Shown: positions 1-40,359 of the stretch, one piece after another | Numbering within the stretch: position 1 is the first letter of the stretch | Layout: the number at the start of each line of letters is the position of its first letter | Assembly: GCA_016840095.1 (NCBI GenBank) | Contig: JAEOSZ010000028.1 | Location: forward strand, 1-40,359 | DNA from: Candidatus Heimdallarchaeota archaeon | GTDB taxonomy: Archaea > Asgardarchaeota > Heimdallarchaeia > Heimdallarchaeales > Heimdallarchaeaceae | Direction of reading: 5' to 3' | Length of the DNA stretch: 40,359 nucleotides | Made by a program: the position numbers and the translations under genes | The notes under the pieces: model-generated | What the model was told of the DNA's origin: nothing | What the model saw: the letters and a program-made list of their open reading frames with translations, nothing else | The model's database searches: none

Positions 1-322
1 AACCTAATGAAAATCCAAATATCAAATAAATGTAAATCTGATCATCAAAACGAGGAATAACTACAAATGCTAAAACAAAAGAGGAAATGAAAAAGAGTGC
101 TAACATAAACCATGAATGGAAGAATTTTCTATGCATTGAATGCGTTGGTCTTTCGATTAGATCTGGAAGGATTGAACCAAAGAAGATCGGTATCGCTGAA
201 ATAGATAGTATTAATGTCAATTTCAGATATTGAAAATCAGTAGCAAAGAAGTAGTACGATATTCCTACTAAAGGTATACCTAGAACAAATCCGGCAACAA
301 TATGAGTTAGTCTTCTCGACAT
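1..322 (-). CDS. YdjM/LexA-binding-like inner-membrane metal-dependent hydrolase, truncated by window edge
   Basis: Manual translation MSRRLTHIVAG...FGSILPDLIERPTHSMHRKFFHSW shows the H / GSxLPD / HR-x2-FHS motifs; paralog of 4515..5048. Not in ORF track. Confidence 0.8.
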   Translation of the reverse strand, partial: MSRRLTHIVAGFVLGIPLVGISYYFFATDFQYLKLTLILSISAIPIFFGSILPDLIERPTHSMHRKFFHSWFMLALFFISSFVLAFVVIPRFDDQIYIYLIFGFSLG

Positions 323-408
323 TAAGCCTGTACTCCTATTTTATAATAAACAGTTTAATATAAAAACTGAAGTAAAACCCCGATATTTATTTTACAAAAA
401 ACACATAA

Positions 409-876
409 ATGTATAATAAAACATACCATATGAATGAACTTCTAGAAAAAGCTAAATCATGGACAGAGAAACTGAAAGTAACTACAAAACTAGTTGAAAA
501 TCTTCCTACCGATGTAATTTTGTCAAATAGTTGGGATAAGAGAAAGCTTTGCATTCATCTTTATGGTTGGGATACAGAATTTATCAAATGGGCGGATATT
601 CTTCGTAGGGGAGATAAATTTGATGTTGAACTTGAAGAAAAAACTGATGAGTATAACCAAAGGTTCTTTGATGAAAATGCAGAATTGAACTCAAAGGAGG
701 CAGTACAACAATTTCTAAAGACAAGAAAAGAAATGATTGAGGTCTATGAAGAGATTTTGTCCAAGTATCCACAAGATAACAAACATTTCGTTGGTTACTT
801 TTCTCTCTGGTGGCATGATGTTCATCATCTGAAGCAAGCTGATGTTGACGTTTCAGAGCTTGAAGAAAAGACATAG
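409..876 (+). CDS. DinB/YfiT-like four-helix metalloprotein
   Basis: WDKRKLCIHLYGWD near the N-terminus and HDVHH near the C-terminus; true start may be ATG at 430. Confidence 0.6.
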   Translation: MYNKTYHMNELLEKAKSWTEKLKVTTKLVENLPTDVILSNSWDKRKLCIHLYGWDTEFIKWADILRRGDKFDVELEEKTDEYNQRFFDENAELNSKEAVQQFLKTRKEMIEVYEEILSKYPQDNKHFVGYFSLWWHDVHHLKQADVDVSELEEKT

Positions 877-884
877 AGTATTTC

Positions 885-1034
885 TTAACTTGAAACCATT
901 GCTTCTGAACTCATCTTGTAAACCCTAGGTTTTTCATTTGGAATTAGGTAATAAAATAGAAGATTACAACTCTTACAATAGTATTTTTGGAAACTAATAG
1001 TATCCATATATTTACCACATTTAGAGCACTTCAT
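885..1034 (-). CDS. 49-aa zinc-ribbon microprotein
   Basis: MKCSKCGKYMDTISFQKYYCKSCNLLFYYLIPNEKPRVYKMSSEAMVSS: CxxC-x13-CxxC; GTGGGA upstream of ATG; fills the intergenic gap. Confidence 0.7.
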   Translation of the reverse strand: MKCSKCGKYMDTISFQKYYCKSCNLLFYYLIPNEKPRVYKMSSEAMVSS

Positions 1035-1151
1035 AATCCCACTTTGAGTAAGTAAATAGTATTTTCAAGATTATCTTTGTCATATTATGGCATAAAAACG
1101 TTATTTTTTCAGCAAAGGATAAAACGAGATAGAAAAATCCTGTTTAAGTTT

Positions 1152-1394
1152 CTAAACCAAACGTAGTTTTCTAACATTTCTTTTTTGACCTGTGATGATA
1201 GTAATAATTGTTATCATGAGAAATGTTAGAGCAAAAATGAAGAAAATTCCTGCTACAATCTCTAAAGCAGCTAGTACAAAACATACAGTAGAAAGTAATC
1301 CAAATAGAAGAGGTGAATATTGTCTTATTGCAATCTCTAAATATCTTCTTTTGTCTTCATCAAAATCAGTATTCTCAGATTTATTCTCAAGCAT
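1152..1394 (-). CDS. small 2-TM membrane protein
   Basis: Charged N-terminus, two hydrophobic segments, basic tail. Confidence 0.6.
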   Translation of the reverse strand: MLENKSENTDFDEDKRRYLEIAIRQYSPLLFGLLSTVCFVLAALEIVAGIFFIFALTFLMITIITIITGQKRNVRKLRLV

Positions 1395-1529
1395 TGATGT
1401 GTCACTCTGTTATCACCTTTATATACTTCTCCATACCAACTTAGAAACTGATTATCTTGTACTTTGAAGCGATAAGTTTAATTTCATCTTCGGTATATTT
1501 AGCTGAAATTAGTTAATTAGTAAAATAGG

Positions 1530-2456
1530 ATGAAAAAAATGAGCTTAAAAAAATCCTCTTCTGTTAAACCTTGGTGGTCTATAGCTTTAGTTTTAAGTTT
1601 ATATACAATATTCTTGTTGGTACCAAATATAGTTCTCAACCTTCTAGCTTTAAATAATCCTAATGTTGCAACTTGGTACCTGAATAATATAGTTAACTTT
1701 TGGTTAATTGTTTTTGCACTAATAGCTGTACTATGGTTGGTCATTGTTCCTCTACTTAAAATTCCTGAAGGTACTAGATTATATTGGGAATATTTAGATA
1801 GCATCAAGATTATCAAGTTCAAACCCATTATCAAGACTGTTGGTCTAGGTCTGCTGTTAGGAGGAATAATGCTTTGTTTTATGGTTTTTACAGGATGGCT
1901 AGAAGCAAAAACCACAGGGGGGATTCAAGTTTTCTTTGGAAGTTTACTGGTCAACGAAATAGTGCCTTTAAATGTGTATTATGCACTTTCTCCTGGAATT
2001 TGGGAGGAAGTAGCATTCAGAGGCGTCATTTTTGCTTTACTAATAAAAAAATATCCTCAGAAAAAAACAATAATACTTAATGGGTTGTTGTTTGGATTGT
2101 TCCATCTAATCAATCTAACTACTCTATTTTTCTACTGGGGAGCTGAGGGGAGTTTTATTCTTGGTTTTGTGTTTTCAACTCTTTTCCAAGTAGTTTATGC
2201 AACTTTTGTTGGAATACTATTAGCTTATGTGTTCTCAAAGACTAAAAGCCTAATCACTGTTATTCTCATTCATTATATAATTGATGCATTCATAACTTTC
2301 CTTACTTTTGTTATACACTTTCCTGATACTTCCATGTCAGATTTATTGATACGTCTTACATTGATGACAACTTTAGGTATTGGACTAGTACCATGTCTTG
2401 TCTGTTTTCTGATAGTTCATCTAGTATATAGAAAACAAACGGGTAAAAATATATGA
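1530..2456 (+). CDS. CPBP (Abi/CAAX type II) intramembrane glutamic endopeptidase
   Basis: EEVAFRG, FGLFH and H-x3-D motifs; polytopic. Confidence 0.9.
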   Translation: MKKMSLKKSSSVKPWWSIALVLSLYTIFLLVPNIVLNLLALNNPNVATWYLNNIVNFWLIVFALIAVLWLVIVPLLKIPEGTRLYWEYLDSIKIIKFKPIIKTVGLGLLLGGIMLCFMVFTGWLEAKTTGGIQVFFGSLLVNEIVPLNVYYALSPGIWEEVAFRGVIFALLIKKYPQKKTIILNGLLFGLFHLINLTTLFFYWGAEGSFILGFVFSTLFQVVYATFVGILLAYVFSKTKSLITVILIHYIIDAFITFLTFVIHFPDTSMSDLLIRLTLMTTLGIGLVPCLVCFLIVHLVYRKQTGKNI

Positions 2457-2501
2457 AAAGAAGAAAATAATATAATAGAGTGATTTCCTTCAATCATCAT
2501 T

Positions 2502-3428
2502 ATGAATCAGAATGTAAGTCAACCAAGATTCAGTCGTTTCGTGTCATTTATAGTTTGCATAATCTCCTATATAATTGCTATAGGCGTAGCAGTTGGTGTT
2601 CTTTTTGGTATTGGAGATTCAATGCATATTCTTTTGTCCACCTTCATAGCTGATGTAGCATCAACTCTTGTTATTTACATTATTAGTACAATTTTCAAAA
2701 ATACAAGTTTGTATGATGCTTATTGGAGTGTTGCACCAATAATTATAGCATTTTACTGGATCATCTCTGTTGTACCAGTTATAGGTTTCAAAACAACACA
2801 TATTTGGATACTAATTGTTGTAGGTGTATGGGGAGTAAGACTGACTTACAACTGGGCTAGAGGGTGGAAAGGACTTCATCATGAAGATTGGAGATATGCA
2901 AATTTTAGGAAAAACAAACCTAAGATTTTCTGGTTTATTAACCTTACAGGATTACAACTTATGCCAACCTTGGTTGTTTATGCTGGGTGTTTATCACTAT
3001 ATCCAGCTATAGTTTCTTCTACTCTAGAGACAATGAATATTTTCTTCTGGTTAGGATTGTTAATATGTATAGCAGCGGTTGTAATAGAAGCTGTTGCAGA
3101 TGAACATCAATACATCTTCAGTGCAAAGAAAGAGAAAGGAGAGTTACTAACCAAAGGACTCTGGGGTTATTCAAGACATCCAAATTATCTAGGTGAAATT
3201 TCCTTCTGGTGGGGATTGTATTTCTTTACACTTGCAGCTGCACAAACCTCAAAAAGTTGGGATTTTTGGCTTTTAACAATAGGCGGTCCAATAATAGTTA
3301 CAGTTCTATTTTTAGCAATTAGCATTCCAATGATCGAGAAACGAATGATGGAAAAGTATCCAACTTATAAAATTTATCAGAAGAAAGTTGCTAAGCTTAT
3401 CCCTGGATTCAAAAGGAGAAGAGGTTGA
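2502..3428 (+). CDS. DUF1295 / steroid 5-alpha-reductase-like membrane protein
   Basis: YDAYWS, WGVRL, EDWRY, EAVADEHQ, GLWGYSRHPNYLGE. Confidence 0.9.
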   Translation: MNQNVSQPRFSRFVSFIVCIISYIIAIGVAVGVLFGIGDSMHILLSTFIADVASTLVIYIISTIFKNTSLYDAYWSVAPIIIAFYWIISVVPVIGFKTTHIWILIVVGVWGVRLTYNWARGWKGLHHEDWRYANFRKNKPKIFWFINLTGLQLMPTLVVYAGCLSLYPAIVSSTLETMNIFFWLGLLICIAAVVIEAVADEHQYIFSAKKEKGELLTKGLWGYSRHPNYLGEISFWWGLYFFTLAAAQTSKSWDFWLLTIGGPIIVTVLFLAISIPMIEKRMMEKYPTYKIYQKKVAKLIPGFKRRRG

Positions 3429-3466
3429 AAAAAGCTTAAATTTACTAGCTAAATAATTATTTAGAA

Positions 3467-4495
3467 GTGATAATGATGAAATTTAAAGATCATTTACAGA
3501 GAAACAAGCGAAAATATATTGCTTATAGTATTTTTGCTGCTTTATTAATTACCGTGTTTTCAATTTATCTAACAGTAAAAATTACAGATAATAACCCGAT
3601 TGAGGATGCCTATGATACAAGAATGCAACAGAATCTTGATTGGTATTTCATCAATGGTACTCTAAAAGCCGATGCTCCCGCTTTAGCAACTTTAGATGGA
3701 TTTTTAGCTGAATATGTTGATGATTTCTTCATTTATTTTGCTTGTGCATTTGTTCTTTTGTGGATTGCGAATAGAGTGCTCCATGCTATGAAAAAGAGAA
3801 TATCACCTGATATTCATAATACACTACATGTTTTAATTCGTTCAATTGTTCTACCAATTTTCATAATTGCTTATATAAGTAAATTTGAACCATTCACAGG
3901 TTCAATAATAGGAGTTGCTGCAACATTAGGTGCTGCTTTTGGTATAGCAGCTGCAAAGTCTGTAGGTGATTTATTAGCTGGACTGGCTATGGTATTTTCC
4001 AAACATCATAATGTGGGCGATTATATCTTCATTCCTGAATTGAAAATTGAAGGAATTGTAAAGAAAATTTCTGTAACTTATATGACAATTCTTCAACCTA
4101 ATGAAACAAAAGCTGTAATTCCAATAAGCAAAGTTAAGGAACACGAGGTTATCAACATAGCTATTGCAGAATATGCAGAAGATGATGATCAACATAGAGA
4201 TATTTCAGACTTATTCCTTTATGGTGAAAGAATTGCTGAAACAGACCATGTTTATCCATTAAAATGGGCTGTTCATTCTGATGATAGTCATGATGCATGT
4301 GTTAGAGCAATAGAAAAAACTGCAAAAGAATATGGGCCAGAATTAGATGAACCTGCTGAATGGCGTATTTATGAAAGGGACAGACTAAATAGAAGATATG
4401 AAATAAAATTGCAAGTCTTAGAACCAGAAAAGCTGTTAACTTTAGCACCTGATTTCTTAAAATCCTTGGAAAGTAACTATGAAAAAATAAAATAA
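3467..4495 (+). CDS. MscS-family mechanosensitive channel
   Basis: TM helices followed by GIAAAKSVGDLLAG, VGDYI, EGIVKKI, VIP. Confidence 0.75.
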   Translation: MIMMKFKDHLQRNKRKYIAYSIFAALLITVFSIYLTVKITDNNPIEDAYDTRMQQNLDWYFINGTLKADAPALATLDGFLAEYVDDFFIYFACAFVLLWIANRVLHAMKKRISPDIHNTLHVLIRSIVLPIFIIAYISKFEPFTGSIIGVAATLGAAFGIAAAKSVGDLLAGLAMVFSKHHNVGDYIFIPELKIEGIVKKISVTYMTILQPNETKAVIPISKVKEHEVINIAIAEYAEDDDQHRDISDLFLYGERIAETDHVYPLKWAVHSDDSHDACVRAIEKTAKEYGPELDEPAEWRIYERDRLNRRYEIKLQVLEPEKLLTLAPDFLKSLESNYEKIK

Positions 4496-4514
4496 AAGAA
4501 AAAAAGAAATGGTA

Positions 4515-5048
4515 TTAAAAAGCTAGCCAAGATTGGAAGAAATATAATAAGATTATACCAGCTACCATAATTAAAATACCGTTTATAAGGAGAAACATTT
4601 TCGAAGCTTTTTCAGGAAGAGTTTTTCTTCCTGCCTCATTTACCCAAAAAATGTGAATTAAAGCTGAACCTTTCCATGCTTCTGGTCTCATATCAAAGAA
4701 AAGATGTGATGCATGACCAATAAGATAGAAAGCAAATATAGGTACAAGAAACTTTGTTTCTGGTTGAACCCATATTATAGGTAAACAAATGATAATTGGG
4801 AGAAATACAGAATGTGTAATTATATTTCTGTGAGGTAATATTTTGTCCCACAATAAATCATAATCAGGTAATTGAGCTCCAAAATGCGTTGCTATAAAGG
4901 AGAGGATTATCCACATAGAATGTAAAGTTAAATTATCGTTTAGTCCTAGATTAATATAAGAGGTTTTCAAGTCCAGAGCAAAGAATATTCCAATAGATAT
5001 TCCCCAGAAAAGTGTTCCTGCAAAGAGATGCATTCTTCGATTTGCCAT
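4515..5048 (-). CDS. YdjM-like membrane metal-dependent hydrolase
   Basis: MH, GAQLPDYD, HRNIITHS, GHASHLFFD. Confidence 0.85.
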   Translation of the reverse strand: MANRRMHLFAGTLFWGISIGIFFALDLKTSYINLGLNDNLTLHSMWIILSFIATHFGAQLPDYDLLWDKILPHRNIITHSVFLPIIICLPIIWVQPETKFLVPIFAFYLIGHASHLFFDMRPEAWKGSALIHIFWVNEAGRKTLPEKASKMFLLINGILIMVAGIILLYFFQSWLAF

Positions 5049-5153
5049 GTCTTTATATTTCTAAACTAACTTTTAAGTTTTTCATACAATTTTGTTAGAA
5101 TGGATTTAAGTTATTTTAAAAGGATATTGAGACAAGAAGAGATGTGAGATAAG

Positions 5154-5258
5154 TTAGTGTAAGGTTCCTTTTACTAGAACCATCTTTTCTAGACTTCTAT
5201 TTCTCACTTCTTTCATTGTTTTTCCAAGTTCAACTGTTTTTTTCATGTTTTTCTTCAT
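5154..5258 (-). CDS. putative 34-aa basic peptide
   Basis: MKKNMKKTVELGKTMKEVRNRSLEKMVLVKGTLH; AGGTG SD, TTTTTAAA box upstream, pyrimidine tract downstream. Confidence 0.5.
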   Translation of the reverse strand: MKKNMKKTVELGKTMKEVRNRSLEKMVLVKGTLH

Positions 5259-5301
5259 TTTTTGCACCTATCCTAACATAAGCTGTCCTTTAAAAATAGG
5301 T

Positions 5302-5331
5302 TGACCACAAGTTATGGTCACAAGTTGTGAC
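5302..5331. promoter_or_regulatory. two overlapping palindromes, putative transcription-factor operator
   Basis: TGACCA-N7-TGGTCA (5302-5320) and GTCACAA-G-TTGTGAC (5317-5331), just upstream of a minus-strand TATA-like box. Confidence 0.5.
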
Positions 5332-5349
5332 ATTATAAAGAAAAAATGA

Positions 5350-6501
5350 TTATGGAGGAAGCAAATATTGTTTCTCACCGGATCTAAATTTATTTAGAAG
5401 AGCTTGGAAAACCATCTTTAAACCCATTTTCATCATAGTACTTTCCATATAGATCTGTAATTCTTCATTTGATTTGTGAACATTGAGCTCTCTTTGTTGA
5501 TTTCTTATAGTTTGTCTGGTTATTCGGCTCATAAGTTTTGTATACTTTTCTAAAACAGATTTATTTTTCTTCTCAGCATATGCAATAGCTCTTGCAGCAA
5601 TTCTTCCTGACATAGCAGCTGAATCCATCCCTACTCCCCTAACTTGGTCAATTAATCCTGCAGCATCTCCAACCATCAAAATCCTGTTTTGACCTAGCCA
5701 AACACGATCTTTTGCATACATATCCATATTGGTTTTGTAACCTTCTCTTTTTACTATATTACCATTGATGTTGTACTTCTCTTTCATTGCATTGTAGAAT
5801 CTGTCCTGATATTCTTGGACATCAATATTGTTGCCTCCTGTACCTACAACCCAGTAATCTTTACCATCATCTAAGGTCTTGTTGTAGATCCAAGCAAACA
5901 TTGCATTACCCCAATCTAGATTCCAAAATTGGTAAAGGGCTTCAGGATCTAAATCAGCTTCCCCATCAATGTAGTAATTAAGAGTTCCTCCCTCGGATCC
6001 AGAAGATGTATCTTGTGGTCTGAGTTGTGATCTAATCTTTGGTCTAAGTCCTGTAGCATCAATGACATATTTTGCTTTAATTTCAAAAGTCTCTTTTTGT
6101 TTTGGTTTAACTAAAGTTATAATGTTATAGTCATCCTTTTCTTCGACTTTTTGACAAATACAATCATCAAGAAATTCTGCTCCTGCTTTTTGAGCGATTA
6201 TATTCAACCAATCATCGAATGGTTTTCTCATAAAATTCAACATATGGAATTTGGATCCAAAGGATTTCCCATCAGGTAAATGAAGTTTAATCTTCTTTAA
6301 TTGATAATTACAAAGTCTTTCTCTGGGAACTTTAACCCCTAACATCTTTTCAAAATACCCAAACTGAATCCCAGAACATGGTTTGTTTCTGGGAGTTTTG
6401 TGCCTTTCAACAAACAAAGTCTTCAAACCGTATTTCGCAGCAAATCTAGCAGCTGTAGAACCAGCGATTCCTCCACCTGCAATGAAAACATCATAATCCA
6501 T
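5350..6501 (-). CDS. geranylgeranyl-reductase-family FAD-dependent oxidoreductase
   Basis: GGGIAG, KPCSG, VIDATG, LMVGDAAG...GVGM. Confidence 0.85.
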   Translation of the reverse strand: MDYDVFIAGGGIAGSTAARFAAKYGLKTLFVERHKTPRNKPCSGIQFGYFEKMLGVKVPRERLCNYQLKKIKLHLPDGKSFGSKFHMLNFMRKPFDDWLNIIAQKAGAEFLDDCICQKVEEKDDYNIITLVKPKQKETFEIKAKYVIDATGLRPKIRSQLRPQDTSSGSEGGTLNYYIDGEADLDPEALYQFWNLDWGNAMFAWIYNKTLDDGKDYWVVGTGGNNIDVQEYQDRFYNAMKEKYNINGNIVKREGYKTNMDMYAKDRVWLGQNRILMVGDAAGLIDQVRGVGMDSAAMSGRIAARAIAYAEKKNKSVLEKYTKLMSRITRQTIRNQQRELNVHKSNEELQIYMESTMMKMGLKMVFQALLNKFRSGEKQYLLPP

Positions 6502-6591
6502 ACTTTTGAATTTACAGAACTCTTAAAAATCTATTAGTATGAGCTATAGATTCTAACAAATTTTAAATTCTCTATCTTGTATTTCTACTAG

Positions 6592-7119
6592 ATGTCTATT
6601 CGACAAGCGAAACGTTCTGATATTCAACAGATGGCTGAGGTACTAGTTAGTACTTGGAATACTACTTATAGAGGATTATTTCCAGATGAAGTGATTGATG
6701 CTAGAACTGTAGAAAGTAGAATTGAGAATATATCAAAAAATTGGAAGGGTTTTGAGGAAGATCTTGTTTCTAGAATTTTGCTTGTAGCAGAGAATGATGC
6801 TAAAGAAATAGTAGGTCTTGCCGCTGGTGGAGATATCTTTCATAGTGGTTATTCTTATGACTCCGAAGGATATGCATTTTACATACTTAAGGAATATCAA
6901 AATCAAGGAATAGGAACACTACTTCTAAAAGAACTAGTTAAATTTCTTCTATCTATGAATTTTAAATCTATGATAGTTTGGGTGTTAGAAGACAATCCAG
7001 CATGTAAATTTTATGAGAAGCTAGGTGGAGTTGCAAAAGAAAGAAAAATTGAAAAGTATGGAGAAGAGGAATTTAATTTAGTTGGTTATATTTGGGATGA
7101 TATAAGAAAAATAAAATAG
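6592..7119 (+). CDS. GNAT N-acetyltransferase
   Basis: YQNQGIGTLL, WVLEDNPACKFYEKLGG. Confidence 0.9.
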   Translation: MSIRQAKRSDIQQMAEVLVSTWNTTYRGLFPDEVIDARTVESRIENISKNWKGFEEDLVSRILLVAENDAKEIVGLAAGGDIFHSGYSYDSEGYAFYILKEYQNQGIGTLLLKELVKFLLSMNFKSMIVWVLEDNPACKFYEKLGGVAKERKIEKYGEEEFNLVGYIWDDIRKIK

Positions 7120-7144
7120 AAAAGAAGAAAAGAGCTCTTCTAAG

Positions 7145-8674
7145 TTAAATAGTTAAATCATCTATTACGAGGTTGATTAATTCGTCCCAATTACCATATG
7201 AGCTTTCATAAAGAACATCAGGTTGAGTTCGAACTTCTTCATTTGCAAAACCATTGTGATCTATTCCAAGTGAGGAAGCAGCATTAATTACTAGTTTACT
7301 ATTTGGTAGAACTATATAAAGTGGCCAAATCATTAGACCATCTCCACCACTAGGAGTTCCATAGATATTATCAACAAAATCATATTTTCTGCAGAAATGA
7401 AGGAATCCTTCAGCTGCTGAAAAAACCATGTTGTCTATAAGAAGAGTAATGTTTCCATTGAAATCAATATGTTCTGAAGGATTTATTGTTTGCCAGAATT
7501 TGTAAATCTCAAAATCTTTAGTCTCAACTTCTGGTGGAAGAGTTGGAAAGTCTTTTTTGGACATTTTTGCAGTTAAATAATTTTGGTGCAAATACTCTAC
7601 ATAATCCCCAGTTCGATATGCATTGTAGAATTCAAAGACAGTTTGAGATTCAAGGAAATGTTGAACTATTCCATCGATCCAGAAGCTGTAAAAACCACCT
7701 GTGTTACCTCGAATATCAATAATCAGATTATCATAGTCTTCGATATCTAAATAAAAGTCTAAAATATCTGGAAAACTATTTTCAACCTCTGTTCCATAGA
7801 ATTTACTTACATACATATATCCTATTTTATCTGCATCATAGGTAGTAAGATTTACTGCTGTTGAGGGATATTGATATGGATGAACAGCTAATTCAGATTC
7901 AATCCCAAAAGAAACATCAGTAGAATATCCAGTTGAATTAAGGATAGTAAACTCTGCATCTGCTCCAAAATGTCGAGGATAAATGCTCCAGACATAGTTT
8001 TTACCTCTACTAAAGTCATAGTCGATATATGCTGTATCGAAGCTTGTTAGAATTGCTTCATCAACTGGGACACCATTGACATGTGTTACAACTGTTTCGT
8101 TTCCATAAGTTGTTTCCCAAGAAGAATTATAATCATGAATAACATATTCTCCTTTTTCATAAACTATTAGAACATCGAATTTTCTGATTAGTCTCTCAGC
8201 TTCATCATCTAGAAAAATGCTATTCCAATATGATGCAGCATCAGCTACTTCTTGAGTAAAGACTTCTTCTGCTGGATAGAACTGCATTGTATTAAAATTA
8301 TCAATTACTTTTCCTGGATACAAAACGAAAGTATGTCTATTCTGGAGAGCTATCACAGCTTCTGTAATAATTTTAAAGAACTCTTCATTGTCAGCTGCAG
8401 TATTGATACGATCAACAAAGGTGTCTTTAAGATCTAACCAATTGTAACCATGTGTACGATTTTTTACTTGTAAGTAAGGATAATTTTCGCTTATATAATT
8501 ATATAAGTATTCAAAATCTTCAAGCCATTCATCAACACCAAGATCTTGTGGTGCAATTGAATTTATAGTAATAGTGTAATTGGCACTAAAAAACACACCA
8601 AAATATACACTTAGCGCAACTACAACCAAAGTAGTTGCTGAACTGAATAATATTAGATTTTTCTTTTTTAACAT
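7145..8674 (-). CDS. S41-family peptidase, membrane-anchored or secreted
   Basis: N-terminal TM; LIIDIRGNTGG, FSAAE, GTPSGG, QPD; GGTGA SD. Confidence 0.9.
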   Translation of the reverse strand: MLKKKNLILFSSATTLVVVALSVYFGVFFSANYTITINSIAPQDLGVDEWLEDFEYLYNYISENYPYLQVKNRTHGYNWLDLKDTFVDRINTAADNEEFFKIITEAVIALQNRHTFVLYPGKVIDNFNTMQFYPAEEVFTQEVADAASYWNSIFLDDEAERLIRKFDVLIVYEKGEYVIHDYNSSWETTYGNETVVTHVNGVPVDEAILTSFDTAYIDYDFSRGKNYVWSIYPRHFGADAEFTILNSTGYSTDVSFGIESELAVHPYQYPSTAVNLTTYDADKIGYMYVSKFYGTEVENSFPDILDFYLDIEDYDNLIIDIRGNTGGFYSFWIDGIVQHFLESQTVFEFYNAYRTGDYVEYLHQNYLTAKMSKKDFPTLPPEVETKDFEIYKFWQTINPSEHIDFNGNITLLIDNMVFSAAEGFLHFCRKYDFVDNIYGTPSGGDGLMIWPLYIVLPNSKLVINAASSLGIDHNGFANEEVRTQPDVLYESSYGNWDELINLVIDDLTI

Positions 8675-8676
8675 AT

Positions 8677-9906
8677 TTAATCACCTAATTTTTGAGTAGT
8701 TTGTTTTAATTTTAGATTTGTTTTTGGAATTTCAAAGCTTAATCCATAGTTGGCTACAGTTTTCTTTCTAATTCTCATTCCAAAGAAGAATCGAAGAAGG
8801 TTGAATTTACTGATAAGTAAAGAAGTACTTATAGTAGAAATTGTTACAATAACTATCAAGAGTAGTAATTTTACGAGAATTGGTAAGTTGAGTTTAACTA
8901 TTAAAAGAGAAAATATAACTACGAACAACTCATGTAATAGGTAGAATGGTAGTGTAATGTCTCGTAATATCTTTGTTATTTTATTTTTCTTATTAAGATA
9001 TTTTTTACTGTAGTGGAAAGTAGCAATTAAAGTGCTCCAACAACATATTCCTAGAAACAGAAATGCTACTGGATTTCCTGAGTTTACGAAATATATAGGT
9101 ATTCCGACAATTCCCGCTACTAATGCAATAAATACAGATGGTAAAGCATGCTTCTCAAGAGCTTTCTCAAATTCCTTATGTGCAAATAGAAAACCATAGA
9201 TAAGGAAAAAGAGATAGGTAAATACATGGAATCCAGTAAATCTAGGTATATATTTTACTATTGGATTCACTGAAAGTTCAATAGCAATTAAAGGTAAAAG
9301 GAGAAGATAAAGAGTTCCAGGTTTTTGAAAGAATTTACCTGCTTTACCAATTCTTTTTTGATTCTTTTCCTTAGCTAACCATACAAGTACTGGAGTAGTA
9401 AGGAGTGTTAATACTAGTAGTATTACTAAATACCACATTTGAGATCCAAACCATAACATATTTACACTATTTTCAGGAACTGTTGCGAAATCTCTGAAAT
9501 AAATTACAAAATATTCAGAAATGGTTACTTCATGATACTGAGTATAGCTAAGGAAAAGCATTAATGGAACAAATGTAGTTATTCCCACGATATAGGGTAC
9601 TAATAATCGTAAAATTCTAGCTAATGTGAATTTCTTTCCACCAACATGTTTTAGAGCATAAAAAGTGCTTTTTCCTGAGATGATAAAGAAAAGAGGCATA
9701 CCAAAAGAAGCTAAAGCCAGAATTATGAGATCAAATTTCATAGATAATTCATTATTGCTAACATAAGCACGGTTATATTTGGCAAAAACCCTTAACATAT
9801 GATATATACAAACCAAAAAGACTCCTGTAAAACGTAATAGATCTAAATAATAATGTCTTTCGGGTTTTTTGTTTTCAGATTTTAATAATATTTCTTTTTT
9901 TTCCAT
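8677..9906 (-). CDS. acyltransferase family 3 (OpgC/MdoC-like) membrane protein
   Basis: RHYYLDLLR, MPLFFIISG, RILRLLVP, MWYL, FYLLH. Confidence 0.9.
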   Translation of the reverse strand: MEKKEILLKSENKKPERHYYLDLLRFTGVFLVCIYHMLRVFAKYNRAYVSNNELSMKFDLIILALASFGMPLFFIISGKSTFYALKHVGGKKFTLARILRLLVPYIVGITTFVPLMLFLSYTQYHEVTISEYFVIYFRDFATVPENSVNMLWFGSQMWYLVILLVLTLLTTPVLVWLAKEKNQKRIGKAGKFFQKPGTLYLLLLPLIAIELSVNPIVKYIPRFTGFHVFTYLFFLIYGFLFAHKEFEKALEKHALPSVFIALVAGIVGIPIYFVNSGNPVAFLFLGICCWSTLIATFHYSKKYLNKKNKITKILRDITLPFYLLHELFVVIFSLLIVKLNLPILVKLLLLIVIVTISTISTSLLISKFNLLRFFFGMRIRKKTVANYGLSFEIPKTNLKLKQTTQKLGD

Positions 9907-9915
9907 TTAAATCAC

Positions 9916-10557
9916 CTAAAATACTGCAAAATCCAGAAGTTTGTACAAAGTTAAAGCGAAGATTAGTATAGAGTATGTTGTTAAGTAATAATTCTTGATT
10001 CTAAAGCCTGATATTGCTAAGCTAAGGAATGAAATAATAAGCAATGAAACTGAAATAATCTCCAATCTAACATACTTATCCAAAATATATCCAATATCTT
10101 GATTACTAAACCAAGCAATATAGTAATACTTAGCATTGTTATATAGTGATAGAAAGTTTGAAAGGAATAGGATACTACCTGTTACAATGAAATATTTTCC
10201 ATTGTTTTTTCTATTCTTCAATCCGAATAAGATTAAAGCTGTTGCTAGAAGGATTAAGAACCCTTTAGGAACAGTTTGGTTTATGGTAAAATCGTAAATA
10301 AATCCTGTTTGCAAATCCTCCCAAATCCAATCACCTACTATGGTTTCCTTGGGAAGAAAGATTCTAACTATACTATATGAAAAGATTAGACTGGATAAGA
10401 TAAGAATATATTTTGATAGTTCGAAATTTCTTTTGTCTTCTTCAAGTTTGTACGAACCGATTACTAAGAATAAGGTTATGAAAACACCTAACCCTAAGTA
10501 GATCCAGGTTCTCACCGAAAAGGGGAAGGGGGTAAAGATTATTGCCATTTTTCTCAC
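9916..10557 (-). CDS. hypothetical polytopic membrane protein
   Basis: About 6 hydrophobic segments; co-oriented with the acyltransferase and S41 genes. Confidence 0.65.
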   Translation of the reverse strand: MRKMAIIFTPFPFSVRTWIYLGLGVFITLFLVIGSYKLEEDKRNFELSKYILILSSLIFSYSIVRIFLPKETIVGDWIWEDLQTGFIYDFTINQTVPKGFLILLATALILFGLKNRKNNGKYFIVTGSILFLSNFLSLYNNAKYYYIAWFSNQDIGYILDKYVRLEIISVSLLIISFLSLAISGFRIKNYYLTTYSILIFALTLYKLLDFAVF

Positions 10558-10725
10558 TTCTTGAGAACACTATTTTGGAAAACATATATAAAGATTTTGG
10601 AATGAGCCAATATCGACAATTGGTAAGCATAAATATATTTTTACGCACTACATTGGTTACAATTTATGCTTGAATAAAAATACTTATATACTGTTGGAAA
10701 GTATTTTTTATTAGAAACAAGGATT

Positions 10726-11460
10726 GTGATAAATTTGGAGAAACAAGACCTTAAAACCAGAGAACCTGAAGCTGTTCTAGTTATTAGAGATGATGACGAA
10801 TATGAAACAACTATAACAGAAAAAGTAAAGGACAAAGATTCCGGTAAGATGAAAACTGTTCAGAAAAAAGTTATGAAAAAGAAGCTGGATTTACTATTTG
10901 ATGAAAAATATCTTTCGATCTTTCAATCTTTACGTAATGGTCCCTATACAATAGAAGATGTAACTGAAAAATATAATGAAAATAAAAAGAAAGAAGACGT
11001 TAAAAAGAAGATCACTATCTACAGCTATGTTAAGGAACTCGAGAAAGCTGGATTAGTAATACAGGTTGGTAAAAGACTAACTCAAAAAGAATCAGGAAAA
11101 ATTGTTACTGATACTCTTTATAATCGCGCTGCAAAAATGTTTTATCCAATAATTGTTTCTGAAGACTTCTGGCTTCAAGAAAAAAATACTGAACTGGTTG
11201 AGAGACTCGCAGAACTCATTAGTGTTTATCTAAAAAAGCCAAAAATACCTGTTGAGGCGATGAAAAATCTTCTTTCAAGGATATATACTGTTACTGAAAC
11301 TGAAATAGCGGGATTTTTACAAAATGAGAGTGATAAGGTTACTGACGTAATTGGAGATCTCTTCTTTAAAGAAATGGATAATATTTTCAGAGCTTTAGAT
11401 TTTATCATAATTCTTCTAAATCCAACATACTATGAGAAAGAGTTAAAAGAAATACTCTAG
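10726..11460 (+). CDS. winged-helix (ArsR-like) DNA-binding protein
   Basis: LRNGPYTIEDV...TIYSYVKELEKAGLVIQVG...LYNRAAK. Confidence 0.7.
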   Translation: MINLEKQDLKTREPEAVLVIRDDDEYETTITEKVKDKDSGKMKTVQKKVMKKKLDLLFDEKYLSIFQSLRNGPYTIEDVTEKYNENKKKEDVKKKITIYSYVKELEKAGLVIQVGKRLTQKESGKIVTDTLYNRAAKMFYPIIVSEDFWLQEKNTELVERLAELISVYLKKPKIPVEAMKNLLSRIYTVTETEIAGFLQNESDKVTDVIGDLFFKEMDNIFRALDFIIILLNPTYYEKELKEIL

Positions 11461-11475
11461 CAATAAGCAAAGAGC

Positions 11476-12777
11476 TTGATATATTTGTCTGCAAAAACAC
11501 TAACTGATTCCATTTCGAAAGGAAATCGTTTGAAGGACAAAATCAAAGAAAATCCTTGGTTTAATCTTGAAAGAAATGAGATTTTTCTTCTCTTAAGTTT
11601 CTTCTTTATAGGTGCTGCTTTTGCTAATTATGAACCCTATGCTTCGTTTTGGTTAAGCAATTTATTTAAAGTAGAGTCTTTCTTCACTATTGGTTTAGTT
11701 TTCGTCATCCCAAGTATTTCTGTTGCTATAAGTACACCTTTTTGGGGATATTTAGCAGATAGATTTGGAACTAAAAGATTTGTTTTACTTGGAGTAGTAG
11801 CACATGTGATACTTTTTTTCAGCTTAATTTTTGCAACATCCTCAACATTTTTCTTAGTAGCAGTTCTACTCGGTAGTTTAATAGGAGCAGCTCAATCCTC
11901 GAATTATTATGCTTTAGGAGAAAGAGTTGTTAACAAGCCAAGGGCAATGATATTTGCAAAAATGATTGCGATTATAAGTCTTTCATGGGTTATAATGAGT
12001 CCAATTACAGGGTGGATAAATGATAGCTTTCAGGAAGATGCAATGAGAATTCAACTCATTGTAGCAGTAATTCTCTGTTTAGTATCTTTACTCATAGCTT
12101 TATTGATAAAAGAAGAAAATAAGCTAGAGGAGAGTGCTGAAGAAGAGGAAATTGTCATAAAAGATGTTTCTAAAAAAAATCCTTTGACTCTTGTTCCACT
12201 ATTATTCATTTTAATTCTTTTGACAGTTTTTACATTTCAAACAACAGGAGGTTTTTGGGCATATACTTCGATCTATTTTCTAGACACACTTCATGTTAAT
12301 GGAGTAACTTATTCAGTTTTTCTAATATTAAAAACAGCTCTCGCAGTTCCTATTGCTATTTTACTCGGAAGAGTTAAGAAACACAACACAAATACATTGC
12401 TTATTTTAATTGTATCAGGTTGGTCCTTTGTATCATTTCTTTTCATGATGTTGTTTCCACTTAATTGGATTATGTTCCTATTAATTTACAGTATTCCAAT
12501 GTACCCAGTTTATAATGTTACATATCTTTCAGTTGTTTCTAAATTAACTTCAGAAAAACGAAAGGCAACAGCTTTTGGGATAACAAGTGCATTATCGACA
12601 GCGGGATATGTATTTGGTATCCTCATACTTGGAATAACAGCTGATTCCTTTGCAGAGGGTATTTTTGTTATGCTTAAAGTTTCAATGATTCTAGGTATAA
12701 TCGCAACTTTAGTTGCAGTTGTTTACTACTTTTACAACAGAATGAAATATAATGAAAAGAATACAGAAAATTTATAG
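11476..12777 (+). CDS. MFS transporter
   Basis: WGYLADRFGTKR motif A; about 12 TM. Confidence 0.9.
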   Translation: MIYLSAKTLTDSISKGNRLKDKIKENPWFNLERNEIFLLLSFFFIGAAFANYEPYASFWLSNLFKVESFFTIGLVFVIPSISVAISTPFWGYLADRFGTKRFVLLGVVAHVILFFSLIFATSSTFFLVAVLLGSLIGAAQSSNYYALGERVVNKPRAMIFAKMIAIISLSWVIMSPITGWINDSFQEDAMRIQLIVAVILCLVSLLIALLIKEENKLEESAEEEEIVIKDVSKKNPLTLVPLLFILILLTVFTFQTTGGFWAYTSIYFLDTLHVNGVTYSVFLILKTALAVPIAILLGRVKKHNTNTLLILIVSGWSFVSFLFMMLFPLNWIMFLLIYSIPMYPVYNVTYLSVVSKLTSEKRKATAFGITSALSTAGYVFGILILGITADSFAEGIFVMLKVSMILGIIATLVAVVYYFYNRMKYNEKNTENL

Positions 12778-12799
12778 TTATTAAACGGTAGTAAAATTC

Positions 12800-13450
12800 A
12801 TGAGTTCTTCTAATCCTCATTGTATTTGTATCTGGGAAGATGAAGAAAGTTGTGAAGATTGTAATTTGAAAGGGAGATTTCATTGTCATCTGGATAAGAA
12901 ATATGCCATAATTTTTGGAATTCCTTTCTTTATTGGTTTCATACCAGCTTTTGTTGGTTTGATTTTACTTCAATTTCCATTAAATCTTATTTCAACTCTT
13001 GTATGGATTAGTTATATTGTATTTTTCTTTCTAGTTTGGGAGCCACCAATCTTATGTGCCCATTGTCCATTCTATGCTGAAGGAGAAACAAAAACCCTCC
13101 ATTGTTCAATCAATTATGGTTTTCGAAAAACCTCTAAATTCAAACCTGGACCTATAAATGTATGGGAAAAAATACAGTTTATTGTTGGAGCAAATATCAT
13201 CTTTGCTATACCTTTAGTATTTCTGGTTTTTGGAGTGAGTTGGACTAAATGGATATTCTTTGGTTTGTGTGCATTTGGTGTAGTACTTTGGTATATTGTT
13301 ATTCAGCTGAAAGTATGTACAGATTGTATCAATTTCTCTTGTGTTCTTAATAGAGTACCTAAAGAAATTAGAGATGAGTTTCTAAAGAAGAACACTATTA
13401 TGTATGAAGCTTGGAAAAAGAGTGGTTACAAATTTGAAGATGATGATTAA
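12800..13450 (+). CDS. Cys-rich 4-TM membrane protein of unknown function
   Basis: CxC..CxxC..CH, CAHCP and CTDCINFSC clusters flanking TM pairs. Confidence 0.7.
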   Translation: MSSSNPHCICIWEDEESCEDCNLKGRFHCHLDKKYAIIFGIPFFIGFIPAFVGLILLQFPLNLISTLVWISYIVFFFLVWEPPILCAHCPFYAEGETKTLHCSINYGFRKTSKFKPGPINVWEKIQFIVGANIIFAIPLVFLVFGVSWTKWIFFGLCAFGVVLWYIVIQLKVCTDCINFSCVLNRVPKEIRDEFLKKNTIMYEAWKKSGYKFEDDD

Positions 13451-14226
13451 TCTATTTTTAACATCTTCTTGATGTTTCCGGAGAAAATCAGTTCTTTTGT
13501 TAGTTCATCAAGATTAAGTTTCTCGTATCTATCTTTATCCTGTTTAAGTACTTGGCTAATTTGATCTGGAGCAATATGTGTTCCAAATACTATATTCTGA
13601 AAAGCGTTTTCCCACCACAAATATTTTTCTAAACCTTGTTCATCTAATTTAGCTCTCCACCCATCTAATTCTCCAGTGATGTCAACATAAACATTATGTC
13701 TCATTCTGGCTAGTTCTGCTGCATCCCTGTTCCAATGTCCTCCAAAATGAGCAAGAATAATATTCAGATCAGGAAAAGAATTAGCAATTGGTTCTATTTG
13801 TAAAGGATGCATATCTAATGATAATATGATATCTCTAGGAGAAGATTCTGACACAGTAACTAAACCTGTATGAAAAATGATAGGCATCCCTAGTCTTTGA
13901 GCTGCTCCCCAAAGAGGATAGAAGGATTGATCACTGTAAGGCTTTTTTGGAATTATTGCTTTCAGCATTTTGAAACCTTGTTCGTATGCATCCTGTATTT
14001 CAAGAGCTGAAGTAACTCCTGGACGGATAGAATATGTTCCTATGAATCGAGGTTTGAATTTCTCGACAGTCTCTAGTATCTCTTTGTTAGTTACAGAGTT
14101 AAACATTGATCCCATTCCACTGATGCAAGCTTTTGAAATGTTTAGTCTATTCATTTCTGTCATTAGTTCTAACACATAGTCAGGTGTTGCAGAAATATGT
14201 GCATGGGAGTCTATAATGTCCATCAA
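13447..14226 (-). CDS. amidohydrolase_2 family protein
   Basis: IDSHAH, IFHTG, ILAHFG, NVYVDIT, VFGTH. Confidence 0.85.
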   Translation of the reverse strand: MMDIIDSHAHISATPDYVLELMTEMNRLNISKACISGMGSMFNSVTNKEILETVEKFKPRFIGTYSIRPGVTSALEIQDAYEQGFKMLKAIIPKKPYSDQSFYPLWGAAQRLGMPIIFHTGLVTVSESSPRDIILSLDMHPLQIEPIANSFPDLNIILAHFGGHWNRDAAELARMRHNVYVDITGELDGWRAKLDEQGLEKYLWWENAFQNIVFGTHIAPDQISQVLKQDKDRYEKLNLDELTKELIFSGNIKKMLKID

Positions 14227-14295
14227 AGAAAAAGTAGTTTATCATTTAATTAAATCTATCTTTACTCCTAACCAGGCTTAATCCAATATCTTAGT

Positions 14296-14496
14296 TCATG
14301 CTTTCTTGTAAAGTACATATTCAACTGGAACTATGTGTCCTGTATTATAGTGATGTAGAACTGCATCTAAATCCTCTGAAGCATAATGATTATTAATACA
14401 ACATAGTGCAGCTATCTCAGATATATCAAACCATTTCTTCCCATCAACACTACATTTTGCAACATCGAACTGATTAACAAATAATTCGCTTATCAT
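14296..14496 (-). CDS. small Cys/His-containing hypothetical protein
   Basis: 66 aa with C, CC, H, HH, H; occupies an otherwise empty interval. Confidence 0.5.
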   Translation of the reverse strand: MISELFVNQFDVAKCSVDGKKWFDISEIAALCCINNHYASEDLDAVLHHYNTGHIVPVEYVLYKKA

Positions 14497-14642
14497 CTCA
14501 CAAGTTAAATTAGAATTTCCTATAAAAACAGAGAAAATATCTTCGTTTAAAAAGAGAAAATCTCACAAAACATTAATAATGGTCTGAAATTTAAGGTGGA
14601 CGTTTACAAGTAAACTTCTAAAAAAATAAGAGTTGTAATTTA

Positions 14643-15509
14643 ATGCAAATTGATAATCATAAGTGTTTTAGTTTAACTAAGAAAGGAAATTCCAATCCAG
14701 AACAATTTATAAAAAATAGATTCAGAAGAGTAGACACTGTTACTAAATCTTTCAAATTGATTCATCCTGAAGATCTGAATTTGTATATGACAAACCTAAA
14801 AGAAAAATTCAGTGAGTATGTAGGCAATTATATTTTTAATACTGATGCATTTGACTGGAAAGTTCTTCAGGAAGAGTTAGAGATATTACCAAATTTTCCT
14901 GAACTTGAAAAACTAGTTTTCTACTATATATGTAAAACAATAAAGTTACCTGAAAATTATTCTTCAGATCAAGGTGAAATAGAATTGGGATATTTTAACA
15001 GAATCAAAGCTCTTGAAAGAGTATCCTATTTTGTAGTCAGAACATTCGTAGATACCTATGGAAAAGAAATAGGAACTGCTATTTACAAAGAAATAGTTCC
15101 ATATCTTCTAGAGGATATGAGGTCGAGAGATACATCTGAAAAACCAGAAGATCCAAAGACTGTTACGATTTTAGATCCCCATAAGAGAAATTTAGATTCA
15201 TGGTGCAAATCAGGATTAGCTGATTTTTCTTACCATATTTTTGATGATTACAAGGTAGTATATCGTTTTGATAGTTGTTTGACCCCTGAAGCTCTGAAGG
15301 AGTTTGATGATCCTGATATAGCTTACTTAAGTTCTTGTTACATCGGCGATGTTCCTGAATTTAATATCGGTAGATCCATCAATCTTCGAAGAACACAAAC
15401 ACTTCACCACGCTAAGTTTTGCGATGAGCTGTACTGGAATAATTATGTTCATCCTGATACTGAACAACCTTCGCTGGAATTCACTGAAAATATTGGAAAA
15501 GATATGTAA
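14643..15509 (+). CDS. L-2-amino-thiazoline-4-carboxylic acid (ATC) hydrolase-like / V4R-fold protein, paralog 1
   Basis: RFDSCL, SSCYIGD, LRRTQTLHHAKFCDE C-terminal signature. Confidence 0.7.
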   Translation: MQIDNHKCFSLTKKGNSNPEQFIKNRFRRVDTVTKSFKLIHPEDLNLYMTNLKEKFSEYVGNYIFNTDAFDWKVLQEELEILPNFPELEKLVFYYICKTIKLPENYSSDQGEIELGYFNRIKALERVSYFVVRTFVDTYGKEIGTAIYKEIVPYLLEDMRSRDTSEKPEDPKTVTILDPHKRNLDSWCKSGLADFSYHIFDDYKVVYRFDSCLTPEALKEFDDPDIAYLSSCYIGDVPEFNIGRSINLRRTQTLHHAKFCDELYWNNYVHPDTEQPSLEFTENIGKDM

Positions 15510-15533
15510 AAAAAGGACAAAGGTGAATTCAAG

Positions 15534-16406
15534 ATGAAAATTGAGACCCACAAGTGTTTTAGCTTAACAAACAGAGGAAAATTTGAACCTGAGAAAATCA
15601 TCAAGGCTCAACTAGATAAAGTAGATTCTGTAACTAGAATGTTCAATAAAATTAAACCTAAAGATCTGGAGTTATATTTATCAAACTTGGAGAATGTGTT
15701 TAGTAAAATTGTAGATGATTATGATTTTAAGCAAGAAGCTTTTGACTGGGACTTAATCAGAAAAGATCTTGAACTTATACATAATTATCCTAAACTTGAG
15801 AAACTAATTTTTCTCTATACTTGTATAATCTTAGAAGTTCCAGTAGAATATGAATCTGGTCAAGGTGAAATAGAACTAGGGTTTTTTGATTGGATTAAAG
15901 TTCTCAGAAGAGTACCATATTATCTAGTTAGAACACTAGTAGATATTTATGGAAAACAGAAAGGAACTGAAATCTATAAAGAGATAGTACCTCTACATTT
16001 AGATGATTTGCTATCAAAAGGCAAGTCAGAAGAACCTGAAGATCCTAAATCTGTTAATATTCTTGAATTTAATGAAAGACAGATAAAATCTTGGTGTGAG
16101 TGTGGATTAGCAGACTTCGCTGTTTGTATTTATGATGACTACAAAGTTGTCTACCGTTTTGATAGTTGTTTAACTCCTGAAGCTCTTAAAGAATTCAATG
16201 ATCCAGATATAGCCTATCTGAGCTCTTGTTATCTGACAGATCATCCGAGATTCAATGAAGGAAGAATAATTCATCTTCGAAGAAAGCAGACACTCCATCA
16301 CTCTGAATTCTGCGACGAGCTTTATTGGAACAATTACGTTCATCCTGAAACAGAACATCCTGCATTAGAATTCATAGAGCATATGGGGAAAGATATGGAG
16401 GAATGA
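15534..16406 (+). CDS. ATC hydrolase-like protein, paralog 2
   Basis: Closely similar to paralog 1 (YKVVYRFDSCLTPEALKEF shared). Confidence 0.7.
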   Translation: MKIETHKCFSLTNRGKFEPEKIIKAQLDKVDSVTRMFNKIKPKDLELYLSNLENVFSKIVDDYDFKQEAFDWDLIRKDLELIHNYPKLEKLIFLYTCIILEVPVEYESGQGEIELGFFDWIKVLRRVPYYLVRTLVDIYGKQKGTEIYKEIVPLHLDDLLSKGKSEEPEDPKSVNILEFNERQIKSWCECGLADFAVCIYDDYKVVYRFDSCLTPEALKEFNDPDIAYLSSCYLTDHPRFNEGRIIHLRRKQTLHHSEFCDELYWNNYVHPETEHPALEFIEHMGKDMEE

Positions 16407-16409
16407 ATA

Positions 16410-17282
16410 ATGGAAGTATTTAGAACAGGTCAGTATGATATTAGTGATCTAGAAAGGTTACAAGAAATCCAGCCACTAGATTATGCAAAAAAAAGTGTAT
16501 TGAAGAGATTGAACTATCTGATTGGTTATCTTAAGAAGGAAATGCCAGAGATCCTTCCAGCTTTTGTTACGAAATTGCAAAAGAATTTTGAGCAACAACT
16601 AAAGACTTCTCTCACAACTAATCAACAATTGGACTTGAAAGAGATAAGTAAAGATTTCTTACATTTGAAGATCTATCCAGATTTACTTAAGCCTGCCTTA
16701 GATTACTTCCTACAATTGCTTGATTATAGTAGTACCAAAAAATGGTTATCTGAAACTATTAAGATACCAAATAGAAACCATATTCAATCATTTCTATATC
16801 ATAGATACTTCAATGCTTTAACTTTGACAGAAATACTAGAAAGAAATCAAGCTGTTAGATTGTTCAAAAGCTATATTGAATCCTATGTGAAATCACTTTC
16901 AGCTTACGGTTCAAAATACGATACATTGGAGGATTTTAGAAATGCTCGAATTCCTAAGGAAGATGATCCTCCAAGCATAGGGTGGGTAATTGTACAGGGA
17001 AAAATTGAGAATGGAAAGTATCCTCAAAGAAAAGATACATGCATGTGGGCAGATGCAATAGATGAATTACCAGATGTAGAATTGAGGTATCTTGCAGCTT
17101 GTTATGGAGATTTTCAAGGTTACAATAACTGTAACGAGAATTTCATCCTAACAATGAAACATACAGTAGTTGAAGGACATCCTTATTGTGATTGCATAAC
17201 TCACGATGTAAGGATAAATAGTGATCTAAATCATCCTTCTAGGGAATTCTTTGATGATTTATGGTCTCAAAAGGATAAATGA
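16410..17282 (+). CDS. ATC hydrolase-like protein, paralog 3
   Basis: KDTCMW, ACYGDF, LTMKHTVVEGHPYCDC. Confidence 0.75.
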   Translation: MEVFRTGQYDISDLERLQEIQPLDYAKKSVLKRLNYLIGYLKKEMPEILPAFVTKLQKNFEQQLKTSLTTNQQLDLKEISKDFLHLKIYPDLLKPALDYFLQLLDYSSTKKWLSETIKIPNRNHIQSFLYHRYFNALTLTEILERNQAVRLFKSYIESYVKSLSAYGSKYDTLEDFRNARIPKEDDPPSIGWVIVQGKIENGKYPQRKDTCMWADAIDELPDVELRYLAACYGDFQGYNNCNENFILTMKHTVVEGHPYCDCITHDVRINSDLNHPSREFFDDLWSQKDK

Positions 17283-17303
17283 AATCAACAAGAGCTGTAT
17301 TAG

Positions 17304-18179
17304 ATGGAATTTAAGGAAAAAGGAAGATATAATCCAGAAGCTTTGGATTATATGGAAAAAGTTCAACCACTTGAGTTTGCAAAACTTTCTCCCCTAAGAA
17401 GATTAAACTACTTATTAGATGTTGTTGAGAATTTAAGATCAGATAGCCTTCAAGAGTATATTGATATATTAATGAAAAATTACAAAGAGAAAATAGATGT
17501 TGAATATATTGATTCTAGCAATCCCTTTCTACTGGAGTTTCTTGAAGATTTAGATAGTTTGAAGAACTATCCTGAGTTAGCAACTTATAATATCAACTTC
17601 TTTCTCAATATTCTTGATTTACCACAGAATAATAAGTGGAAAGTTGAAAAAATGGAAGTCCCTCAAGCAAACTTTCTCAGATCATTCTTAGTGCCAAAGT
17701 ATGTGAATTTGAAATCATTAGTGAAAGCTGTAGGTAGAGAAGAAGGAATTAGCATCTATAAAAAATACATCACAAGCTTCCTTATCTCAATTCATAAAAA
17801 TCAAGAAGATGAGATTGAGGATTTGAGATCACTTCATCAAAAATTTTTTGAAGAAGAACCCAAAGAATCAGAAAGTTGGGTAGTTATCCACAGTGAGCCT
17901 GTAAATGGTAAGCTAGTGTTTAGAAAGGATGTTTGTTTGTGGAATGAATCTCTCTCAGATTTAACTGATTTAGAATTTAAATTTCTAGTCTGCTGCTATG
18001 GAGATTTTCAAGGAATAAGAAGTGAAAACAGTCATTTTATTCTAACAATGGATCATACTATTGCTAAAGGAGATCCTTATTGCAGTTGCATAGTGCATGA
18101 TACAAGAATTGATTGGAAGATAAATCATCCACCGAAAGAATATTGGGATAATATTTGGCCCCTACATGAATGGCAATAA
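17304..18179 (+). CDS. ATC hydrolase-like protein, paralog 4
   Basis: KDVCLW, CCYGDF, LTMDHTIAKGDPYCSC. Confidence 0.75.
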   Translation: MEFKEKGRYNPEALDYMEKVQPLEFAKLSPLRRLNYLLDVVENLRSDSLQEYIDILMKNYKEKIDVEYIDSSNPFLLEFLEDLDSLKNYPELATYNINFFLNILDLPQNNKWKVEKMEVPQANFLRSFLVPKYVNLKSLVKAVGREEGISIYKKYITSFLISIHKNQEDEIEDLRSLHQKFFEEEPKESESWVVIHSEPVNGKLVFRKDVCLWNESLSDLTDLEFKFLVCCYGDFQGIRSENSHFILTMDHTIAKGDPYCSCIVHDTRIDWKINHPPKEYWDNIWPLHEWQ

Positions 18180-18274
18180 AAGTGAAATAAATATTAATAT
18201 GAGAAGTAATTAACTTTGTAGATATCTACTTCTAGAAATACTTATTAGTTTCTTAAAGTCTTTAATAGTGAAAA

Positions 18275-20299
18275 GTGTTGAAACTCAAACTCATTTGCAA
18301 TAAGAATCAGTTAATTCCCATAACACTTCTGATTCTAATTTTCTCTCTATCTTATTCACAAGATTTTCGATATGAGTTAGGTAATTTAGATGTTCAAGAA
18401 TTTGAACAGATCAAACTAATTGCATCAGAAGCAATTTTTATTGATTCCTCTGATGATTTTATTACTTACGGCTTTAATGGATCTGGTTTATCAAGTGATC
18501 CTTATGTTATTGCAAATCTATCCATTAATACAGCTGAAGATTATGGGATTTATGTTGGTGGGATTACTGAATATTTCATTATATTGGGGTGTACAATTGA
18601 TGCATACTTAGGTGGTATATATATTGAAAATCTTCCATCAGGAATAGCTACTATTTTCGATAACACTTGTAACTTTATCAAAGGAGGGTCAGGAATATCG
18701 TTCGTAAATGTAGTTAACTGTACAATTAAGAAAAACAGCTTGATAAATAACAAAATTGGTATCTATGGTCATTCCTCATCATTGAGTCAAGTGAAAGAGA
18801 ATGATTGTAAATTTAATACAGAAGAGGGAACACGATTTGATTATTGTACTGAAATCAATATTGAAAACAACACTATGATAAATAATTACGGAAGAGGGGT
18901 ACACGTTGAAAATTCAAACTATATGGAAATAAAGAACAATACGATGTACAACAATTTTATTGGGATTTATTTTAATGTAGTTAATGAATTATTAGTAATT
19001 GATAATTGGGTGGATCATCATCTGGTAGGAATTCATGGATTCGGATCAATGGATGGTTTATTTGTTTCAAATTTTATATATGATTCTGACTCTTTTGGAA
19101 TGAGCTTTGGCGAATATCTAGTAGAGGGTCCAGAGAGTCTTAACAATGAAATTTATCACAACTATTTTGTTGGAAATAACTTGAGATGGTACACATATGG
19201 ATCACAAGCTTATGATTATGCAAATCAATGGTATGATTCTTTAACATTGACCGGAAACTACTGGAGCGACTATAGAAACGAAACTTCATTTTATGAACTT
19301 GCTGGAGAGAATACTGATCCTTACCCAATACTAGCTCCTGACAGTGATGCAGATGATTTAGATGATATTGTAGAAGAATACATATACTTCACAGATTCTT
19401 TGTCCAATGATACTGATTCAGATAATCTCACAGATGGGGAGGAGGTTCTAGTATACTTTACAGATGCTCTCAATATTGATTCTGATTTTGATCAACTAGA
19501 AGATGGAGAAGAAATTTATGTATATTTCACATCACCAACAAATGGTGATTCAGATTTAGACGGATTAGAAGATGGGGCTGAGGTATACGACTACGGAACT
19601 AATCCTACAGATATAGATAGCGACGATGATTTGATGGAGGATGGGTACGAAGTATTCAATGACTTAAATCCGACACTGAATGATTCATTTGAGGATTTAG
19701 ATTCAGATGGATTAATCAATTTAGAAGAGTTCAATCTCAAAACTGAAGCAAATAATAATGATACAGATGGAGATTTACTTTTGGATGGAGACGAAGTGTT
19801 AATTTATCTTACAGATGCAAAACATGAAGATTCGGATTATGATGGATTGAATGATGGTGAGGAGATATTTACCTACTTAACATCACCTACTAATGATGAC
19901 TCGGATTTTGATGGGTTAGAAGATGGTGAGGAAGTTCTAACACACCATACGAACCCTTTGAGTGAAGATTCAGACTCTGATGGCATGGACGATTACTGGG
20001 AAGTACTTTTTGGATTGAATCCTCTACTTGATGATGGTGAAGGAGATTTAGATGAAGATTATCTAACCAACTTAGAAGAGTATGATCATAAAACTTTTCC
20101 AAATGATCCTGACACAGATGGTGATTCATACACAGATTTTGAGGAACTTAATTATGGTACTGATCCTTTGGATTATACCGATTATCCATCGTTTATTCAG
20201 GAGAACAAAGGTGGTTTCTTAGCTCTTGTTATAATTCCTAGCCTTGCAGTATTCTATGGTTTAGGTTATTTACTGATTAAGAAGGTAAAACTATTTTAG
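18275..20299 (+). CDS. cell-surface protein: NosD/parallel beta-helix plus thrombospondin type-3-like Ca-binding repeats and C-terminal TM anchor
   Basis: Signal-like N-terminus, NNxxGI repeats, GNYWSDY, DSDxDGLxDGEE repeats, C-terminal TM plus KKVK. Confidence 0.85.
   Translation: MLKLKLICNKNQLIPITLLILIFSLSYSQDFRYELGNLDVQEFEQIKLIASEAIFIDSSDDFITYGFNGSGLSSDPYVIANLSINTAEDYGIYVGGITEYFIILGCTIDAYLGGIYIENLPSGIATIFDNTCNFIKGGSGISFVNVVNCTIKKNSLINNKIGIYGHSSSLSQVKENDCKFNTEEGTRFDYCTEINIENNTMINNYGRGVHVENSNYMEIKNNTMYNNFIGIYFNVVNELLVIDNWVDHHLVGIHGFGSMDGLFVSNFIYDSDSFGMSFGEYLVEGPESLNNEIYHNYFVGNNLRWYTYGSQAYDYANQWYDSLTLTGNYWSDYRNETSFYELAGENTDPYPILAPDSDADDLDDIVEEYIYFTDSLSNDTDSDNLTDGEEVLVYFTDALNIDSDFDQLEDGEEIYVYFTSPTNGDSDLDGLEDGAEVYDYGTNPTDIDSDDDLMEDGYEVFNDLNPTLNDSFEDLDSDGLINLEEFNLKTEANNNDTDGDLLLDGDEVLIYLTDAKHEDSDYDGLNDGEEIFTYLTSPTNDDSDFDGLEDGEEVLTHHTNPLSEDSDSDGMDDYWEVLFGLNPLLDDGEGDLDEDYLTNLEEYDHKTFPNDPDTDGDSYTDFEELNYGTDPLDYTDYPSFIQENKGGFLALVIIPSLAVFYGLGYLLIKKVKLF
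19330..20185 (+). repeat. coding tandem repeats (~22-23 aa, DxDxDGLxDGEE)
   Basis: About 12 degenerate units visible in the protein sequence. Confidence 0.8.
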
Positions 20300-20340
20300 T
20301 ACATAATAAGAGTTTTAAGGCGTTAATTCCATGTTTAATT

Positions 20341-20739
20341 ATGAGTGAACGAGAAGTGAAGTATTATAAAATGCTAACAAAATTCTATAATACTAAAATG
20401 AAAAACTTTGATGTTAAGGAAGATCTTGATGAACTAGAAGGAAAGAAAGTCTATTTCAAAATGAAAAATGCTGAAATCAATAAGGAGATTCAAGAACAAT
20501 TGCTAAAAATCCGAAAAATGAAAGAAGGAGGAAAAGGCGACAAAGCATTAAAGGAAGAAGCTAAACTCAAGAAGAAAGAATTAGCAATTGCTGAGAACAA
20601 AAAGAAGATTCAGAGTATTATGACAAAAATAGATAAGAAAAAAGGAGAATTTCAAAAAGTTAGAGCTGATATGGAAAAAGCAGAACGAGAAATTAAAACT
20701 GAATTTTCAGATAAATTTACTGAGTTATTAACTGAGTAA
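20341..20739 (+). CDS. Lys/Glu-rich coiled-coil (helical hairpin) protein
   Basis: All-helical composition with a central GGKG turn; directly upstream of the E2. Confidence 0.75.
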   Translation: MSEREVKYYKMLTKFYNTKMKNFDVKEDLDELEGKKVYFKMKNAEINKEIQEQLLKIRKMKEGGKGDKALKEEAKLKKKELAIAENKKKIQSIMTKIDKKKGEFQKVRADMEKAEREIKTEFSDKFTELLTE

Positions 20740-20864
20740 AATTTTTTGCTTCCATATTTTTTTACAACTTTTAACTGCTCTAATCTATTGATTTGATTCA
20801 TTTTCCTAAGCGTCTTTAAAACAACTTTTTTAAACAATTAAATAGCTTTGATAATTGTTAAAAC

Positions 20865-21431
20865 TTGGTTCAAACCAGACAAAATATCACTAAATTAAAG
20901 GTGACTAAAATTAGAAAACAAAGAATTATCAAAGACTATGATGCACTTAGAAAACTCCATAAGGAAGGTGTGATTAATCAAGTAAAAGCATTTCCAGGAA
21001 AGAAGAAATCAATGGAACACGTAGCTGTTGGTTTTGTTGGTCCAAAAGGAACTCCATATGCTGGCGGAAAATACAAATTAGAGATTTTATATGGTAAAAA
21101 CTATCCGTATAAACCTCCATACGTTCGACTACATACACCAATTTGGCATCCAAATTTCTGGCCAAATCCCAAAGAATATCCAAATAAAAGAAACATCTGC
21201 TTAGCTTTGGTTGATAATGAATTAGTTGGAAAACATGATGGATGGTCTCCAGCTAAGAATATTACTACGGTTATATACTCAATTCTTGCTATGTTCAATG
21301 TTGAAGGAGCTTATGTTAACCCTAAGGACGTATTTAACAAAGAAGCTGCTTTAGAATTCTTGAATGATAAGAAGAAATTCATTAAAAAGGCTTCAACAAT
21401 TAGCAAGAAATACGCTAAATCCTTCTGGTAA
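20865..21431 (+). CDS. ubiquitin-conjugating enzyme E2 (UBC fold)
   Basis: GPKGTPYAGG, YPYKPP, WHPN, catalytic Cys (NICL, codon 21198-21200), WSPA, NKEAA. Confidence 0.95.
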   Translation: MVQTRQNITKLKVTKIRKQRIIKDYDALRKLHKEGVINQVKAFPGKKKSMEHVAVGFVGPKGTPYAGGKYKLEILYGKNYPYKPPYVRLHTPIWHPNFWPNPKEYPNKRNICLALVDNELVGKHDGWSPAKNITTVIYSILAMFNVEGAYVNPKDVFNKEAALEFLNDKKKFIKKASTISKKYAKSFW

Positions 21432-21458
21432 AATAATAAAATAAAGAAGTGAGCTTTA

Positions 21459-22178
21459 ATGGAAGATGAAAATGATTTTCCTGAGCAATATAAAGTGTTG
21501 CTCAAAAAAATAGAAGCTTTAGAAAAAGCATTAGGACTTAAAGATGTTGAAGATATCCTCAAGGATAAAGTTGATGTAGAAAAAGAAATCTCCGAAGAAA
21601 CAATCACTGAGGAAGATCTACAGATTAAACAAAAGAGTGAGATAGTGATTTCACCTAAGGCATATCTTAAACTAGCTAAACATGCACTAACTTTCGCAAA
21701 TAAAAATATACCAAAGAAAGATTGGGTAGAAGTCATTGGATTACTTACTGGGAGAATAAGACATGAAGATACACCACTTGAGCAGATTTTTGTAGAAGAT
21801 TATTGGCCAGTTGACCAGGGAGATGCAATTAGTGTTGAAATTGTTGATCAAAGGATTTTTACAGAGATTTTTAACAAAAAAGACCAGGACCATTTCATTA
21901 TAGGCTGGGCCCATTCTCATCCAAGCTACTCTCCTTTTCTAAGCGATGATGATTTTCGAACACATCGTAGATATCAAACCTTTTGGAATAAATCAATAGC
22001 TGTAGTTCTTGATCCTCTAATGATATCACCAAAGAATTTTGGAGTAGGGGTTTTCAGAATACATCAAGATAAGAAATCTTACTATGATTTAACAGTGGAC
22101 ATAGATGGTTTGAGCAGTGAAGCAAATTATGAATCTATCAGTCTTTTCATGAAAAATAAGCAAGAAAATGATTCGTAA
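21459..22178 (+). CDS. JAB1/MPN+ (JAMM) metalloprotease, Rpn11/CSN5-like deconjugase
   Basis: EVIGLL and GWAHSHPSYSPFLSDDD (intact E...HxH-x7-S-x2-D). Confidence 0.95.
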   Translation: MEDENDFPEQYKVLLKKIEALEKALGLKDVEDILKDKVDVEKEISEETITEEDLQIKQKSEIVISPKAYLKLAKHALTFANKNIPKKDWVEVIGLLTGRIRHEDTPLEQIFVEDYWPVDQGDAISVEIVDQRIFTEIFNKKDQDHFIIGWAHSHPSYSPFLSDDDFRTHRRYQTFWNKSIAVVLDPLMISPKNFGVGVFRIHQDKKSYYDLTVDIDGLSSEANYESISLFMKNKQENDS

Positions 22179-22202
22179 AGTAAAAAGAAAGAAGGGCTAT
22201 AC

Positions 22203-23315
22203 TTGGAACTAAATAACATTAAGACATACTTAGCAATCGCAATAGTAGGATCAACTGTAGGAGTGCTGTATGGAGCAATTGAAAAAGATGTACCAAGAAC
22301 ACTGACTATCTTTTTCATAACTGTGTATGCTGTTATAGCCTTACGATTCATATTAGAAAGAAGACATTATAAGAAACATAAGACAATTCTTGCAAGTACT
22401 CAATTCTTGATATTGCCATTCTTGATTATGTTAATGGGAAACTATATTTCCCCTATAGCTTTCACCTACGAGATATTCGGAATAACCTCAGGGGGAGGTT
22501 CATTCTATTCTCCTTTCAATCTAATCTCAATATCGTTAATACTTCCAGTAGTTATTCTCTCAGTTTACTTTGGAAATTACTATTCAGGCAAATGGCCAGC
22601 AATTGCCATTAATAGAAAAGTAAGAAAAGGAAGAAAAATTCCCTTCTTGATACATACACTTTATGTTGCGATTTTCCTGTTAGGATTTTTCATAAACTGG
22701 CAAATTGATTTTGTATGCTTAATATTTGTTATTCTGTATATTGTGTTCATCTTCAGATACTTCATAGTAGTATATGCTGTGAAATCTAATCAACAAGTTA
22801 GTGTATCTGCCACCAGACGTTCTACTACAGCTAGATCCACTCGCTCATCAACATCAACAAGAAGAACAACTTCTTCTTCAGCAAGTAGTTCTCGTTCATC
22901 TTCAACTAGAACAACTCGACCTACTTCAACAAGAACAACAGCTAGTAGAACAACTCGATCCTCAAGTGTAAGAGTCGATCCAGGGATAGATGTAAGAACA
23001 GCAAAGACTAAAACTACTAAGAAAACTTCAACAACTAAATCTGTTTCAAAAAGTATATTCCCAATAGGAACTCCGAAGAAAGACGAGATGAAATGTATTA
23101 TCTGTTATATGGATTTTGATAAAAAAGATAAGAGAAGAATAATTTTGTGTCCAAATTGTCGTTATCCAGCTCATGAAGATGAATTCATAAGTTGGTTTAA
23201 GACATCAAGGCTTTGTGCTAGATGTAATCAAACAATTTCAACTAGATATGTAAATAACCCTAAATATCGAATAAGTATAAGAATTTATATTGAAAAAGTG
23301 ATTGAGAAGCTATAA
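22203..23315 (+). CDS. 6-TM membrane protein with S/T/R-rich linker and C-terminal RING-variant finger (putative E3 ligase)
   Basis: CIIC-x14-CPNC-x4-H-x2-E...W-x6-CARC at 23094-23225; located in the E2/JAB cluster. Confidence 0.85.
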   Translation: MELNNIKTYLAIAIVGSTVGVLYGAIEKDVPRTLTIFFITVYAVIALRFILERRHYKKHKTILASTQFLILPFLIMLMGNYISPIAFTYEIFGITSGGGSFYSPFNLISISLILPVVILSVYFGNYYSGKWPAIAINRKVRKGRKIPFLIHTLYVAIFLLGFFINWQIDFVCLIFVILYIVFIFRYFIVVYAVKSNQQVSVSATRRSTTARSTRSSTSTRRTTSSSASSSRSSSTRTTRPTSTRTTASRTTRSSSVRVDPGIDVRTAKTKTTKKTSTTKSVSKSIFPIGTPKKDEMKCIICYMDFDKKDKRRIILCPNCRYPAHEDEFISWFKTSRLCARCNQTISTRYVNNPKYRISIRIYIEKVIEKL

Positions 23316-23388
23316 AAATTAGTGTAGCCAATTATTTAAAAACTGTAAAGTTATACGCATGATGAACCATATAAACTAGGATGATAAA

Positions 23389-23976
23389 ATGGCAACTTGG
23401 AAACAATTATCTGCTGCATTCTTACTCTCTCTAACATTGGTAGGAGTATCAATCTATTTCTTCATAGAAGATAATGATTTCCTTGGAAAAGTATTCATAT
23501 TCGCAGCAATATTTGCCTTTCTAACACTTTTCGTAATTTTCAGGAGCCTGTTTTATCTAAAGCATAAAGCAACTTTTAATGAAGTATTTTTTGTTTTCAT
23601 TGTTCCACTTATACCTGTTCTTCTAATTCTAACTCAGGTATTGCTAGGAATTTATGATTCTTTCATCATAACAACAGTAGAAATAACTCCAGATTTTCCA
23701 ACTTACTTCTTTTACATTAATGCAATGGATTTTGCTCTATTACCATATTATATAGTAAGCAACTTCTTGATATTTAGAACATTCATCAGATATCCATTTA
23801 TTAGAATGAAAGGAACAAGTGAAAAAGGAGCTCCACCTAAATTCTTCGGTTTTCTGGTGATGTTTATTATTCCTGCAGTATATATTCTAACCTCATGGTT
23901 CTATTTTGAAAATCTATTCTTGGTAATCTTTGGAGGAGTTTACTTCTATTCAGCACTGTTAATGCTGTTTGTCTAA
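23389..23976 (+). CDS. 6-TM membrane protein, RING-less paralog of the E3 membrane domain
   Basis: Collinear shared motifs with 22203..23315 (IE, YxKHK, N...LP...S, [WY]PxI...KG). Confidence 0.75.
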   Translation: MATWKQLSAAFLLSLTLVGVSIYFFIEDNDFLGKVFIFAAIFAFLTLFVIFRSLFYLKHKATFNEVFFVFIVPLIPVLLILTQVLLGIYDSFIITTVEITPDFPTYFFYINAMDFALLPYYIVSNFLIFRTFIRYPFIRMKGTSEKGAPPKFFGFLVMFIIPAVYILTSWFYFENLFLVIFGGVYFYSALLMLFV

Positions 23977-23988
23977 AAAATAAAATAC

Positions 23989-24699
23989 TCATTTTGGTTT
24001 CTTTTGCTTAGGTTGCTTTGTTTGTGAAGGGTATTTCTGAGTAGGTATTTTTGATTTAGGTATTTTGTCTTGAATAATTTCTTCTATTTGAGATGCAACA
24101 GGAGATGCTCTTTCTTTCTTCTCTTTCTTCTCTTCTCTAGGAATAGGTTTTGAATCCATGCTTTCTATTTCAGAGAATTTATCTTTGTCACTTGCTGGTG
24201 GAACTTCCTCTTTTTTCTCTCTTTCTCTTTTCTCCACAGCCTTAGATTCCATACTTTCTACTTCTCTAAATCGTTCTCTCTTTGGAATTACTTCTTCTTT
24301 CTTATCTTTAGTTTTAGACTTCTTCTCTTCAGGAACATATTTTAGATCTTTAGTTTCTTTGATTTTATCTTGTTTTGGAATTTTTGACTTTGGAATCTTC
24401 TGTTTAGGAATACTTGAGCTTCTTCTAGATGTTTCTTTAAATTGCTCTCCCCTTGGTGCTTTTTCCTGAATTTTTGCTTTTGGTATCTGAGAACTACTTT
24501 TTATGCTAGTTGATTTTTTCATTTGTGATTTTGTTGGAATTGAACTTGCTCTATCCTTTTTTTCTTTTTTAGGAGGGATTAAATTTTGCTCATCTATTCT
24601 TTGTTTAGGTATTTTCTGTTTTGGAATTTTTGAATCTGATGGATACTTCTGTGAAGGAACCTTTGATGAGATGTTTTTCTTCTTCTTTTTGTTTGACAT
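23989..24699 (-). CDS. Lys-rich intrinsically disordered repeat protein (IPK/SxIP repeats)
   Basis: 236-aa ORF with KIPKQ/KIPKS repeats, QKYPS twice, FxExESMxSK twice. Confidence 0.75.
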   Translation of the reverse strand: MSNKKKKKNISSKVPSQKYPSDSKIPKQKIPKQRIDEQNLIPPKKEKKDRASSIPTKSQMKKSTSIKSSSQIPKAKIQEKAPRGEQFKETSRRSSSIPKQKIPKSKIPKQDKIKETKDLKYVPEEKKSKTKDKKEEVIPKRERFREVESMESKAVEKREREKKEEVPPASDKDKFSEIESMDSKPIPREEKKEKKERASPVASQIEEIIQDKIPKSKIPTQKYPSQTKQPKQKKPK

Positions 24700-24954
24700 A
24701 TGTAAGTCATATCCATTTATTGCCTTTCTTCTAGTTGTTCATTCCTCGAAATACCTCGAATTTCAGAACTTCTGTTTCTCTGTTCTAAGTGCTTTTAAAT
24801 ATGGTTTAGTATATCTAGTTAGTATTTCTATATTTACATTACTATTTTGCCCCTTTAGAATACTAAAGAAAAATACTTTTTATAGCGAAAAACGGTAGTT
24901 TTTTAATAGCCCTTAACAATATAGATAAATTGTAATAAACAAGGAATGGTTATT

Positions 24955-25302
24955 ATGAGCGAAGAATTTGAAGAACTATCTTTCGATGAAGAAGAAGAGG
25001 AATTTGAAGAAGAAATAATTTCTAAAACTCCTGCAAAAGAGAAGACACCAGGTGGTAAGAAAATTAGTGTTTATTTCCAAAGCACTATAGGACCATCACC
25101 AAAGCAAGAAAAACTAGTTGTTGCTACAGATGCACCAATAAATGACATCAAATACACTGTTAGTCAAATATTTGGGCTACCAGCAGATGAATTTCATTTA
25201 TCACATGCAGGTAGAACCTGTGATCCAGATGATGTCTTGGAAGATTACGGAGTTGAAGATGGAGATACCATTCTACTTATCCCAGTATCAACAGCAGGAT
25301 AA
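24955..25302 (+). CDS. ubiquitin-like modifier with acidic N-terminal extension, ending ...IPVSTAG
   Basis: beta-grasp pattern IKYTVSQIFGLP...LSHAGR...LEDYGVEDGDTILL; C-terminal Gly; adjacent to E1; alternative start 24946. Confidence 0.9.
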   Translation: MSEEFEELSFDEEEEEFEEEIISKTPAKEKTPGGKKISVYFQSTIGPSPKQEKLVVATDAPINDIKYTVSQIFGLPADEFHLSHAGRTCDPDDVLEDYGVEDGDTILLIPVSTAG

Positions 25303-25317
25303 ATAGAAATCAAAGTC

Positions 25318-25354
25318 AGAGAAAGTATTTCTCTTTCTCTTTCATTCATTTTTC
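25318..25354 (+). terminator. possible hairpin plus pyrimidine tract between UBL and E1
   Basis: AGAGAAA-GTA-TTTCTCT followed by TTCTCTTTCATTCATTTTT. Confidence 0.35.
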
Positions 25355-25401
25355 AAACAAAACTTTATTTTTTATGAACTTGTGATAGAATATTAATAGG
25401 G

Positions 25402-26661
25402 ATGTGTACAATGAACGATAAACTTAAACAACAGTCGAATTTTTTCAGTGAAATATTTTCCGAAGAAGAAACCAAAAGATTTGATAGACAACTTAGATTA
25501 CCAGGATGGAATCAAAAAGCTTTGAAAGATTCTGTTGTAGTAATTGCAGGAATTGGGGGATTAGGGACTGAAATAGCCAAGAATTTGGCAATGGCAGGAG
25601 TAGGAACAATGCACTTAATTGATTTAGATATTATTGAATACTCTAATCTTAACAGACAGATACTATTTTCAGATGCTGATGAAGGAGAACCTAAATCCAA
25701 AGTAGCTGCTAGAACTCTAAAAAAAATTAATCCATATAGTAAGTATATTTGGCATTATTCAAATCTTGAAGATGTATCTCCTGAAATTTATGCAACAGCT
25801 GATTTATTGATTGCTGGATTAGATTCTGTAACAGCGAGATCTGAACTCATCAGAAGAGCTGTTCATTTTCAAAAACATATGATTGATGGAGGAACTGCAA
25901 CTTATTATGGACATGTTTACACATATTCTCCTGGAGTGAATGCGTGTCTTCAGTGTGATCCACAAACTGAAAGAGAAAGAGAAACCCTAGCAGCTTGTAC
26001 TCTAGTTGGGATACCAAGGAAGAGATCACATTGTCTACTTAAAGGACAATTGTTTTTTGAATCTAAAAATAATAGACCTCCAGATACCTCAGCTAAAGAG
26101 GAAATGTTAATCGTTCTAGATTACGCAAATAACTTGGCTACTGAACATTTCCCTGAACAAGGTCAATTTACTCTTGATGAAGTAGTAAAGATGGTTGATC
26201 AGCATGATCCAACAATCATCACAATTAATGCTGTAATAGCTTCACTTCAATCCCAAGAAGCACTGAAGATTTTACATCATGTTAAAGGAATCAAACTTGG
26301 AACAGTTAATACAGACTATGTTATTTACAACGGTTTAGTTGGGAAGTTCTTTTATCTAGAAAAACCTCCAAATAAGAAATGTGCATTATGTGGATTACAT
26401 GCTACTATTATAGAAGAAATCACGATACCTGCTACTTCAACTGTTGATATGCTTCTTTCAATCATTAAGAACAAGGGATATAGTTATGACCCTGAATATG
26501 GGCCTTCTTTCTGGTTAATCGATAAGAAAGACCCAGAAGATGTGGAATTAAATAAAACATTGAAAGAGCAAAATATAAGAAATTTTGAAACTCTCTATGT
26601 TACTGGATTGCTGAAAAACAATAAAGAAACGGATTTGTACATAAGACTTAAACTTAGATAA
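25402..26661 (+). CDS. ubiquitin-like activating enzyme E1 (ThiF family, UBA3/UBA2-like)
   Basis: RFDRQ, GIGGLG, DLDIIEYSNLNRQ, CLQC and CALC Zn site, catalytic Cys in AACTLVGIPRKRSHC, C-terminal UFD-like region. Confidence 0.95.
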   Translation: MCTMNDKLKQQSNFFSEIFSEEETKRFDRQLRLPGWNQKALKDSVVVIAGIGGLGTEIAKNLAMAGVGTMHLIDLDIIEYSNLNRQILFSDADEGEPKSKVAARTLKKINPYSKYIWHYSNLEDVSPEIYATADLLIAGLDSVTARSELIRRAVHFQKHMIDGGTATYYGHVYTYSPGVNACLQCDPQTERERETLAACTLVGIPRKRSHCLLKGQLFFESKNNRPPDTSAKEEMLIVLDYANNLATEHFPEQGQFTLDEVVKMVDQHDPTIITINAVIASLQSQEALKILHHVKGIKLGTVNTDYVIYNGLVGKFFYLEKPPNKKCALCGLHATIIEEITIPATSTVDMLLSIIKNKGYSYDPEYGPSFWLIDKKDPEDVELNKTLKEQNIRNFETLYVTGLLKNNKETDLYIRLKLR

Positions 26662-26696
26662 TGAGTTTTTCTTTGAAAAATTTGAAAAAATAAGGG

Positions 26697-26720
26697 TGAA
26701 ACAAAGTTAGATTTGTTTCA
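26697..26720 (-). terminator. hairpin between convergent E1 and csp genes
   Basis: TGAAACAAA-N6-TTTGTTTCA (9-bp stem) followed on the minus strand by a U-rich run. Confidence 0.5.
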
Positions 26721-26768
26721 AGTAAAAATCTTAGTTGATTTAGATTCCTTAGAATTTTCTTAACTTGA

Positions 26769-26966
26769 TTAAGCTTTAACCAATTCTGTAGCTTGTGAAC
26801 CTCTATCAGTTTCTTCAATCTCGAATTCTACTTCGTCTCCTTCTTTTAGAGCATTAAAGTCTTCTTTACATCCAGTTCTGTGGAAGAATATGTCTTTTTC
26901 TTCTCCTTCGACATTGACGAACCCATAATTTCGGTCATACATTATTCTCTTAATAACACCTTTCAA
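26769..26966 (-). CDS. csp: cold-shock domain protein 1 (65 aa, TTG start)
   Basis: RNP1 RNYGFV, RNP2 IFFH, LKEGDEVEFEI; GGAGG SD at 26974-26978. Confidence 0.93.
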   Translation of the reverse strand: MKGVIKRIMYDRNYGFVNVEGEEKDIFFHRTGCKEDFNALKEGDEVEFEIEETDRGSQATELVKA

Positions 26967-27130
26967 TTGGATTCCTCCATTTTTTTGTTCATATTGGAAC
27001 ATTTACTGTTTCAATCTCAATTAAAAACAAGCACTTAGAAAATTATTACTCTTTTAAAGAACTAAAACAATCCAAATACAATATTTTTAACTTGCATAGA
27101 TAAAATGGAGTGGGGATTTATAAATAATAT
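26967..27130 (-). promoter_or_regulatory. csp1 promoter and long structured 5' leader
   Basis: TTTATAAA at 27117-27124; shared box at 27058-27072; hairpin at 27007-27029. Confidence 0.55.
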
Positions 27131-27153
27131 GTTTGACCCTTAAACATGAATCG

Positions 27154-27537
27154 TTATTCTCCTTGTAAAAGAATATAGTAGATATTGTAAATCATTCTCT
27201 GTAGCTTCCCATCTTCTTGTGTCTTCTTGTAAATCGATTTAAGGTCAACTTTGTTTCCTGATTTCTCAGTCAAATTAAATTCATCTTCAGTTCGAGAGTA
27301 ATGGAAATCGAATTCACCTTCAAAAAACTTCTTCAGAAAACTTACTTTTCCTTCTTCTAAAATATCTTCAAATTCCCAATAAGAAATCCCAAAACCTGCT
27401 TCAGGGGGGAGTATTCCTTGTTTAATTGAGTTAAGTACAATCTCTTCTTCTTTGCAATGTGGACACTTAACTAGTTTAAAGAGATCTTTGTAGTCTTCAT
27501 CAAAATCCTTTTTACAGTTTTTACAAGTGAACTTCAT
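27154..27537 (-). CDS. N-terminal zinc-ribbon hypothetical protein
   Basis: MKFTCKNC...KCPHC; start moved to ATG 27537. Confidence 0.7.
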   Translation of the reverse strand: MKFTCKNCKKDFDEDYKDLFKLVKCPHCKEEEIVLNSIKQGILPPEAGFGISYWEFEDILEEGKVSFLKKFFEGEFDFHYSRTEDEFNLTEKSGNKVDLKSIYKKTQEDGKLQRMIYNIYYILLQGE

Positions 27538-27630
27538 CCTATTACAGTAAGAATATTGACTTATAAGAGTATGCAAAAAAAATTATATCCTCATTTTTCT
27601 CTCTAAAAAGGTTCAAGAACACTATAGTGG

Positions 27631-27810
27631 ATGATGATGGATGATTGTATAATTGGCAGAGCATATTATGTTGTTGGCTCCTACATAACAAAAACCATAG
27701 ATGAAGAGCTTGGAAGAGAGGTTTTGAAAAAGAAATTACTTGAAGGTCCTGTATCTCTTATCATTACTTATAACCAAACTGCAAAAGAAGATCTGAAGAT
27801 TTTGTTTTAG
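27631..27810 (+). pseudogene. 59-codon fragment resembling the C-terminus of a putative Zn-dependent protease (DUF5700-like)
   Basis: RAYYVVGSYITKTIDEELGREVL...GPVSLIITYN; no N-terminal part present; family call from memory. Confidence 0.4.
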
Positions 27811-27918
27811 ATAAACTTCACAATCTATTCTTCAAGACTTTATTTGTTAAGTGAATTTCAATACCGTAAATAGAATTGAAGTTCCTGCAAATGGATAATA
27901 AACATGATTGGAATTGAT

Positions 27919-28359
27919 TTACTTTTCTGTAGTTTTATGGACAGTTGTAACATAATCAGGTGCATGTTCCCATTTTCCTAACATCCACATCCATCTTTTA
28001 AAGTCTAGAGCGAATGCAATCAAAGTAATTCCTAGTTGTGGTAAAAATATTACAATCCCCATGTATAGGAATTGTCCATAGAAATAAGCGGCAAACAATC
28101 CTAATCCTGCTGATAGAATCTCAACACTTATTCTTGTCCAACCTGGAACAGCAAAACCTAAACCTTTTGAATCTGTAGATCTTTTATCTCCAGGAAAATT
28201 CAGAATAGCAAGAGAGAGTAAGCTTAATGGTAATAATAATCCAAACCCCCAACAAACAAAGATTGCAGCTAATAACAACCAGGTCCATGTTGCAAGTTCA
28301 GTTAGAAATCGCATAGTAGGTGGTATCATCAATTTCATTGATTTTTTTGTTCCAGACAA
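27919..28359 (-). CDS. YrdB/DUF2568-like membrane protein
   Basis: MRFLTELA, FPGD, RISVE; 4 TM. Confidence 0.6.
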   Translation of the reverse strand: MSGTKKSMKLMIPPTMRFLTELATWTWLLLAAIFVCWGFGLLLPLSLLSLAILNFPGDKRSTDSKGLGFAVPGWTRISVEILSAGLGLFAAYFYGQFLYMGIVIFLPQLGITLIAFALDFKRWMWMLGKWEHAPDYVTTVHKTTEK

Positions 28360-28452
28360 TCAAAACACTAATACCACATATTCAAAATTAAGGTTAAAAG
28401 AATTGGTCTTCAACAAAAAACTATGTTTTTTAAATTAATATAAGAAAAAGAA

Positions 28453-28484
28453 AGAATGTATGATATAAGACATATCTTACTTCT
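28453..28484 (-). terminator. csp2 3' hairpin followed by U-tract
   Basis: GUAAGAUAU/AUAUCAUAC stem then UUCUUUCUUUUUC. Confidence 0.5.
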
Positions 28485-28490
28485 TGTGTT

Positions 28491-28688
28491 TTATACTGTT
28501 TTTAGATTAACTGCTTGTGATCCTCTATCAGTATCTTCAACTTCAAATTCTACTGTATCTCCTTCTCTTAATTGATGGAAATCATCAGTAACTCCAGAAC
28601 GATGGAAAAAGATATCTTTCTCTTCTCCTTCAGCTTGGATAAATCCAAAATTTCTATCATACATGATTCTTTTGATAGTACCTTTCAT
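28491..28688 (-). CDS. csp: cold-shock domain protein 2
   Basis: RNFGFI, IFFH, LREGDTVEFEV, GSQAVN. Confidence 0.95.
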   Translation of the reverse strand: MKGTIKRIMYDRNFGFIQAEGEEKDIFFHRSGVTDDFHQLREGDTVEFEVEDTDRGSQAVNLKTV

Positions 28689-28866
28689 TTGTTTTTACTC
28701 CATTACTTTTCACTTTATGGAAGTGACATCCAATAGAAACAGAAACAACTTAATTAGATGTCAATTAATTTCTTAGAATTAAAATAATCTTAACTAGTCT
28801 TAACTAAATCTACTGAGTAAATGCTTGTTGTAGGGTTCATAAACTCTTTGGTTAACACAAAGTTTT
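28689..28866 (-). promoter_or_regulatory. csp2 promoter and structured 5' leader
   Basis: Collinear blocks shared with the csp3 upstream region; 11-bp stem 28724-28734/28753-28763. Confidence 0.7.
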
Positions 28867-28905
28867 CAAGAAGAGAGAAGGAAGAATCAGAGGAATATAT
28901 TATAA

Positions 28906-30612
28906 ATGTCTAAAGAAGATTGTTCATTTGAATTTGATTCTTTCTTCAAAGTGATTAAAATGACTAAAAATCTAAAAGAGTATCATAGTGAAATAATCAA
29001 TCGAGCAGATGCAGAGATTCTAGAGGAGATTGAACTTATCATTGATGAGGAAATTCCCAAAGTAGTTCAAATAGATAGAGATACCTTTGGATACCAATTA
29101 GATGATAAGAAAGTAATTGGATTAGGTTTATCTAGAGGAAAGTTGAAAGAAATTCCTGAATGTATATTTGGATTAGTTAACCTTCAGTGCTTAAGAGTTC
29201 GGTTTAATGATTTTGCTTCACTTCCAAAAAAACTATTTGAGATGACTTCTTTAAAAATTCTAGATGTTGCAGGCAACAAGTTAAAGAAGTTTCCAGAAGA
29301 GATAGACAATCTAGTAGATCTTACAGTTCTGAGTATTGGTGGAAATCCACTTGAGGAATTACCAGAGAGTATTGGAAATCTAAGAAAACTTGAATATTTT
29401 TATTCAAACTTTACTCCATACAAATCACTTCCAGAATCTATTGGAAATTGGAAATATCTAAAACAACTGTGGGTAGAGTTTGGGGGTCTCGAAGCACTTC
29501 CTGAGAGTATCGGATCTTTAGAAAATCTTGAGGAACTGCTTTTGGAAGAAGCAAGAATTAGCTACATTCCAGAAAGTATAGGCAACCTAACTAAGCTTAG
29601 AGGAATTCAACTAGAAAATAATCTTCTGAAAACTATTCCAGATAGTGTATGCAATCTTGTAAATCTTAAGTATTTAGTACTTAGGTTCAATGAATTGACC
29701 TCTTTACCAGATAAAATAGGTAATTTGAAGAAAATGCAGGGTTTCGCTCTTAATAACAACAGATTAGAATCTTTACCAAAAAGCTTCTGCGAATTAACAA
29801 ACCTAAACCAGATTTGGTTGCAACATAATTGTCTCACAACACTTCCAAAGAATTTCGGGAAATTGAAAGACCTTACGTATTTATATCTTCATAATAATAA
29901 TCTAGAATCTCTTCCAGAAAGTTTTGGAGATCTTCTTAACTTGTCTATACTCAATCTTCAGAATAACAAAATATCAAAGCTTCATGAGAGCTTCTGTAGA
30001 TTGGAGAAAATAGAAAACTTAAAGCTTAATCATAATCAATTAGAATCTCTTCCAGAAGATTTTGGTTCGCTAGTTACATTACATGACTTGTATCTAAGTG
30101 ATAACAAACTGACTTCTCTTCCTTCAACTATAACAAATCTAGAAAATATTCAAATTCTTGATGTATCAAGCAATCAACTGAAATCTCTTCCTGAAGACAT
30201 TCATAAGATGTTAAAACTATCTGTTTTAAAAGCTGAAGACAATAGATTTAGAGAAATTCCTCCAGATATAGTTAAACTTGAATCACTGCAGGAATTATGG
30301 TTTGGATATAATTACATCTTTTCTCTTCCTGAAAAAATAGGAAATCTCAAAAACCTTCAAAAAATCATGATGAGAGGAAGTTGGCTTGAAACCTTACCTG
30401 ATAGTATAGGATTTCTAACTGAACTTACACATATTGACATGAAATCGAGTTATCTGGCAGATTTATCTTCTCTCCCAAGTACTATTCTGGAATTACCCAA
30501 ACTAAAGTACTTGTGGATAAAAAGACGCTATTGGATCGAACTAACTGAGAAAGATGAAGAGAGTGACATTTACCAGAAACTAGAATCGAAAGGATGTATT
30601 ATATATAATTAA
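28906..30612 (+). CDS. leucine-rich repeat protein (~20 x 23-aa repeats)
   Basis: LxxLxLxxNxLxxLPxxIGxL repeats. Confidence 0.95.
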   Translation: MSKEDCSFEFDSFFKVIKMTKNLKEYHSEIINRADAEILEEIELIIDEEIPKVVQIDRDTFGYQLDDKKVIGLGLSRGKLKEIPECIFGLVNLQCLRVRFNDFASLPKKLFEMTSLKILDVAGNKLKKFPEEIDNLVDLTVLSIGGNPLEELPESIGNLRKLEYFYSNFTPYKSLPESIGNWKYLKQLWVEFGGLEALPESIGSLENLEELLLEEARISYIPESIGNLTKLRGIQLENNLLKTIPDSVCNLVNLKYLVLRFNELTSLPDKIGNLKKMQGFALNNNRLESLPKSFCELTNLNQIWLQHNCLTTLPKNFGKLKDLTYLYLHNNNLESLPESFGDLLNLSILNLQNNKISKLHESFCRLEKIENLKLNHNQLESLPEDFGSLVTLHDLYLSDNKLTSLPSTITNLENIQILDVSSNQLKSLPEDIHKMLKLSVLKAEDNRFREIPPDIVKLESLQELWFGYNYIFSLPEKIGNLKNLQKIMMRGSWLETLPDSIGFLTELTHIDMKSSYLADLSSLPSTILELPKLKYLWIKRRYWIELTEKDEESDIYQKLESKGCIIYN

Positions 30613-30651
30613 ATTGCTGAGAGGTGAGTTGAATAAAGAGCATTAGCTCTA

Positions 30652-31701
30652 TTATTTTTTCTTCTTTTTAAGATCAATTTTTGTTTTAATTAATTTGTTG
30701 AGAGCAATTATACCTTCTATAAGAGCAAATGTTATGAAATAATAGGAGAAGAAAATAACAGCACCAATTGTATTAACTGAACCTGAGATTACGAAGAATT
30801 CACTAATTATTTTTCCTGCAAAGTAGAACGGTTGTAGTGTAAGTAATCTTGAACTAACTACTCCTTTGGGGTAATAGATTATACTAGTATTCTTGTTTCT
30901 TAATTGATCCATTATAGCTTCTCTTGAGAAATTATTTGCATAAACCTGAGTCCATCCATGAACTGCACCAGTTCCTAGAAAATTCGGAGCATGCATATCT
31001 GTACCTGTTATCATCCCCATACTTCCATTGTTTGCAAGACAGAATTGATAAGAAGGATAATCAAATTCCTCCCCAGGATCATTGTCATCATTAATTATTT
31101 CAATGAAATCAACACCCATTGCTAATAATTCTTCTCTGGAAGGATCAGGTTCAGCTGTTCCAAATGACCATGGAATATGGTTAACAGAAACAACTCCTCC
31201 TTGAGCGTGAACATAATCTATTGCATCTTGGATATCTTGGTTTGTGGGATAGGAGGGGAGAGTTAAATTCCATTCTTCTATTCCTAAGAAATTAAAATGC
31301 ATTCGACTTGTTGACCATTCCATACCTGGTATGATGATAATTTCACTTTCATATTTCTCAGACATCTCATTAATTTCTGGAAGGTTATCTATATTATGAT
31401 GATCAGAAATAACAAAAGCATTATAACCCATAGATAAGTGCCACTTAACAGATTCTTCAACTGTCAAAACACCATCACTATATTTTGTATGAGAATGTTG
31501 GTCAAGGAGAATGTTTCCGAGAGATTCATTGTAACCTGGAGGAATATAAGGAGAGGGATGATTTCCAATGAAATCAGATTCAGATGATATATGTGGACCA
31601 TACTGATAGGTTAAAGCACTAAGTGTAATGAAAACAACTGTTAGTATTAAAAAAATAATGAAGTGACGAAAAAGTTGTTTGAAGTTGATTTTTAACTTCA
31701 T
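30652..31701 (-). CDS. membrane-anchored PHP-domain phosphoesterase
   Basis: DQHSHTKYSDG, SDHH, GME, NH, GTDMH; N- and C-terminal TM. Confidence 0.85.
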   Translation of the reverse strand: MKLKINFKQLFRHFIIFLILTVVFITLSALTYQYGPHISSESDFIGNHPSPYIPPGYNESLGNILLDQHSHTKYSDGVLTVEESVKWHLSMGYNAFVISDHHNIDNLPEINEMSEKYESEIIIIPGMEWSTSRMHFNFLGIEEWNLTLPSYPTNQDIQDAIDYVHAQGGVVSVNHIPWSFGTAEPDPSREELLAMGVDFIEIINDDNDPGEEFDYPSYQFCLANNGSMGMITGTDMHAPNFLGTGAVHGWTQVYANNFSREAIMDQLRNKNTSIIYYPKGVVSSRLLTLQPFYFAGKIISEFFVISGSVNTIGAVIFFSYYFITFALIEGIIALNKLIKTKIDLKKKKK

Positions 31702-31793
31702 ATAATCATAGTATGCAGTTTCTTTTAAAAGAAAATGGTTGCATCTGCATATGAGTTGAAAGATTTAAATTTATCAAGAAGAATGTACTTAGG

Positions 31794-32303
31794 ATGGATT
31801 CCTCTATAATAATCAGTATAGAATCAAGTAATGATTTCTCTGATGAAGATTGTATTTCACTTCAATTGATGAGAAATAAAGAATATCCTACAGTACTTGA
31901 ACCGACAACATTTGAAAGAACTGAAAAATGGTTGAAATACCCAGATAGACGAACACAATATATAACAGCAAGAGATGTCAAATTCAAACTTCCTGAATTA
32001 ATTGGAATTCTCACTTTTGCAGAACATATAGAACATCCCAGAAGTCTATGGTTTTCAATGGTTATTAAACGGGAATACCAAAGACAAGGAATTGGAAAGA
32101 AGATGCTAGATATAGCAAAAACCCATACTGATGAACTTAGAGCTTTTTGTGTAGAACATGATAAGTATGTGAAAGAGGATGGCAGCACTTACTTCGCTCC
32201 TCTTGATTTTTATAAGAAAAACGGTTTCATAGTAGGAGACAAAACCTTGAAGACTGAAATAGGCCTGGAGTGTGTTGAAATAATTTGGAGAAAAGAAATT
32301 TGA
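31794..32303 (+). CDS. GNAT N-acetyltransferase
   Basis: YQRQGIGKKML, FYKKNGF. Confidence 0.85.
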   Translation: MDSSIIISIESSNDFSDEDCISLQLMRNKEYPTVLEPTTFERTEKWLKYPDRRTQYITARDVKFKLPELIGILTFAEHIEHPRSLWFSMVIKREYQRQGIGKKMLDIAKTHTDELRAFCVEHDKYVKEDGSTYFAPLDFYKKNGFIVGDKTLKTEIGLECVEIIWRKEI

Positions 32304-32363
32304 TGGGAAGTCCAGAGAAGATAATGATATGAAAACTAGAAGAAAACTCTCAAAAGTTGAATT

Positions 32364-34163
32364 TCAAATCTTTAAAGAAAAAAGTTTTCCAGAAGTGACT
32401 GACTCTTCATGCTGCAATTGCTTCATTGATTCTTCTATTTTCACGTGCTCTAGCGTTTCTTTTAATGGAGCTTTCCTTTCTTGAAGACTTTCCCATAGTT
32501 CAATTTTTTCTGTTAATCTCTCTTGTTCTTCGCGAATACTTGACACAATACTTGTAAGTCCTTTTTTCTCTGCAATAGTATAACCTTTTTCTAATAGAAG
32601 CCTAGTTTCCTTCAAATCAAGCTCAGCTAAAGCTAGCAGAGCCTCTAATCTATATACTTCAGCAAGAATTGAATCTGACGATTGCTCTTCCGCAATTATC
32701 TTAAGTTTTTGTAATAAATCCTTAATCTCATTCAAAAGCTCCATTTCTGCTTTTTCTTTTAATTCTTGTATAAGAAGATCGCATAGGTTAACCATAGCTT
32801 TAACTGTTAATGAATGATCTACTATCTCTTCTTCTATTATCTGTTCAAGAAGAACTATTGCTTTAGTTTTATCACGGGAATGGCGACTAATCTTAAGTGA
32901 AAGAGCTTGAGCTAATCGAAATCGTTGATTAACTGATCGAACATCTGTTGTCTTGTTTATTTGTTGAAACTTCGCTAAATAGTCTTGAACTAATTCATGC
33001 TTGTTTTGTCCAAGAGCAACTTGTATTAGCTCTAGAAATACATATGCAATACCTAAAGTATTGCCTATTTCTTCATAAGAATTTAGGCTTTGATTAAAAT
33101 ACTCAAATGCCTCTGAAATGTTCCCTTTAATCTTATAGATGTAACCTGTGTTAAAAAGAAGTAAAGCAACTTTCTCCTTAATACCTATTTCCTTGTAAAG
33201 TTTCATACTTCTCTCGTAAAACTCCAGAGCTAAGTCAGGATTACCTCTCAATTCATGAATATTTCCAATGTTATTAAGAGCGAGAGCGATATTGGATTTG
33301 GAATTAACTTCCTCACTTAGAAGAAGCCCCTCTTGATAGAAATCTAAAGCTTGATCCAAATCACCTTTTAATTGATATACTACACCTATATTGATGAGTG
33401 TCATAGCAGTATCTGTTTTTGAACTTCCTCTTCTTCGTATTTCTAGACTGCGATGTTGATACTCTAATGATTTATCTAAATTACCTTTCGTTGAAAATAC
33501 ATTCCCCAAATTAGACAATATCTGGGCAATATTTTTCTCTCTCCCTAGTTTCTCAGACATATTCAAAGCTTTTTGATAGTATTCAACTGATTTATCCATA
33601 TCACCTTTGGACCAATACACTAAGCCAATATTATTGTATGAACTAAGAATGGATAATTCACTTTCAATCTCTTTCCCTATAGTTAAGCATTTTTCATGAT
33701 ATTCTAAAGCTGTATCAAGATTCCCACTATACCAATGAAGAATACCTCCATTTCTAAGAAAATTATATTTTCTTTTTTTGAAACGATTCTCTGACTTCTG
33801 AGTAAGTTTCTTCTCAATCTCTGAAACAAATTTCAGATTTTCCTCAAAAATTCTCATCCCTTCTTCATTCTTGCCCATCCTCCATAATGCGCCAATCTTA
33901 GTATTAAGATAATCTAAAACCAATAATGGATTCTCGGTTGTTTGAACTTCTGACCATATTTTCTCTATGTTTTTGTATGCTTTTTCTCTCTCTCCCAATC
34001 TGAGATTAATTTGTGATTCTAGCAATATACAGGCAAGCTTCTCCTCGTCGGATATCTCGTCTTTACTTGAGATATTATCCAACAATTCTTGAGCTTTCTT
34101 GTAATTTTCCTCAGAAATCAAATTCTCTATATTGAGTATTTCTGCAATCACGCTTTCTGTCAA
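32364..34163 (-). CDS. tetratricopeptide repeat protein
   Basis: Repeats of NNIGxVYxxKGDLDxALEYYxxAL. Confidence 0.92.
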   Translation of the reverse strand: MTESVIAEILNIENLISEENYKKAQELLDNISSKDEISDEEKLACILLESQINLRLGEREKAYKNIEKIWSEVQTTENPLLVLDYLNTKIGALWRMGKNEEGMRIFEENLKFVSEIEKKLTQKSENRFKKRKYNFLRNGGILHWYSGNLDTALEYHEKCLTIGKEIESELSILSSYNNIGLVYWSKGDMDKSVEYYQKALNMSEKLGREKNIAQILSNLGNVFSTKGNLDKSLEYQHRSLEIRRRGSSKTDTAMTLINIGVVYQLKGDLDQALDFYQEGLLLSEEVNSKSNIALALNNIGNIHELRGNPDLALEFYERSMKLYKEIGIKEKVALLLFNTGYIYKIKGNISEAFEYFNQSLNSYEEIGNTLGIAYVFLELIQVALGQNKHELVQDYLAKFQQINKTTDVRSVNQRFRLAQALSLKISRHSRDKTKAIVLLEQIIEEEIVDHSLTVKAMVNLCDLLIQELKEKAEMELLNEIKDLLQKLKIIAEEQSSDSILAEVYRLEALLALAELDLKETRLLLEKGYTIAEKKGLTSIVSSIREEQERLTEKIELWESLQERKAPLKETLEHVKIEESMKQLQHEESVTSGKLFSLKI

Positions 34164-34287
34164 ATTAATTCCCCTAGCTCAAATTCCTATCTTATTACTC
34201 TCAATAAATATCTTTGTTGATTCTAATATAAAATTATTATGTCTTCTTTATTTTCTAGTTAATACCTAAAAATAATGTATGATTCTT

Positions 34288-34306
34288 ATTTTGATATGTA
34301 TATATA
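34288..34306 (+). promoter_or_regulatory. ATTTTGATATRTATATATA motif upstream of small protein A
   Basis: Same motif at the same distance upstream of paralog B (38776). Confidence 0.5.
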
Positions 34307-34356
34307 ATACAAAAAGCTATTTTATTCAGTACTATTAACACATAAAGGTGAAATTT

Positions 34357-34557
34357 TTGGATAGAAAACTACTCAAAGACAAAGAAAAAGAGTTAAAAGA
34401 AGAAGTACGCGATAAACCATATTATAAAACAATAAAACCTAAACTTCGATTTGTGAAAGAAGTTTTCAAACTGGTTTTTGAGGATATTAAATCACCTAGA
34501 CTATTTCGTTCTAAGAAAACGAAAACTCAAAATCAGGGTGTGACTGAAGAACCATAA
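34357..34557 (+). CDS. 66-aa basic protein, paralog A (TTG start after GGTGA)
   Basis: 44/66 identical (manual count, ungapped) to 38846..39046. Confidence 0.8.
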   Translation: MDRKLLKDKEKELKEEVRDKPYYKTIKPKLRFVKEVFKLVFEDIKSPRLFRSKKTKTQNQGVTEEP

Positions 34558-34679
34558 TCCCTGTTGAATAAACCCGTTACTATTAACGATTACATTTTTA
34601 AAAAATTCCCATTTATAATGGAAAATCAGAAGTATATTCTCTGGAGATTGAAATAAAATTAAAAAGAAAAATAGATTAG

Positions 34680-34710
34680 AAGTACGATTGTCCTTAGATA
34701 TATCATACTT
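34680..34710 (-). terminator. csp3 3' hairpin followed by U-tract
   Basis: AAGUAUGAU/AUCGUACUU stem; 5' arm similar to that of csp2. Confidence 0.5.
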
Positions 34711-34715
34711 TGTTA

Positions 34716-34913
34716 TTAAATAACCTTTAGATTTACTGCTTGGGATCCTCTGTCAGTTTGTTCTACTTCAAATTCTACTGAGTCTCCTTCTCTGAGTTGA
34801 TGAAAATCTTCTGTAACACCAGAGCGATGGAAAAATACATCTTCTTCTTCTCCTTCAGCTTGGATAAAACCAAAATTTCTATCGTACATAACTTTTTTTA
34901 CTGTGCCTTTCAT
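34716..34913 (-). CDS. csp: cold-shock domain protein 3 (65 aa)
   Basis: MKGTVKKVMYDRNFGFI...VFFH; AGGAGG SD; the longer ORF-track start lies in the leader. Confidence 0.95.
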   Translation of the reverse strand: MKGTVKKVMYDRNFGFIQAEGEEEDVFFHRSGVTEDFHQLREGDSVEFEVEQTDRGSQAVNLKVI

Positions 34914-35088
34914 TGAGCTTTTCCTCCTTTTATTGTTCACATTAGGGAGTGACATCCAATAAATTAAAACCATTAATTAGATGCCGCTAAATCTTGAGAA
35001 GAATTAAAACAACCTTAACTAACACGTTTGAATCTACTAACTCTACATTTAAATCGAGGTTGATAAACTCTTTGGTTAGGCAAGTTTT
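34914..35088 (-). promoter_or_regulatory. csp3 promoter and structured 5' leader
   Basis: ATAAACTCTTTGGTTA identical to csp2; stem 34951-34960/34976-34985. Confidence 0.7.
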
Positions 35089-35157
35089 GAACTATTCAAG
35101 AAATCTTTGTTACTAATACAGCAAAACAATCATAAGTATTTGAGCTTTGAAATATCT

Positions 35158-35727
35158 ATGACATCCTTTTATCCAATAGATAAAGCTGTACCTGACGTTC
35201 TTACTTTTAATGGTATTAAAATTCGACAATTGAAAGCAACTGATAATGAGCTAGATTACAAAGCCGTTATTGAAAGCGGCTTTAGACCAGAAGGTTTTCC
35301 TAAAGAAGAAAATCTTCAACAAATTTCACGTCATGAACAAGACCATGATAAAAAAATCGAGTTTGCTTTTACAATTCTAGATATGGAGGAAACAATTTGT
35401 TATGGATGTATTTTCATCAAACCTATTGTACCATTTCTTAAATTTGCTTTCTTTAATGATAGACTCTTTGAACACTGGGATTTAGAAGAAAATGATCCTG
35501 GTGTTTCTTTCTGGATAACTCCAGCAGGATGGAAGCTCAATCTTTATGATAAAATACTGAAAGAATTACCTAAGTGGTTTGAGGAAGAATGGCCTTACAA
35601 GAAATGGTATTTATTAGGTATGAACCCTTCAGAAGAAGAAATAAAGGAAGTAGAAAAATTAAAACTAAAACAAAAATTTCTTTTCCAAATGGAAGAACAA
35701 AAATACATTTTATGGAATCTCTTCTAG
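35158..35727 (+). CDS. GNAT/RimJ-like acetyltransferase-fold protein
   Basis: IRQLKATDNELDYKAV, FAFTILD...YGCIFI, SFW; start moved to ATG 35158. Confidence 0.65.
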   Translation: MTSFYPIDKAVPDVLTFNGIKIRQLKATDNELDYKAVIESGFRPEGFPKEENLQQISRHEQDHDKKIEFAFTILDMEETICYGCIFIKPIVPFLKFAFFNDRLFEHWDLEENDPGVSFWITPAGWKLNLYDKILKELPKWFEEEWPYKKWYLLGMNPSEEEIKEVEKLKLKQKFLFQMEEQKYILWNLF

Positions 35728-35919
35728 AAGAATTCAATAAAATTTACATCTTTTTCTGTAGCTGACGATATAACTGTTCCGATGAAATTTGTTGAATATA
35801 AAGAAAAACATCTTCCAGATAATTCATACATTGAATATAAGGGTGTAGGACATTTGATTTTAATAACAAAATTCGATGAGATTATCTTGAAGGTCCTTGA
35901 AGATGTATCAATTGTTTGA
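35728..35919 (+). pseudogene. C-terminal fragment of an alpha/beta hydrolase
   Basis: DDITVP...HLPD...YKGVGHL...DEII matches the triad Asp and His region; no start codon for the domain and no nucleophile elbow. Confidence 0.55.
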
Positions 35920-35962
35920 GCTTGATTAGAAATTATGCTGCAGATTTGAAAATAATTAGATT

Positions 35963-36973
35963 TTAACTACTTTCAATTTGAATGTACTCTAGTTTGTGAT
36001 TTGTTAGAGAAATATCTTTTTCGTTTAGTATGGGGTAGAACCATTCTTTTAGAATATCTACTGTAATCAACCAAAGCTCTTCTCTCTTATAATGGTTTGA
36101 TGTTAATGTATGAGATGATTTAACTTTTGTACCAGAAACATAATTACCTCGTAAATGAGCGAAATCAGGATTATCAACCAATTGCAATATTCTTAGTGCA
36201 GCTTTTTCAGGTTTTATCGCAACGGTATTCTTCAGTAATTTGAATGCAAGTGATTGTAACCCAAATTTTGATTGTGCAATATTTGTTTTAACAATACCTG
36301 GGTGTATAGCGTTTATTCTTATGTCTGTTTTACGTAAAAACAATGACATTTCTCTTATAAATATCATATCAGCTAGCTTTGATTGGGCATATGCTTTTCT
36401 ACCAAAGAACGATTTACTCAAATTCAGATTATCAAAATGGATTTTACCATGTTTATGCTCACTTGAAGAAATGTTAATTATATTCCCTGAATCACTCTTT
36501 TGAATCTTACCAAGCAGCAAGAATGTCATTAGAACATGTCCTAGATAATTCAATGCAAATGTATACTCAAAACCTTCTTCAGTTACTTTTCTTTCAGCGA
36601 AGTAACCTCCAACGTTGTTTATCAAAACATCAACAGCATCATACGAATCTCTTATTCTAGAAGTAACATCAACTATGGAGCTCATTACTGAAAGATCAGC
36701 TATAAAAGAAGAAATCCTACTGATATTCTTAGCTGGAATACTTAAATTCTCCAATTCAGCAATCAGCTTTTCAAATTTCTTTGGGTTTCGACCAATTACA
36801 GCTACTACAGCACCTTTTTTAGCTAATTCTAAAACTAGAGCTTTACCTATTCCATCAGTTGCTCCTGTAACAACAAATACCATATTAGATTGTCTAATTG
36901 AAGAAACTTGGAGTGTGTGTTTTTGCATTTCAATTTTCTCCTTCTTGTAATTATTTCTCTCCGTTAAGAACAT
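35963..36973 (-). CDS. classical SDR (retinol-dehydrogenase-like)
   Basis: TGATDGIG, INNVG, NYLGH, ISS, YAQSK, HPG; true start may be downstream (MQKHT). Confidence 0.92.
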   Translation of the reverse strand: MFLTERNNYKKEKIEMQKHTLQVSSIRQSNMVFVVTGATDGIGKALVLELAKKGAVVAVIGRNPKKFEKLIAELENLSIPAKNISRISSFIADLSVMSSIVDVTSRIRDSYDAVDVLINNVGGYFAERKVTEEGFEYTFALNYLGHVLMTFLLLGKIQKSDSGNIINISSSEHKHGKIHFDNLNLSKSFFGRKAYAQSKLADMIFIREMSLFLRKTDIRINAIHPGIVKTNIAQSKFGLQSLAFKLLKNTVAIKPEKAALRILQLVDNPDFAHLRGNYVSGTKVKSSHTLTSNHYKREELWLITVDILKEWFYPILNEKDISLTNHKLEYIQIESS

Positions 36974-38027
36974 ATTTTCCCTGAACTAGACTTGTAAGTG
37001 GTTTTTTAGTTAATTTGTTGGTTCTATCATTGGTTTCAACTATCGTACTTGAATTGTAAAAAGCGGACTGTTTCAATAAACTCCTTGTAAACAAAGGGCG
37101 TATTAGTAATCTAAAGGATGAAACAATCCACCTAATGAACCTATACTTCTCTCTCATTTGACTATAATATTCATCCAGTACTACTCTCTGATATTTGAGA
37201 TATATTTGTGATTTTGTTGTTTCCATAAAACCACAACTAAAATTATTTTTTGCGAATGCTTGATCAGGAAAAGGATTCTTTCCAAAACCAAAAATTCTCA
37301 TCATCTTATCGATAAATTCTCTATATGTAGTCCGATTCTTTTCTCCACCTGCAAGATGATAAATACCTGTTTCCATATCTGCAGTTGTAGCATGAGTAAG
37401 TGCTAGCCCTACATCTCTTGTATCAACAATCTCTATAGAAGTATCTAATGGTACATTGAACATCAAAGGATCCATCTTTAGATCTGAAGATGTAATAAAG
37501 GATAATCTAAAGATAAGATATTTTAGAGATGATTCTTGTATAATTCTCTCAGCTTTGATTTTACTCTCTGCATAATTGTCTCCAGGATTCGGTTTTACTG
37601 GGTCTGTAAGTTTGATGAAGTTATTATTTAGACGATCACCGTAAACTGCTACTGATGATGTATATATTATAACAGGAGGATTTGATAGTTTTTGTAGTAC
37701 TTCTATCAGTATTTTTGTTCCTTCAACATTAACTAGATTTGTTAAAACTGGTTTCTTATATGCTAAAGGAGGGATGATAGCAGCTAAATGGAGAACATGA
37801 GTTATCCCCTCATGAAGCTCAAAAAATCTCTCAATATCATCATAATTTGTAAGATCTCCCCAAAATACTTCTATTAGTTTAGGATATTTCTTAGAGAAAC
37901 TCTTTGCTTCTTTTTGATTGTTTTTTGATTTTATATCAAAAACAATTGTTTTCATTTTTATATTCATTAATTCCAAAAGAGTACTTTTACCTACATTTCC
38001 GAATCCACCAATTATTGCTACTTTCAT
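36951..38027 (-). CDS. extended SDR / NAD-dependent epimerase-dehydratase
   Basis: GGFGNVG, HLAA, NVEGT, SSVAVYG, YAESK. Confidence 0.92.
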   Translation of the reverse strand: MKVAIIGGFGNVGKSTLLELMNIKMKTIVFDIKSKNNQKEAKSFSKKYPKLIEVFWGDLTNYDDIERFFELHEGITHVLHLAAIIPPLAYKKPVLTNLVNVEGTKILIEVLQKLSNPPVIIYTSSVAVYGDRLNNNFIKLTDPVKPNPGDNYAESKIKAERIIQESSLKYLIFRLSFITSSDLKMDPLMFNVPLDTSIEIVDTRDVGLALTHATTADMETGIYHLAGGEKNRTTYREFIDKMMRIFGFGKNPFPDQAFAKNNFSCGFMETTKSQIYLKYQRVVLDEYYSQMREKYRFIRWIVSSFRLLIRPLFTRSLLKQSAFYNSSTIVETNDRTNKLTKKPLTSLVQGKYVLNGEK

Positions 38028-38192
38028 TTTGTGCTCCTTAAACTTAAAAAAAGAAATCTTGATCTTTCAACAATATTTCTAAATATAGAGTCTGTGTAAT
38101 AATTTGCATTTTCAATCCTATAAGTATATACAATTCACAAAATTTCTAGAAACAAAAGAATTACATTATCTTTTCCTAAAAGTACCAATTGC

Positions 38193-38618
38193 TTATTTAC
38201 ACAATTTATCCATTAAACCAAATGCCTTAGCTGCGTTAACTGGATTAAAATATTCATAAGATTCTGTAATTTTTCCTTCTTCATCAAAATAGAAAATAAA
38301 CAAATAATCATTTTCATAATAACTAGAACTGTCCTTCAGTTTTAGTTTTCCTGTGAATTTTACTGCGATTTTATTGGGATCTTCAAATGGCATAATCTCA
38401 TCAATTGGGAATTTTACTTCATCAAAATTCTCACCCATTTTACTCCAACCTTCATAAATACTCTTTTTCCCTGCAGTCTCTGATGGGAACAAACCTGAAT
38501 GATATGGGAAAATAAGTTTACAGTCTTCTGAGTAAAGTTCAGAGATTTCGAAAAACTTCTTCTGTTCAAATAGATAAATAAAGCTATGAACTGTTTTAAT
38601 GTTTCTTTCTCGAATCAT
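38193..38618 (-). CDS. SnoaL/PhzA-B-like NTF2-fold protein
   Basis: LYSEDC, YENDY, EGKITESYEYFNP. Confidence 0.85.
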   Translation of the reverse strand: MIRERNIKTVHSFIYLFEQKKFFEISELYSEDCKLIFPYHSGLFPSETAGKKSIYEGWSKMGENFDEVKFPIDEIMPFEDPNKIAVKFTGKLKLKDSSSYYENDYLFIFYFDEEGKITESYEYFNPVNAAKAFGLMDKLCK

Positions 38619-38775
38619 TTCTAATCAGTGTACTCATACTCAGTTTACCTCACTTAAAAGTAGCTGATTTACAAGTTTTCCTTAAGGTCTTCTTTCTTTA
38701 ATGTTCATTTTAATATAACTACATGACAAAATTCTATCATAATTTATTTTTAATGGAAAGAAAAATAGTGTTTTC

Positions 38776-38794
38776 ATTTTGATATATATATATA
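38776..38794 (+). promoter_or_regulatory. ATTTTGATATATATATATA motif upstream of small protein B
   Basis: Matches 34288-34306. Confidence 0.5.
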
Positions 38795-38845
38795 CTCTGA
38801 AGTTCCTTTCTTAAGTATATCAATATTATATCTGTGGTGAAATCA

Positions 38846-39046
38846 ATGGATAGAAAACTACTCAAAGAAAAGGAAAGAGAGTTAAAAGAAAATGTAAAGG
38901 GAAAACCATTCTTCTTGGCTACAAAACCGAAAATCAAGTTTATGATTGAGGTTTTCAAATTAGTTTGGGAAGATATAAAAACTCCAAAGCAATTTCGTTC
39001 CAAGAAATCAGAAACTCAAAATCAAAAAGTGACTGAGATTCCTTGA
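38846..39046 (+). CDS. 66-aa basic protein, paralog B
   Basis: GGTGA SD then ATG; paralog of 34357..34557. Confidence 0.8.
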   Translation: MDRKLLKEKERELKENVKGKPFFLATKPKIKFMIEVFKLVWEDIKTPKQFRSKKSETQNQKVTEIP

Positions 39047-39108
39047 TTTCTGTTCAGGTACCTATCAAGTCGGATTATACTTTTATAGATAAAACCAAAA
39101 AATAGAAC

Positions 39109-40179
39109 ATGTCTAAGTATTCAATTAAATCAAAATTAGGGGACTTAATGAGAAGTCCTAAAGCTGCAGCTGTTCTAGAGAAGCATTTACCTGGAATATC
39201 TAAAGACCCTCAGTTGAAGAAGGGATTTAAGATGTCCTTGAAATTTATAGCTAACATGCCAGGTTCTGGATTCCCCAAAGAAAAGCTGCCTGATATAGAT
39301 GCTGATCTTCAAGCCATAGAGGAAGATGACGTAGAACTACTCCCTATGGAAGAAGACGCAGAACTTACTCCTTCAACACTTGGTTATACTTTGGAGGAAC
39401 TCCCTAAAGCCACAAAAAGATTAGAAGGAAAAGTTGTAATTCTTACAGGTGCTAGTGCTGGTCTCGGAAAGCAGATGTCTATCCGCCTTGCTCAAGAAGG
39501 AGCAAAATTAGCTATTTGTGCTAGATCAGTGGATAAGTTAAAAATTACAGCTGAACTTTGCGAAGCTGAAGGAGTTGAAGTGCTGGCTGAGAAATGTGAT
39601 GTCTCGAAATATGATGACTTGAAGAAATTTGTTGATAAAACGGTGAAGAAATTTGGAACAATTGATGTACTGGTCAACAATGCAAATTATGAAGCAGACA
39701 GACAACTCTTCCTTGATCAAGATGTAGACGAGTTAGACAAAGCTTTACACACAGGAGTTTACGCTCATTGGCACTTGATGAAATTGTGTTATCCATATTT
39801 GAAGGGAAAATCCTCTTCTATAATCAATTTCACTTCTGGGACCTATCAAGTCGGATTAGAAATGTATGCATCTTATGCAGCTGATAAAGGAGCAATTCGA
39901 GCACTTACCATGGTTGTTGCCAGAGAATGGGGTGCTGATGGTATACGTGTAAATACAATCAGTCCTGTTGCTATTACAGATACTATCCTACATAAACTCT
40001 CACCAGAATACTCTGAATGGGTCAAAGGTATGATGAAGGACAATGCAATGCAACGTGTAGGAGATCCATATTCTGATATAGCACCAGTGTTGGTATTTCT
40101 TGCTTCTGAAGAGAGTCGATGGGTTACTGGACAAAATATCAATGTAGATGGAGGACAAAGAGAAACAATACATGTCTGA
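39109..40179 (+). CDS. classical SDR with an extra ~70-aa N-terminal helical domain
   Basis: TGASAGLG, VNNA, YAADK, VTGQNINVDGG. Confidence 0.9.
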   Translation: MSKYSIKSKLGDLMRSPKAAAVLEKHLPGISKDPQLKKGFKMSLKFIANMPGSGFPKEKLPDIDADLQAIEEDDVELLPMEEDAELTPSTLGYTLEELPKATKRLEGKVVILTGASAGLGKQMSIRLAQEGAKLAICARSVDKLKITAELCEAEGVEVLAEKCDVSKYDDLKKFVDKTVKKFGTIDVLVNNANYEADRQLFLDQDVDELDKALHTGVYAHWHLMKLCYPYLKGKSSSIINFTSGTYQVGLEMYASYAADKGAIRALTMVVAREWGADGIRVNTISPVAITDTILHKLSPEYSEWVKGMMKDNAMQRVGDPYSDIAPVLVFLASEESRWVTGQNINVDGGQRETIHV

Positions 40180-40359
40180 TCCATTTCTTCTCTTTTTTTC
40201 TACCTGGAAAAGAAATACTTGCTTTAAGGTCAACTTCCAAGAAGGGAGACATAACAAGAAGGTAGATTCTTATTTGATAGTCCAGTGAATCTAAGTTTTA
40301 ATAAGAGTGTAATAAAATTCCATTCTTAGAGATGGTTCTTTGACTGATATTATTAATAC

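Follow-up and report, generated by a model that had tools for sequence, protein, structure and literature searches.

A gene set for a probable dedicated, membrane-anchored conjugation system for a ubiquitin-like modifier (UBL), which would operate in parallel to the canonical ubiquitin/ESCRT system, was identified in a 40,359-nucleotide stretch of DNA (the window) from a Candidatus Heimdallarchaeota archaeon. An earlier note on this DNA had listed six genes, for E2, JAMM, a RING protein, a second membrane protein, UBL and E1, and all six were recovered as real open reading frames on the + strand at the positions given below. That list had left off a minus-strand gene lying within the same span, which encodes a lysine-rich protein and is conserved with the module. 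As the note had proposed, the module is self-contained, with UBL, E1, E2, RING and JAMM, and the membrane protein carrying the RING (TM-RING) is the only E3 candidate. The evidence supports a membrane-anchored system of UBL conjugation well, but not the ERAD-like quality control for which the note had made it a candidate. The features of the locus are as follows.

20865-21431, + strand: E2, UBC-fold conjugating enzyme (UQ_con, HPN, catalytic Cys)
21459-22178, + strand: JAMM/MPN+ isopeptidase (PF01398, intact motif)
22203-23315, + strand: polytopic TM-RING, 370 aa (six hydrophobic segments, C-terminal RING)
22203-22790, + strand: six-helix membrane domain of TM-RING, residues 1-196 (hydropathy, AF2)
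22791-22988, + strand: disordered Ser/Thr/Arg-rich tether of TM-RING, residues 197-262 (pLDDT below 50)
23073-23315, + strand: C-terminal RING domain of TM-RING, residues 291-370 (invariant ligands, profile, Foldseek)
23389-23976, + strand: TM2, 195 aa, RING-less paralogue of the TM-RING membrane domain (hhalign)
23989-24699, - strand: Lys/Pro-rich disordered protein, 236 aa (conserved orthologues beside TM2)
24946-25302, + strand: UBL, ending in Gly (PF00240)
25402-26661, + strand: E1, UBA3/UBA2-type (ThiF, UBA3 match)

The modifier and its enzymes

The E2 gave a Pfam match to UQ_con with an E value of 8.8e-26, and the HPN and Cys described earlier were both located (WHPNFW and NICLAL). When the E2 was compared with the PDB the best match was UBE2T (6e-15), with a 7-residue insert between HPN and Cys. 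The matches were spread over many E2 families, and neither UBC12 nor UBC9 stood out among them. Orthologues and the sequence itself indicate that the true start is probably the GTG at 20901. The JAMM protein matched PF01398 (E 1.7e-12) and carries an N-terminal extension of about 60 aa. Its HxHx7Sx2D motif is complete (H-S-H-x7-S-x2-D) and the upstream Glu is present, consistent with the intact protease of the earlier note. The best PDB match was the Rpn11-like protease of Caldiarchaeum (6fju, 1.1e-12). Even the most divergent member of the family has the JAMM gene immediately upstream of TM-RING. The JAMM product is probably the enzyme that processes and deconjugates the UBL.

The E1 matched ThiF with an E value of 1.6e-52 and UBA3 at 2.7e-31, with the catalytic Cys aligned. 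It is laid out as an adenylation domain, a catalytic-Cys region, a CxxC...CxxC zinc site and a C-terminal beta-grasp (UFD-like) domain. The AF2 model (pLDDT 80.8) was beta-rich at C-terminal residues 336-418, and Foldseek aligned it to UBA3 over 419 columns (E 6e-24). Of the NEDD8/SUMO-type E1 catalytic subunits UBA3 and UBA2, UBA3 was the best match in both sequence and structure, the structural match spanning the full length, and the UFD-like domain is in common. In contrast to the NEDD8 and SUMO E1s there is no NAE1/SAE1-like partner gene in the locus, so that the E1 is likely to form a homodimer.

The UBL was assigned to PF00240 above the cut-off (E 1.5e-6) and is composed of a roughly 40-aa acidic tail at the N-terminus, a beta-grasp core of the ubiquitin type and the C-terminus ...IPVSTAG. 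The core scores as ubiquitin family, not UFM1 or Atg8, and in the PDB the UBL matched both ubiquitin and the Ub-like protein of Caldiarchaeum (6fnn_C/6fj7, about 1e-4). Each of the 34 UBL genes that were examined in relatives has the ending IP[VHFI]STAG, about a third of them with 1-3 extra residues. The conserved S-T-A-G end (...PVSTAG-stop in the window) fits the non-canonical, Gly-terminated UBL of the earlier note and, judged from the sequences, this end and the short extensions in some orthologues are the mark of a processed, conjugatable Gly. A single exposed C-terminal Gly also ends UFM1 (...VG) and Atg8 (...FG). The mature x-Gly end is common to these modifiers and the UBL described here, some orthologues of which need 1-3 residues removed, whereas the enzymes differ, being a UBA3-like E1 and a UBC-fold E2 rather than UBA5/UFC1 or Atg7/Atg3. 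Ufm1 homologues have been reported in Asgard archaea (PMC12962969).

The membrane protein, its RING and its partners

TM-RING is polytopic, as had been noted, with six hydrophobic segments and a C-terminal RING. A hydropathy scan placed K/R-rich loops at 52-60, 124-145 and after TM6 on the same side as the C-terminus, giving a predicted N-in/C-in topology in which the RING is expected to be cytoplasmic, on the same side as E1, E2 and UBL. The membrane domain was modelled with a pLDDT mostly above 90 and shows strong conservation, the polar residues E52, S65 and Q67 being invariant; structure searches returned no significant known fold. The top VIA-align match was human HRD1 (9uav_B: Z 8.0, rmsd 3.4, 115 residues), and Hrd1/gp78, Doa10/MARCH6 and Tul1 share with TM-RING a multi-pass domain followed by a cytoplasmic RING, which would recruit soluble E2~UBL, and a disordered cytoplasmic region.

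The earlier note had read the locus as a candidate for ERAD-like membrane quality control. In such a system TM-RING/TM2 would recognise or help extract misfolded membrane proteins and the UBL would direct them to Cdc48/proteasome-type degradation. A polytopic E3 with a cytoplasmic RING is the architecture of Hrd1/gp78, the invariant E52, S65 and Q67 suggest that the membrane domain is more than an anchor, and the paralogous partner TM2 recalls multi-subunit ERAD ligases. However, unrelated helical bundles tie with HRD1, scoring Z 7.5-7.9. The HRD1 score lies inside the stated helical noise range of the tool and comes from an alignment that pairs TM1-4 with the last HRD1 helices and is not collinear relative to the RING. 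The membrane domain has no detectable sequence homology to those of the eukaryotic ligases, the RING spacing is not RING-CH, and tagging would use a dedicated non-GG UBL that has an E1 and an E2 of its own. ERAD partner genes are absent from the module: no Cdc48, proteasome, derlin/rhomboid or Sel1-like gene occurs in the conserved block or the window, and, in agreement with the note, no ESCRT or proteasome family was found in the other window ORFs that were scanned. The lysine-rich partner points to a specific target, and the failure to find the module in several closed or near-complete relatives is a poor fit to core quality control. This explanation is considered unlikely.

The RING has the pattern C-x2-C-x14-C-x2-C-x4-H-x2-E-x10-C-x2-C, in which seven zinc ligands are kept and an invariant Glu takes the place of the sixth; across 33 sequences, C298, C301, C316, C319, H324, E327, W331, C338 and C341 never vary. 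Comparison of the family profile with the RING-H2 domain of RNF24 (E 1.3e-6) placed E327 at ligand 6 and W331 at the conserved Trp. W331 and an aliphatic residue of the knuckle (C-x-[IV]-C) occupy positions at which RING domains contact the E2. The domain was modelled with a pLDDT above 93, and its best Foldseek matches were mostly RING or U-box E3 domains. TM-RING is an E3 candidate whose RING has no canonical sixth ligand. A different role would be that of a membrane protein that is not a ligase, whose RING-like finger docks or regulates, for example as a receptor for the UBL machinery, with conjugation being E3-independent (SAMP/Urm1-type or E2-direct). Such a role could explain a sixth ligand that is neither Cys nor His and single-sequence Pfam RING matches that all fall below curated cut-offs, and the genome has other soluble RING proteins. 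Against this, the Glu is invariant and exactly at ligand 6, the Trp and knuckle aliphatic are retained, the fold matches RING/U-box E3 domains, and TM-RING holds the only RING of the conserved block and co-occurs with E2. A non-ligase is thus quite improbable, and TM-RING is preferred as the ligase candidate.

The tether has 13 R but not a single K, whereas K/(K+R) in the window background is 0.71 (binomial p = 1e-7). Lysine is absent from the tether in 20 of 33 family members, and in all 33 its K fraction is below that of the protein's own RING domain. A Lys-free, Arg-rich tether would shield the ligase from self-tagging; since residues 263-290, between tether and RING, contain 6 K and the Lys-free stretch ends before the RING, self-protection is not the sole reading of this bias. 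Lysine deserts have been described in disordered ubiquitin-proteasome proteins (PMC10169902, PMC10665810).

The second membrane protein, TM2, is directly downstream of TM-RING in most loci and has 13 invariant columns in 18 sequences. Profiles of the TM domain and TM2 were aligned by hhalign over TM1-4 with 95% probability (E 2.9e-8), and this homology suggests that TM2 has the six TM helices claimed for it, of which the hydropathy scan finds five. The lysine-rich protein contains 25% Lys (22% in the family alignment) and K-[IT]-P-K motifs at both ends, and had no family match. Orthologues conserved in composition and termini adjoin TM2 in all three lineages, and in Hod-type loci the gene is directly downstream of TM2 on the same strand. 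The protein is a conserved member of the module. It is the leading candidate for substrate or acceptor, a tentative assignment with somewhat less than an even chance, and could instead serve as an adaptor or bind membranes or nucleic acids.

In Atg8-PE and Tul1-dependent ubiquitin-PE conjugation the modifier is joined to a lipid. A membrane-embedded ligase might similarly attach the UBL to an amine-bearing archaeal lipid head group, a reaction compatible with a UBL that ends in a single Gly after Ala rather than GG, an integral membrane ligase whose membrane domain is conserved and which has a paralogous partner, and a tether beside the membrane that avoids Lys. However, enzymes of the Atg3, Atg7 and Atg4 types are absent, the E1 being UBA3-like, the E2 a standard UBC fold and the protease a JAMM; there is no sequence sign of lipid binding, and the Lys-rich partner suggests protein Lys acceptors. 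Lipid conjugation is very unlikely, and protein conjugation is preferred.

Synteny, distribution and inheritance

The same gene set was syntenic in about 30 fetched loci, a grouping far beyond chance. About 20 loci whose titles name Heimdall-, Hod- or Promethearchaeota keep the order UBL-UBL-E1-E2-JAMM-TM-RING-TM2-(Lys-rich), and the genus of the source organism has a rearranged version; two tandem UBLs are found in most lineages. Conservation is confined to the block bounded by the UBL genes and the Lys-rich gene and does not extend to the flanking genes, which identifies this block as the unit. The earlier note had made co-occurrence of the membrane genes with the module a test of its proposal, and these genes were syntenic across families with the same pattern of presence and absence. 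Of 83 genomes of the class, both the E2 orthologue and the TM-RING domain were found in 49, neither was found in 30, and 4, all fragmented MAGs, are discordant, counts that overstate the support because kin are not independent.

The membrane domain family is tiny, with 42 clusters among 1.84 billion representatives, and the searches located it in no more than four families, all of a single Asgard class. The system is limited to part of this class (Heimdall/Hod lineages) and is not general to Asgard archaea. Several related genomes that are near-complete or closed, including the closed G054 and G055, did not yield the module, indicating a dispensable role. Patchy presence within the class, with a Ubl, E1, E2 and JAB content resembling bacterial defence operons (10.1101/2023.09.26.559546), could suggest an anti-virus module like Bil or the CBASS-associated E1/E2/JAB/Ubl operons, tagging viral proteins. 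However, the only PADLOC matches were generic ones for E1 Rossmann and weak ones for JAB, with none for E2, UBL, RING or TM2, and the window neighbours are ordinary metabolic and membrane genes. The module is present as one copy per genome in stable synteny, and E2 orthologues are 59-93% identical across four families and follow those families, which argues for vertical inheritance rather than defence-island turnover. A defence function is regarded as highly improbable.

Related systems and proposed mechanism

A literature search found no paper describing a membrane-RING UBL system. In the published account of Caldiarchaeum subterraneum, an operon is described that encodes Ub, E1-like, E2-like, a small RING finger protein and an Rpn11-like JAMM, and the E1/E2/(RING) E3 cascade was functionally reconstructed (PMC5654768). 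The Heimdall locus has the same parts list in one gene cluster, and its JAMM and UBL match the Caldiarchaeum proteins, as given above. While the Caldiarchaeum RING is described there as small, that of the Heimdall locus has Glu as its sixth ligand and is part of a six-helix membrane protein of 370 aa in which a long tether is disordered. The RING-less membrane paralogue and Lys-rich partner are extra, and the Heimdall/Hod UBLs are mostly two in tandem, with acidic tails and A-G instead of G-G.

Asgard ubiquitin-ESCRT systems are known (PMC9192718), and a Helarchaeial E1/E2/RING cascade acts on UEV-Vps23 (10.1101/2023.07.25.550441). In the genome studied here, another contig encodes a canonical Ub (...KGGL), E1, a UEV-Vps23/28 fusion, ESCRT-II, Vps4 and two Snf7 genes; other soluble RING proteins are also encoded elsewhere in the genome. 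Both systems belong to the Asgard lineage, with eukaryote-like E1 and E2 and RING E3s. In contrast, the window locus forms a second, distinct system, unlinked to ESCRT genes, with its own E1, E2, protease and UBL, a membrane-embedded ligase candidate and a UBL ending in A-G.

In the proposed mechanism the UBL, with its acidic tail and S-T-A-G end, would be readied for conjugation, JAMM trimming those orthologues that carry 1-3 extra residues. The UBA3-like E1 would adenylate the terminal Gly, form a thioester and hand the UBL via its UFD-like domain to the dedicated E2. E2~UBL would then dock on the cytoplasm-facing RING of TM-RING, which probably acts together with TM2, and the UBL would be discharged onto protein Lys residues at the cytoplasmic face of the membrane, a modification that JAMM may reverse. 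The presence of a second full UBL gene set with a membrane protein as its only ligase candidate suggests that ubiquitin-style tagging at the membrane probably predates eukaryotes.

Gene content and surroundings of the locus

The span 20865-26661 was found to contain seven real genes, six of which lie on the + strand. These six are the genes that the earlier note had proposed, and all were recovered as real open reading frames on that strand; the seventh, absent from the earlier list, encodes a Lys-rich protein on the opposite strand.

Genes of the conjugation locus
20865-21431 (+): E2, UQ_con E 8.8e-26, with HPN and active-site Cys
21459-22178 (+): JAMM protease, PF01398 E 1.7e-12, with an intact H-x-H-x7-S-x2-D
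22203-23315 (+): TM-RING, 370 aa, six hydrophobic helices and a C-terminal RING-like finger
23389-23976 (+): TM2, 195-aa membrane protein, RING-less paralogue of the TM-RING membrane domain
23989-24699 (-): Lys-rich protein, 236 aa, 25% Lys
24946-25302 (+): ubiquitin-like modifier (UBL), ubiquitin family PF00240 E 1.5e-6, ending ...PVSTAG-stop
25402-26661 (+): E1, ThiF E 1.6e-52

Among the other window ORFs, those that were scanned code for metabolic, membrane and repeat proteins of ordinary kinds, and none matched an ESCRT or proteasome family, in line with the earlier note. No tRNA genes were found in the window, and promoter and terminator scans, which rely on a bacterial consensus, gave no useful information. 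An upstream ORF encoding a 132-aa coiled-coil protein (20341-20739) was excluded from the system because it has no counterpart in any related locus.

Several other features lie close to the locus. Large repeat proteins are encoded at 18275-20299, 28906-30612 and 32364-34163 (a NosD/beta-helix protein with bacterial TSP3 repeats, a 568-aa leucine-rich-repeat protein and a 599-aa TPR protein) and are not conserved with the module. Four tandem paralogues of approximately 290 aa each, with weak ATC_hydrolase-like matches, occupy 14643-18179; other genomes of the genus (loci L018, L024 and L025) also carry such arrays beside the UBL locus, and other families do not. A 140-aa zinc-ribbon protein is encoded at 27154-27576 (-), and a 60%-identical copy adjoins the E1 gene in a genome of the same genus (locus L019, 4542-4958), the only other locus in which this protein was detected.

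Conservation and distribution of the module

Related loci were found in records titled as Heimdallarchaeota, Hodarchaeota or Promethearchaeota MAGs, together with one Hermod- and one Thor-labelled record. In approximately 20 of these loci the genes are arranged on one strand in the order UBL-UBL-E1-E2-JAMM-TM-RING-TM2, with the Lys-rich gene directly following TM2 in the Hod-type loci. The genus of the window has a rearranged module, containing a single UBL and an inverted Lys-rich gene. The JAMM gene lies directly upstream of TM-RING even in the most distant member, and genes outside the block are not conserved.

A profile of the TM-RING membrane domain gave matches in 53 of 400 genomes of the phylum, all within four families of one class and each with a single copy. 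The reading in the earlier note depended on the membrane genes accompanying the module in related genomes, and this was borne out: among the 83 genomes of the class, the E2 orthologue and TM-RING were both found in 49 and neither was found in 30, counts which are descriptive and carry no statistical test since the genomes are kin. The four discordant genomes are all fragmented MAGs, and both genes are missing from two genomes of the same family that each consist of a single contig. The locus is real and conserved, and is a variant of the known operonic E1/E2/RING kind.

A small conserved protein of approximately 105-127 aa accompanies the module in the loci of the Hod-type and f3 lineages, and no homologue was detected in the window. 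It carries an N-terminal motif, S-x-x-A-W-x-x-L-x-x-x-K-F-x-L...S-Y-S-D-V, and may be a regulator.

Small conserved protein in related loci
L041:5581-5898 (-)
L015:3308-3691 (+)
L013:6516-6866 (-)

Conjugation enzymes and the modifier

The E1 belongs to the eukaryote-like "active subunit" type, with UBA3 (2.7e-31), UBA2 and UBA1 as its closest solved relatives. One of its Cys residues, in the segment A-A-C-T-L, aligned with the catalytic Cys of UBA3. The AlphaFold model (pLDDT 80.8) aligned over its full length with UBA3 (Foldseek E 6e-24) and placed a beta-rich C-terminal domain (336-418) at the position of the UBA3 ubiquitin-fold domain; the adenylation domain, the catalytic Cys and the UFD were all recognised. 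The E2 has a UBC fold with HPN and the active-site Cys, which are separated by a 7-residue insert, and it matched many E2 families about equally, the best being UBE2T (6e-15). The listed E2 ORF begins at TTG 20865; comparison with the orthologues, which begin at the equivalent of GTG 20901, suggests that GTG 20901 is the true start, and the protein is therefore probably 176 aa long and not 188 aa.

The JAMM motif, E...HxHx7Sx2D, was read directly in the translation, and among solved structures the enzyme was closest to 6fju, an Rpn11-like protease from Caldiarchaeum subterraneum (1.1e-12). At its N-terminus a conserved helical extension of approximately 60 residues (21459-21640) contains the motif Y-K-x-L-L-K-K-I-E-A-L-E-K and lies outside the coverage of Rpn11-like structures. 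This extension may serve to dock the protease on the candidate membrane ligase.

The modifier matched PF00240 above the cut-off, consistent with a beta-grasp protein with a C-terminal Gly available for adenylation, and also matched the Caldiarchaeum Ub-like protein. All 34 UBL genes examined in related loci, both paralogues included, end in IP[VHFI]STAG, and in about a third of them 1-3 further residues follow the STAG, an example being the ...STAGK form. Such endings are what would be expected if the Gly were exposed by processing and then conjugated. Every orthologue has Ala-Gly in place of the C-terminal Gly-Gly of canonical ubiquitin. Two tandem UBL genes, approximately 50% identical to each other, are present in most lineages (loci L011-L013 and L029-L043), and both encode proteins with acidic N-terminal tails and the STAG end, while the genus of the window has the single UBL.

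A canonical Asgard ubiquitin locus was located on another contig of the same genome (L045, G000 contig C118:12000-21595). It encodes a 78-aa Ub ending in KGGL, a 334-aa E1, a 469-aa UEV-Vps23-Vps28 fusion, the ESCRT-II subunits EAP30/Vps22-36 and Vps25, Vps4 and two Snf7 proteins, and the contig stops shortly beyond the Ub gene. Because this locus is present in the same genome, the locus in the window is a second, parallel UBL pathway.

Membrane RING protein and the proposed conjugation cycle

A hydropathy scan of TM-RING, the sole E3 candidate, revealed six segments. Its positive charges are located in loops 52-60 and 124-145 and after TM6, a distribution that predicts a cytoplasmic position for the RING and for both termini. 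In the AlphaFold model the membrane domain scored mostly >90 and the RING >93, while residues 203-281 were disordered. Alignment of 33 family members showed that C298, C301, C316, C319, H324, E327, W331, C338 and C341 are invariant. The family profile matched the RING-H2 domain of RNF24 (E 1.3e-6), and in this alignment E327 pairs with the Cys that serves as ligand 6 for zinc, and W331 with the conserved Trp located after that Cys. The seven canonical RING ligands are invariant, and an invariant Glu occupies position 6. The top Foldseek matches of the finger were mostly RING/U-box E3 domains (probabilities up to 0.98, target-normalised TM-scores of 0.5-0.7), and zf-RING_2 was matched by 11 of the 33 members (best 9.9e-6). 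The ligand pattern, the RNF24 match and the structural matches, which show that the finger has a RING/U-box fold and is homologous to RING domains of known E3s, identify it as a RING homologue with a conserved Glu at the place of the sixth ligand. The alternative that it is a non-catalytic zinc finger appears quite improbable.

The membrane domain has no recognisable relatives outside its own family. Its profile found only 42 proteins, nearly all similar in length, among 1.84 billion representative proteins, and where the public records carry a name it is "hypothetical protein". Foldseek gave no match for the domain in the PDB, and Pfam, NCBIfam and PADLOC gave nothing for the domain, TM2 or the Lys-rich protein. 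In the VIA-align wide search the top match was human HRD1 (Z 8.0, rmsd 3.4 over 115 residues), a noise-level score given that unrelated helical proteins reached 7.5-7.9.

TM2 was not significantly similar to TM-RING by BLASTP (E 1.6), and the relationship was visible by profile-profile comparison only. Comparison of the two ortholog sets gave 95% probability (E 2.9e-8) over TM1-4, and on this basis TM2 is identified as an old RING-less paralogue of the ligase membrane domain. The linkage of the two genes suggests that the proteins may associate physically. When TM2 (18-row alignment) was co-folded with residues 1-200 of the E3 candidate, its membrane domain (33-row alignment), the ipSAE was 0.00 in both runs, which were made without controls and count neither for nor against binding.

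The membrane-proximal part of the disordered tether that joins the membrane domain to the RING (residues 197-262) contains 13 Arg and 0 Lys, compared to a K/(K+R) of 0.71 in the other proteins of the window (binomial p 1e-7). This stretch is Lys-free in 20 of 33 family members, and all 33 have a smaller fraction of Lys there than in their own RING domain; residues 263-290, adjoining the RING, do contain Lys. The disordered Lys-rich partner has 22% Lys over the family alignment, a K/(K+R) of 0.78, and K-[IT]-P-K motifs at both ends that are kept across lineages. Since the tether is Lys-free and the partner Lys-rich, the ligase may avoid tagging its own tether and the partner may be an acceptor, which gives a concrete, testable substrate hypothesis. 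Conjugation of the UBL to lipid is very unlikely.

The locus probably encodes a membrane-anchored conjugation cycle, which is the best-supported reading. The JAMM protease would mature the UBL where needed, and E1 and then E2 would carry it in a predicted thioester relay. The RING, at the cytoplasmic surface of the membrane, is predicted to stimulate transfer to Lys residues near the membrane, from which the JAMM protease would remove the UBL again.

The earlier note had read the locus as ERAD-like membrane quality control. The architecture of the ligase candidate speaks for this reading, but genes for Sel1/Hrd3-, derlin- or Cdc48-type partners were not found in the conserved block or the window, and the membrane domain has no sequence match to Hrd1, the ERAD ligase; the reading is unlikely. 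The RING-CH signature of MARCH/Doa10 ligases is C4HC3 with C-x-C and H-x2-C spacing, whereas the spacing here is C-x2-C-x4-H-x2-E. It is also unlikely that TM-RING and TM2 form a two-subunit membrane ligase that was the archaeal forerunner of Hrd1-Der1-type eukaryotic polytopic ligase complexes, with UBL-dependent recognition or extraction of membrane proteins arising in Heimdall/Hod-type archaea before the endomembrane system.

A virus defence module is a highly improbable alternative. PADLOC returned generic E1 Rossmann matches (BilD 6e-5) and weak JAB matches but nothing specific, and nothing for the E2, UBL, RING or TM2, so that the locus was not recognised as a Bil or CBASS-associated E1-E2/JAB bacterial Ubl defence operon. 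The UBL, E1, E2 and JAMM have the sequence features of archaeal/eukaryote-type E1-E2-RING-JAMM systems. Earlier examples of such systems are the Caldiarchaeum operon (PMC5654768), the Asgard Ub-ESCRT cascade (PMC9192718) and the Helarchaeial cascade (10.1101/2023.07.25.550441). In the openly accessible literature that was searched, supplementary figures aside, there was no account of an Asgard UBL operon with a polytopic RING, of a polytopic RING with a Glu sixth ligand or its RING-less paralogue, or of UBLs ending in A-G (paired in most lineages) or the Lys-rich partner.

Operon-encoded archaeal E1/E2/RING systems are known, but in the searchable literature their RINGs are not described as membrane proteins, and Asgard RING components are treated mainly alongside ESCRT. 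In this locus Heimdall/Hod-type Asgard archaea, the lineages usually placed closest to eukaryotes, have a second UBL pathway that is self-sufficient. Besides a ligase candidate built into the membrane, it has a paralogue of that protein as putative partner subunit, a non-GG modifier of its own that most lineages have in duplicate, and a Lys-rich partner that is likewise conserved. As the parts are small and their catalytic residues identifiable, reconstitution in vitro is feasible, and the reported first Hodarchaeales cultures (10.1101/2025.02.26.640444) make in vivo tests conceivable. If the pathway is active, two features regarded as eukaryotic, RING ligases embedded in the membrane and the coexistence of several UBL pathways, would already be present in close archaeal relatives.

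Follow-up and report, generated by a model that had tools for sequence, protein, structure and literature searches.

A RING-less paralog of the membrane domain of a candidate RING ligase in the Ala-Gly ubiquitin-like operon of Heimdallarchaeia

Eukaryotes control membrane proteins by means of multi-subunit membrane E3 ligases. The Hrd1-Der1/Derlin ERAD ligase combines a multi-pass membrane E3, which has a cytoplasmic C-terminal RING, with a RING-less multi-pass partner, and Hrd1 and Der1 move substrates out of the membrane. In prokaryotes, the family PF14446 (Prokaryotic RING finger family 1) is linked to Ub/E1/E2/JAB clusters, and its bacterial members carry membrane helices.

In the yeast Asi complex, Asi2 binds substrate transmembrane domains for ubiquitination by Asi1/Asi3 (PMC6941229). 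Among archaea, an operon of Ca. Caldiarchaeum subterraneum encodes Ub, E1, E2, a small RING finger and Rpn11 (PMC5654768), and an E1/E2/RING E3 cascade of Helarchaeia acts on UEV-Vps23 (10.1101/2023.07.25.550441). The accessible sections of these two reports describe the E3s as a small RING finger and as a RING E3 with an N-terminal loop and mention no membrane domain; the RING proteins used in reconstituted archaeal ubiquitylation cascades are likewise described there without one. The cluster analyzed here is similar to these systems in that a Ubl (ubiquitin-like modifier), an E1, a UBC-type E2, a JAMM protease and a RING protein are encoded together. It differs in the modifier end, which is Ala-Gly here and Gly-Gly in the Caldiarchaeum and Helarchaeia systems as given in the same sections. 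It also differs in having a RING on a six-helix membrane domain, a Glu as the sixth RING ligand and a RING-less paralog of the membrane domain.

The window, that is, the whole stretch of DNA that was analyzed, covers 40,359 nucleotides (contig JAEOSZ010000028.1) of a Heimdallarchaeia genome of 3.4 Mb, which belongs to the family Heimdallarchaeaceae as judged from homolog names. It contains the following features:

20865..21431, + strand: E2 conjugating enzyme (UBC fold, HPN motif, catalytic Cys; Pfam UQ_con, E 9e-26; E2 matches in the PDB)
21459..22178, + strand: JAMM/MPN+ isopeptidase (HSH...D motif; Pfam JAB, E 2e-12; locus maps)
22203..22790, + strand: ORF A, membrane domain, residues 1-196 (AlphaFold model, Lys/Arg loop bias, alignments)
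22791..23051, + strand: ORF A, disordered Ser/Thr/Arg-rich linker (pLDDT <50 at 204-282; alignment)
23052..23315, + strand: ORF A, C-terminal RING-variant domain (invariant columns, Foldseek, weak Pfam RING matches below the cut-off)
23389..23976, + strand: ORF B, RING-less paralog of the A membrane domain, 195 aa (profile comparisons, AlphaFold, dN/dS)
23989..24699, - strand: Lys/Pro-rich low-complexity protein with repeated KIP motifs (reading of the sequence)
24946..25302, + strand: ubiquitin-like modifier with an Ala-Gly end (Pfam ubiquitin; conserved C-terminus)
25402..26661, + strand: E1 activating enzyme (Pfam ThiF, E 2e-52; closest solved relatives UBA3, UBA2 and UBA1)

ORF A (hereafter A; 22203-23315, + strand, 370 aa) begins with TTG, and ORF B (hereafter B; 23389-23976, + strand, 195 aa) begins with ATG and ends with helix 6. 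The two genes lie 73 bp apart on the same strand. Pfam matches and locus maps placed the Ubl, E1, E2, JAMM and RING genes in one conserved cluster, in which the JAMM gene was always found immediately 5' of the RING gene, and the complete Ubl cascade fits within 6 kb in the window. The Ala-Gly terminus was invariant in 23 aligned Ubls, and likewise in a wider set, and the tail Ile-Pro-x-Ser-x-Ala-Gly was invariant across Asgard lineages. A search with the Ubl profile found the window Ubl to be the only clear Ubl in its genome, while two Ala-Gly Ubls per genome were present in many genomes of families f3, f5 and f14. Family f3 is Kariarchaeaceae, as named through a near-identical protein, and f5 and f14 are probably Hodarchaeales and Lokiarchaeia. 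A sigma-70 promoter scan, using a model unsuited to archaea, found fewer sites than in shuffled sequences. In two f5 genomes the E2 frame was intact with no ATG, GTG or TTG near the expected start (L055:10616-11155 and L067:9011-9550, both on the - strand); these E2 genes possibly use a non-standard start codon.

The UFM1 system was considered from the single-Gly end of the Ubl. None of the 23 Ubls matched Pfam Ufm1 and all 23 matched ubiquitin. In addition, the window E1 was nearer to UBA3/UBA2/UBA1 (E 1e-31 to 1e-29) than to UBA5 (1e-10), and the window E2 matched UBE2T/UBC types instead of the UFC1 type. On these comparisons the cluster is not of the UFM1 type, although Ufm1 homologues have been reported from Asgard archaea (PMC12962969).

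The tail of A contains the RING ligand columns C298, C301, C316, C319, H324, E327, C338 and C341 together with W331, which were conserved in all intact homologs. The sixth ligand position is thus an invariant Glu (E327) and not a Cys, and with seven Cys/His ligands in total, one short of the eight of canonical RINGs, the tail is unlike the C3HC4, C3H2C3 and C4HC3 types. A cross-brace would give one Cys4 zinc site and one Cys2-His-Glu site. The top Foldseek matches of A, searched as the whole chain, were RING/U-box domains with a probability of up to 0.98 and E values of 0.1-0.7, and the E2-contacting Trp is present as the invariant W331. PF14446 matched the RING tail weakly (E 0.003-0.02; 15-18 bits against a curated cut-off of 29.1). 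The membrane domain had no bacterial relative at E 0.001. The RING was joined to six membrane helices in all intact homologs. Because the RING gene has a fixed place after those of the E2 and JAMM, A is likely to be the E3 of the cluster.

The first-pass annotation had described the membrane domain of A and B as cryptic paralogs, a duplicated membrane module, pointing to six motif pairs. All six were present and collinear, and HHalign and a joint MAFFT alignment paired them essentially alike; the register of the helix-3 Pro was ambiguous, with P72 of A facing either V72 or P76 of B. Compared as single sequences, A and B gave no significant BLASTP match (24% over 161 aa, E 0.052), and the initial shallow HMMs of A and B did not detect each other in their own genome. 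The HHalign comparison that had been proposed as a check gave a significant match (95-97%): the probability was 95.1-95.9% with E values of 3e-8 to 3e-9 for alignments of 40 and 45 homologs, and 96.6% with an E value of 4.8e-10 over 174 columns for deeper alignments that included distant members. The real pair scored 58.5, far above the reversed profile (13.4) and above the maxima of 100 hydrophobicity-preserving shuffles (22.0) and 100 local shuffles (25.5). When the 199 membrane-like ORFs of the genome were ranked, A came first after B itself with the B profile (28.4; background maximum 20.5), and B came second after A itself with the A profile. Moreover, blind genome searches with the B profile recovered RING-fused genes in G036, G234, G079 and G094, and those with the A profile recovered B genes in G037 and G039, and in family f5 at E 1e-4 to 6e-8. 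The profile of the single-copy proteins of other Asgards (hereafter the outgroup) matched A at 98.9% and B at 98.1%. Convergence of two hydrophobic six-helix proteins of like length would fit the BLASTP value and the silence of the first HMMs, but it is exceedingly improbable against controls of about 25 or less where the real pair reaches 58, a single-copy family that matches both proteins, and a beta-hairpin and loop motifs that both share in register. These comparisons confirmed, at the level of sequence profiles, that the membrane domain of A and B are real, very distant paralogs from a duplication.

AlphaFold modeled six helices in each protein, in line with the approximately six transmembrane segments that had been counted, and the disordered linker and the RING were seen in A alone, as had also been annotated. 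The confidence was high for B (pLDDT 89) and mostly 80-95 for the membrane part of A. Both models run through helices 1-3, a beta-hairpin, a short helix leading into helix 4, a beta-bridged loop and helices 5 and 6; this likeness was judged by the order of elements in the models and not by superposition. In A, the hairpin between helices 3 and 4 lies on the outside. In the RING-less proteins, and in the RING-fused proteins of both Heimdallarchaeia and other Asgards, loops 2-3 and 4-5 were basic and the remaining loops (1-2, 3-4 and 5-6) neutral or acidic. This positive-inside pattern indicates that A and B both have their two ends inside and that the RING is cytoplasmic, and the predicted fold layout and membrane orientation are the same for both proteins. 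A conserved short motif that contains PG lies near G261 in the linker of A.

Foldseek against the PDB turned up no clear relative of the membrane domain (best E 0.2), and the best VIA-align matches (Z 8.2 and 7.7) were to short hairpins of helices or to designed bundles. The best ESM Atlas matches had TM scores of 0.46-0.48 to the MscS_TM region, the PDB sequence profile search had a best E of 2.2, the Atlas feature search gave no usable match, and Pfam and NCBIfam gave no match. The lack of a fold or Pfam relative in these model-based searches would not amount to proof of a new fold. Hrd1, Derlin/rhomboid, MARCH/Doa10 and Asi were not among the Foldseek, VIA-align or profile matches, which are searches that cannot exclude a family. 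The B profile, searched against 1.84 billion representatives, found 22 family members and one repetitive chance match, and no eukaryotic or bacterial relative was evident among them (bacterial: none at E 0.001). Approximately 15 further RING-like proteins were seen in the window's own genome (G000); many have between one and four predicted membrane helices, and three lie in tandem on C11 (loci include C11:38635-41946, C4:15272-16195, C95:81640-82953, C145:13338-14390, C143:45900-46730 and C22:24266-25531). None of them matched the six-helix domain of A and B.

The distribution of the family was surveyed in 400 genomes of the phylum with a joint profile built from A, B and two sequences of Ca. 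Borrarchaeum (family f20, so identified by sequence-cluster names); related genomes in these counts are not independent observations. The profile matched 190 of the 400 genomes. In Heimdallarchaeia, the class of the window, 55 of 83 genomes matched and 50 of these 55 matched twice. The five genomes with a single match are incomplete assemblies (68-88% complete), and in the three that were inspected (G015, G252 and G164) the locus is interrupted by a scaffold gap or by the end of a contig. B was directly 3' of A in 42 of the 50 two-gene genomes, so the adjacency seen in the window proved to be conserved. In the other eight, mostly of f3, two B genes were convergent with A within 1.5 kb and six were on other contigs; several A genes whose B is on another contig had unrelated genes downstream. 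In many f5 genomes the A-B gap was 2-26 bp or the genes overlapped. Families f2, f4 and f6, together with g10, g11 and G030, had neither an A or B gene nor an Ala-Gly Ubl in profile searches, and this joint absence suggests loss of the whole system.

Outside the class, among genomes at least 88% complete, 103 matched the outgroup profile, including 94 of 101 in f14, and only 1 of the 103 had two matches. All frames there were 289-456 aa long, except for two fragments of 119 and 45 aa. The intact loci inspected all had Ubl, E1, E2, JAMM and TM-RING genes in this order with no adjoining RING-less copy, so that the single-copy form of other Asgards occurs without B. The outgroup profile matched none of the 46 well-assembled f11 genomes, nor any genome of several small families that were searched; three weak f11 matches (E about 2e-4) apparently belong to an unrelated membrane protein outside any Ubl cluster, as judged from the one inspected (L082). 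Nothing in these surveys or in the profile comparisons contradicted the annotated homology and adjacency.

Two quick maximum-likelihood trees were built with SH-aLRT support, without bootstrap and unrooted beyond the family; for the second, four long-branch rows and near-duplicates were removed. The family fell into three clades (RING-less, RING-fused of Heimdallarchaeia, and RING-fused of other Asgards), with supports of 100, 91 and 98, respectively, in the second tree, and of 99, 99 and 95 in the first, where one long-branch outgroup row fell apart. The same lineages occur inside both paralog clades, which indicates that the duplication is older than their split. With the other Asgards taken as outgroup, the simplest account of these trees would be a single tandem duplication basal to the Heimdallarchaeia lineages carrying the system, with a direction and timing that are inferred, the tree being unrooted. 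An older duplication followed by loss in other Asgards would also be compatible with them.

The loop motif of the ancestor is divided between the two copies. F68, P72 and P115 (A numbering) were conserved throughout the family. The Asn of loop 2-3, invariant in the outgroup, is kept in B (N64, followed by E65) and is Ala in A, and just past helix 4 both B (Y135) and the outgroup have an invariant Tyr, a position taken by Tyr or Trp in A. The helix-3 Pro, E52 and R138 are fixed in A; at the two charge columns B has R52 (80%) and mostly Glu (60%). Such an exchange of charges would be consistent with a conserved contact linking the two cytoplasmic loops. The dN/dS of B was 0.03-0.16 in close pairs, which places B under strong purifying selection with no decay, and mean divergence was lower in B (1.43) than in the membrane domain of A (1.81). 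A deep-branching RING-less member (P0109, L047:58-777), on a metagenomic contig of 912 bp, has a 40-residue Ser/Arg-rich acidic tail, which may be a linker remnant from the RING-loss step.

We propose the following history. The Ala-Gly Ubl operon (Ubl, E1, E2, JAMM) would originally have ended in a membrane protein of six helices whose cytoplasmic tail is a RING variant, its probable E3. In an ancestor of the Heimdallarchaeia lineages having the system, this gene would have been duplicated in tandem; the downstream copy would have shed the linker and RING to become B, and both copies would have diverged and been retained. B would then lie in the same membrane as A, in the same orientation, and serve as its non-catalytic partner. 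Its conserved cytoplasmic loops may hold or recognize a membrane substrate or signal, and the RING of A, on its flexible linker, would bring the Ubl-charged E2. The splitting of a single membrane RING E3 into a catalytic and a non-catalytic subunit is, on balance, the best explanation overall. That B is such a subunit is argued for by its origin from the ligase's own membrane domain, its orientation, the joint retention of both genes after their separation, their joint absence with the Ubl and the near-overlap of the genes in f5; B is retained even where it has moved away from A. The parts of this proposal differ in strength. It is likely that A and B act in a shared pathway, and the chances of a physical A-B heteromer appear even. 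B is a plausible substrate receptor or cofactor, but a division of labor in which B recognizes the substrate seems doubtful for now. Adjacency is also the expected relic of a tandem duplication even without interaction, and the 73-bp gap leaves room for a B promoter of its own. Complex prediction with the membrane domains and alignments scored 0.00 in two runs in which the controls did not fold, and so weighs neither for nor against a complex. A mirror-tree analysis of 26 genomes, a weak method applied to kindred genomes, gave no special A-B signal (partial r of 0.29, compared with 0.62 for B-JAMM).

Alternatively, B may have acquired an independent function once it had been duplicated, such as that of a homo-oligomeric membrane sensor or scaffold, possibly with the KIP-repeat protein and with no complex with A. 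The position of B apart from the operon in several f3 genomes, often with the KIP-repeat gene as its neighbor (L029, L028, L026, L042, L046 and L051), and the B-specific invariant residues N64, E65, R130, R134, Y135, R139 and G147 are consistent with this. We nevertheless regard it as unlikely, because no well-assembled genome lacking A or the Ala-Gly Ubl had B, and in many f5 genomes the genes of A and B overlap or almost abut.

Equally within the same pathway, B could be a regulator or target of A, either a decoy that dilutes or inhibits A oligomers or a preferred membrane substrate. B lacks the catalytic part, shares the orientation of A and is kept together with it, and a RING borne on an 80-residue linker could reach the conserved basic cytoplasmic loops of B. 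For a substrate, however, it is poorly equipped, having no cytoplasmic tail and no Lys column conserved at 80% or more, and the deep conservation of its Arg, Asn and Gly residues better suits a structural or binding role. We give this reading little credence.

The first-pass annotation had also suggested a channel pair, a reading that is disfavored here. Two related six-helix halves in the same orientation, one of them with a cytoplasmic RING, might build a conduit of 6+6 helices with pseudo-symmetry, or a pair that thins the membrane, through which substrates are extracted as by Hrd1/Der1. However, the conserved charged and polar residues are on the cytoplasmic loops, where helices 2-3 and 4-5 end, rather than in the helices themselves, whose conserved positions are mostly Gly, Pro, Phe, Ser and Thr; nor was an AAA-ATPase or proteasome gene among the conserved cluster genes mapped, the flanking genes being mostly unannotated. 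Judged from these residues, a conduit is very improbable, and a retrotranslocation channel is the least likely of the functional rivals.

If the splitting of the ligase into a catalytic and a non-catalytic subunit is true, A and B would be an archaeal two-subunit membrane ubiquitin ligase, organized like Asi or Hrd1-Der1 but from its own parts. Asi1/Asi2/Asi3 is the closest functional analogy, and the searches revealed no link to it in sequence or fold; B is paralogous to the membrane domain of A, whereas Asi2 is, to our knowledge, not a paralog of that of Asi1/Asi3. Hrd1 and Der1 are also unrelated to each other as far as we know, Der1 being a rhomboid pseudoprotease, in contrast to the paralogs A and B, and no Hrd1 or Derlin membrane domain appeared in the sequence or fold matches. 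Hrd1, Derlin, Asi and MARCH would thus serve as analogies and not as demonstrated relatives. Sequence and fold searches found no eukaryotic descendant of the membrane domain, and at present A-B can be said to parallel the eukaryotic complexes but is not a demonstrated ancestor of them. In the openly searchable literature, which leaves aside subscription papers, no description of the membrane domain or of the A-B pair was found.

The pair is a testable candidate for a membrane E3 in archaea and a case of subunit specialization by duplication that can be dated, with one gene in most system-bearing Asgard lineages and two in Heimdallarchaeia. Extant states from before and after the subunit split could be compared if the proposal is true, and the compact cluster means that the cascade could be rebuilt in vitro. 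Heimdallarchaeia have been placed as the eukaryote source and found to be rich in duplications by Eme et al. (2023; PMC10307638). It is conceivable, though short of probable, that in this class a pan-Asgard Ala-Gly Ubl E3 became by duplication an obligate heteromer of a catalytic subunit and a substrate receptor.

Several other genes recurred around the operon. The Lys/Pro-rich KIP-repeat protein adjoins B in many Heimdallarchaeia, even where B has left the operon (window 23989-24699, - strand; L026:3699-4643, L028:5842-6492, L029:3758-4423, L042:8608-9288, L046:8603-9739 and L052:7114-7863), and some f14 genomes (L071 and L081) encode KIP-like proteins in the vicinity of the operon. The KIP-repeat protein may be an additional component, or else a substrate. 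A protein of 120-160 aa with a faint VapB-antitoxin-like match recurs beside the operon in f3, f5 and f7 genomes (L026:3308-3691, L028:6489-6971, L046:9752-10189, L042:1186-1551 and L052:13776-14225) and is missing from the window cluster. It is probably DNA-binding and thus a candidate regulator. In f14, a protein of 260-280 aa whose N-terminal part weakly matches a zinc ribbon and whose C-terminal domain is Ubl-like is conserved 5' of the operon, as is a winged-helix regulator (L068:2871-3680, - strand; L069, L071, L081, L084 and L085).

In Borrarchaeum, a HerA-like ATPase with a fused C-terminal Ubl of the Ala-Gly type lies beside the operon, and a Ubl fusion of similar size was seen in f33 (loci of the two kinds: L048:14072-15814, - strand; L049:411-2219, + strand; L076:8692-10449, - strand). 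In the window, a Lys/Glu-rich coiled-coil protein of 132 aa is encoded 5' of the E2 gene (20341-20739, + strand) and recurs near the cluster in several members of the genus, with varying position. Furthermore, four tandem ORFs of 288-291 aa occupy 14643-18179 (+ strand) of the window, the last of which matches ATC_hydrolase (PF14196), and ORFs of similar size lie near the cluster in the relatives L031, L032 and L034.

Follow-up and report, generated by a model that had tools for sequence, protein, structure and literature searches.

We identify a gene that is predicted to encode a conjugatable ubiquitin-like (UBL) modifier. The modifier belongs to a distinct Asgard family, which we term the AG type and whose members end in Ala-Gly. 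The gene lies in a stretch of 40,359 nucleotides from a Candidatus Heimdallarchaeota archaeon, the whole of which is referred to as the window, and we put the probability of the predicted function at about 80%. By HMM, profile–profile comparison, predicted fold and tree, the AG type is a separate long-branch clade within the ubiquitin family. On the same comparisons, the product of this gene is a member of a pan-Asgard family and a divergent relative of ubiquitin, and not a relative of UFM1 or SUMO. In the literature searched, the coverage of which is incomplete, we found no description of an Asgard UBL ending in Ala-Gly.

The modifier gene and its operon

The open reading frame that the earlier note had placed at 24946..25302 (+) is present in the sequence, together with the elements named for it: the acidic run EEFEELSFDEEEEEFEEE, the ubiquitin-type segment LEDYGVEDGDT, which aligns without gaps to LSDYNIQKEST of ubiquitin, and the end ILLIPVSTAG. 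Gene and described elements are real and far beyond chance, because one search returned ~170 homologues (E ≤ 1e-3) and 275 loci were collected besides. The upstream ATG at 24946 would yield a product of 118 aa. The true start is most likely the second ATG, at 24955 (115 aa), since orthologues open with MSEEFEEL and AAGGA stands 9 nt upstream of this codon. At the other end, GCA GGA (Ala-Gly) is followed at once by the stop codon TAA (25300–25302), and the gene carries no propeptide, just as had been claimed.

Table 1 Features of the modifier gene and of its operon, in positions of the window
Feature	Position	Strand	Basis or remark
AG-type ubiquitin-like modifier gene	24955..25302	+	115 aa; ORF, Pfam, fold, orthologue starts
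Disordered N-terminal tail	24955..25059	+	Acidic block MSEEFEELSFDEEEEEFEEE, then basic block IISKTPAKEKTPGGK
Beta-grasp core	25060..25284	+	Extended beta1-beta2 hairpin (STIGP), invariant Lys and Ser
C-terminal tail P-V-S-T-A-G	25285..25299	+	Terminal Gly is the predicted adenylation/thioester site
E2 conjugating enzyme	20865..21431	+	UBC fold, HPN, catalytic Cys; Pfam UQ_con E = 8.8e-26
JAMM/Rpn11-like metalloprotease	21459..22178	+	Intact HxHx7SxxD in the translated sequence; Pfam JAB E = 1.7e-12
Polytopic membrane protein with C-terminal RING-like zinc finger	22203..23315	+	Candidate E3
Cognate E1-like activating enzyme	25402..26661	+	ThiF domain, Pfam E = 1.6e-52

The N-terminal extension of ~30 aa noted previously corresponds to a tail of ~35 residues that is disordered in the structural model and conserved in orthologues. 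Residues 1–30 have pLDDT values of 45–54 in an AlphaFold model computed from a 59-sequence alignment. Across the AG family the tail has a median length of 35 aa, with a net charge of −9 in its acidic part and +3 in its basic part, and the arrangement of an acidic stretch followed by (I/V)KSKTP is kept. The basic block IISKTPAKEKTPGGK contains the conserved SKTP and KTP motifs of the family; column conservation for SKTP is 92 (S), 98 (K), 92 (T) and 98 (P), and that of F in FE[ED][LF] is 100 where this motif is present.

The genes for UBL, E1, E2, RING protein and JAMM protease all lie within 20865–26661, and the same synteny recurs in dozens of related loci of genomes labelled Heimdall, Hod, Hermod and Loki. 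E1, E2 and JAMM belong to canonical catalytic families and carry the canonical motifs. The E1 gene is found directly downstream of the UBL gene in nearly all operon-carrying related loci; its product has CxxC pairs, a Cys-containing insertion and a C-terminal beta-grasp-like end, and among solved proteins it comes closest to UBA3, SAE2 and UBA1 (E 1e-31 to 1e-29) and matches UBA5 at only 1e-10. The E2, whose gene stays in synteny with that of the UBL from one Asgard lineage to another, has UBE2T, UBE2L3, Rad6 and Ubc9 as its best solved relatives, and the JAMM protein has the Caldiarchaeum Rpn11-like protein 6fju (E 1.1e-12). We predict that this protease deconjugates the modifier and that, where orthologues have tails, it also processes the precursor. 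RING matches of the membrane protein are weak and all under Pfam cut-offs; the gene of this protein shares synteny with the UBL operon in loci of the Heimdall, Hod and Loki types.

The Ala-Gly end and the place of the family among ubiquitin relatives

Conservation of the C-terminus was derived from a homologue search and an unbiased HMM search. The 275 loci, which come from species-representative genomes, were picked by the C-terminal motif itself and are unusable as proof of conservation, because this motif was the selection criterion. I109, P110, S112, A114 and G115 are invariant in all 59 aligned members, and the IPxSxAG end also occurs in all divergent single-domain matches of the unbiased search. 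The Gly-Gly end of the ubiquitin family is absent: the penultimate Ala is invariant in 59/59 members and in the divergent representatives, and a single terminal Gly follows a non-Gly residue (...STAG, then stop). The earlier note had made its reading depend on the conservation of this end in orthologues; no orthologue seen departs from it, and nowhere is the family more strongly conserved than in its last nine residues. In the numbering of the 118-aa product, I112 corresponds to V70, A117 to G75 and G118 to G76 of ubiquitin; since V70 aligns to I112, the C-terminal tail has exactly the length of that of ubiquitin.

It had further been proposed that the modifier is made in mature form and that the JAMM protease only deconjugates it. 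This describes the present gene but not the family, in which (i) extensions of 1–14 residues follow the AG in 34 of 104 to 77 of 120 orthologues, i.e., in one to two thirds, and appear and disappear between close relatives, and (ii) tandem poly-UBL genes exist (P0121 and P0122), made of two or three units fused at the AG without a linker. In the tandem proteins the acidic tail of the next unit begins right after the AG, and these junctions therefore point to a cleavage site behind the AG and to the N-tail as part of the mature unit.

The core (residues 36–110) is modelled as a beta-grasp with pLDDT 89–95 and can be superposed on the ubiquitin fold. VIA-align yields Z 12.9–14 and an rmsd of 1.5 Å over 75–77 residues, and Foldseek yields target-normalised TM values of 0.8–0.9 against ubiquitin, Caldiarchaeum ubiquitin, ISG15 and Dsk2, the top match being Caldiarchaeum ubiquitin at 27% identity. 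The best 50 rows of Foldseek and VIA-align hold ubiquitin, ISG15, SUMO, FAT10 and similar proteins; UFM1 is not among these 50, which by itself does not exclude a family. Three features set the core of the AG type apart. The Ile44-centred hydrophobic patch of ubiquitin is missing, an invariant Ser occupying the Ile44 position, with invariant Leu and Ile at the positions of H68 and V70. An invariant Lys stands at the position of ubiquitin K27. The beta1-beta2 hairpin is ~3 residues longer than that of ubiquitin and contains an invariant T-[IV]-G-P.

The modifier scores 28.3 bits on the Pfam ubiquitin model (PF00240), above the cut-off of 25.4, and PF00240 takes first place for each of the 59 aligned members (E ≤ 1; best E 3.5e-10). 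Profile–profile comparison of the AG family by hhalign gives 97% against Asgard GG-type (Gly-Gly-ending) ubiquitin and 91% against eukaryotic ubiquitin. In a tree of only 80 columns the AG sequences are united in a single clade (SH-aLRT 100) that a very long branch sets apart; in the same tree eukaryotic ubiquitin lies with the Asgard GG type, and the AG type does not group with bona fide ubiquitin. Grouping with ordinary ubiquitin had been named as an outcome that would overturn the idea of a distinct modifier class. The AG type does fall into the ubiquitin family, yet as a separate branch, and the idea survives in the form of a separate, conserved family (SH-aLRT 100) that does not stand outside the ubiquitin family.

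A UBL domain of this kind could also belong to a non-conjugated adaptor or shuttle of the Dsk2, Rad23 or ubiquilin type, in which the Gly has no chemical role. The UBL domains of Dsk2 and ubiquilin do match well in sequence and fold, and the Ser in place of Ile44 gives a surface unlike that of ubiquitin. An adaptor is nevertheless hard to reconcile with a maximum of conservation in the last nine residues and a frame that ends at the Gly or a few residues past it, with an E1 gene that adjoins the modifier gene across the phylum, and with tandem head-to-tail units as in polyubiquitin, and we regard this explanation as very improbable. The adenylation domain of the E1, which is of ThiF/MoeB type, would in turn suit a sulfur carrier or a dual-function protein of the MoaD/ThiS/Urm1/SAMP type, with the E1 making a thiocarboxylate at the Gly. 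Single weak ThiS matches exist in one of the 59 members (E 0.029) and in the tandem protein P0121. Against these stand the ubiquitin HMM as best match for 59/59 members, the E2, RING protein and JAMM of the operon, for which sulfur transfer has no use, a third ThiF protein, MoeB-like and encoded elsewhere in the genome, with the top ThiF score (246 bits), and an E1 on which Pfam detects no rhodanese domain, so that a sulfur carrier is scarcely credible here. Membership in SAMP/MoaD was rejected on the ThiS/MoaD model (PF02597) with the one match given above.

Relation to UFM1 and SUMO

The earlier note read the protein as a mosaic with UFM1-like and SUMO-like parts. The elements themselves, the AG end and the N-tail, are real, and what fails is the ancestry, by HMM, hhalign, E1 and E2. 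For SUMO, Rad60-SLD (PF11976) is the second-best Pfam match and is found in 43 of 59 members at E ≤ 1; with 22.8 bits the modifier stays just under the cut-off of 23.8, and membership was rejected. SUMO shares with the AG type a flexible N-terminal extension before the beta-grasp, whereas the AG type is without a GG end. We know of no SUMO with the conserved pattern of an acidic stretch and SKTP that marks the AG-type tail.

The likeness to UFM1 goes further. Both have a single terminal Gly after a non-Gly residue, I-P five residues upstream, and a beta1-beta2 hairpin that contains Pro and has the same length in both. The UFM1 profile comprised 20 aligned sequences verified as UFM1; UFM1 genes had been recovered from metagenome contigs by a short degenerate motif and verified at 139 and 133 bits on PF03671, and the recovered sequences end in ...RDRVG followed by short tails. 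Against this profile hhalign aligns the AG family co-linearly over 79 columns with one gap, TIGP over TSDP and LLIPV over RLIPR, at a probability of 15.7%. The common IP-x4-G register pointed out earlier is real, but the match is statistically weak.

On this basis the modifier might be an Asgard orthologue or forerunner of UFM1, and its family may be what Köstlbacher et al. 2026 reported as 'Asgard Ufm1 homologues'. Apart from the alignment of the whole core with tail IP and hairpin T-x-x-P in register, this is favoured by the AG HMM, which gives UFM1 9–11 bits (the UFM1 HMM gives ubiquitin −1), and by language-model features, in which, once the ubiquitin and SUMO families are taken out, a Ufm1 cluster ranks first among the named eukaryotic families (score 0.83, to be taken as a lead only). 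Ufm1 homologues have been reported in nine Asgard clades (PMC12962969), and hits described there as 'not full-length' or with 'multiple hit regions' would fit fusions and tandems of the AG family.

The weight of the comparisons lies on the other side. Values of 14–16% for UFM1 compare with the 97% and 91% obtained for Asgard GG-type and eukaryotic ubiquitin, and the GG type matches UFM1 nearly as well (11%). The Pfam Ufm1 model (PF03671) matches none of the 59 members at E ≤ 1, nothing in the whole genome at E ≤ 10, and nothing above the cut-off in 301 Asgard genomes. UFM1 is absent from the best 50 structural rows, with the reservation made above. The enzymes differ as well: UFM1 uses UBA5 and UFC1, while the AG locus encodes a canonical-type E1 resembling UBA3, UBA2 and UBA1, with UBA5 as the weakest match, an E2 that is a canonical UBC with HPN and not UFC1, and a JAMM protease in place of a UFSP-type cysteine protease. 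UFM1 membership was rejected on the missing Pfam match and the profile–profile values, and we consider an Asgard orthologue or forerunner of UFM1 quite unlikely; a divergent branch of the ubiquitin family remains the preferred reading.

Proposed pathway and comparison with known systems

In the pathway that we propose, the adjacent canonical-type E1 would adenylate the free C-terminal Gly and take up the modifier as a thioester, and the UBC-type E2 of the operon would receive it. The membrane RING protein may then steer the modifier onto target lysines, probably at a membrane, and the Rpn11-like JAMM would take it off again. In this organism the modifier would be translated already mature, and many relatives would need a prior step in which this JAMM or some other protease trims a short tail or cuts tandem units after the AG. 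Efficient activation of the AG end is assumed. All cognate UBLs of canonical-type E1s known to us end in GG, and we know of no non-GG pairing for eukaryotic canonical E1s.

The AG pathway is most likely a second one, separate from that of GG-type ubiquitin. Elsewhere in the same genome stand genes for a GG-type ubiquitin and for an E1 (334 aa) and an E2 that belong to it, and genomes of the Heimdall group contain both types, each served by a separate E1 and E2. The two differ in phyletic pattern. The AG type was found in 123 of the 301 Asgard genomes sampled, among which it is as widespread as the GG type, and in the largest family searched it is present in 60 of 68 genomes and the GG type in 0 of 68 with the queries used. 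Separation from the GG system is probably provided by the invariant penultimate Ala, the IPxS tail, the Ser for Ile44 and the acidic and SKTP-containing N-tail; both the role of the N-tail and the insulation are what we infer. The earlier note had suggested that the acidic tail could pair with the E2, the E3 or the Lys-rich neighbour.

Asgard UBL operons are among the principal lines of evidence for the origin of eukaryotic protein tagging, and the biochemical work found in the literature used GG-type ubiquitin only. The AG family is widespread yet unstudied, and in the largest group sampled the queries used detected no other type. The family combines a canonical-type E1 with a non-GG end, a replaced Ile44 patch and a short, strongly conserved motif within its disordered tail. 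Should the AG and GG systems turn out to be orthogonal, several parallel UBL pathways would predate eukaryotes, and the two types would offer a straightforward natural comparison of how E1s and JAMM proteases recognize the two C-terminal residues of a UBL. A bolder scenario, which we hold to be unlikely, is that Heimdall-group Asgard archaea run two chemically insulated pathways, a GG-type ubiquitin tied to ESCRT and an AG type with its own canonical-type E1, E2, membrane RING ligase and JAMM. UBL diversification of the Ub/NEDD8/SUMO/UFM1 kind would then be pre-eukaryotic, the AG type could be a surviving relative of the lineage behind a non-ubiquitin eukaryotic UBL such as UFM1, and the SKTP tail might be a regulated docking or chain-building site.

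The closest known system is the operon of Candidatus Caldiarchaeum subterraneum, which also keeps five components together (Ub, E1, E2, RING and Rpn11-like JAMM). It is a working E1/E2/RING cascade in which Rpn11 processes pro-ubiquitin and deconjugates (PMC5654768, PMC6043591). Removable precursor tails occur in Caldiarchaeum and in AG-family orthologues, while the gene described here has no propeptide. Caldiarchaeum ubiquitin ends in GG in contrast to AG and is without the conserved 35-residue N-tail and the longer beta1-beta2 hairpin; its RING protein is small and soluble, whereas the RING of the present locus is fused to a polytopic membrane domain. ATP-dependent E1/E2/E3 conjugation to lysine has been shown only for Caldiarchaeum and for the Helarchaeial GG-type system (PMC5654768; 10.1101/2023.07.25.550441).

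ESCRT-linked GG-type ubiquitin of Asgard archaea is known from HeimAB125 and Odin (PMC9192718) and as a Helarchaeial pro-ubiquitin (bioRxiv 10.1101/2023.07.25.550441). This type has its fold and Pfam family in common with the AG type, in line with the hhalign value reported above, but comprises ~78 aa without an N-tail, ends in RT[EK]GG, has V45, a hydrophobic residue, where ubiquitin has Ile44, and clusters with the ubiquitin of eukaryotes (52 bits compared with 24 for the AG type). Polyubiquitin precursors are built of head-to-tail repeats like some AG-family members; in the AG family every repeat unit includes the long N-tail, and the gene described here is a single unit.

The modifier gene and its locus

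The open reading frame at 24946..25302 (+), described in the earlier note as a mosaic ubiquitin-like protein (UBL), is a real gene that closes with GCA GGA TAA, placing Ala-Gly directly before the stop codon. Since almost all orthologues start with MSEEFEEL or a near variant and AAGGA lies 9 nt 5′ of the second ATG, the coding region is likely 24955-25302, encoding 115 aa (118 aa from the upstream ATG). We refer to this protein and its relatives as the AG type.

Genes surrounding the UBL gene in the window
Product	Position	Remarks
Coiled-coil protein	20341-20739	
UBC-type E2	20865-21431	UQ_con E 8.8e-26; HPN and Cys present
JAMM protease	21459-22178	JAB E 1.7e-12; HxHx7SxxD intact
Polytopic membrane protein with weak RING-like finger	22203-23315	
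Second membrane protein	23389-23976	
Lys-rich protein	23989-24699	Strand opposite to that of the UBL; between membrane protein and UBL
ThiF-type E1	25402-26661	E 1.6e-52; downstream of UBL

The spacer between the UBL and E1 genes (25303-25401, ~100 nt) is T-rich with several oligo-T runs, a composition that fits an archaeal terminator or attenuator, which would let the modifier gene outexpress E1.

In tblastn searches with the window's proteins, the E1 gene lies directly 3′ of the UBL gene in nearly all operon-bearing loci. Genomes labelled Loki, Hermod or Hod share the gene order UBL-E1-E2-JAMM-RING; in the genus of the window, the genes are rearranged as E2-JAMM-RING-TM-(Lys-rich)-UBL-E1. 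Some AG-type copies stand alone. In many Loki-type loci, the operon copy is preceded ~2.3 kb upstream by a second AG-type paralogue (L048, L050, L052, L054-L058, L063, L065, L067, L068, L070, L072, L077, L079, L082-L084 and L086); its acidic tail is much longer, and the protein usually ends IPAS[IV]AG. Two AG-type genes lie back to back at L013:1038-1930 and L035:5851-6670, both on Heimdall-labelled contigs, where the second copy is without the SKTP motif of the N-terminal tail and, in L013, ends IPFSTAG. Within another pair of loci, a complete Loki-type UBL-E1-E2-JAMM-RING operon (L066) is found on a contig labelled Candidatus Nanopelagicaceae bacterium and a Heimdall-type copy with 83% identity (L030) on a contig labelled Thorarchaeota; in both cases, a mistake in binning or labelling seems likelier than a transfer.

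Fold, conserved ends and spread of the AG family

Pfam places the UBL above the cut-off for ubiquitin (28.3 bits, cut-off 25.4). SUMO-type membership was rejected, the Rad60-SLD score of 22.8 bits lying under the cut-off of 23.8, and Ufm1 matched neither the window's UBL nor any of 59 family members. Compared with solved structures, the family profile finds ubiquitin, ISG15, Caldiarchaeum ubiquitin, ubiquilin, FAT10 and FUBI. Foldseek ranks Caldiarchaeum ubiquitin best, followed by ubiquitin, ISG15, Dsk2, SUMO1 and NEDD8, a set for which VIA-align gives Z 12-14; UFM1 is not among the best 50 rows of either program. In the AlphaFold model (59 homologues), residues 1-30 are disordered (pLDDT 45-54), residues 36-110 form a beta-grasp core (pLDDT 89-95) and the final residues are flexible.

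The phmmer alignment pairs ubiquitin residues 17-70 without gaps with UBL residues 59-112 (118-aa numbering, used throughout this paragraph), V70 falling on I112, and the tail P-V-S-T-A-G equals L-R-L-R-G-G of ubiquitin in length. G75 is replaced by A117 and Ile44 by S86; K27 corresponds to K69, and of the chain-forming lysines K48, K63, K29 and K33 none is retained. The beta1-beta2 hairpin is ~3 residues longer than that of ubiquitin and bears T-[IV]-G-P.

A word-indexed search returned 168 homologues labelled Heimdallarchaeota, Kariarchaeaceae, Hodarchaeota and Promethearchaeota, and a scan of species-representative genomes returned 275 relatives. As the latter selects on the C-terminal motif and cannot prove its conservation, we judged the motif on an HMM search run exhaustively over 1.84 billion representatives, in which IPxSxAG ends every strong single-domain match, very divergent ones included, with the Ala invariant. 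Across 59 aligned members, the hairpin T-G-P, K66, T68, F80, S83, G86, Y98 and G103 are among the invariant positions, as is the C-terminal L-x-I-P-x-S-x-A-G. The N-tail is conserved despite its disorder: an acidic start, M-S-[ED]-[ED]-F-[ED]-[ED]-[LF], is followed by [IV]-K-S-K-T-P-A-x-S-K-T-P-x-G-x-K, with S-K-T-P 92-98% conserved. Within the phylum, the search detected the family in 123 of 301 sampled genomes: 22/28 in the window's own taxonomic family and 9/11, 18/21, 60/68, 4/5 and 5/7 in others, with none found in three further families of this sample (0/76, 0/19, 0/11). Genomes of the largest family sampled frequently carry 3-5 copies.

A separate ubiquitin in the same genome and the likeness to UFM1

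A second ubiquitin of this genome, the GG type, is encoded on contig C118 (L001:1483-1719 (-)); it has 78 aa, ends RTKGG-L and is adjoined by a 334-aa E1 (L001:340-1344 (-)) and an E2 fragment, the start of an E2-like gene. The two E1 enzymes share 39% identity in the adenylation half and diverge past the Cys region. In a maximum-likelihood tree (66 sequences, 80 columns), a very long branch leads to the AG family, which forms a single clade (SH-aLRT 100), and eukaryotic ubiquitin falls on the GG side. The score of eukaryotic ubiquitin is 52 bits with the GG-type HMM and 24 with the AG-type HMM. With the queries used, the GG type was detected in 126 of the 301 genomes, with a distribution unlike that of the AG type: 28/28 in the window's family, 17/19 and 10/11 in two families that yielded no AG type, and 0/68 in the largest family, in which AG-type genes are common. 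The "HeimAB125 ubiquitin" known to bind the ESCRT-I UEV domain (PMC9192718) appears to be of GG type and not AG type, because the residue mutated there corresponds to V45 of the C118 ubiquitin; Heimdallarchaeota AB_125 has an AG-type gene as well (L012). A third ThiF-family protein (contig C14:30629-31336 (-), L004), with the top ThiF score in the genome (246 bits), is probably a MoeB/UbaA-type enzyme for sulfur-carrier UBLs.

The earlier note had likened the single-Gly end and the hairpin to UFM1. Against a reference of 20 UFM1 genes taken from eukaryotic contigs in metagenomes (PF03671 confirmation 139 and 133 bits), these resemblances are real in register, because hhalign pairs IP with IP and TIGP with TSDP co-linearly over 79 columns with one gap; they give no evidence of kinship beyond that common to both Asgard types. 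By hhalign probability, the AG family matches the Asgard GG type at 97.3% (E 2.6e-11), eukaryotic ubiquitin at 91% (E 1e-6) and UFM1 at 14-16% (E about 0.002), while GG type versus UFM1 gives 11% (E 0.0027) and ubiquitin versus UFM1 0.2% (E 0.25). The best solved relatives of the window's E1 are UBA3, SAE2 and UBA1, with UBA5 weakest among those listed, and its E2 is an ordinary UBC; these enzyme affinities agree with the profile result against UFM1 kinship. Both Asgard UBL families show a weak match to UFM1 (hhalign score 21-24) that eukaryotic ubiquitin lacks (score 11), and the Asgard proteins may be bridging sequences between ubiquitin and UFM1.

Maturation, proposed pathway and known systems

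Production in mature form, with a JAMM that deconjugates only, had also been proposed. The window's gene, with its stop directly after AG, bears out the first part; the family does not, as extensions after AG are frequent. Among 120 cluster representatives, 41 end in AG and ~77 carry 1-14 extra residues; among 104 copies in species representatives, the numbers are 70 and 34 (1-7 residues). Near relatives of the window's UBL have either no tail or a short one (K, C, I or KF, for instance), so tails are easily gained and lost. This implies the constant presence of a trimming activity.

P0121 and P0122, both from the exhaustive search, are polyproteins in which three and two AG-type units, respectively, follow each other in tandem, each with its own acidic plus SKTP tail; Pfam recognises three ubiquitin domains in P0121. 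Because the next acidic tail starts directly after AG (...IP[HF]S[TQ]AG|), AG| is marked as a processing site, in an arrangement analogous to polyubiquitin, and the N-tail is seen to be part of the mature unit. AG-type UBLs also end longer proteins (P0173, P0202, P0257, P0146, P0156, P0157, P0162, P0183, P0193, P0212 and P0249), which may be either true fusions or gene-calling run-ons. Their N-terminal modules are a HerA-like ATPase (one case), CDC48_N plus VWA (two cases) and, in a recurrent group, a CxxC...H zinc-ribbon with coiled-coil.

From the family, its fold, tail geometry and invariant end, the synteny of the full enzyme set and the processing-type gene architectures of relatives, we infer a pathway in which Gly115 (115-aa numbering) would be adenylated by E1 and converted to a thioester, E2 would take over the UBL, and the membrane RING-like protein would choose targets. 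The JAMM would undo the modification and, in relatives, also mature precursors; its nearest solved relative, the Caldiarchaeum Rpn11-like enzyme, performs both pro-ubiquitin processing and deconjugation (PMC5654768, PMC6043591). Separation of the AG modifier from GG-type ubiquitin and its readers would rest on the invariant Ala, the IPxS tail and the Ser that replaces Ile44, and the conserved SKTP tail could serve as a docking, modification or chain-building site.

In the literature covered, we found no account of a canonical-type E1 paired with a UBL that invariably ends in Ala-Gly, of the conserved tail motif, of the tandem, HerA-like ATPase-UBL, CDC48_N plus VWA-UBL and zinc-ribbon/coiled-coil-UBL forms, or of two separate UBL systems coexisting in one such genome. 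The kind itself is already known, since Asgard ubiquitin-like operons have been on record since 2015-2017, as cited in PMC5654768, and NCBI labels AG-family proteins "ubiquitin-like domain-containing protein". PMC12962969 describes "Ufm1 homologues" from nine clades of Asgard archaea, some hits being partial and others falling in multiple regions; these could be the AG family under another name.

Follow-up and report, generated by a model that had tools for sequence, protein, structure and literature searches.

A conserved, structured 5' leader on cold-shock protein genes of Heimdallarchaeota, with a candidate role in post-transcriptional control

Structured leaders on cold-shock protein (csp) genes are already known in bacteria; the family described here, from Asgard archaea, is new. 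In Staphylococcus aureus, cspB and cspC share a 5'UTR thermoswitch of ~130 nt, in which a long imperfect hairpin (nt ~3–76) leaves the ribosome binding site (RBS) open and a competing fold pairs nt ~25–54 with the RBS region. CspA may act on it via a UUUGUUU sequence in the hairpin loop, and outside Staphylococcus the element is not conserved (Catalan-Moreno et al., 2021; PMC8034633). The 5'UTR of S. aureus cspA also forms a hairpin, whose U-rich arm is bound and melted by CspA itself, which is thus repressed by a mechanism that runs via RNase III cleavage (Caballero et al., 2018; PMC5815144). The E. coli cspA 5'UTR (RF01766), as summarized in later papers, is a structured, thermosensing region of ~160 nt that controls mRNA stability and translation (Giuliodori et al., 2010, via PMC5378194 and PMC6386945). 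Among archaea, dRNA-seq of Methanolobus psychrophilus found cold-responsive mRNAs with leaders of 20–150 nt, for which a role in cold adaptation was proposed (PMC5378194).

Literature searches turned up neither a cis-regulatory mRNA element for Asgard archaea nor any publication on a csp leader in this group; a preliminary description of this DNA had likewise named no Asgard equivalent. To our knowledge, hardly any mRNA elements with a cis-regulatory role have been described in archaea.

The window (the whole stretch of DNA analysed, 40,359 nt) carries three csp genes:

26769..26966, minus strand: csp1 coding sequence, with a probable TTG start placed by orthologue alignment and Shine-Dalgarno (SD) spacing
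28491..28688, minus strand: csp2 coding sequence, 65 aa, with a cold-shock domain (CSD)
34716..34913, minus strand: csp3 coding sequence, 65 aa, with a CSD

Csp1, Csp2, and Csp3 all match PF00313 (CSD), at 60.9–67.5 bits against a cut-off of 27 (E 1e-16 to 1e-19), and a fourth paralogue lies on a separate contig of the same genome. The region upstream of csp2 (28689–28866) has a counterpart upstream of csp3 (34914–35088), and all six sequence blocks that had been reported as shared between the two are present in the same order.

Collecting the upstream regions of Asgard csp genes, a check suggested at the outset, gave ~55 genes with shared, ordered motifs and a single architecture. They divide into six paralogue groups, all from two genera (g1 and g2) of one family, and a looser form of the leader is found in genus g4. 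Of the genes in this genome, csp2 and csp3 belong to group A, csp1 to group B, and the fourth paralogue to group F. By protein search, 25 of the family's 31 genomes have csp genes, mostly in 2–4 copies; within the class, they occur in 23 of 30 family genomes vs. 2 of 52 others, and the two csp-bearing outliers outside the family are without the leader. A covariance model of the leader (R1) gave 29 matches in the 31 family genomes, 27 adjoining a csp start codon and two cut by contig ends; at loose thresholds it also matched antisense and spurious sites, and the alignment that resulted (A4) was left out. With profiles lacking the SD and start codon, a search of the genome containing the window (89% complete) recovered only the three window leaders, with no other match at E < 0.1. 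A more structure-rich model (R2) was run on a phylum-wide sample of 151 genomes and found the leader in nine, which all belong to genera g1 and g2 of family f1. The element is thus exclusively associated with csp genes.

A metagenome search with Csp2 added three close relatives, one of them a duplicate; the other 77 csp loci, more distant (41–60% identity), lack the leader. Further protein searching and contig inspection yielded two more group A leaders, both in L289. At NCBI, the protein of one relative is named as a cold-shock protein of Candidatus Heimdallarchaeaceae archaeon. A sequence pattern, ATTAAAA N45–65 TTTCTGA N5–9 TTTTTAATT, was also tried as a leader detector and rejected as too loose, with at least 120 chance matches in AT-rich genomes; its lone Asgard match (L126) is not a leader. 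The comparison with Rfam proposed in the preliminary description gave no family match, for the whole window at Rfam 15 gathering thresholds. When the genome's four csp loci were searched at a cut-off as loose as E ≤ 10, there was still no match to a cis-regulatory family (RF01766 included). By these searches, the leader appears to be a new, uncatalogued family in Asgard archaea, not homologous to the known csp leaders.

The leader consists, in order, of a long imperfect 5'-terminal hairpin (Domain I), a second hairpin (P4), an A-rich linker, and a GGAGG SD sequence. Domain I spans ~75–85 nt, from the predicted start site to about −45. Its outer helix, P1, has 9–14 pairs, almost wholly A-U and G.U, formed by AGUUAAAAA with UUUUUAAUU in groups B–E and by AGUAGAUUUAAAC with GUUUUAGAUUUAUU in group A. 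Inside it are a short helix of group-specific sequence (P1b), P2 (UUAGA with UCUGA), and a small apical hairpin, P3 (UCUU...AAGA). In the 5' arm, P2 and P3 are separated by a stretch with UUGUUUU or UUUUGUUU. A U5 tract, invariant in groups B–E, makes up the 3' strand of P1; in group A it is degenerate (GGUUUUAGAUUU), and csp2 lacks it. In groups B–D, the SD is inside a 4–5 bp mini-hairpin, P5 (UGGA-GGAA-UCCA; AGGA...UCCU in group D). The features predicted in the window are as follows:

28809..28815, minus strand: csp2 P1 5' strand CAGUAGA, pairing with UCUAUUG at 28731–28737
28731..28737, minus strand: csp2 P1 3' strand UCUAUUG, partner of CAGUAGA
28710..28726, minus strand: csp2 P4 hairpin UCACUU-CCAUA-AAGUGA, in which CUUCCA (28718–28723) is complementary to the SD
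28698..28702, minus strand: csp2 SD sequence UGGAG, at −14..−10
34956..35040, minus strand: csp3 Domain I, the minimum-energy and centroid fold and the RNAalifold consensus of group A
35026–35040 with 34956–34971, minus strand: csp3 P1, UUAGUAGAUUCAAAC with GGUUUUAAUUUAUUGG
35015–35022 with 34973–34981, minus strand: csp3 P2, UUAGUUAA with UCUAAUUAA
34992–35002, minus strand: csp3 apical P3, UCUU-CUC-AAGA
34935..34953, minus strand: csp3 P4 hairpin, with the anti-SD stretch CUCCCU at 34944–34949
34923..34928, minus strand: csp3 SD sequence AGGAGG
27019..27092, minus strand: csp1 Domain I (z = −3.0), the best covariance-model match in its own genome
within 27019..27092, minus strand: csp1 P1, AGUUAAAAAUA with UGUUUUUAAUU
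within 27019..27092, minus strand: csp1 P2, GUAUUUGGA with UCUAAGUGC
27049–27061, minus strand: csp1 apical P3
26993..27015, minus strand: csp1 P4 hairpin, AUUG-A-AACA ... UGUU-C-CAAU
26968..26979, minus strand: csp1 SD inside the mini-hairpin P5, UGGA-GGAA-UCCA

The csp2 leader is the most diverged member of group A, with only the outer 7 bp of P1 left and Domain I degraded. An upstream ORF within the leader was considered and set aside: reading frames that begin at the AUG within GGAUGUCAC are 4, 8, or more codons long, and L005, with GUG in its place, has none; there is no SD at this AUG, and in-frame read-through is found only in csp3.

The position of the promoter bears on where this leader begins. 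The relevant features are:

28836..28853, minus strand: csp2 BRE/TATA box AACCAAAGAGTTTATGAA, at −165..−148, with 17 of 18 bases as in csp3
35060..35077, minus strand: csp3 BRE/TATA box, with 17 of 18 bases as in csp2
27116..27131, minus strand: csp1 BRE/TATA box of the TTTATAAA type
28689..28815, minus strand: predicted csp2 5' leader, ~127 nt, from a putative start at ~28815, 28–29 nt past the first T of the TATA box
34914..35040, minus strand: predicted csp3 leader, with a putative start at ~35040
26967..27092, minus strand: predicted csp1 leader, with a putative start at ~27092

In csp2 the TATA-like box begins at −155, in csp3 at −154, and a TTTAT element is found at −153..−161 across groups A–E. 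A TATA-like box ~148 nt from the start codon and a leader of ~120 nt had been proposed before; the box and the long leader stand, with the figures revised to those given here. Between box and leader is a variable spacer of ~27 nt, and the 20 nt that follow the BRE/TATA box are only 35% identical between csp2 and csp3. Across comparisons, identity within the BRE/TATA box is 0.78–0.94, with the spacer after it varying freely. From the first T of this box to the first base of P1, the distance is 28–32 nt in groups B–E and ~23–30 nt in group A. In archaeal promoters, the centre of the TATA box is some 26 nt ahead of the start site. In M. psychrophilus, predicted BRE/TATA boxes were found ~19–22 nt from start sites mapped by dRNA-seq (PMC5378194). 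Because the distance from TATA to P1 fits archaeal spacing between TATA box and start site, the csp mRNA is predicted to open directly with P1, a start read from promoter geometry. The onset of sequence conservation in csp2 coincides with this predicted position, ~28815.

Several lines of evidence bear on the fold. RNAalifold, run group by group, independently returned one Domain I and P4 layout for groups A–E. Compared with dinucleotide shuffles, single-leader folds have z = −2.1 to −4.6 in groups B–E; those of group A are weaker (z −1.0 to −1.8, with csp2 and csp3 at about −1.4), and those of group F are indistinguishable from shuffles. For the P4 window (−52..−17), mean z is −2.8 to −3.8 in groups B–E, where the P4 stems are unrelated in sequence from group to group and four group D orthologues have four different stems. 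Groups A and F have in common a short hairpin, UCAC-(pyrimidine-rich loop)-GUGA, with z of about −1.

Covariation was assessed on two alignments. The first (A3) is a plain MAFFT alignment of groups B–E, for which the structure was voted from single-sequence folds of these same sequences. In it, 77% of cells pair vs. 38–54% with slid partners, the covariation score is 0.237 vs. at most 0.145 for slid partners, and 11 of the 31 Domain I pairs have changes on both sides; two of five covariation measures were not above shuffles (both-side changes, 330/500; further pair types, 499/500). The second (A5) is a model-fitted alignment of 38 distinct rows that includes group A. Here 78% of cells pair vs. 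37–52% with slid partners, and the covariation score is 0.288 vs. at most 0.125; none of 500 shuffles attains the observed score. Note that the changes on both sides of a pair are mostly between paralogue groups, and so stand for only a small number of independent events; inside a group, almost every change affects one side only and is of the A-U to G.U type. Hard-constraint folding to the projected consensus gave meaningless energies for csp2.

The conserved structured leader of the preliminary description is real and csp-specific. Its main fold is Domain I, and the hairpin originally described is limited to the csp2/csp3 group. That hairpin can be located as follows:

28753..28763, minus strand: csp2 hairpin 5' strand UGACAUCUAAU, also the 3' strand of Domain I P2
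28724..28734, minus strand: csp2 hairpin 3' strand AUUGGAUGUCA
34951..34985, minus strand: csp3 alternative hairpin, GGCAUCUAAU with AUUGGAUGUC, predicted within ~1–2 kcal/mol of the Domain I fold

Both versions can be formed as claimed, with 11 bp in csp2 (28753–28763 with 28724–28734) and 10 bp in csp3 (34976–34985 with 34951–34960), including the change from A-U to G.U. Among 12 distinct group A leaders, 88% of cells in this hairpin pair, with mismatches in three leaders, and changes are one-sided only: across from U or G, an A has become G or a C has become U. The sequence CAUCUGAUUAA is at once the 5' strand of this hairpin and the 3' strand of P2, which itself pairs in 92% of group A cells; because it is common to both, Domain I and the group A hairpin are mutually exclusive. 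Substitutions at the shared positions are of kinds tolerated by both partners. In predicted energy the competing folds differ by no more than a few kcal/mol, and orthologues vary as to which of them is the minimum. GGAUGUC, in the 3' strand of the hairpin, is conserved in group A though unneeded by Domain I, which fits a two-state element. On these predictions, the csp2/csp3 group may be bistable.

A second pair of alternatives had been described nearer the start codon, where a UCAC/GUGA hairpin could form or UUCCAU/CUCC could pair with the GGAG of the SD. The hairpin and a CUUCC/CUCC stretch able to pair with GGAG are both there, and the energies predicted for the two pairings are almost the same. 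For groups A and F, near-optimal folds place the pairing of the P4 sequence CUUCC/CUCC with GGAGG 0–0.3 kcal/mol from the minimum-energy fold. A comparable anti-SD stretch is located on the 3' strand of P4 in group B and part of group D, and there is none in the P4 of groups C and E. In group A, nt 46–66 are also predicted to be able to pair with the RBS and AUG region. In a scan for complementarity between leader and RBS, the sites differed by group and were not beyond shuffles (z = +1.6 to −2.2).

Three other explanations of the conserved region need to be weighed. If only csp2 and csp3 are compared, their upstream similarity could be the functionless residue of a recent tandem duplication, as identity in the leader (0.64) is not above that at third codon positions (0.65). 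The same pair, however, has a BRE/TATA identity of 0.94 and non-coding flanks at only 0.35–0.40 (0.35 for the 20 nt from TATA to start, 0.40 upstream of the BRE, 0.40 for the 3' flank), so neutral DNA has already been randomized since the duplication. Across 11 group A orthologues and paralogues, mean pairwise identity is 0.83 in the leader and 0.88 at codon positions 1 and 2, compared with 0.70 at third positions, 0.52 in the 3' flank, 0.46 in the TATA-to-start spacer, and 0.34 far upstream; the segments rank in the same way in groups B, D, and E (group C was left out because the script picked a wrong TATA site). The leader is under stronger constraint than third codon positions across species in groups A, B, D, and E, and across paralogue groups the fold is kept. 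Nor are the orthologous leaders assembly duplicates of one sequence. Recent duplication, which the preliminary description had raised as a simple account of the conservation, thus does not explain a leader whose flanks are randomized and whose architecture recurs in diverged groups, and a mere relic is very improbable. It is also possible to suppose that the conserved blocks act as DNA, with a transcription factor binding nested inverted repeats in an extended promoter or operator. Transcription would then start near the start codon, and the TATA box would be TTTTTAATT (in group A, ATTTATTGG) near −50. The region is indeed AT-rich, with inverted repeats (AATTAAAAA...TTTTTAATT and TGACATC...GATGTCA), and its T5-A2-T2 block, invariant in groups B–E, is TATA-like. 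The pairing is nevertheless strand-specific, with 83.5% of Domain I cells paired on the csp strand vs. 66.6% on the opposite strand, and 17.9% of cells are G.U pairs, which would be mismatches in a DNA palindrome. Since G.U pairs are tolerated neither by a palindrome nor by an opposite transcript, this points to RNA on the csp strand, as does the fact that substitutions within groups are overwhelmingly G.U-compatible. A separate, conserved BRE/TATA box (0.78–0.94) at −155, at a fixed 28–32 nt from P1 across a free spacer, and a P4 hairpin kept with unrelated sequences, as a sequence-specific DNA site would not be, also speak against an operator, which is quite unlikely.

The remaining alternative accepts that the element is RNA and makes Domain I mainly a transcription attenuator or a source of small RNA: the hairpin and U5 tract would stop some polymerases, with read-through modulated by Csp. 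Transcription termination in archaea uses U-tracts, and in groups B–E the invariant U5 does follow a long hairpin, with a matching A5 tract upstream. Against this, the tract is degenerate in group A and missing from csp2 while the rest of the leader is kept, and the elements conserved downstream (P4, the anti-SD stretch, and P5) point to control at the ribosome binding site. Attenuation as the main function is unlikely on this evidence.

The reading preferred here is that of a csp-specific structured leader, with fold and conservation as set out above, which probably sets Csp output post-transcriptionally in response to Csp feedback, temperature, or both. Post-transcriptional control is proposed because of the length of the leader, the long hairpin at its 5' end, the weak A-U and G.U helices, the U5 strand, and the UUGUUUU or UUUUGUUU sequence, as in S. 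aureus. The leader would act through translation initiation, mRNA stability, or both. Csp proteins could bind and melt its U-rich, weakly paired arms, giving a feedback common to all paralogues; refolding with temperature would be an alternative or additional input. In group A, CAUCUGAUUAA would have two possible partners, one upstream that gives Domain I and one downstream, AUUGGAUG, that gives the alternative hairpin, and P4 in the csp2/csp3 group would compete with CUUCC:GGAGG pairing at the ribosome binding site. With this dual pairing and this competition, the csp2/csp3 group is the best candidate for a true two-state switch.

The temperature input was followed in silico. Domain I of groups B–E stays folded from 0 to 55°C, with no consistent switch; group A behaves in a mixed way and is the only group that looks bistable; and SD accessibility has no consistent trend with temperature. 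The related metagenome contigs may be from marine or subseafloor sediments, to judge from their accession prefixes. If so, the stable temperature of such a setting argues against a shock sensor. Csp feedback is somewhat likelier than pure temperature sensing. The most ambitious version of this reading, in which a genuine two-state Asgard RNA switch senses the free Csp pool and/or temperature, coordinates up to four csp paralogues by way of one common hairpin at the 5' end, and arose independently of bacterial thermoswitches, is put forward only tentatively and is somewhat doubtful.

Gene regulation in Asgard archaea is of interest because this group includes the closest known prokaryotic relatives of eukaryotes. 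The leader provides an alignable RNA family of ~55 members, with a defined fold and coordinates, that can be synthesized and probed without culture. Should it prove responsive to Csp or temperature, the long-hairpin logic of bacterial csp genes would have been reinvented on an archaeal promoter and ribosome binding site, and there would be a handle on RNA chaperone regulation in these sediment archaea. If the two-state reading is true, it would be a case of convergent evolution, and Asgard archaea would have their first defined family of cis-regulatory mRNA leaders. If the leader is unresponsive, it would still be a well-supported structured 5'-terminal element in need of explanation, for instance as a means of mRNA stabilization.

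Compared with the systems described so far, the Heimdall leader resembles that of E. coli cspA in being a long structured 5'UTR of a csp gene, but has a different fold in a different domain of life, with no match to RF01766 even at E ≤ 10; no E. coli cold-box or upstream-box sequences were recognized in the Heimdall leaders. The M. psychrophilus leaders, in contrast, are not on csp genes and were not described as a conserved RNA family with a defined fold. With S. aureus cspA, it shares a csp 5'UTR hairpin with a U-rich arm (here the U5 tract that is the 3' strand of P1), although the sequences are unrelated and no RNase III-type processing is known for the Heimdall leader.

Of the systems described so far, the nearest analogue is the cspB/cspC thermoswitch of S. 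aureus, which would be unrelated to the Heimdall leader by descent. There is no sequence relationship between the two, and the Heimdall leader has an archaeal host with a BRE/TATA promoter. It also has an extra hairpin, P4, between the long hairpin and the SD, and a locked fold in which the interior of the hairpin pairs with the RBS is not consistently predicted for it, unlike in S. aureus. The likenesses are nevertheless several. In both, a leader of similar length (~127 nt predicted here) precedes paralogous csp genes; a long imperfect 5' hairpin (nt ~1–78 here, predicted in groups A–E with comparative support) leaves the RBS free; and a competing fold and an anti-RBS stretch are predicted in the Heimdall leader as well. 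A U/G-rich motif is found in each, UUUGUUU in the S. aureus loop and UUGUUUU or UUUUGUUU in the Heimdall 5' arm, and in Heimdall as in S. aureus the element is common to csp paralogues.

A class-level search found csp genes in 23 of the 30 genomes of one family but in only two of 52 elsewhere in the class, a near-confinement that points to the gene having been gained once and then multiplied into paralogues. Tandem arrays are frequent among these, with two or three copies within 1–7 kb, as for csp1–csp3 in the window, and every copy has its own promoter and leader. Arrays were mapped at:

genome contigs G030:C143, G029:C180 and G004:C31, and csp loci L284–L289: tandem csp copies

Start codons differ among the paralogue groups, being ATG in groups A, C and F but TTG or GTG, with a strong GGAGG upstream, in B, D and E. 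Comparison of the groups placed the non-ATG starts at:

window 26964–26966, minus strand: non-ATG csp start
loci L013–L016, L030–L033, L023 and L035–L038: non-ATG csp starts

This may reflect an intrinsic difference in translation efficiency among the paralogues. In csp3 alone, an upstream AUG within the leader (34914–34973, minus strand) is in frame with the gene and gives an ORF of 85 aa. Since csp3 orthologues have stops in the corresponding stretch, the longer annotation is probably not genuine.

One csp of genus g2 (L028/L073, G002:C327:19-234) is interrupted by an in-frame TAA after codon 17 and keeps a complete leader, scoring 62 bits with the leader covariance model R1. Either recent loss of function or a mistake in the assembly may account for the stop. 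A match to the Rfam C/D-box snoRNA model snoR09 (27280–27361, minus strand; 30 bits against a gathering score of 50, E 0.49) is sub-threshold, falls within an ORF (27154–27576), and is probably due to chance.

Groups A and F, the most distant paralogue types, have in common a short P4 hairpin in which UCAC and GUGA enclose a CUCCU-like loop, for example at:

window 28710–28726, minus strand: short P4 hairpin
L004:1690-1820: short P4 hairpin

Groups B–E have longer, unrelated P4 stems in its place, so the short form may be ancestral.
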